Under the pieces are notes generated by a model. That model was not told where the DNA came from and searched no databases. It saw only the letters and a list, made by a program, of their open reading frames with translations. A stretch of 63,414 nucleotides of DNA, the filler included, from Reclinomonas americana ATCC 50394 (Eukaryota): the NCBI GenBank assembly GCA_048213135.1. It is 15 parts of 15 records of this genome, joined end to end, with 100 filler letters (N's around TTAATTAATTAA, not from the genome) between each part and the next. Parts side by side here need not be neighbours in the genome. Positions count along the whole stretch, not along the records: positions 1 to 9,057 come from AFZH01016820.1; 14 more parts are not named here. One strand, 5' to 3'. Shown piece by piece: positions 1 through 63,414 of the stretch. Position 1 is the first letter of the stretch, and each line of letters begins with the position of its first letter. The position numbers and the translations under genes were made by a program.

Positions 1-6
1 GTCGTC

Positions 7-62
<56 letters not shown>

Positions 63-169
63 CTCCGTCTCTCCCTTCCCCCTACCTCCCTCCACTGTAT
101 CTCTCTTCTTCTCTCTTCTCCTCCCTCCCTCCCTCCCCTCCCTCTCTCTCTCTCTCTCTCTCTGTTTTT

Positions 170-1828
170 TCTCTCCGTCACGCAACAATCTCCCGTCAAG
201 ATCACCAAATCCTCCTGATCATCCTCCGTCAGTGAGTCTGCCTCGCGCCCAAACGGCTGGTGTTGCGGTATTGGCTTGGCGATCGTGTCCGGCAGTTCGT
301 GCACACTGGCGGAGAAGAGTGGAGCGAGGGCGGCGCTGATCTCGCCGGCGGGAGAGGAGGCCAGGGAGGGTGAAGAGGAGAGGGATTCGAGGTATTGCGA
401 TTGGACGAGGGTGGGGAGGGAGGGGGCGGATGATTCGGCGACCTCTGTGCGGGGGAAGAGGTGAGGGGTGGAAGGGAAAGGGAAAAGGTGGAGAGGATGG
501 CGGAACGGTGGAGGGGACAAGGGGAAAGGGTGGAAGGAAAGGGTGGAGGGAAAGGGGTTTAGAGAAAAGGGCGGAGAGGAATCAGGGAAGAGAAAGGCGG
601 GGAAATAAGGAGGGGCGAGGAAAGAGAGGGGGATGATAGAGAGGGGAGAGGAAAGAGAGGGCGAAAGCAGGGAAGGTGGAAGCGAAAATAGAAGCGAAAA
701 TAGAAAGGGACAGATCTGAGAGTGAGGGAGGGGGAGGATGGATGGAATATGAATAGTACAAGGGCAAGAGCAAAAGAGAAAAGGCGCAAGAATGGACGGA
801 GTCGCAGGGAAGGGCGCAAGAATGAACGGAGTGGCAGGGAAGGGCGCAACGGGACGGGTTGGCGGAAAACAACAAAACATAGAGATCGGAGAAGGGAAAA
901 ACGGAATGGGCACGATGAAGAAAACAAAAAATAGAGAGGAGCGAAGGAAAAATAAAGGATGACAGAGCGAGGGGGGAAGGCGCGCAAACCTGGTCGCTGA
1001 GTGACAGCTGGCAGTAGTGGATTCAATTGTGCCTGGGGAAAAGGGCAAAGGGTTTCAGGGCGTGGAGGAGCGAAGAGAGAAACCATTCCCCCCCGTTCCT
1101 TCTCTCACCACGCAATCATGAACTTCCTCCCGGTCTCTCTCCGCTCTGTGTCTCTCTGCTTTCCTTGCACCATGATGTCCTCCCACTCTCTCTTCACACT
1201 TTTTCTCTCTCCCAGTCGCTGCCCGTCCCTCCTCAGTTTTTCAATTCTCGCACACTTCCTCCATCTCTCCCTCCTTGCACTCTCACTCAACTTTGCTCTC
1301 CTTGCACCGCACTCTCTCTCCCTCCCGTCTCTCATCTGTTCTCGTTTCTCCCTATTGCACTTCCTCCCTCTGTCCCTCCTTGCACTCTCACTCAACTCTG
1401 CTTTCCTTGCATTGCATCCTCCACTCTCTCTTTCCCCACTCTCTTCTCTTCGCCTCTCTCTCTATCTCTCCCTGTCTCTCTCTCTCTCTCCTCTCCTCTC
1501 CCGCGTTGCACTCGCACCACAACATCCTCCCTCTCTCCTTCCCCAATCCCTCTCAAAATTCCTCCCCATACTGAGCATCCGTTCCTCTTTGCAAGGCGGA
1601 GTCAGTCTCACTCAATCCTCCTTTCTCGTCGATTAAGACGCACATCCAGTCTTCATACTGCCTCTACTCTCACTTCTCTCAATTCCCACTCTACTTCCCC
1701 TTTCCCAACCAATCTGTCTCTCCCTATCTCTATGTGCCTTCTGTTCTCGTTTCTCTCTCGCACTTCCTCCCCGTCCCTCCTCGCAGTCTCACTCAATTCT
1801 GCTCTCCTTCAACCATGGCATCCTCTCA

Positions 1829-1859
<31 letters not shown>

Positions 1860-2158
1860 TGTCCGTCCCTCCTCTGTTCTCGCTTTCTCTCCTCCCTCAC
1901 TCCCTTCTTGAATTCTCACTCAATCCTGCTCTCCTTGCAACATGGCATCCTCCACTCTCCCTCCCCACTCTCTCTCTCTCCCTCCCCTATCTTTGTCCAT
2001 CTCTCCTCTGCTCTCGTATTCTCTCTCTCTCACACACTTCCTCTTCCCCCGTTGCACTCAACTCTGCTTTCCATACACTCTCCCTCGCCACTCTCTTTTC
2101 TCTCCTTCTCTCCCAATCTCTCTCTCTGCTCTCGTTCTCTCCCAATCTCTCTCTGCTC

Positions 2159-2208
<50 letters not shown>

Positions 2209-2845
2209 CTTCCCCTCTCATTTCCCCCTTCCCCTTTCAGCCCCTTCCCTCCACCCCCTTCCCCCTTTACCTCCCCCCTTCCCACCCACCTTAATCCCCG
2301 CCGACGCCGTAAACGACGACCCCCTCGCCCTCCCCTGTCCATGCCCATGCCCCACCACCTGCATCGCCACTCCCCCTTGACCACCACCACTCTCCACCGC
2401 CACCACCTTGACCTCCCTCTCCCTCTCCCTCGTCGACTGGTGATCCATCAACACCACCGACGCCGGCACCTGCTCACTATGCAACGAATGCCCGCGCGAT
2501 CGCATCACAAAGAGCCGCGGTTGCGGGAGAGTCACATCCAGTCGATGTCGATGCTCTTCGTGCTCTTGCTCTTCCTCCTCGTGTGTGAGAGAGGAGGAGG
2601 CCAGTGAGGAGGAGTCGCCGGAGTGAGCATGAGCTGCTGCTGCTGCGTGTGCGTGGTGTGTGTGAGAGCGAGAGGTGGCGGAGGAGGAGGCGTGCGAGCG
2701 GGCTTGGTGGCGTGATTCGAGCCATGTGAGAACGAGACTGTGTGCGTGAGTGTGAGTGTGTGTGTGTGTGAGAGAGAGTGGGCGAGTGTGGGGAGAGAGA
2801 CCGTTCGCTGTCGGAGAGCGGGAAGCCGCGGCGTGTGGTGCTCAT
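170..2845 (-). CDS. Hypothetical low-complexity (Ser/His/Glu-rich) protein, spliced; 3' end uncertain
   Basis: Exons 2845-2802 (MSTTRRGFPLSDSER) and 2737-2290 (LVLTWLESRHQ...ASAGIK) join in phase across a GT-AG intron. A probable third exon at ~444-170 (VAESSAPSLPTLVQSQYLE...) follows a C-rich acceptor. No family recognised. Confidence 0.45.
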
Positions 2846-3209
2846 TGGCGTTTGTTGGTGGGACTTGTGTGGGACTTTGTGATGCTGTGAGGGCGGTGTG
2901 TGGTGTCATTGAGTGTGTGGTGAAGGGGGAAGCTGTGAGGAAGGGAGGGCTGTGGGGAAGGAGAAGAAGAAAAAGAAGAAGTGCGTGGAAGTCGTTTCTT
3001 CGGACGATTCAGCATGCTTTGAAGGATGACTGTGCAAGTAAAGTTGAACTGCGAGACTCTCGCAGTGATACCCACTCTCCCCTTTTCTCGGCTGGGTTGG
3101 GCTTTCACGGATCGACGTCGCTGTCACACAAGAAACCCCGCCAGGTTTGACAACTTGATTGACAGGAATTTCTTGTGAAACACGACAGAGAACAGAACAC
3201 ACGCACACA

Positions 3210-6200
3210 ATGTCGGTGTGTTTGTTTGTGTGCATTCTCACTCTTCCCTCCTCCTCTGTGTGTGCTCACTGTCCTTGTGTCAGTTCTCTGTGAATGTGAG
3301 TGCGGCGCATGATTCATCGCTGTCGGTGGTGGTGGAGGGCATGTCGGCCATGTCCACTCTCGCTGACTTGCTGCACGAGGCCACACGCTTGCTGCGTGGG
3401 AAGAGTGGGGATGAGCAGATGGAGATTGTAGGGGTGGAGAAGCCGGTGCCGTACAAGATGGCCAAGGCTGATGTTTTCGAGCTGGAAGACCTTGGCATCA
3501 ACTCATCAACACATCTTGTTGTCCGTCTGACACTTGGCGTGGCGCTGCAGTCGAGCGGAGGGAGTGGGAATGGAAGGTGTGTCTGGGATGTGTTTGTGAA
3601 TCATCCTCTGTGCAAAGCATGCAGCTCACTCTCCCGTCTCCGCACAGCAACTCGGAGCGAGTGACTCGGTTTGTTTTGCTTGCCTTCGTCCTTCTCTCTC
3701 CCCTGCTTGCTCTTTCTGTGATGCTGACAGCACTGAGTGCACAGCATGATCAACTCGCAGCGCATCACCATAGCCTTTGAGGTGGTGGAGGAGGCCGTCC
3801 GTCTGCGCTGTCAACGCGCGCTGGCGCAGTTCAGTCGCGATCATCCCGGCTTTGATGTGCGAGCGTGGGTGCCGAGCTTCACGCCTGCTGGCGTGCGTGC
3901 GGCGGCAGTGAAGGCGTGGCGCGAGCGACATGCTCCACTCCATACTGTTCGGGTTGCACTTTTCAAGGAGAAACAACCGGCGGCGTTGGCCTGGCGTGCT
4001 GCATTTGACGCCGACCCTTCGTCCGACCCTCCGTGTTCCGGACTCGACACGACGGCGCTGCATGCCATCATGCTGTATGGTGGCTTTGTTGAGGATGACG
4101 GTCGCAAGCTGCTGCTGGTTGACGATACTGATGAACGCAAGGCGGTGGAGGAGCTGAATGACGTGAGAAAGGCATTGGCGCACAAGGACCTTGTGCTGAC
4201 GGATGCCACTGTACAGCAGTACCTTGGCGACGGTGGTATCTACTTCTCCATCCTCTCTCGACTGCAGTTGACGGCTGACGAGCGAGCTCGATTCTCTGCT
4301 CGCATCTGTGAGGCGCGTCACGCTCGACACATTGTGGACACATTCGAGGAGCGACTGCACCGACTGGCTGTACGTGAGCTTTCGTTCTACCAACATGACG
4401 AAAGTGTGCGCAAGGACATGCAGATGTATGTGCCTCTGTTGTGCTCCCGTGAGCGTGACGTCTCCGCGAGTGACAAGATGACGGATCTTTTGACGGAGGT
4501 GGATGCATTCCTCTCCGACACCAACACCACCCAGCGTGTACTGGTGCTGTTTGGCAACAGTGGTGCCGGCAAGACCACCACCATGTCGGTGCTGGCTGAA
4601 CGTGCATGGCGACAGTGGCAGACGAGAGAGAGCAGGCGAGTGCCTGTGCGTGTGCCTCTTGGTGCTCTGCGCAATGCCGATGAGCGATTGTTGGAGGAGG
4701 CACTGGAGCGACTGTCACCCGAGTTGGGATTCAGTGAGTCGGATGTGCGACGGTTGAAGGAGGAACCACTGCTGTTGTTGCTTGACGGATATGACGAGTT
4801 GTACCGTGGTGTGAATCTGTTTGTGAAGAACCAGCTGGACGTGTGTCGCGATATGAAGGTGATTATCACTTGTCGTGGCGATTACGCACTGACGGCACTG
4901 GGCGGAGTGACACAGTATCGACGGTACTTTGCACCAGTGGATGCACGAGGGCAGTCGTGCTTGCAGCAACTGATGGAGCGACACATTGCGCCGTTCAATA
5001 AGGAACAGATTGAGGAGTACTTAGAGCGACTGGTGCAAGTTGGCGGTGATAATGGTGACGGTGAAGTGCGATGGTCCACTGCCGAGGAGTACATTCGTGC
5101 ATTGAAGAGTGTACACGGACTGGATGCGCTGGTGTCGAATCCATTCCTGCTGACAGTGGTGGCTCGTGTTTTGCCGCAGTTGGTTGCGAGTGGCGTGCAG
5201 CGACCGACTCGGTGTGATGTGTTCGACCGATTCATCCGACAGTGGATTGGGAGGGAGCAGGAGAGGCAGACGCGTCTTGGTGCGGAGCGTGTGCCGAGTG
5301 AGGAGACGTGTCTCTCATTTTGTGAGGGACTGGCACGGTTGATGCATGAGAGGAATGTGGTGCGCGTGTCTGTGACGGAGAGTCGGTCAGGCAATGGTGC
5401 GGAGGAGGAGGATGACTTTGGCGGCGCTCCACGCGCCTTGCGACGAGTGGAAGAGGGACCGTTCGACAAGTTCCTGGGCGAGAAGAACCAGCATGTGCGA
5501 GCGTGCTGTCCGATTGTGCGACGGTTCGGGACGACGCAGTGGGGATTCGTGCACCTGTCGTTGCTGGAGCACTGTGTGGCACGGCATGTGTTTGCGTGGG
5601 AGACGTGGGATGAGGAGAGGAGGTTGACGGTGCAAGATGTGCAGCAGCATGTGTTGGCAGTGCGACTGCTGAATGATCGACCATCACTGGTGGAGCAAAT
5701 GGCCGAGGTGGTGCGACGATCACCTGCGTTGCAAGCGAGACTGTGGGAGATGATTGAGTTGTCACGCGAAGTGGATGAGGAGCGAGTGGTGACGGCAGCC
5801 GCGAATGCAGCGACGGTGTTGTGTGTGGCGCAAGTGTCGTTTAGTGGGCGAGATCTGTCGGGTGTGCGAGTGAGGTGTGCGGATTTGAGAGATGCGGTGA
5901 TGCACAGGACGGTGTGGAGGGGGGCGGATTTGCGAGGGGTGAATGTGTGCATGGCGTATGCGAGGGAGGCGGATTTCAGAGGGGCGGATGTGACGGGTGT
6001 GAAGTGGCCGAGGAAGCCGATGTTGGGGCACACTGATTGGGTTAACTCCGTTGCCGTTACTCCCGATGGCCAGTTTATTGTGAGTGGCAGTGCGGACATG
6101 ACTGTACGGGTGTGGTCTGTGACCAGTGGCGAGGAGGTGCGTCGACTGGAAGGCCACACGAATTGGGTGTGTGCAGTGGCAGTGACGCACGATGGCCAGC

Positions 6201-7960
6201 ACGTTGTGAGTGGCAGTGGAGACAAGACTGTACGAGTGTGGTCACTGGCGACTGGCGAAGAGGTGCGACGGTTTACGGGGCACAGCAGTCAGGTGAACTC
6301 TGTCGTTGTTACTCCCGATGGACGGTTTGCTGTTAGTGGCAGCTGGGATAAGACAGTGCGCGTATGGGCATTGGTCACTGGAGAGGAAGTGCAGCGGTTG
6401 GAAGGACATACTGATGCAGTGATGTCAGTTACTATTACTCCCGATGGCCACCACATTGTGAGTGGCAGTAGGGACAAGACTGTACGGGTGTGGTCGCTAG
6501 CAAGTGGCGAGGAAGTGCGACGGTTTCAAGGGCATTCTAGATGCGTGAATTCGGTTGCCATCACTCATGATGGACAGCAAATTGTGAGCGGGAGCGACGA
6601 CGAGACGGTGCGGTTGTGGTCACTTTCGGGTGGAGAGGAAGTCCGACAGATGAATGGTTATCTGAGAGAAGTGCATACTGTTGCTGTTACTCCCGATGGT
6701 CGCCACATTGTGAGCGGGAGTCATGACAAGGTGGTGCGACTGTGGTCTGTGGCAAGTGGGGAGGAAATTTGCCGATTCGAAGGTCATACTCAAGAGGTGC
6801 TGTCTGTCGCCGTCACCCCCGATGGTAAGCACATTGTGAGCGGGAGCCGTGACAAGGTGGTGAGAGAATGGTATTTGGCAACTGGCGAGGAGACGCGACG
6901 ATTCGAGGGGCACACTCGAGAGGTGTTGTCTATCACGATCTCCCACGACGGTCTGCACGCAGTAAGTGGGAGCAGAGACAAAATTGTGCGAGTGTGGTCG
7001 GTGACGAGTGGTGAGGAATTGCGGCGATTGGAGGGACACAGGGGTGAAGTGCACTATGTCGCCATTACTTCCGATGGTCAGCACATTGTTAGCGGGAGCA
7101 GAGATATGACAGTGCGAGTGTGGTCGATGGACAGTGGGCTTGAGATTATGCGATTTGTAAGACACACTGATGGCCTAGATTCCTTCGCGATCTCTCTCGA
7201 TGGTCGACAAATGGTGAGCGCTTACGTGGACAGCACGGTGCGAATGTGGTCGCTGACGAGTGGCGAGGAGTTGCGACGGTTTGAGGGGCATTCCGAGCAG
7301 GTATCATGTGTTGCCATCACTCCCGACTGTCAGCGTGTTGCGAGTGCAAGCGCCGATGGGACGGTTCGAGTGTGGTCTGTGAATAGTGGAGAAGAGGTGC
7401 GACGGTTTGAGGGACACACGCATTATTTGCAATGTGTCGCCTTTACCCCCGATGGTCAGTACATAGTGTGCGGGAATGAGGACTTCACTGTGAGAGTGTG
7501 GTCTCTGGCGACCGGTGAGGAAGTGCGACGGTTGACTGGACACAATGGTTACATTATTTGTGTGTTTGTCACTTCCGACGGTCAGCACATTGTGAGTGGC
7601 AGTTCGGACATGACTGTACGGGTGTGGTCACCGGCGAGTGGCGAGGAGGTGCGACGCTTGGAAGGACATACTGGTGAGGTCCTGTCTCTCGATGTCACGC
7701 TGGACCGTCAGCATGTTGTTTGTTGGACAAGAGACAAGTCAGTTCGAGTGTGGTCCCTGGCGAGTGGAGACGAGGTGTGGCGATTCCACGGTTTCATGGC
7801 TGGAATTTCTCGTGTTGTTGTTGTTGTAAGTGATATGTGCGCCCTTGCGTACGGCAAGTCGATATTTCTGTGGAAGTGGCACAGAGATCAGCAGGGGCAC
7901 CTGCTGGAGCGAATTTACGGCACATTCATTCCGGACTTTACAGGCGCTCTGTGTGAGTAA
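3210..7960 (+). CDS. NLR-like STAND protein copy A: ubiquitin-like - HEPN - NACHT - pentapeptide repeats - 14x WD40 (~1511 aa)
   Basis: Model join(3210..3215,3284..3576,3648..3668,3745..7960); all introns GT-AG and in phase, and exons 1-3 are the same size as in copy B. Walker A GNSGAGKT (~4553), Walker B LLLLLDGYDE, NPFLL motif, wHTH-region GFVHLSLLEH, pentapeptide run FSGRDLSGVRV...ADFRGADVTGV, GH...WS WD repeats. HEPN-like DTTAL...VRKALAH (RxxxxH at 4166-4183). Confidence 0.9.
6026..7789 (+). repeat. 14 tandem 126-bp coding WD40 repeats (sensor of NLR copy A)
   Basis: 42-aa units of consensus GHTxxVxSVAVTPDGQHIVSGSxDxTVRVWSLASGEEVRRLE. Confidence 0.95.
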
Positions 7961-8348
7961 CAACAGACTTTCTTTGTGCGATAAGCAACCATAAAAAACT
8001 ATCTTATCAACATCCTACAAATGACACGAGTTGGTGTCTCGGTTCTGAAACGACACCTTGACTTTGGGCGGAGTAAACGACGAGTGAGAACGCAACGAGA
8101 ATACCGCGGTTTTCGTTTGCTGATGAGTTACAGAAGCAAATGAAGCCAGTTTGTCGAAAAGAGGAGTCTACGGCGAAAACATGATGACGCTGAAGACTAA
8201 GACGATGACGAAGACGCCGACGCCTTCTGACAACGTGCGTTTCCGTTGATGACGCATGGCATCAACGATGCAACGAAACTGAATCCACACAGTTTGCTCT
8301 GATTCTGCTGTTGCTTCGTTCGACCTCGACGCAACAAACAGAATTAAT

Positions 8349-9157
8349 CTACACTTCTTCGGGGAGCAACTGATCCTGCCGCGCTGCCTCCAGATCGGCC
8401 TCCAGCGCGGCTTCCAAATCGGCCTCGAATGGCTCGTCCATTTCAACCTCGGCGACACGACCAGCACCTGCACCTTGCGCGTCGACTTGCATGCCTTGTG
8501 CTGCACGAGTGTGCTCAATAGGAGACAAGAATGCAGGACAACTCGAAACTAGAGGCACACACCTTCCAATGCCGGCAACGCGCCAGCCGCCATCGCCTGT
8601 CGCAGCACCTCTGCCTTCCGTCTCAGATCATCCTCCGTCCACAACGAGTGCCCGAGTTGCTCAGCCTTAGAGAGAAGAGAAACGAAGTGAGTATCAAGCC
8701 TTCCAAACACAAATACACCACCCCACTATCTTACACATGAAGCAGGTCATGCGATGATTCTCGCCTTGTGTGTCTCTCTCGCCCACTTTCTCTCTTTTCT
8801 TGCCACGCCGTTCTCGCTCTCCCAATTCTCTCTCTCTCTCTCTCTGTCAATTCTCAGACTTCATCATCTTTCATCTCACAGAGAGCTAAACAGAATCAAG
8901 AGAGAGAGACACACAATCTTACGACAAACTTCAACTCGAGCGAACAATCACAGAAAAAGCAACATGTGCGTGCAACACAGCATATGACACGCACGGGGAG
9001 CAATCGACACACCACTCTGCACAATCTCCCTCTCTCTCTTCTCCCTCTCCTCTCCCTNNNNNNNNNNNNNNNNNNNNNNNNNNNNNNNNNNNNNNNNNNN
9101 NTTAATTAATTAANNNNNNNNNNNNNNNNNNNNNNNNNNNNNNNNNNNNNNNNNNNN

Positions 9158-9193
<36 letters not shown>

Positions 9194-11438
9194 CTAACTT
9201 TTCCCCTGACTCTCAATCCCTTTTCCTCTCATTTCTCTCTCTCGCTCTCCTCTTCTCGCCCCCCCCCCTTCCCCCTCTCGCGCACCTTGACATATTCCAC
9301 AAATCTTCGCATAAAACTGACAAAGTGATCGGCCTTGCGAATATTGCCGGGCACCGCCTGCTGCAGAATGTCGTCCGGCAGCACGGGATTCGCCATTAGC
9401 CGATCCGCTCGATTCACACCAGCCGACGCCAGTCCCTCGACCAGCCGTCTGTACTCGCGGTTGAGGCGATCGGCGTCCCGCTCGCGCATCCTGCAAGGGA
9501 GGGAGAGGGAAGGGGAGTGAGAGAGAGGGAGAGAAAGAGAGAGAAGAGAGAGAGGGAAGAGAGAGAGAGAGAAGAGAGAGAAGAAAAAGAAAGCGAGCGG
9601 AAGCACCGAGCTGCACCCTTGCCAAAGAGAAGACATCGATCGCAACTCTCGAATCTTCCGATCCAACCGCGTCAAACAGGCCACACTCGAGCGCAGCACC
9701 GAGTGATCCACATTGACACTCAGCGACTCGATGCACACATTGTCGATATTGTGCGCCTCGTCAAACACCACAATCGTGTCGCGCGGCAACTCGTGCGAGA
9801 CGAGACCGGAGATCTTCGGGTCCAGCAAGTAGGCGTAGTTGTAGACCACCACGTTGGCCACTTGGATCATGTGGCGGGCGAGAAAGTACGGGCACCAGCC
9901 GTGACCGCGGCCGAATTCGCGGATTTCGGCGAGGGTGTACACGCCTGCAATGATATGGGGAAGGGGGATGTGAGAGAAGGTGGATGAGGGGTGACAATGA
10001 GAGTGAGAGAGAGAGAGAGTGAAAGAGAGTGAAAGGCAGACAGGCACACACGCAGAAAAACAGGCACACTGACATAAACAGGGGGTTTTGGAGAGAGAAA
10101 GGAAGGATCGAGAGAGATCGCGTGCGAATTTGAGAGATAGCGAGGCACATACACAGACAAACAGGCAGACAGACAGACAAATACAAGGGAGAGAGAGAAA
10201 GGAGTTTGAGAGAGAGCGAGGGACCGCACAGGCAGACAAACAGACAGACAGCAGAGAGAGAAAGCCAGGATCGAGAGAGATCGCGTGCGAGACCGTTTGA
10301 GAGAGAAAGTGAGGCACAGACGCAAACACACAGACAGACAGACAGAAACATACAGCAAGAGAGAAAGGGGCTTCTCATTTGCAATTACTCTCTAAGTAAA
10401 TCAATCAAGAGTAGAAGCAGGGCATTTGCAAAGGAAACAGATCAAAGTGGCCGCAGAAGGATCGAGAGAGAGCAAGGTACAGACTAAAATACACACGAAC
10501 AGAGAGAGAAAGCCAGGATCGAGAAAGATCCCATGCAAGACCGTTTGAGAGAGAAAGAGACGCACAGACGCAAACACACAGACAGACAGACAGACAGACA
10601 GACACAGACAGCAAGAGAGAAAGAAAGGATTGAGAGAGATCGCGTACGTGTTAGAGAGAAAGAGGCACAGACACTGACAGACAGGCAAAATATATACACA
10701 GAAAGCGAGAGAGGAAAAGAAAGAAAGAAGGCGAGAGAGGAGAGAGAGAGAGATAGAGAGAGAGAGACAAAAGGAAAGAGAGAAACACCACCGCTCACAA
10801 TATGCAGTGAAGGCAACTGACAACACCAAAAGCTGTTGCCCGCCCCTTTCACTCTCCTCCCTGCTCTCCCTTCCCCCTCCCTCTCCCCCACCCTTTCCCT
10901 TTCTCTCTCCCACCCTTCTCCCCCACCCACCTTGCGGCAATATCGCCTCCTTCCCCGTCCTCTCAAACTCCTCATAGTAATTGCACAACCGCAACCCATG
11001 ATGCCCATCCTCAATATCATCCACCGCCATGGGCGCCATCTCCACATCCTCCTCACCATCCGCACCGCCGGGACGCACCACCCTCTGCACCGCTCCCACC
11101 CGCTCGCGCACCCACGACGCCGTCATCGAGCGGCACTTGGAGTCCACCAGCTGCCCGTCGCCCTCGGCGCTGACCTCGGGGTGGATGCACAGATTCTTGC
11201 GCGCCGATAGACCCACCGCCAAGAACGGCGCCGCCTGTATGCCCTCCTTGCGCATCTCCTCGGTGCGGTACGCCAGCAGGCGCTTCATCTCCTCCAGACA
11301 CTTTTCCATCTCCGGCACCGTGCGCGTGCAGTACACCAATTTGCCGCGCTCCGGGTGCACCGCCATGTACGAGGTGATGAGGGAGAGGAGGCTGATGGTT
11401 TTGCCGGTGCCCGAGGGCATTTCCAGGATGCAGTGGCC
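8349..11438 (-). CDS. ERCC2: TFIIH/NER Fe-S DNA helicase XPD (Rad3), partial; first exon(s) and helicase domain 2 not present (assembly gaps)
   Basis: Exons 11438-10931 (GHCILEMPSGTGKT...LSARKNLCIHPEV...DSKCRSMTASWVR), 9944-9647 (WCPYFLAR...YLLDPKI...VVFDEAHNIDNVCIE), 9490-9286 (NPVLPDDIL..AVPGNIRKADHF) and C-terminal exons 8665-8563 (EQLGHSLWTEDDL) and 8500-8349. Confidence 0.95.
9058..9157. other. Artificial scaffold spacer N44-TTAATTAATTAA-N44 (first of 14)
   Basis: Identical 100-nt spacers at 9058, 12916, 14067, 18481, 21011, 23523, 25012, 32048, 34012, 35285, 37027, 38875, 49466 and 61431. The 12-mer places stops in all six frames. Confidence 0.98.
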
Positions 11439-12184
11439 CTGGAGAGGGGGAAGGAGGAGAAGGGTGAGGGAGGGGGAAGGGGGGAAAAGGGTAGGGGAGA
11501 GTAAGGGGGAAGGAGAGAAAAGGGGGGTGGGAGGGGGTGGTCTTCAAGACTTATGTGCTTGATTGCGAGTCGATGTGCTGTGGACTCTCTCTCTCTCGCG
11601 GAGAGTGAGAAGGAAGGGCAAGAGGGAACTCATGCACACAGAAACAGAGAGGGAGAAACGAAGACAACAGCAGTGTATTTCCGCGGAAAGGTGAGAGTGA
11701 AGGCAGGAGTGTCAGCAGGAGCTTGTCACACGCTCTCTCTCTCTCTCATTTGCCTCGCCTCGCGGAGTCAGCATCCGTCGTGCTCCGCTGTCATCTCTGT
11801 CGTTCTCTTGCTTCTGTGTATTCTTGCGCGTAACTATGACTCTGATCACAGGTAAACCGAACTCCACAGGAGTCTCTCTCCCTCTCTCTCTCTGTTTCGC
11901 GGAGAGTGAAAAGGAAGGACAAGAGGGAACTCAAGAACACGAACACGCACAAACATAGAGAGAAACGAAGACAACAGCCGCGGAAAGGTGAGACTGAAGA
12001 CAAGAGTAAGCAGGAGCTTGCCACACGCTCTCTCTCTCTCTCTCCCATATGCCTTGTGCCTGCATCCGACGTGCTCCGCTGTTGTCTCTCTCGTTGCTTC
12101 ATTTCTCTTTTGCTTTCTGTGTATTCTTGCGAGTGAACATCACTCTGATTGGGTGTGTGACGAGCTCCACAGGAGTCTCTTTCT

Positions 12185-12230
<46 letters not shown>

Positions 12231-12234
12231 ATCG

Positions 12235-12860
12235 CAGAGTCTGCATTTTGACAAGCTCCGCTCCCATTTCTCAATCAGTGTCTCTTTCCATCTCTCTTTC
12301 TCTTTGTATGCTCGTGCGTGCACGTGACTATTACTCTGATCGAGTGTGTGCGAAGAGCTTCACAGGAGTCTCTCCATCTCTCACAGTCTGCATTTTGACA
12401 GCTCCGCAGTTGTCTCTCTCATCACATCCCTCCTCCCACCCTCTCTCTCCCTCCTCTCTCTCTCCCTCTCACTCGCTCACTCACTCACTCTCACTCTCAC
12501 TGTGCGGAGTCTGCATTCTGACAAGCTCCGCTCTTATCTCAATCAGTGTCTCTTTCCATCTCTCTTTCTCTTTGCATGCTTGTGCGCGCGCGTGACTATT
12601 ACTCTGATCGAGTGTGTGAAGAGCTTCACAGAGTCTCTTCATCTCTCACTCTCACTCTCACTGTGCGGAGTCTGCATTCTGACAAGCTCCGCTCTTATCT
12701 CAATCAGTGTCTCTTTCCATCTCTCTTTCTCTTTGCATGCTCGTTCGTGCACGTGACTATTACTCTGATCGGGTGCGCGAAGAGCTTCACAAGAGTCTCT
12801 TCATCTCTCACTCTCACTCTCACTCTGCAGAGTCTGCATTTTGACAAACTCCGCTGTTGT
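12235..12860. repeat. Imperfect ~150-160-bp tandem repeats, probably within an XPD intron
   Basis: gagtctgcatt(t/c)tgacaagctccgctc...aatcagtgtctctttccatctctc...gtgactattactctgatc recurs at ~12237, ~12507 and ~12668, with partial copies at ~12386 and ~12830. Confidence 0.8.
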
Positions 12861-13419
12861 CTCTCTCGTCACATCCCTCCCTCTCTCACACACTCTCTCT
12901 CTCTCTCTCTCTCTCNNNNNNNNNNNNNNNNNNNNNNNNNNNNNNNNNNNNNNNNNNNNTTAATTAATTAANNNNNNNNNNNNNNNNNNNNNNNNNNNNN
13001 NNNNNNNNNNNNNNNATGGTGTGTGAGAGAAGAGTCTAATCAGTTCAATCATTCACTTGTCTCCCTCACTCACACACTCACAAGAGAGAGAGAGAGAGAG
13101 AGAGAACAGTGTGAGAGGAGACTCCTTGCTCTCTTCTCACTCAATCACTCACCACACTGTTCTTCTCTCTCATACTCACTGTCTCTGTGCCTTCCTCATT
13201 CTCCCCACCTCCCTCCTTACTTCCGTTCTCTCTCTCTCTCTCTCTTTCTCTCTCAGAGAGAGATAGCAGCTGGGAAGGGAGGCTCCTTGCTCTCTTCTCT
13301 CTCAATCGCTCTCACTGTTGTCTCTCCCCACTCACTCTCTCTCGCTCACACACAGACTCGCTCTCGCAGTCTCATTCTCCAATCCTCCTTGGTTCCTGCC
13401 TTCCTTTCTTTACCGTTCA

Positions 13420-13451
<32 letters not shown>

Positions 13452-13634
13452 GCCGCTCTGTCTCCCCACGTTCTCCTTCCTATTCCTCTCCCTCCTCTCT
13501 CGTCTTTCCCCTCCCCCATTCCCCTCCTTCCCCTTCCCCTATTTCCCCTTCTCCTCACCCTCCCCTCCTTCCCTTTCTCCCTTCTCCTCACCCTCCCTTC
13601 CCTCTTTCCCTTCCCCTCACCCTCCCCTCCACAG

Positions 13635-14066
13635 CGCCTTTCCATCTCGAGCCCCACCCTCACCTCCCTCTCCCCCACCACCGAACCACACCACCACCTC
13701 CGTGAATCCGCCGGCCTCCCCCCTGGCGACTCGGGCGAATTCATCATTGAATGCACCACCGCTCTCGAAGCACAACCATCACCACCACCACCACCCGCCT
13801 CCCTCCCCAGCAAGCGCTGCGGGTGGATGATTAGCGACGACGGGCGACAGCTGCAATGGGACCCACAAGTCGAGTCGTTCTACAAGCATCGCGACTGGCT
13901 CGAGTACCTGACAACGCATCTCTTTCCGCTGCTGGGCGGTGTGCGTCTGGTGGCGGGTCGCGTCCACTGGCAGGGCGACTCGTGGCGTGATTTCGGCGTG
14001 CACACGCCGGAGTCGTTTGGTGCGCCGCACGACGAGGAGGGTGAGGAGGCGCATCGGCGCCCTCCG
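13635..14066 (+). CDS. Exon of a protein resembling a conserved phage/bacterial hypothetical family (partial; runs into gap)
   Basis: Follows a polypyrimidine ...ccacag acceptor and encodes GLPPGDSGEFII...PSKRCGWMISDDGRQLQWDPQVESFYKHRDWLEYLTTHLFP...VAGRVHWQGDSWRDFG. Confidence 0.65.
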
Positions 14067-14869
14067 NNNNNNNNNNNNNNNNNNNNNNNNNNNNNNNNNN
14101 NNNNNNNNNNTTAATTAATTAANNNNNNNNNNNNNNNNNNNNNNNNNNNNNNNNNNNNNNNNNNNNCTTCGTAGTGTATGGAGGCGATGAAGGAAAAGAT
14201 GGCAAGAGGTTCTTTTCCCTTTCTTTGCGTGGAGAAGGAGAGAAGAAGGAGAGCGGCTCGTACTCTATTTAACCTCATCTTGCTCCTCCTCCTCGGTTGG
14301 ACAACTGGGAAGCAGAAGAAAAGAGAAATAGACGGCACGCAGTTCTCTCCACTCTCTCCGTCTCTTTATCTGATCGCCTTTCTTGTGACAGGAGAGAGAA
14401 GCCGTTGATTACTTTTCGTCCAAAGCATGAGAAGAGACAGATGGCTTGCGGCCCACCTCCTCATCTTCCTTTCTCGTCTTTCTTCAGCAAGATTAGAGGA
14501 GGAAGAGGGGTGTCTTTGTCATTTCTAGACCTTCACCTCCTCAGTTAGAACGCGAAGCGATGAGAAGGATTTGACTCTTCCTCCTCCTCCTCTATTGAAA
14601 AACTGGGAAGCAAGAAGAAAGTGATTCCTCTCCTCTCCTCCGTTGATTGTTGGAAGAAGACAACAAGACGAAGGAGACTGTGAACAGATCGTTTCTTTTC
14701 TCACTTTCCGCTCTCTCCAACAATTGTTGGAACGACGGGGGAAACAAGTCGGCACCTCATTTCTCTCTTCTCTCCCCTTATTCATTCTTCACTTCTATTC
14801 TGCTCTTCTCTTCCGTCCATCTCCTTCATTCTATTCGACTCTTCTCTTCTGTCCATCTCCCTCTGTTTT

Positions 14870-15490
14870 CTTTGTCTCCCCCTCCTTCTTCCTCTTCTCT
14901 TCTGTCCATCTCACTCTATATTTCTTGTCTCCTCCTTCTTCTCTCTCCTCTTCTCTTCTCCCAATCTGTGATTCTTGTCTCCTCCTCCCTCTTCTTCTTT
15001 CTCTTCTTGTCTTCTCTACTATCCATCTCAGTCTGTCTTTCTTTGTTTCCTCTGTCTTCTCCCTCTTCTTCCCTTCACTTCTGTCCATCTCAATTTGTCT
15101 TTCTTTGTCTCCTCCTTCTTCTTCTCTCTCTTCTTCTCTTCTCTCCTGTCCATAGTGTCTCCTCCTATTTTCTCTCTTCTTCTATTCTCCTCCCTGTGTT
15201 TTTCGTCTCCTCCTCCTCCTTCTTCTCTCTCTTCTTCTCCTCTCTCAATCTGTGGTTCTTGTCTCCTCCTCCCTCTTCTTCTTTCTTTTCTTGTCTTCTC
15301 TACTATCCATCTCAATCTGTCTTTCTTTGTCTCCTCCTTCTTCTTCTCTCTCTTCTTCTCTTCTCTCCTGTCCATAGTGTCTCCTCCTATTTTCTCTCTT
15401 CTTCTCTTCTCCTCCCTGTATTTCTCGTCTCATCCTCCTTCTTCTCTCTCTTCTTCTCTTCTCTCAATTTGTGGTTCTTATCTCCTGCTT
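14870..15490. repeat. CT-rich imperfect tandem duplications (intergenic or intronic)
   Basis: Repeated blocks such as ctgtccatagtgtctcctcctattttctctcttctt (~15147, ~15368) and cttgtcttctctactatccatctca (~15006, ~15290). Confidence 0.7.
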
Positions 15491-15647
15491 CTTCCTCTCC
15501 TTCTCTTCTCCCCCTCCTCTCCCCTATCCCTCTCCCTCCCCTTCTCCTTCTCGCCCTCCCGTTTCCCCTCTGCACCCCTTTCCCTTTTCTTCCCCCTTCC
15601 CCTTTTCTTCCCCTTTTAACCCCTTCCCTATTCTTCTTCCCTTCCCT

Positions 15648-17861
15648 TTATTTGATCAACAACACCCCCCTCAACACCCTCCACGCCAACACCCTCGCCT
15701 CCTCCGCCACAAAACACCGCAACACCTGCAACGGCAGCGGCTCCCCATCCTCCTCCTCCTCCTTCCCCCTTTCCTTGCACAACATCCTCACAAACGAAAT
15801 CGCCGCCTCCACCTCGTCGACCTCCCGCGCGGCCACATTCACCCGCGCGACGTAGAGCCGGCAATTGTTGACGAGCACCACCGCGGCACCATCGCTGCGC
15901 CACTCGAAGCACAGTCGGCCGTTGAGCTGCTTCGGTATGAAGAAGCGGTCACCGATGTGCACCAGGCGCCAATGCCGGCACACCTCCCGGTAGCGGTGAT
16001 GCTGGAGGACGAGCGAGTCATAACAACCGTGCAACCCGAGAGCCAGGTGCTGGCCCACGAACTTGGTCACCCGCAGCGTACTCAGCTGGTTGCGCAAGTC
16101 GCGCTCGACTGTCAGATCGTCGGCTCGCAGAGTGTACGACTCGTGTACGTCGCACGCCGCGTGCACCAGTCCGTCGATATCGCGCGCGACGTGTAGCACG
16201 AAGCGGCGGGAGTCGCCGTGCAGATCGAATCGCCGCACGCGATCGCCGCCCACCTCGACCGACACCAGCTGCTGCCGCGGCTGGTCGGCAAGTCCCACCA
16301 CGTACTCGCGATCCGCCTCGCGAACCAGCACCGCCATTCGTGTGTCGCGCGGCAGGCGACCCGCCAGTTGCACACCGTTGCGCATCAGCGTGCCGTCAAA
16401 GGAGAGCGTGGTCAGCACGAGACCGTCGGCAGGCGACGGCCACATGGCGGACACTCCGCCCACCCAAATCGTGGTGAGGCGGTCGCCAGTCGTCCACGAG
16501 TAGCCGAGTACGCACGTGCGGGTGGCGACGTAGAGCGGACTGTGTGCGGCCTCGCCAGAGGCCAACTCACGCACCTCCATGTCATCCGCCGGCAGCGCAA
16601 GCTCCCGCAGCAGCCTGCCCGAGTACAGGCAACGAGTGTGGACAGTGCTCGCATAGCGCGGTCGATCCGGAGACGAACGCACATCCAACGCCACCGCCAT
16701 GCGCGTACGACACCCAGAGATCACCGCAAAAGTGACCGTGTAGGCGGTGGGGTCATGGTCGTCCAGCGGGATGCAGGAGGAGCCGAGCCATCGAACCACC
16801 TCCAAGCTACTGTCCATGGTTAACGTTCCGCGACAACCGGCACTGCCACGGCCGAGCATGCCGCACCCGTAGGCGGCCACCCAGCACACACCACTCTCGT
16901 CATTCCAATACGCCTCTCCAAACGGCGTCTCAACCACCGTCGGCGCCCCTCCCTCCTCCTCCTCCTCCGTGCTCGTCATCACCAACCGCTTCCCCTCGGC
17001 CACATACATCAACAGCCGCCCGTCGCCCGACAGCGCCACGCGATTGAGACCGAACCGGAAGACCGAGTAGCCGCCCGTGTCAAACTCACGCAGGCGCCGA
17101 CTGCACGCCCCATCATAGACACACACCGTGCTCCGCAACAGACACACCACCGTCGTTCCATTGCCACTCACAGCAATACACTCCGCCTGCGCACGCTGCT
17201 CCGGCTGCCGATGCCGCGCCGCCAACACCGGCAACACCAACACGCGAAACTGCGTGTCGCACAGCACAATGTGCGAGTCACTGACACACAGCTGCTCAAT
17301 ACGACTCGCCGCTGCACCTGCAATAGGCCGAAGCACCCACGTGTACTCATCCACGGGCGTGTCACGATACGGCAGCACAGTCCACACCTGCTCGTCACTG
17401 GCAAACACCAGCATATCCCCGTCCACTGAAGGCGACAAGTGACGAATTCCTCCTCGCGTTTTCTTGTCCACGCCCGTACGCGTGCTGCTGTTTGTTGTAA
17501 TGTAGTCATAGTGGCGACCACCCACTGGCAACGCGCCCGATCGCGTGCTCTCCGCGGTCTCTGTGACCCACACATAGGCGACTCCGTACTCGTCGCACAC
17601 AACCGTGGCCACATAGTCGCGTGTGACACACATGGCGCGGACATCGTCGACGGCGTAGTCGCGCAGGACAGGGAAGTGGTCGACGCGCTCGGTGGTGCGG
17701 CCGTCGAGCAGCGTGACGTTCACTGTGTGCTCGTCGTCGTCGTCCTCGTAGGCTTGATCGTGGGCGTCGTCGTCGCTGTGTGAGAGGAAGGCGATGAGGG
17801 TGCCGTCGCGGGAGACGCAGTAGGCGTCGCGCCAGCAGTGGAACTTGCCGAGGAGCTCCAT
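15648..17861 (-). CDS. Intronless 737-aa divergent WD40/YVTN-like beta-propeller protein
   Basis: Long GC-rich ORF from ATG to TAA with recurrent blade-turn motifs (VSRDGTLIAF, SPSVDGDMLVF, AVSGNGTTVV, ALSGDGRLLM, EWRSDGAAVV) and a short helical C-terminus. Confidence 0.7.
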   Translation of the reverse strand: MELLGKFHCWRDAYCVSRDGTLIAFLSHSDDDAHDQAYEDDDDEHTVNVTLLDGRTTERVDHFPVLRDYAVDDVRAMCVTRDYVATVVCDEYGVAYVWVTETAESTRSGALPVGGRHYDYITTNSSTRTGVDKKTRGGIRHLSPSVDGDMLVFASDEQVWTVLPYRDTPVDEYTWVLRPIAGAAASRIEQLCVSDSHIVLCDTQFRVLVLPVLAARHRQPEQRAQAECIAVSGNGTTVVCLLRSTVCVYDGACSRRLREFDTGGYSVFRFGLNRVALSGDGRLLMYVAEGKRLVMTSTEEEEEGGAPTVVETPFGEAYWNDESGVCWVAAYGCGMLGRGSAGCRGTLTMDSSLEVVRWLGSSCIPLDDHDPTAYTVTFAVISGCRTRMAVALDVRSSPDRPRYASTVHTRCLYSGRLLRELALPADDMEVRELASGEAAHSPLYVATRTCVLGYSWTTGDRLTTIWVGGVSAMWPSPADGLVLTTLSFDGTLMRNGVQLAGRLPRDTRMAVLVREADREYVVGLADQPRQQLVSVEVGGDRVRRFDLHGDSRRFVLHVARDIDGLVHAACDVHESYTLRADDLTVERDLRNQLSTLRVTKFVGQHLALGLHGCYDSLVLQHHRYREVCRHWRLVHIGDRFFIPKQLNGRLCFEWRSDGAAVVLVNNCRLYVARVNVAAREVDEVEAAISFVRMLCKERGKEEEEDGEPLPLQVLRCFVAEEARVLAWRVLRGVLLIK

Positions 17862-18340
17862 GGTGAAAGGGAGAAGGAAAGGGAGAAGGAATGGGAGAAG
17901 GAGTGCGCGCGCGCGTGTGTGTGTCGAGTTGCAAATCGATCTTGTCGGGACAACGTGACAAGTTTTGTCATGAACAACAAAACACTTCGTTCACCACCAG
18001 TAATGCGACAAATGTCCTGTTAGACATTAGGCAGTGCTGCAGCTGGTGCATGGGTTGATGACTGCGTTCTGGATCTGTCGGCGCGGGCCCGGGATTTGTG
18101 CGCTGCGTGAATTCGAAGTGTTTTAAATTGTTGCAATTGTTTCGAATTCCGGATCCTTGCAATTGATCATGATACCTAACAAACGCCCTTCTTTCACCCC
18201 CAACTCCGCAACCACCTGCATTACAACTCGCCGCACTTGAAAGCCGCAATCATCAAACACCACCAAACAAAAGCGAGGTGACAATCGTGCTCGCACTCAG
18301 ATATCTGCGCGCTGTTTGTCTCTCACAAATAACACTCACA

Positions 18341-21300
18341 ATGAGAAGAAGTCGGTGTTTTTGTGGTGTTTTTGTTGTTCTTTGTGGAGTGTGGCTATTA
18401 GTGTTGCTGAGTGTGGCGAGTGCGAGTGAGTCGGGCGCGGAAGGTGTTGTGTGTGTGTGTGAGTGTGTAAGTGAGTGAGANNNNNNNNNNNNNNNNNNNN
18501 NNNNNNNNNNNNNNNNNNNNNNNNTTAATTAATTAANNNNNNNNNNNNNNNNNNNNNNNNNNNNNNNNNNNNNNNNNNNNGAGAGAGAGAGAGAGAGAGA
18601 GAGACTCTAAAGACTGGCTAGATTTGTATCCGAGTGTCTCAGGAGCGCAGTTCTTGTGCATTGCTCTCACAGCACTCACTCTTCTCTCCCTCTCTCCGCC
18701 CCACAGAACCTCCCTGTCGGCTTCCGTCGCTCGTTCGATCCACTGCCGCCACCGCCACCATCGGTGGCCAACAGCAACGACGAGGCGGATGGGTATTGCT
18801 CCGAGAGCAATGAGTGTGGGCAGGGATTGTGCAGTGGTGGAGTGTGTGTGTGGTGAGTGCGCGGAAGGGAAAGGGGGAGGAAGGGGAAAAGGAGAAGGGA
18901 GGGAGAAGGGAGGGAGAAGGGAGGGAGAAGGGAGGGAGAGGGAAAGGGAGAGGGAAGCAAGAAAGGGAGGAGTTTGGTGGTGAGAGACCGAGCGAGAACA
19001 TAGGAGGCGAAAGCATGAGTGACACTGAGCATGCTGAGCAGTTTGTCAGTGAGTGCAGGGTGTTGCAGTGATTGGGAAGCGAAGACGTGCGAAAAGATAA
19101 GCGTGAAACAGCGGGTGAGCTTTTCATCCCGTTGTGCGCGAGTAATGGTGTGTGCACAGAGAGAGAGAGAGGAAGAGAGAGAGATGGATGAAAGAGAGAG
19201 GGGGTGGGGAGAGGGAAGCAAAGAAAGGAGAGAGAATTGGCACTGAAGGCGTTGGCCCGTGTGAGATCGACTGCGAACCCACACTGAGCTTGCTGAGCAG
19301 CTTGTCAGTGAGTGCAGTGGCAGTGACTAGACGCGTGGTCGTAAGAAAGCTGAGCATGGTTCAGCGATTAAGCTTGTCAGCCAGTTGTGTGCGAGAGATT
19401 TCTGTGTGCACAGGGAGAGAGCGTGTGTGTGCAAGAGAGAGAGAGAAAGAAGAGAAAGAGAGAGACTGAGAGACATAGGGGCTCAGAGACTGAGAGACTG
19501 AGTGAGAGAGAGAGAGAGCGATAATGAGATATATTATTTAGTGAGAGATAAGAGAGTGAGAGTGTGTGTAAGAGTGCGACTGAGAAGAATTCTGAGAGCT
19601 CTTCAACTTGCTGGTTCGCGTGGGGGTGAGCACTGCAGGTTTGTGAGTTGATGAGGCATCGGAGAGTGTGTGGGAAGAATGAAGAGAGAGTGAGCGTGAG
19701 CATTATCTCTCGTTATTCTTATTGTGTGTCGCGCAGCATGGCTGGATTCGCCGGTCGTCGGTGTCAGTGTGCGCAGGATCGCTGGTGAGTTCCCACGTCT
19801 CGCTTCCTCCACTTATGCTCGTAATTGACTGTCGCCTGCAGTGCGCCGAATGGTCGGTGCGACCCGAATGCGTCGGATGGTCGCTGCATCTGCAGCAAGG
19901 GATGGACGGGTCGTGACTGCTCGTGCCGCAAGGATTCCGATTGGTGAGAGGAATGGGGGGAAGGGGGCAAGGGGGGAAAAGGGGTAAAAGAGGGAGAGTT
20001 GTGTGGAGGGGCAACTGAAAGTGTGAGAGTGTGAGAGACTTTGCGATGAGATGAACGCCGACGCAGTGACTGAGAGGATGAGCGATGCATGCGAGTGAGC
20101 AATAGCGAGGCTGCATGCAGCGGTTCATTTTTTGCGAGGGAGAGAGAGAAAAGAGAGAAAGGAGAGAAAAGAGAACGAGAAAGTAAGAAAAAGAGAGTGA
20201 GGGAAAGAAGGGAAGGATAAAGTGAGAGAAAGAGTGGGGAGAAGAGGGAGAAAGCAAGAGCACAAATTGCTCGTTCCCTCTCTCTTTCTTCACGTTCTCT
20301 CTTTCTCACACACAGTCACCTTCTCAATTCTCCTCTCGTTGTCAGTTTCTGTCTCTTCGCGCGCGCGCTCTCTCTCTCTCTTCTCTCTCTCCCCCCTTCT
20401 ACTGTGAGGATCAGAGTCACCCGCAGAGCAATTTTCAGGAGTTGATGATCGCCGTGCGAGTTTGAGTGTGAGGGCCATGTAGAGTGTCGTTGAGCAGCTG
20501 AGTGTTGTTCGAAAGAAGTGATGCACTTTCTCTGACTTGTACCTGGCAGTGGTGTGAAGCAGAACCGCGGCGTGTGCTCGGACGTCGGCATTGACGGCGA
20601 GTGCTTGTGCCGACCTGGATTTACTGGCCCAGGATGGTGCGTTTCTGTTATGAGACGTCGACTGACGGCTGTATCTCACTTCTTTCTCTCTTCCTTCTTA
20701 TATCCGACAGCCTGTGCAACTTGTCCACCTGGTGAGTAACAAGAAAGAGTTCCGTCATACGTCACTTTTCTCTCATTGTCCCCCAGTGGTGTGCACGGCA
20801 CGTGCGACATGAACACCGGTGCCTGCATCTGGTGCGCCATTTCATCCGTGCAAGACCTCTCCTACGCATTTCTCCTCACCCACGTGCCTTGCAGTCACCC
20901 GGGCTACGCCGGCAACGACTGCAGCAAGCTGTCTTGCGATCCGCAGAACCCGCTCTCTTGGTTCGTTTTCCCCTCCCATCTCCACACCGTAACATCACGC
21001 TCACAACGCGNNNNNNNNNNNNNNNNNNNNNNNNNNNNNNNNNNNNNNNNNNNNTTAATTAATTAANNNNNNNNNNNNNNNNNNNNNNNNNNNNNNNNNN
21101 NNNNNNNNNNCCATCGCACGCGCTCACCGCTGTCGTCTGTAGGGTGATTTCGGGCGTGTGCGACGATGTCGATGGCTCCTGCCTGTGTTTCCCGCCCTTC
21201 ACCGGCAAGGACTGCGCGTGTCATGCGTTCCGCGACTGGTGCAGTGACTCTTGTCGCGCGAGAGAATCGTGCACTTGGTGCTCACTGCATCTCCACGCGC

Positions 21301-23224
21301 AGTGGTTATCCGAAACGCGGCACGTGTGATCGACGTGGTTCGGGCGCGGCGTGCATCTGCAATCCGGGGTTTGGTGGTCCCAATTGCTCGCAGACGAGTT
21401 TGGATTCATGGTGCGGGGGGTGCGAAGGGAAAGGGGAAGGGGGGAAAGGGGGAAGAGGGGGAAGGGGGGAAGGAGGATCAGGGAAAGTGGGAAGAGGGAG
21501 AGTGGGGAAAGGGGAAGAGGTGAAGAGGGGAGTGGAGAGAAAGGGAGAAGAGGGGAGGAGTGGAAAGGGGAAGGGGATGAGAAAGACAGGGGAGGGGAAA
21601 GTGGGACGAGAGGGAAAGGGGAAGATCGGCGAGGAGAGTGAATGGAGCAGAGCGACGGGGAGAGAGGGAGCAGAGGAAGAGCGAAAAAACAAGAGGGAAA
21701 GAAGAAGAGAGAATTGGGGGGATTGAGAAAGGGGAAAGAAGAAGGGAAAAGGAGGAGAGGGAAACGGGGAAGGGGGGAAGGGGGGAAGAGGTAATGGAGG
21801 AAGAGGGAAAAGGAGTTAGAGAAGGAGGGAAAGAGGGAAAAAGGAAGAGCGAAAAGGAAGAGAGAAAGGGAGTGAGAGAAAGGTCCGAATGTGTGTGGGA
21901 GAGAGTGGCAAGAAGCTAAAGAGCGACGTCAAGTACATGCAGGAAGCGAGTCAGTTGAGTCTGTTGCAGCGTTTGGTTGCGGCTTGATATGCGCATGCTG
22001 TTGGTGAAGTGTTGATGGAGGAGTAAGAAAGAGAGTTTGCGACAGTGAGTAGGGAACAACGAGGGAGCCAAGTTCGATCGAATTACAACATCAGAGAGAT
22101 GGGATGGAGAGTGAGGTCTTCAATAATCTAATTCTCGTTCCCCTCCCTTTCTCCTCTTCTCACTCTTGTTCGCTCCACCATCGCGTCTCATTGCATGTAT
22201 ATTCTTTTTTTATCTCTCCGCCCCTCTCTCTCCCTCTCTCTTTCCTCCTCTCTCTCTATTTCCTCCTTTCTCTCTCTCTCTCTATTTCCTTCTCTCTCAC
22301 TTTCTTTCTCTCTCATTCTTTCTCTTTCTCTTTCTCTCACACTTTCTCTCACTCTTCTCTCGCCCACCTTTTCTCCCTTTCTCACCCTTCTCCTTTTCCC
22401 TCCCTTTTCACCCCCCTCCCCACAGCTCTGGCCACGGCCGCATCTCCTCCACCGGCGGCTGCCAGTGCGACGACGGCTGGACCGGCGAGCACTGTGCCGA
22501 GGCACTGCCGTCGCCGCCACTGCCCGCGGGGTTGAATGGAGGAAAGCTGTGTGATCCGCAATCGTCGTGCTCCGGTCGCGGCGACTGCCGTCACGACGGC
22601 TCGTGCTGCTGCGTGCCGGGCTGGACGGGCAACGACTGCGGTCAGCCGACGTTGGACAACTGGTACTCCGTCCGTTAGTGGTGCTGATGAAGACGATGCA
22701 TGCTGACTCTGTTTGTCGCGCAGCTCGGGGCGTGGTGACGTGCTGCCGAACGGCGGTTGCAACTGCCGAGCACCGTGGGGAGGACCACGATGCGAGCAGT
22801 GCCAGTCGCCGGATGTGCGCAAGTGGTGCGTCGTGCCATATGTGCAGGTTTTCCATGTCTTTTCGATTATTCACCTCTGCTGTGCAGTGTCACCGCCGCG
22901 TGCCAAGAAGAATGCAGGATACCGGGGCGCCGACGCCTGTTCTGCTCCACTGCGCTCGTGTGCAACGGGCGTGTCACGTCTCCGGGACGAGGTGCGCTCG
23001 TGCACAGTTGTCTCCTTCTGATGACTTGACTCATTCCTCAGCAACGCGCAGCCGCCTGGCAACATCGCGCGCAGTGCGCCGTGCACTCGCGTCGTCACTG
23101 TGTGGACTCATGCAAAGAGCGGAAATGCGTGCAAGCGTGCGTGGCCGTGGCCTCGTTCCAGCCCGGTCTCGATGCGGTGATGTCGTCGAGTGCGTGTCCA
23201 CCAGACACGCTGTCCACGGAGTGA
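18341..23224 (+). CDS. Secreted EGF/tenascin-type repeat protein (multi-exon; spans two gaps; last two exons uncertain)
   Basis: Signal peptide MRRSRCFCGVFVVLCGVWLLVLLSVASA (18341-18443). EGF exons at 18707-18852, 19737-19784, 19842-19943, 20550-20636, 20711-20731, 20787-20831, 20895-20960, 21143-21238, 21303-21410, 22426-22662 and 22724-22825 carry CxCxxG(W/F/Y)xGxxC motifs. Confidence 0.85.
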
Positions 23225-24305
23225 GAGTAAAGAAGGAGTGATTTGTGTACCTCGGAAGGGGGGAAAGGGATGAGAAGGGAAGGGAGATAGGGAGGAGAGG
23301 GAGAGGGGAAGGGAGAGGGGAAGGGAGAGGGAAGGGAGAGGGGAAGGGAGAGGGAAGGGAGAGGGAAAGGAGAGAGGGAGAGGAAGGAGGAGAGAAGGGA
23401 AGGAAGGGCAAGGAAGGGCAGGGAAGTGAAAGGAAAGGAACGGAAGTGAAAGGAAAGGATAGGGAAGGGAGAGGGAAGGGAAGGGAGAGGGAAGGGAAGG
23501 AGAGGGAAGGAGAGGGAAGGGANNNNNNNNNNNNNNNNNNNNNNNNNNNNNNNNNNNNNNNNNNNNTTAATTAATTAANNNNNNNNNNNNNNNNNNNNNN
23601 NNNNNNNNNNNNNNNNNNNNNNGAGGGAAGGGAGAGGGAAGGGAGAGGGAAGGGAAGGGAAGGGAAGGGATGGGAAGGGAGGAGAGGGGGGAGAGGAGAG
23701 GAGAGGGGAGGCACAGGAAAGGAGGGAAAGACATACTTGTTGCAGATCAACAACTCGCTCTTGAAACTTGTCAGAAACTTTAATATGCATCGCCGTTTGA
23801 CCCACTGGCAAAGACGCTCATGTCTCTTCTCTGTGCTGCTGTATGCTTGCAGCGTCAGAAGCACTGGTTTAGATCATTCAGAGGGTCTATTGTTTGCATT
23901 CTGCGTTCAAAATCAGCCAGAAACAACAATTCATTCACCAACGAACAAGCCACAGCTGTCTTGATCATCAACACAAACGTCAGTCTTGAGAGAGCAGCAC
24001 GTTCTTTTGTGTTCGTGTTCCCTCTTGGAGATTTGAACAGGTCGAGAACTGCGATCTTCATCGCATAAGCATGGTTGCTGGTGCGTGAAGGACATTGTGC
24101 AGCTATGCTGCTGTGTAGATTTAGTACAAGCTGTTGTTGTTGTTGTTGTTTCTACCAGGTGATGATCAGCGCTAGCATGCAGCTGTGATGCTCTTGGGAA
24201 TGGCAAGTTGTTGCTGCTGTCTGCTCACCTCTTTAATCGCCCAAATATGCACAGTGATTCATTGCGTCGTGGATAGCCACACGATCTCCTTCCCCCTCTT
24301 CGCGC

Positions 24306-37215: not shown

Positions 37216-38870
37216 CAATGGAAGGAGACGGGGAAAGTATGAGGATGACCTGAGCGAGAAAGTAAATGTGTGTGAGATATAGAGAACATGAGTAGCTGGA
37301 TTGAATCGAGGTGAGTGTCTGCGTGTATTTAGATATCGCGATCACAGTGTGTGAGAGAGAGATAAGATGAATATAGAAAGGGAGTCAACTCGAGATGCGG
37401 GTGTAAACTGAGTGAGTGTGAGAGAAACGAGAAGGTTTGTAAGGGAGGACTGAGACAGTGAGGGTGAGCACGAGACAGAGAGAGAAAGAATGAAAAAGAG
37501 GCGTGAGGATGAGAAAAAGGCGCAGGTGAGAACTGAGACAGTGAGAGTGAGGACTGCGGAATGAGACGTACTCACAATCTGAATCGATGTGTGTGCACGA
37601 GGAATAGAACGAGATGTTGAAATCATGTTTGCATTTTGTGTGTGTGTGTGTGAGAGAGAGAGAGAGCGAGAAGGAAAGAGCGTCAGAAGTCTGCCTTCCC
37701 CCCTTCTCTCCTCGCTGACCACCCTTCTTCCTCGACAGACCACCCCGATCAACAACGCGGAATGGTGGGCGCGCTACAAGCGTGTGGAGCACCCAATGGA
37801 CACTTTCCTGCTGCCGTCAATGGAGCGCTACGCTTTCAACACATGGGAGCGCATCACCCGCAACCAGCTCATCAACATGGTGCACAATGTGGTGCCGATG
37901 ATGCTGAGCAAGCTGGTGAGTGGAACGAGGGAAAGGGGTTGGGGGAGGGAGAAAGAGAGAGAGAAGGGAGTTAGTGCTGTGGCAGTTCTTGCGAGAACAA
38001 CGAAGATGCACGAGCAGTGCAAGAGAGAGTCATAGAAGCGGTTAAGAGCGCTCAGGTGGCTGGAGAGAGGGGTTGATACACACATGCTTCGTGCGAGTGC
38101 GTGAGAGAGACAAAGTGGTCAAGATGTAGAAATTCGACAGAATAGACGCAGGCTACGTCAGCGTGCTTTGTAAACCCACTCAGCAAGCAACGTATCAATT
38201 GACAGTGCTCGGTATGACAGTGAGATAAAGAAGAAGTGTGTGCGTGTGTGAGACTCGCAGATTGCACGCTGCTCCCTTCGCCGTCGCTCTCTCTCTCTCT
38301 CTCACATTCCTTCTCCTTTTGCCTCTTTGCCGTCGACAAAAACGCAATAGACACCATCAGAGTAGAAGTCTGTGAGAAGGGCACCCGATGTAGTCGTCTG
38401 TGTCTCCTCCCCATTCCCCTCCTCCTCGAGAAGATGATAAACACAACTGCGAGAAGAAGTGCGATGCTCTGTTCCCTTTTCCCTTGTCCCCCTCCCTTCC
38501 CCCTTTCGAGAAGCATGACAACACAAACAGCGAGAATACGTGTGTGACGCTCTCTTCCTTCAATCGAGCAGCACGAAAAGGCACATGCAGTGAGAAGAAG
38601 TTTGCGCGGTGAATGAACGCGATTCTCTTCTTCTTTTCCCCTTTCAAGAATCACGAGAAAGACAGACCAGTGTGAGGAAGTCTGCGCTTGTGAAATAATG
38701 CGCTGTTCCCTTCCCCATCATCTCCCTCTTTCCCCTTCCCCCCTTCCCCCCTTTCCCAAATTCCCTTTCCCTCATCTCCCTCACTTCCCCCATTCCCTTT
38801 CGCAGACCCGCGGCCTCCCGCACGAGGACGCCCGAGACATGCTCCGCGAAGCCCTGCGCCGCGTCTACTG
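31731..38870 (+). CDS. TMEM260: TMEM260/DUF2723-family GT-C protein O-mannosyltransferase, partial (spans gaps; 3' end missing)
   Basis: Exons 31731-31808, 32846-33125 (VYLSTLNPSVAGGDSAELVAA, family signature), ~34112-34176, ~35385-35703 (DRSDNYFIEQYGRGILEPLPQDSLLLVTGD), ~37008 (GTVHYL), ~37739-37915 (RYAFNTWE) and ~38806-38870. Confidence 0.8.
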
Positions 38871-39014
38871 GTGCNNNNNNNNNNNNNNNNNNNNNNNNNN
38901 NNNNNNNNNNNNNNNNNNTTAATTAATTAANNNNNNNNNNNNNNNNNNNNNNNNNNNNNNNNNNNNNNNNNNNNTTGTGGGGGACGAGGAGGGAAAGGGG
39001 AGATGCGTTTTTTC

Positions 39015-39922
39015 TCAGCGGCGGTATGACATGCCGCTGGGCAGGGGGGTCGACGGGCTGGAGGTGCCGATGCGGGCCTTCTCGCGGAGGGAGGCAATGG
39101 TCTCGTTCAGCGAGGTGCTGTGGGGGAATGCGCGCTGCCAGTCCTCGGCGGAGGAGGCGGCCTCCTTCCATTTGTGCATGGAGGCGAGGGTGATGGTGCG
39201 TAGTCGGTGGATTTGTTCTAAGAAGGAAAGGGAAAGGGAGTTGAGTGGATGCAATAGGAGCGAGCCATCGTGAAAGGCTTTTATCAAAGGATGGAAGCGG
39301 AGAGAGAGTGCAAAACAGGATAATGGTCTCCGTGCTCCAAGAAAACGATGCGACGACGGCGGGTTGCGTCGTAGAAACAGAGAGCGAGAGTGAGCGTCGT
39401 AATATTGAACATAATTAAGAAAGAAACAGAAAACAGTGCAGAAGGAAGTATGAAACGACAAACGGAAGGAGACAGAGGGCGAGAGGAAGTGAGAGAAAAG
39501 GCACAGAGAGAGCGTGAGAGACGAGAAGGCTAACGATTGCGGAAACAAGGAGCAGGAAGATGAGAAATGAACGGAGTGTCGGAGGGTGGCAGAGAGTGAG
39601 ACGTGAGGCAAGCAAGAGAGAGCCAGAGAGAGAGAGGAGTCGAAATAAGGCGGGCAAAGACTAATCAGGGAGAGGTATGAAGCGACTAACGGAAGTGACA
39701 GAGGGCGAACGGAAGTGAGGCAAAATGGGAGAGAGAGAGGAGGGGGGAAGCGAAGGAGAGAAGGAGAGGAGAGGAGGGGGGAAGCGAGGGAGAGAAAGAG
39801 AGGGCAAGAGGCAATGTCGCAGGCAATTCGCGGAACACAGAGCAGGAAGACGCAGTATGAAGAACAAAGAGTGGGGCGCAGAAAGTGGCTGGAAGTGTGC
39901 AAGAGAGAGAGAGAGAGAGAGA

Positions 39923-39979
<57 letters not shown>

Positions 39980-41248
39980 AGAACCTAACAAGGAGTCGGC
40001 GATCCTCATGACAGACACAACAATGAAGGGAGGAAGCACACAACGGCAAGAGAAAGGGAAAGTGTAAATGCGTGAGAGTGCGTGAGAGAGAGAGAAAGTT
40101 TTGTGGATAGCGACGCAAAGCAGAGGAAAGCCAGCGTGAGATCGCCCACAGAGAGTCTGATAAACATGCAAACGCAATTGCATGAACGCACAATGAGAGA
40201 GAGGGAGAGAGAGAGAGAGAGGAATACTGAGCACGCTGGCGAGACAATCAGAATCATTGCTACCTCTTCGCCTTGCTTCCTTCCTTCCCTCCCTGCCTCC
40301 CTCCCTCCCTCTCCCCCCGCACTCACCCACAACCGCCGACACCTCATAGCTATTCGCATTGTCCTCCTCCACATCATGCGCAGACAGCGTGTGACCCGTG
40401 GCCGCCAAGAACAGCACGACAGCCACCGGCATGCGTCCGTGATGAATCGTCGCTGTGCAGGAGATGAGAGACTTCGGCGTGCAAGCAAGGAAAGACGAAC
40501 TGTGACCACACACACACACCTTCCTCCGATCCCTTCTTCTCAAAAATCTCTTGCAGCGTGGCGAGGCTCGACAGCGCCGCCTCGAGGGGCGCACGTGCCT
40601 GCGGACTGGCCGCACCGCCGGCAATGCCGACGGCGGAGCGCATGTTGATCAGCACCGACAGCATGAGAGCGCCCTCGTGTCGCGGATCGGTGAGCAGCAC
40701 GTGCTTGATGTCGTCGGTGGCGTTGTGGGAGTGCGAGTGCGTTTGTTGCGGGTCGTGGAGGAGGGAGGCGAGGCCGCGCCAGGCGAGCGCGTTGGTGGAG
40801 TCTGAGGGAGAGGGAGAGGAGGGAGAGGTGAGTGGGAAGGTGAGTGCGGTGAGCAGCGATAAGTGAAGGATCAGAGTGAGGCAAGCGGAGATGAGCAACG
40901 TTGAACGAGAGAAGGGGCGACAGTGAGAGACTGAAAGGGAGTGAGTGGATGTTGAAGGAACAGCCGAGAGTGAGTGGGTGACTGAGCGAGAAGGAGAGGG
41001 GGAAGAGACGGAGATTGAAAAGACTGATTGCCTCGAATGAAGGAGATGCATGCATCACGGTGAGTGAGTGAGCAAGCGAGAGTAAGTGGGCGATTGAGCG
41101 AGGAGAAGGACGAGGAGCACGAGGGTCAAGCATGAGTGAGAGAGTGAGAGGGGGAAGAGACGGGGAAACGGATTGAGAAGACCGACCAGAATGAGATGAA
41201 TCACATGAGTGCGTGAGTGAGTGAGTGACTGAGTGAGTCAGTGAGTGA

Positions 41249-41289
<41 letters not shown>

Positions 41290-41575
41290 TGATGAGTGAG
41301 TGAGTGAGTGAGTGAGTGAATGAGTGAGTAAATGAGTGATTGAGAGAGTGAGTGAGTGAGTGAGAGAAAGAGAGAAAGAGTGAGTGAGTGAGTGAGTGAG
41401 TCAGTGAGTGTGTGTGTGTGAGAGAGAGAGAGAGTGATGAGTGAGTGAGTGAGTGAGTGATTGATTGATTGATTGATTGCATGCATGTGTGAATGCACGC
41501 ATGTATGAATGCACGTGCATGTGTGCGGCAAGCATGCATACGTGCAGAGTGTGAGTGTGTCACACAACACAGACG

Positions 41576-41612
<37 letters not shown>

Positions 41613-41881
41613 TCCTTCTCCCTTCCCTCTCTCACTCAACTCGGATCCAACCGCACGGCCTCATTGAGCAACCCGAGCACGCCCTCACTCACTCCGCGAC
41701 CGGCGGTCACCTGTCGCGCGGCCAGCTTCACATACGACTCGGCCTCTTTGCTCTCTGGTGTTTGCGGAGAGGAGGTTGATGCGTGGAGGGAGAATCGTCG
41801 TGCGGCGAGGCTCAGGGCAATGCCGCTGGTGGCGGAGGTGAAGAGGCGGGCGAAGGAGGTGGCGGAGGAGGAGAAGAACAT
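39015..41881 (-). CDS. TPR-like helical protein with a possible mitochondrial presequence
   Basis: In-phase exons 41881-41641, 40801-40520, 40452-40327 and 39217-39015. Ser/Ala/Arg-rich acid-free N-terminus (MFFSSSATSFARLF...AARRFS); TPR turns LNEAVRLDPNSTNALAWRG and VLLTDPRHEGAL. Confidence 0.6.
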
Positions 41882-42312
41882 TGCGTTCGGAGGTAAGGAG
41901 GAGTGGAAGACAATGGAGTGTCATGCGGGACGACCGACATCACAAATCAATAGGTGCATGATGACCACCATGGGTGAGCTCCAGAGACAATGCGAGAGAA
42001 AGTCATAATGTCTATCGCTGGCGTTTCTGCACGAGAAACCACGGATTTGACGCCGAATTGCATCGGTTTCACTTGTCTTATCAGGACTACTCGCTGCGTT
42101 GCAGTCTGCAGGCGGACCACATCGCAGGTGGTCACACATCATATTTGGACCGATTCGTGAGTGTTATCAACGTCTTTTCCTACCCGATATGCTTCATCGC
42201 ATGCGTGGAATCGTTGTTCCTCTACCCGCAGCGCTGCGTGACCCTTGACCCTTTACCGGTTGTGGGACAAGGCGCTGATCAGCTATGTCCAACGGCCCTT
42301 TTGGGACCAAAA

Positions 42313-42583
42313 GGACCCTCAGTAAACGAAGAACACACGTGTGAAAGTCTCTGTGTCACCATCGCCTTCCACTTCATTTACAGCATTGCAATAAATAATG
42401 CGTCAACCGGCAATACAGCAAACAATTCACATAATTACTCCTCTCCAACAGGAGGCAGAGCCAATCAAACGCGTGTTGGCCTCAAAAGGATTTCGTGGCG
42501 CACACAACTCGTTGAAGCTACATCACACGTGGACCCTCAGTAAACAGAGAACATGTGAATGTCTCTGTGTCGCCATTGCCTTC
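42313..42583 (+). repeat. Imperfect ~55-bp direct repeat pair
   Basis: ggaccctcagtaaac...gtgaa..tctctgtgtc.ccat.gccttc at 42313-42369 and 42531-42583. Confidence 0.8.
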
Positions 42584-42646
42584 TGCACTCTTCCAGTTTC
42601 GTGCGCACTCCACCGTGATTCACGCTGGTTCAACAGTGGCCACCGC

Positions 42647-45600
42647 CTACCGCCTGCGCTGTGCCAATTCGAAAGCGCGTAGAATATCCTTTGCCAATTG
42701 AGAATGCTGATCATGATGCGTGTCATGAAGAACCTCACGCATCACTACCAACAACTCTCGAGACAGTCGCTCGGCTTCGGCGAGATTGCCGCTGGCGCGA
42801 ATGCAGCTGGCGAGACTGTACATTGACCGCAGTGTGTCTGCATGTCTGTCACCAAGCACTTCACGCTGCAAGTCCAACACCTCTCGATAGAGTCGCTCAG
42901 CTTCGGTGAGATTGCCGCTGGCGTGCATGCAGCTGGCGAGACTGTACATTGACCGCAGTGTGTCTGGGTGCCTGTCACCAAGCACTTCACGCTGCAACAC
43001 CAACAGCCCCCGAAACAACCGCTCGGCTTCGACGAGATTGCTGCTGGCGTGCATGCAGCTGGCGAGGTTGTGCATGGACCGCAGAGTATCTGCATGTCTG
43101 TCACCAAGCACCTCACCCTGCAACGTCAACACCTCCCGAAACAGTCGCTCGGCTTCAGCGAGATTGCCGCTGGCGTGTATGCAGCTAGCGAGGCTGTGCA
43201 TTGACCGCAGTGTGTCTGCATGTCTGTCACCAAGCACCTCACGTCTCAACGCCAACACCTCCCGATACAGTCGCTCCGCTTCGGCGAGATTGCCTCTGTC
43301 CTTGATGCAGTTGGCGAGATTGTACATGGACGTCAGTGTGTCTGGATGCCTGTCACCAAGCACCTCACGCTGCACCTCCAACACCTCCCGATACAGTCGA
43401 TCGGCATCGGTGAGATTGCCACTCCCCTTGATGCAGCTGGCGAGATTGTTCATGGACCGCAGTGTGTCTGCATGTCGGTCACCAAGCACCTCACGCTGCA
43501 AATCCAACACCTCTCGATACAGTCGATCGGCATCGACGAGATTGCCGCTCGCCTGGATGCAGATGGCGAGACTGCACATGGACGACAGCGTGTCTGCATG
43601 TCGGTCACCAAGCACCTCACGCTGCAACCCCAGCACCTCTCGATACAGTCGCTCGGATTCGGCGAGATTGCCGCTGGCGCGAATGCAGCTGGCGAGACTG
43701 TACATTGACCGCAGTGTGTCTGCATGTCTGTCACCAAGCACTTCACGCTGCAACCCCAGCACCTCTCGATACAGTCGCTCGGCTTCGGCGAGATTGCCGC
43801 TCGCCTGAATGCAGCTGGCGAGACCGTACATGGGGCGCAGTGTGTCTGCATGTCTGTCACCAAGGACTTCACGCCGCAACACCAACAGCCCCCGAAACAG
43901 TCGCTCGGCTTCGGCGAGATTGCCGCTGGCGCGAATGCAGCTGGCGAGACTGTACATGGACCGTAGAGTATCTGCATGTCTGTCACCAAGCACCTCACCC
44001 TGCAACGTCAACACCTCCCGAAACAGTCGCTCGGCTTCAGCGAGATTGCCGCTGGCGCACATGCAATTGGCGAGATTGTGCATGGGTCGCAGTGTGTCTG
44101 CATGTCTGGTACCAAGCACCTCACGCCTCAACACCATCACCTCCCGATACAGTTGCTCGGCGTCGGCGAGATTGCCGCTGGCGTGTATGCAGCTAGCGAG
44201 GCTGTGCATTGACCGCAGTGTGTCTGCATGTCTGGTACCAAGCACCTCACGCCTCAACACCATCACCTCTCGATACAGTCGCTCGGCTTCGGCGAGATTG
44301 CCGCTCGCCTGGATGCAGATGGCGAGATTGTTCATGGACGACAGCGTGTCTGGATGCCTGTCACCAAGCACCTCACGCTGCAACGTCAACACCTCTCGAT
44401 ACAATCGCTCGGCTTCGGCGAGATTGCCGCTCGCCTGAATACAGCTGGCGAGACTGTACATGGGGCGCAGTGTGTCTGCATGTCTGTCACCAAGGACTTC
44501 ACGCCGCAAAGTCGACACCTCTCGATACAGTCGCTCGGCTTCGGCGAGATTGCCGCTCGCGTGCATGCAGCCGGCGAGACTGCACATGGACGTCAGTGTG
44601 TCTGGATGCCTGTCACCAAGCACTTCACGCTGTAAATCCAACACCTCCCGAAACAGTCGCTCAGCTTCGGCGAGATCGCCACTGGCGTGCATGCAGCCGG
44701 CGAGACTGTACATGGACCGCAGTGTGTCTGCATGTCTGTCACCAAGCATCACACGCTACACCTCCAACACCTCTCGATACAGTCGCTCAGCTTCGGCGAG
44801 ACTGCCGCTGGCGCGCATGCAGCCGGCGAGACAGTACATGGACCGCAGAGTGTCTGCATGTCGGTCACCAAGCACCTCACGCTGCAACTCCAACACCTCT
44901 CGATACAGTCGCTCAGCTTCGGTGAGACCGCCGCGTGCCTCAATGCAGCTGGCGAGACTGCACATGGACGACAGCGTGTCTGCATGTCGGTCACCAAGCA
45001 CCTCACGCTGCACCTCCAACACCTCCCGATACAGTCGCTCAGCTTCGGTGAGACTGCCGCGTGCCTCAATGCAGCTGGCGAGACTGCACATGAATGTCAG
45101 TGTGTCTGCATGTCGGTCACCAAGCACCTCACGCTGCGACTCCAACACCTCTCGATGCGGTCGCTCGGCTTCGGTGAGACCGCCGCGTGTCTCAATGCAG
45201 CTGGCGAGACTGCACATGGATGCCAGTGTGTCTGCATGTCTGTCACCAAACACCTCACGCTGCAACTCCAACACCTCTCGATACAGTCGCTCCGCTTCGT
45301 CGAGATTGCCGCTCGCCTGAATGCAGCAGGCGAGATTGTTCATGGTCACCAGCGTGTCTGCATGTCTGTCACCAAGCACCTCTCGCATCAACGTCAACAC
45401 CTCTCGATACAGTTGCTCGGCTTCGGCGAGATCGCCGCGTGCCTCAATGCAGCTGGCGAGATTGTTCATGGACCGCAGTGTGTCTACATGTCTGTCACCA
45501 AGCACCTCACGCTGCACCTCCAACACCTCCCGATACAGTCGATCGGCATCGGTGAGATTGCCGCTGTCCTGGATGCAGATGGCAAGATTGCTCATGGACG

Positions 45601-48600
45601 ACAGCGTGTCTGGGTGCCTGTCACCAAGTACCTCACGCCTCAACACCAGCACCTCTCGATACAGTCGATCGGCATCGGTGAGATTGCTGCTGTCCTGGAT
45701 GCAGATGGCGAGATTGTTCATGGACGACAGCGTGTCTGGGTGCCTGTCACCAAGCACCTCACGCCTCAACACTAACACCTCCCGATACAGTCGCTCGGCT
45801 GCGGCGTGATTGCCACTCTTAAAGATGCAGTTGGCGAGATTGCCCATGGACGACAGCGTGTCTGGATGCCTGTCACCAAGCACTTCACACCTCAACGCCA
45901 ACACCTCTCGATACAGTCGCTCGGCTTCCGTGAGATTGCCGTTCGCCTTGATGCAGATGGCGACATTGTTCATGGACATCAGTGTGTCCGGATGCTTGTC
46001 GCCAAGCACTTCACGCATCAACGCAAACTCCTCCCGATACAGTCGCTCAGCTTCGGTGAGATTGCCGCTCTCCTGGATGCAGGCAGCGAGATCGTGCATG
46101 GACCGCAGTGTGTCCGCATGCCTGTCACCAAGCACCTCACGCCTCAACACCAACACCTCTCGATACAGTCGCTCGGCTTCGACGAGATTGCCACTGTCCT
46201 CGATGCAGTCAGCGAGATTGTACACGGAATGCAGTGTGTCTGGATGCCTGTCACCAAGCACCTCACGCCTCAACCCCAACACCTCCCGATACAATCGCTC
46301 AGCTTCGACGAGATTGCCACCGTCCTCGATACAGATGGCGAGATTGTTCATGGACGACAGCGTGTCTGGGTGCCTGTCACCAAGCACCTCATGCCTAAGC
46401 CCCAACACCTCTCGATACAGCCGCTCGGCTTCGACTAGACGGCCAACACTCTGCAGACAGTTCGCGCGAAGGTGCACGAGGTCAGAGACTATGATCACAT
46501 CATCTTCTGGTTCAACAGTTGCCAGATGCACCTCCAGATAGTCCGCAGCATCACCAGCAAGGCGCACGCTTGTGAGCAATTTTGTCACGCACAGTGCTCT
46601 TCTGTGGTTCACATCTCGGTCCACTCCGTCACTGCTCTGTTCGCGAAGCCACGCAGCACACGCTACTGCAACATCCGCACTGAATTCGCTAACGGGGAGC
46701 CGATTCTCAGCAAACTCCGCCAATTTTGACACGCCGTTCAGTCGCATCCTTGTCACAGAAGGTGGCGTGTTGCTCTCGCCCCCTCCACGCTGCAACACCG
46801 GCAATAGCCCATTCCACAACAGCTGCAGACACGGACGAATGTCGCGCAGCATGACATCGTCGATACTGTACTCGTCAGCCCAAGCCAGTCCACACAGAAC
46901 GACGTCCGACACTGCGTCACGATAAAGACAGAGCTCTCTCTCACGTTCTCCCGATGTCAGCCACTCCATCACGATGTCGTGCACTCCGTACTCCACTCTC
47001 GATGGTGACACAGCAGATTGTTCTCCGCCCCTCACCACCGTTCGATACAGCGTGTCGCACGACTGTGACATCGTGCACTGCACCAACATTGACCGCCGAA
47101 GCTTGTCCAATGCCTGAACCACATCGCCGTCATCGTCACGAGGTTGATCGACTCTCCCTTCAGACGCAAGCAGTTGCAACCAATCCGGAGATGCTGGATT
47201 CGACTCACGTCCCACCAGCCGAACCATCAAAGCAACAGTCCGAGCCGTGACGTGTACTCGCATTTGCTGGAGCGCTGTGACCAAGAGCAGCACCTGCCGC
47301 ATCAGCGGCGTGCACTCAGCCAGATTCTTGCTCATTAGCTCATCAAGCGCCAGTACTCGCGTCTCAGCCAGACGTGCCTGCAACTCACTGCTGGCTAGCG
47401 TCTCCAACGACTGTCGTGCGAGCATCCTAAAAGCATCATTTTCCGTGAGTCCTTCGTCTGCACGGAGAGCAAAGCCCACACAAGAACAATCAACTCACCT
47501 CAAACAGAGAGCCACGCGGAACGCCTGTGGCCTCTCCACCGTCGCCGCCGTCACCTCAAGGCATATCTCCTCCGGTGCGTCAATCTGCTGCCGCACATAC
47601 TGCGCCACATCGTCGGCCTCCACATCGCCCACCGACATGTGAAGCACAACAGCAGAGCTCAACAAAGCTGAGCGTTGCAGTTCGTCGCCAACTCGCTTGA
47701 ACCGCGTCGTCACGAGCACAAGCGGGGCGACCATGAACGGGGAGCCTGCGTGAGAGCAGAAAACAAAACGGTTGGTGACTCGAGCAGGCAAATGTATGTA
47801 CACGCACTGCGAGAAAAGTTGCACACACAAGTACGCACAAGCGAGAAACCGTAGAACACATACAGTACCACGCGCAACTCATTGACAAAAGTGCAAGATG
47901 CACGTACCTGCACTGGCGTGTCCGCGAACACCTGTGACTCGCAAGACATCCAACACTTGCTTCCCCGTGCCGACATTGTCGAGCAACATCACGCCGCGGC
48001 TGTTCTTCATGAAGTGGCTGAGTCGATTGCGCATCATGTCCACATTGCTGTCCTTCTCCCACGACTCAATCTCCGCCAACAAATGTGCGTTGGATTGCAC
48101 AGATGTCATGGCACTGGCGAATCCTCGCAGTCCACTACAGAGCACCTCCGTCGTCTGCGTCGAGACAGAAAAAATCGAATCAGAAACAATGTGCACGCAT
48201 GACAGTCTTCATCCACTTCGACTCACCGATGTGAACTGGCTCTCATCAGCTGTGTGGCCACGCATGTCCGAGTACAGCGCCGAACCGCGCCACTTCTTTC
48301 GCTCCATCTCCGACACAATCAGCTCGGCCAGTGTCGTCTTCCCACTTCCACCCTCGCCAGAGAGCACAATTACTCCGGGTGTGGCATCTGGAGAGAACAA
48401 GCCACAAACGGGGGCATGTGAGCAACAAGAACCAAGAGAAGATGCGGCGCCTCATCTTCTCACCAGCCTCGCATTCCAACAATCGCTCCGCCAGTCGCTC
48501 AGCCTCCGCGACGCGGCTGGGGAATGGAAACCCATCCAACTGGTCCACGTTTCTGAACACGATTGCCCGGCTCACTGGTGTCGCAGCTGTCGCCAGACAC

Positions 48601-49302
48601 ACACAACACATGCCAAAATGAGTACGAATAAAGAGTAACAAAGGACAAGAACGCCGCACGCACAGAAACGGATGGCATCAATCTCTTTCTCGAATTCGCC
48701 CACATCTGGAATGCGTGCTTGTCGCAAAAGGCGCACCACCTTTCCTTCAGCAGCGCCGTCTCCAAGCAGGTCGCGCACCTGTGCGGCTGACAGATGCACA
48801 TCCGGACGATGCATGAGGGCATTTCGCACATTGCGCAGTTGATGCACCGCATCGCGCTGCACGTGCCACAGCAGGTGAACAACACAAAGTGACATAATAC
48901 AAAGAGACACAAGCCACACCTGCGTTGCGTCAGGGATCAGCTGGTGTACATCAACAGGAACAGCACTCGCATCCGGTGTCCAGTGCGCGTTCAGCAGAAC
49001 CGTGGTCAACCACGAAACATCAAACGCACTGCACGAGGGACAAGGGTCGCCCGCATCCAAGGCGCGCTGCCAGTCCTCCATGGCAGTTACCGCCGATACA
49101 GGGCACAACACGCGCTCAAACCCCGGCAACGTGGTGCTGTGCGCAACAATTAGTGAAGGAGGGTGAGTGAGAGAGTGAGTGATTGAGTGTGTGTGAGAGA
49201 GAGAGGGAGGGAGGGAGAGAGCCAACAAACATCGGCTGATGACAACCAGCTACCAAAGACGGAGCACAAAAAGTGACAGACACACAGAGACACAGGTGCG
49301 CA

Positions 49303-49363
<61 letters not shown>

Positions 49364-49655
49364 GACGAACGACGAACGAACGACGACGACGAGACGACGA
49401 CGACGGCGTCGACGACGACGAACGGAAGGAAGACGACGAACGAACGAACAACGAAGAAGAGTAGANNNNNNNNNNNNNNNNNNNNNNNNNNNNNNNNNNN
49501 NNNNNNNNNTTAATTAATTAANNNNNNNNNNNNNNNNNNNNNNNNNNNNNNNNNNNNNNNNNNNNGACCGAACGAACGACGACCGACGACGACGACCGAA
49601 CGAACGAACGACCGGAACGGACGACGACGAAACGAGAAGAGAGACGAGACGAGAC

Positions 49656-49722
<67 letters not shown>

Positions 49723-61824: not shown

Positions 61825-63414
61825 CTTCCCGGCGCCGGTTCGTGTTGTCTTCCCCCCCCCACCTTCTGCTTGTGCATTTCGCGCTCATTGCACACACGAG
61901 AGCAGGCAAGTCGACGCTGATCAACAATCTGCACAAGGCGTTGCACGCCAAGGCTGCCGAGCCAGTCACTGAGGAGTACAAGTGAGTGGGAGATGCAGAG
62001 GGAGAGAATGGGAGATAGTGTGTATATGAGTGAATGCGTGTGCACGCGTTTGTGCAAAAGTGCGTGTTTCTTTAGAACAGAGCTCGATGACACTCGATTT
62101 CTAATCGCCTCTTGACGCCGCAGATGGGCCGAGGACGGCACGCAGGTAACTTCTCCACCGCAGTCTCCTTCTGCCCCACCATCCCTTCTCACTCTCTCGC
62201 AGGAGCTGTCGGGCTTCTTTGGCGAGGAATACGGATTCACCGTGTACGACACGCGCGGTGCTGGTGCGTCACTCATCTTCTCCCTTTTATCGCGCTTCTC
62301 TCTCACCAACACTGCTCTCGTCCACAGTCCATCCCGAAGTCTACCTCGGCATCCTCGAAGGCCGCGTGATGCGCGACTCGGTGATTCCGCGCGACGCGTC
62401 CTCCATCCAACGCCGCTTCGCCGCGCCGCTCCCCGAGCAGGTTCTTTGAATCGTGCACCGCTCATCCCCACAACACGACTTACACACGCGTGGAGCAGAT
62501 GCACGCCTGCATCTTTGTGTTTGACAGCAAGGATCCGCGCACTCTCGACGATTTTCGGGAGGTGATGCTCAAAGTGCGACAAAAAGGCGCGTTGTCTTTC
62601 CAGTGACTTGAACGGGATGGAGGCATTGCTCTCATGTGCCGATTTCGCAGGTCTCGGTTGCGTCACTGTCTTCTCCAAATCCAAGGGCCTCGATCGGCGG
62701 CGGCGAGAGCACCTCCTGCACGTGGTCGGACCGATCACCCGTGCCGCCAACGATTCGTTCTTCTTTATCAACAACAAGCCGGCGGAGCGGTTGCATACGG
62801 TTCGCACTCGAAGATTGTCGTCCCCCGCCGCTTCCTTTGTGTGTTCTTACACACCTCGTATCATGAGACGTTCACTGTTCTGTTTGCAGCAGGATTAATT
62901 TTCACCTTTTCTTCTCTCCATTTCACGTCGCCTACCCTGCCCCTGAGCACGTCTTCTTCTGTCAAGGCGTATCCGCTGCTTCTCAACTCCTCTTCTTGCA
63001 TTGTTTGCTGCTATCATTCGTTCAATTCATTCTGCGTGCTCGCGCACTCCTAGTCGATGCATTTGCTCTTGTCGGCGCATGAGCCATGCGCCACGAGTTG
63101 CTGTTTGCTTTTTCCTCGTCCTTGCATGTCCTCGCCCGCTCGTGCTTGTGTTTGAGGCTTTCCCTTTTGTTCCCCACCCACTTTGCAGCATGGGTAGTTT
63201 TCCCCGTCCTATTGTATCCATGCACGCTCGTGCTTGTTTCCACACTTGCATCATGTCTTTCTGTTTTTTCTTCCTCTTCACCCACTCGCACGATCTCTTT
63301 CCTCCTGCATATCAGACCCTTCTCTGCCCCTGTCCTCAGTTCTCTATTTCCCCCTTCCCCCTTGCCCCCCCATCTCCCTCCCCCTCACCCCCTTCCCCTT
63401 TTAGATGAAGGACC
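61825..63414 (+). CDS. IFI44-like P-loop GTPase domain, partial
   Basis: Exons 61825-61837, 61906-61981 (LPGAGKSTLINNL), 62124-62145, 62203-62263 (FTVYDTRG, G3), 62328-62440 (ILEGRV), 62499-62586 (MHACIFVFD; needs a GC donor at 62587), 62651-62799 (GLGCVTVFSK...FFFINN), and a probable exon starting ~63405. Confidence 0.7.

What the first reader, a model, noticed from the sequence alone, without database searches (positions are those of the whole stretch)
3210..3745. Ubiquitin-like domain added in front of the HEPN-NACHT-WD40 protein via micro-exons
Seen: a 6-nt exon (ATG TCG), a 293-nt exon and a 21-nt exon, identical in size in both paralogues, add MSFSVNVSAAHDSSLSVVVEGMSAMSTLADLLHEATRLL...VFELEDLGINSSTHLVVRL. 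The ORF track misses this. Known: the strand-strand-helix pattern and LEDLGINSSTHLVVRL resemble ubiquitin's LSDYNIQKESTLHLVLRL (beta-grasp fold). There is no terminal GG, so it is not conjugatable. Inference: Ubl-HEPN-NACHT-pentapeptide-WD40 is an architecture I do not recognise. The Ubl could be an integrated decoy for pathogen ligases or DUBs, a proteasome or p97 handle that keeps a toxic RNase at low level, or an oligomerisation module.
Basis: partly seen in the sequence, partly recalled or inferred. Interest (0 to 1): 0.78.

Follow-up and report, generated by a model that had tools for sequence, protein, structure and literature searches.

The report
Small N-terminal domain on NLR-like genes
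Two related immune-receptor-like genes of an unidentified eukaryote carry a real, conserved upstream coding exon that probably adds a small, possibly ubiquitin-like, domain to the front of the protein, but neither the fold nor the splicing could be confirmed here.

Summary
The described sequence is there. Both copies have ATG TCG followed by GT, a 293-nt open exon, a 21-nt piece, and an AG acceptor one base before the long ORF. Piece sizes are the same in both copies, while the spacers differ by 5, 8 and 3 nt.

The 293-nt exon is coding: dN/dS is 0.18, against 0.19 for the main ORF, and 22 of 36 differences are at third positions.

A database fragment, P0006, starts with exactly the predicted exon 1/2 junction.

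Not shown:
- Splicing to the NACHT-pentapeptide-WD40 ORF. No RNA run was listed.
- The 21-nt micro-exon. Its donor GTTTGT is off-type, and skipping it also stays in frame.

The two "paralogues" lie on separate contigs glued by artificial linkers.

The fold is unresolved:
- No Pfam or PDB sequence match was found.
- The AlphaFold model is weak (pLDDT 59) and fold searches returned no ubiquitin-like chain.
- Language-model neighbours are mostly ubiquitin/Rad60-SLD clusters, at lead-level scores only.

A ubiquitin-clan domain at the N-terminus of an NLR is already known (Crinkler domain on fungal NLRs). This is at best a new variant of a known kind. Interest is moderate.

The parts
3210..3215 (+). 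Copy 1: start codon plus Ser codon, the coding end of exon 1, followed by donor GTGTGT
   Evidence: ATGTCG+GT is kept in both copies, while the 200 nt upstream are unrelated (113/233 aligned columns identical). P0006 begins with Met-Ser joined directly to the exon-2 residues.
3216..3283 (+). Copy 1: intron 1 (68 nt, GT..CAG)
   Evidence: It is 63 nt in copy 2, with 50/74 aligned columns identical. The donor type GTG matches the XPD-calibrated introns.
3284..3576 (+). Copy 1: exon 2 (293 nt). It encodes an ~85-residue alpha/beta domain (possible beta-grasp) and a Gly/Ser-rich linker.
   Evidence: The frame is open. dN/dS against copy 2 is 0.18. Predicted elements are E2-8, E12-18, H26-41, E46-51, H64-69, E77-86.
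3577..3647 (+). Copy 1: intron 2 (71 nt, GTGTGT..CAG)
   Evidence: It is 63 nt in copy 2, with 52/72 columns identical. If retained, it leads to a stop at 3662-3664.
3648..3668 (+). Copy 1: putative 21-nt exon 3 (uncertain)
   Evidence: 20/21 bases are identical, and the one change is synonymous in the proposed frame. The donor GTTTGT is off-type, and skipping this piece also keeps the frame.
3669..3744 (+). Copy 1: intron 3 (76 nt), or the 3' part of a single 168-nt intron. It is unusually conserved.
   Evidence: 67/76 columns are identical, against 102/146 for introns 1 and 2 together (P 1.5e-4). It carries indels of 1 and 2 nt. It ends in the only AG between the in-frame stop at 3734-3736 and the ATG.
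3745..7960 (+). Copy 1: exon 4. It encodes a helical HEPN-like domain, NACHT, pentapeptide repeats and 14 WD40 repeats, and includes the stop codon.
26153..26158 (+). Copy 2: start codon plus Ser codon, followed by donor GTGAGG
26222..26514 (+). Copy 2: exon 2 (293 nt). It encodes the same domain; 86% of the residues are identical to copy 1.
26578..26598 (+). Copy 2: putative 21-nt exon 3 (uncertain)
26672..30917 (+). Copy 2: exon 4 (HEPN-like, NACHT, pentapeptide, WD40), including the stop codon

Best explanation
Each of the two genes has a short 5' exon set: a start exon ending in ATG TCG, a 293-nt exon, and possibly a 21-nt exon. Spliced to the long ORF, these put an ~85-residue compact alpha/beta domain and a ~22-residue Gly/Ser linker in front of a helical HEPN-like domain, a NACHT NTPase, pentapeptide repeats and two WD40 propellers.

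Shown: the 293-nt exon is coding and is under the same constraint as the main ORF.

Inferred:
- It is part of the same protein as the NACHT-WD40 ORF.
- The fold is a ubiquitin-like beta-grasp of a lineage-restricted sequence family.
- It is not conjugated, because it has no conserved Gly-Gly and sits at the N-terminus.
- It acts as a 'header' or adaptor module of an NLR-type switch. In that model, ligand binding by the WD40 part lets the NACHT module oligomerise, which brings the N-terminal effector domains together. HEPN RNases act as dimers (established knowledge of the family).
- The small domain, on its flexible tether, either shields the effector in the resting state or recruits a partner.
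For: Exon 2 is coding:
- dN/dS is 0.18, with 22 of 36 differences at third positions. The other frames have dN/dS above 1 and carry stops (P 7e-6).
- The first 250 codons of the main ORF give 0.19.

The spacers behave as introns:
- All are GT..AG.
- Their lengths differ by 5, 8 and 3 nt, while exon sizes are identical.
- In copy 2 the genomic frames of exon 2 and the long ORF differ, yet the spliced frame is intact in both copies.
- Donors of introns 1 and 2 are GTG-type, like the three XPD-calibrated donors GTGGGT, GTGCAG and GTGCGC.

The start:
- ATGTCG+GT is kept although the upstream DNA is unrelated.
- The first 19 exon-2 codons differ by 3 synonymous changes and 1 replacement.
- P0006 starts with Met-Ser fused to the exon-2 residues, and P0005 has a 3-residue lead.

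The link to the long ORF:
- An in-frame stop lies 3 codons (copy 1) or 6 codons (copy 2) before the ATG.
- A single AG lies between that stop and the ATG.
- Its phase fits the exon-2 donor.
- Retaining intron 2 gives non-conserved ends.

The fold:
- The order of elements is strand, strand, helix, strand, strand, helix, strand within 87 residues.
- In the ESM Atlas search, the named sets in the best 30 hits were ubiquitin/Rad60-SLD at ranks 11, 20 and 23.
- In the named-only search with copy 2, 7 of the 10 listed rows were ubiquitin-type.
- P0005 gives a weak hit to the SIN1 Ras-binding domain, E 0.069.

Precedent: the Crinkler Ubl header comes before toxin and NTPase domains, and the Crinkler domain occurs on fungal NLR N-termini.
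Against: No RNA evidence of any junction was obtained.

The 21-nt exon:
- Its donor is GTTTGT in both copies, unlike the three calibrating donors.
- The stretch 3648-3744 is 87/97 identical, against 70% for introns 1 and 2. The model does not explain this. It could mark an internal promoter or 5' UTR for a transcript that starts at the ATG at 3746.

The fold:
- No ubiquitin-clan or Crinkler Pfam hit appears even at E 10. The only hits are DUF7016 (E 0.2) and RBD_SIN1 (E 0.069).
- No PDB sequence hit at E 10.
- The single-sequence AF2 model has pLDDT 43.
- With 3 sequences, one model reaches 59.2 and the other four 36-39, with pTM 0.44.
- Foldseek gave 0 matches at E<=0.001, best 0.27, and no ubiquitin-like title among the 50 rows listed.
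- VIA-align against 48,161 chains gave a best Z of 5.4 to an S6 permutant, then Rpb7-N and S24e. No ubiquitin-like chain is in the 50 rows.
- Atlas scores are at or below 0.90, which the tool calls a lead only.

Only 3 true relatives were found among 1.84 billion representatives. All are short fragments.

The two copies are on separate contigs, so their relation is not known.
Confidence: 0.5

Rival explanations
1. The domain is real and fused to the NLR-like protein, but it is not a beta-grasp. It is another two-layer alpha/beta sandwich: a ferredoxin-like beta-alpha-beta-beta-alpha-beta core with an extra N-terminal strand. That fold has the same order of elements.
For: The only model available aligns best from residue 10 onward to Rpb7-N, S24e and S6-type sandwiches. 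Z is 4.8-5.4 with rmsd 2.6-3.5 over 60-74 residues. Foldseek lists S6 permutants among its best rows. No ubiquitin-clan profile matches.
Against: The model is weak: pLDDT 59, and one model of five. The tool states that Z under 8 is within the range of common arrangements. ESM-Atlas neighbours with a family are mostly ubiquitin/Rad60-SLD, for both copies.
Confidence: 0.25
2. The 293-nt exon belongs to a separate small gene, or to an alternative short transcript, that encodes a stand-alone ~100-130 residue protein. The NACHT-WD40 protein then starts at the ATG at 3746 or 26673.
For: There is no RNA evidence for the exon 2 to exon 4 joint. The ATG at 3746 opens the long ORF and is preceded by a conserved 97-nt stretch (87/97 identical) that could be a promoter or 5' UTR. 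All database relatives of the domain are short fragments, and none was found in proteins of 171-2000 residues.
Against: Without splicing at the conserved exon-2 donor, the frame ends at different, non-conserved places in the two copies: after 29 more codons in one and 5 in the other. Only about 170 nt separate exon 2 from the ATG. Donor, acceptor and phase are all kept in both copies. The short database fragments are frameshifted or unspliced reads of the same exon, so they say nothing about full length.
Confidence: 0.2
3. The upstream open frame is a decaying remnant or a chance ORF with no product.
For: ORFs of 80-160 codons are common in all frames of this G+C-rich sequence.
Against: dN/dS is 0.18 with a third-position excess (P 7e-6). 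There are no indels in 293 nt, although all three spacers have them. Further family members exist in public data.
Confidence: 0.05

Closest known systems
Crinkler (CR/CRN) N-terminal 'header' domain, Pfam PF20147, Ubiquitin clan. It occurs on CR effectors and at fungal NLR N-termini.
   Same: It is a small N-terminal domain with a predicted ubiquitin-like fold. It is placed ahead of a toxin-type domain and a P-loop NTPase (review PMC5289972, passages). It is also reported at the N-terminus of fungal NLRs (PMC9815663, passages). It is not conjugated.
   Different: There is no PF20147 match at E 10. I see no LxLFLAK motif, and only a loose likeness between the last strand here and the HVLVxxP motif (motifs as given). 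The NTPase here is a NACHT with pentapeptide and WD40 repeats, not the CR NTPase+HTH+REase set. The original paper (Zhang et al. 2016) was not held.
HEPN-NACHT proteins of animals (DZIP3/hRUL138-type and CXorf38-type HEPN fused to NACHT, TPR, DEATH)
   Same: A HEPN-type domain sits N-terminal to a NACHT NTPase with repeat sensors, in lineage-specific expansions (PMC3710099, Table 1 and section 16 passages). Here an R-x4-H motif is kept in both copies and in a third NLR-like gene of the window.
   Different: HEPN membership is only sub-threshold here (HEPN_Swt1 E 0.034; DUF4559 E 0.00054 for the third gene). The passages I read do not report an extra N-terminal ubiquitin-like domain for these NACHT fusions.
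Integral ubiquitin-like domains next to HEPN domains (sacsin; some KEN-domain proteins)
   Same: One polypeptide holds a non-conjugated N-terminal ubiquitin-like domain together with a HEPN domain (PMC3710099, passages).
   Different: In sacsin the two domains lie at opposite ends of a giant chaperone with no STAND NTPase. No sequence relation was found here.
Fungal and bacterial NACHT-WD40 NLR-like STAND proteins
   Same: The NACHT core is followed by highly similar 42-residue WD40 repeats: 126-nt tandem units and Pfam hits. The N-terminal module is variable.
   Different: Pentapeptide repeats lie between NACHT and WD40. The N-terminal 260 residues of the long ORF have no relative at the sensitivity used.

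Membership tests
Ubiquitin-like beta-grasp superfamily (Pfam Ubiquitin clan) | Significant profile match to a member family (ubiquitin PF00240, Rad60-SLD PF11976, Crinkler PF20147 and others) | tested here: not met
   hmmscan against Pfam-A at E up to 1 and up to 10 was run on both copies, P0005 and P0006. The only hits were DUF7016 (E 0.2-0.25) and RBD_SIN1 (E 0.069). PDB phmmer gave 0 hits at E 10.
Ubiquitin-like beta-grasp superfamily (Pfam Ubiquitin clan) | Beta-grasp fold: a mixed sheet of order 2-1-5-3-4 crossed by one helix | tested here: inconclusive
   AF2 gave pLDDT 43 with a single sequence and 59 with a 3-row alignment. Foldseek PDB and VIA-align wide list no ubiquitin-like chain, with best E 0.27 and best Z 5.4. 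The model is too weak to decide, and the coordinates could not be inspected.
Ubiquitin-like beta-grasp superfamily (Pfam Ubiquitin clan) | Order of elements strand-strand-helix-strand-strand-short helix-strand within about 75-90 residues | tested here: met
   The elements are E2-8, E12-18, H26-41, E46-51, E55-56, H64-69, E77-86. This is not specific, because a ferredoxin-like core with an extra strand has the same order.
Conjugatable ubiquitin-type modifiers | C-terminal Gly-Gly exposed or exposable after the last strand | tested here: not met
   There is no conserved Gly-Gly after the last strand. Copy 1 has a GG 12 residues further on inside the linker, and copy 2 has none.
Crinkler header domain (PF20147) | Profile match, together with the LxLFLAK and HVLVxxP motifs | tested here: not met
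   No PF20147 hit. The motifs, as named, are not present.
Crinkler header domain (PF20147) | N-terminal position ahead of toxin-type and NTPase domains | tested here: met
   This holds under the spliced model with the domains found. The toxin-type identity of the second domain is only weakly supported.
NACHT-type STAND NTPase (NLR-like) | NACHT profile match above the curated cut-off, with a Walker A motif | tested here: met
   PF05729 scores 37.1 and 34.7 bits against a cut-off of 26.7, at residues 264-428 and 264-379 of the long ORFs. The P-loop is GNSGAGKT.
NACHT-type STAND NTPase (NLR-like) | C-terminal repeat sensor | tested here: met
   WD40 PF00400 gives 14 and 13 stretches, at 454.9 and 440 bits. 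Pentapeptide PF00805 scores 25 and 29.1 bits against a cut-off of 20.2.
HEPN superfamily | Conserved R-x4-6-H motif | tested here: met
   The V-R-x-A-L-x-H motif is invariant in both copies and in the N-terminal ORF of the third NLR-like gene (pairwise E 0.001).
HEPN superfamily | Profile match above threshold to a HEPN family, or a four-helix HEPN fold | tested here: inconclusive
   HEPN_Swt1 gives E 0.034 and 14.9 bits against a cut-off of 27.5, in 2 of 3 members. There is no hit.

The most novel reading that the evidence does not exclude
The exon encodes the founding members of a new, sequence-orphan beta-grasp 'header' family. This family sits in front of HEPN-NACHT-pentapeptide-WD40 receptors in a poorly sampled eukaryotic lineage. 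If so, the Crinkler-type layout (Ubl header, toxin, NTPase) and true NLR receptors share modules well outside fungi and oomycetes. The header would control when the RNase-like effector is released or whom it recruits.
Probability: 0.3. Interest if true: 0.55.

Novelty: new variant of a known kind. Interest (0 to 1): 0.4.

Why it matters
If the domain is a beta-grasp fused to the receptor, this would be a second, independent case of a ubiquitin-type header on an NLR-like death or immunity switch, after the Crinkler domain on fungal NLRs. The organism's XPD helicase is at most 53% identical to any protein found.

That would support the view that N-terminal modules of NLR-like proteins are drawn from a common pool of conflict-system adaptors across eukaryotes. 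It would also offer a small, testable handle on how a HEPN-type effector is kept silent.

In practice, gene models that start at the first ATG of the long ORF would miss about 107 residues.

If the fold or the fusion fails, what remains is an ordinary lineage-specific 5' exon.

Tried and rejected
Searches that found nothing:
- RNA evidence: no RNA holder was listed for window:3000-8000.
- Whole genome: none is held for this window.
- Domain in proteins of 171-2000 residues: none.
- Relatives of residues 1-260 of the long ORF among proteins of 772-2457 residues: none.
- Metagenome contigs with P0001: 577 pattern matches, none confirmed.
- Phage records, tblastn at E 10: none.
- PDB sequence searches: 0 hits for the small domain, 0 for the N-terminal 260 residues, and only chance-level rows for alignment A4.
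- PADLOC and NCBIfam: nothing for the small domain or the first 260 residues.
- Rfam and tRNA scans of the window: nothing.

Steps that could not be made:
- Origin of P0005, P0006 and P0008: the cluster look-up could not be made. Whether P0006 is a transcript, a processed copy or a gene model therefore stays unknown.
- Earlier findings were not open.
- Zhang et al. 2016 could not be read. My account of it comes from passages of the review PMC5289972.
- The complex predictor was not used, because I make no binding claim that it could settle.

Fold searches: no ubiquitin-like chain was listed by Foldseek PDB or VIA-align wide. The model is weak, so this absence decides nothing.

Reference ubiquitin-type sequences: I tried to obtain some for a profile-profile test by searching PF00240 in an E. 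coli record and the tool's 14 control genomes. It rang only below cut-off in one genome, so the idea was dropped.

Rejected ideas:
- A kinetoplastid-like genome without cis-introns. The XPD gene in the window has clear GT..AG introns of 986 and 126 nt.
- An alternative genetic code. This was raised by one in-frame TAG in the TPR gene. It is a single case, and both long ORFs are open under the standard code.
Full report
**What the window is.** The window is eukaryotic DNA of 48-63% G+C, rich in CT/GA microsatellites. It is not one stretch of chromosome. It consists of 15 contigs joined by N44-TTAATTAATTAA-N44 linkers. Copy 1 of the gene lies on the first contig (1-9057). Copy 2 lies on the eighth (25112-32047). 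Their relation (paralogues, divergent alleles or two strains) is not known. No whole genome is held. An XPD helicase fragment in the window is at most 53% identical to any protein found, with a jakobid as the best match. The organism is therefore poorly sampled.

**The observation.**
- The coordinates are exact.
- In copy 1, ATG TCG (3210-3215) is followed by GT. A 68-nt spacer ends in CAG. A 293-nt open piece (3284-3576) ends in AAG|GT. A 71-nt spacer ends in CAG. A 21-nt piece (3648-3668) is followed by GTTTGT. A 76-nt spacer ends in CAG one base before the ATG at 3746.
- Copy 2 has pieces of the same sizes, with spacers of 63, 63 and 73 nt.
- Joining the pieces gives single open frames of 1511 and 1521 codons.
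- Only these two copies of the small domain occur in the window (tblastn).

**Is the 293-nt piece coding?** Yes.
- The two copies differ at 36 of 293 positions, split 4, 10 and 22 over codon positions 1, 2 and 3.
- dS is 0.376, dN 0.068 and dN/dS 0.18.
- In the other two frames dN/dS is 3.0 and 1.2, and there are 3-4 stops.
- The excess of synonymous changes has a binomial P of 7e-6.
- The first 250 codons of the long ORF give 0.19, so the constraint is the same.
- The structured part (codons 1-83) gives 0.14 and the Gly/Ser tail 0.44.

**Are the spacers introns?** Several lines say so for introns 1 and 2.
- All indels fall in the spacers, and each spacer differs by a non-multiple of three. 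As a result, the genomic frames of exon 2 and the long ORF agree in copy 1 but not in copy 2. The spliced frame holds in both.
- The XPD gene supplied calibrating introns by homology: a 986-nt intron (10930-9945, minus strand), a 126-nt intron (9616-9491), and a donor after 9286. The donors are GTGGGT, GTGCAG and GTGCGC. Two of the acceptors are TTGCAG|G.
- The donors of introns 1 and 2 (GTGTGT and GTGAGG; GTGTGT and GTGCAT) are of this type.
- The donor after the 21-nt piece (GTTTGT in both copies) is not of this type.
- The 21-nt piece is a multiple of three, so splicing exon 2 directly to the acceptor at 3744|3745 is equally in frame. The micro-exon is therefore unproven.
- The stretch 3648-3744 is 87/97 identical. 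Introns 1 and 2 together are 102/146 identical (P 3e-6). Spacer 3 carries 1-nt and 2-nt indels, so it is not coding. I cannot explain this conservation. An internal promoter or 5' UTR for a shorter transcript is one possibility.

**The start.**
- Similarity between the copies stops at the ATG. The 200 nt upstream are unrelated (113/233 identical), yet ATGTCG+GT is kept.
- Without this start, the first in-frame Met is residue 20 or 23 of exon 2. The 19 codons before it differ by three synonymous changes and one replacement.
- A search of 1,835,955,588 representative proteins gave 4 hits at E<=0.001. Three are true relatives, all short fragments.
  - P0006 begins with Met-Ser joined directly to the exon-2 residues, which is the predicted junction. 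It then runs out of frame, consistent with a one-base loss.
  - P0005 has a three-residue lead.
  - P0008 reads through an unspliced pyrimidine-rich acceptor.
- The fourth hit, P0007, is a 1793-residue repetitive protein at 26% identity. I take it as chance.
- The origin of these fragments could not be looked up.

**The link to the long ORF.** This is inferred, not shown.
- In both copies an in-frame stop lies 3 or 6 codons before the ATG.
- Only one AG lies between that stop and the ATG, in a CAG|C context.
- It needs an upstream exon ending in phase 2, which exon 2 provides.
- If intron 2 is retained, the frame ends after 29 more codons in copy 1 and 5 in copy 2. There is therefore no conserved stop for a stand-alone product.
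- No RNA run was listed.

**What the long ORF encodes.**
- NACHT: 37.1 and 34.7 bits against a cut-off of 26.7.
- Pentapeptide repeats: 25 and 29.1 bits against a cut-off of 20.2.
- WD40: 14 and 13 repeats.
- The first 260 residues have no Pfam, PADLOC, NCBIfam or PDB match and no relatives at the sensitivity used.
- Residues 83-175 resemble the N-terminal ORF of a third NLR-like gene on another contig (48575-49249, minus strand; 24% identity, E 0.001).
- All three proteins keep V-R-x-A-L-x-H, that is, R-x4-H.
- Trimmed to this region, 2 of 3 sequences give a sub-threshold HEPN_Swt1 hit (E 0.034), and the third gene hits DUF4559 (E 0.00054).
- 'HEPN' is therefore plausible but not established.

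**The fold of the small domain.**
- No profile or sequence method recognises it.
- AlphaFold2 with one sequence gave pLDDT 43.
- With the only clean alignment I could build (3 rows, A3), one of five models reached pLDDT 59.2 and pTM 0.44. The other four reached 36-39.
- Its elements are strand 2-8, strand 12-18, helix 26-41, strand 46-51, a bridge at 55-56, helix 64-69 and strand 77-86. This is the order found in beta-grasp domains. It is also the order of a ferredoxin-like sandwich with one extra strand.
- Foldseek against the PDB found nothing at E<=0.001 (best 0.27) and no ubiquitin-like title in the 50 rows listed.
- VIA-align against 48,161 chains gave 4 chains with Z>=5 and none with Z>=8. 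The best was an S6 circular permutant (Z 5.4, rmsd 3.3, 74 residues), followed by Rpb7-N and S24e. There was no ubiquitin-like chain. The tool states that such Z values are within the range of common arrangements.
- The ESM Atlas points the other way.
  - For copy 1, 25 of the best 30 hits are unnamed clusters. The named sets at ranks 11, 20 and 23 are ubiquitin/Rad60-SLD, at 0.89-0.90.
  - For copy 2, restricted to named clusters, 7 of the 10 rows listed are ubiquitin, Rad60-SLD or TUG-UBL, at 0.86-0.89. The tool reports that 8 of the ten best hits with a family share a family or clan.
  - These scores are leads only.
- From memory, not from a call: the last strand and the turn before it resemble the C-terminal pattern of many ubiquitin-like domains.
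- I put the beta-grasp reading at a little over one half.

**Comparison with what is known.**
- A ubiquitin-type domain in front of an NLR is not new in kind. The Crinkler domain of the Pfam Ubiquitin clan was found among fungal NLR N-termini (PMC9815663, passages).
- Crinkler effectors across eukaryotes are described as a Ubl header followed by enzymatic toxin domains. The commonest set is NTPase plus HTH plus REase (review PMC5289972, passages). The original paper was not held.
- HEPN domains fused to NACHT are known in animals (DZIP3-type and CXorf38-type). Sacsin combines an N-terminal ubiquitin-like domain with a HEPN domain (PMC3710099, passages).
- In the prokaryotic conflict systems of PMC7159879 and PMC8195603 (passages), Ubls appear as conjugation components and not as N-terminal domains of the STAND protein.
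- Full-text searches for NACHT with beta-grasp (3 papers) and for HEPN with NACHT and WD40 (12 papers, 8 listed) turned up no description of this exact order of domains. I did not read those papers in full, and supplements were not consulted.

**Verdict.**
- The exon is real and coding: about 0.9.
- It belongs to the NACHT-WD40 protein: about 0.7.
- It is a beta-grasp: about 0.55.
- The 21-nt micro-exon is used: about 0.5.
- The mechanism I propose is a non-conjugated header or adaptor on a flexible tether. It would shield a HEPN-like effector, or recruit partners to it, once the NACHT-WD40 switch oligomerises. This is inference by analogy.
- The finding is a moderate one. It is a useful correction of the gene model and a possible new sequence family of a known kind of N-terminal module.

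Noticed in passing
window 9058-9157, 12916-13015, 14067-14166, 18481-18580, 21011-21110, 23523-23622, 25012-25111, 32048-32147, 34012-34111, 35285-35384, 37027-37126, 38875-38974, 49466-49565, 61431-61530: There are fourteen joints of the form N44-TTAATTAATTAA-N44. The window is therefore 15 separate contigs glued together, and the order and neighbourhood of genes across these joints mean nothing.
   Followed up: yes
window 42650-49249, minus strand: A third NLR-like gene lies here, in several exons. It has a HEPN-like N-terminal ORF (48575-49249) with V-R-N-A-L-M-H, a P-loop exon (48212-48451), a Walker-B-like piece (47882-48208) and an hhTTR motif piece (47498-47878). These are followed by about 29.5 near-identical 42-residue TPR repeats. 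The contig ends 216 nt upstream, so whether it also has the small N-terminal domain cannot be seen.
   Followed up: partly
window 44756-44758, minus strand: There is an in-frame TAG inside the TPR array, at a position where sister repeats have CAG (Gln). It could be a nonsense mutation or pseudogene, an assembly error, or a hint of TAG read as Gln. This is a single case, so it stays open.
   Followed up: partly
window 9286-11441, minus strand: This is the N-terminal half (residues ~35-365) of an XPD/ERCC2 helicase, cut off by the contig end. It has a 986-nt intron and a 126-nt CT-rich in-frame intron. The best identity is 53%, to a jakobid protein.
   Followed up: yes
window 3648-3744 and 26578-26671: The 21-nt piece plus the last spacer are 87/97 identical between the copies, against about 70% for the other two spacers. 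This high identity runs on into the first ~150 nt of the long ORF. It could be a regulatory element, an alternative 5' UTR or a conversion tract.
   Followed up: partly
window 26153-26221: In copy 2, intron 1 is 63 nt and open, so an unspliced transcript would still read in frame from the same ATG with 21 extra residues. In copy 1 (68 nt) it would not.
   Followed up: no
window 57157-58671, plus strand: This ORF has a calponin-homology (CH) domain (E 1.4e-19). It lies among overlapping low-complexity ORFs.
   Followed up: no
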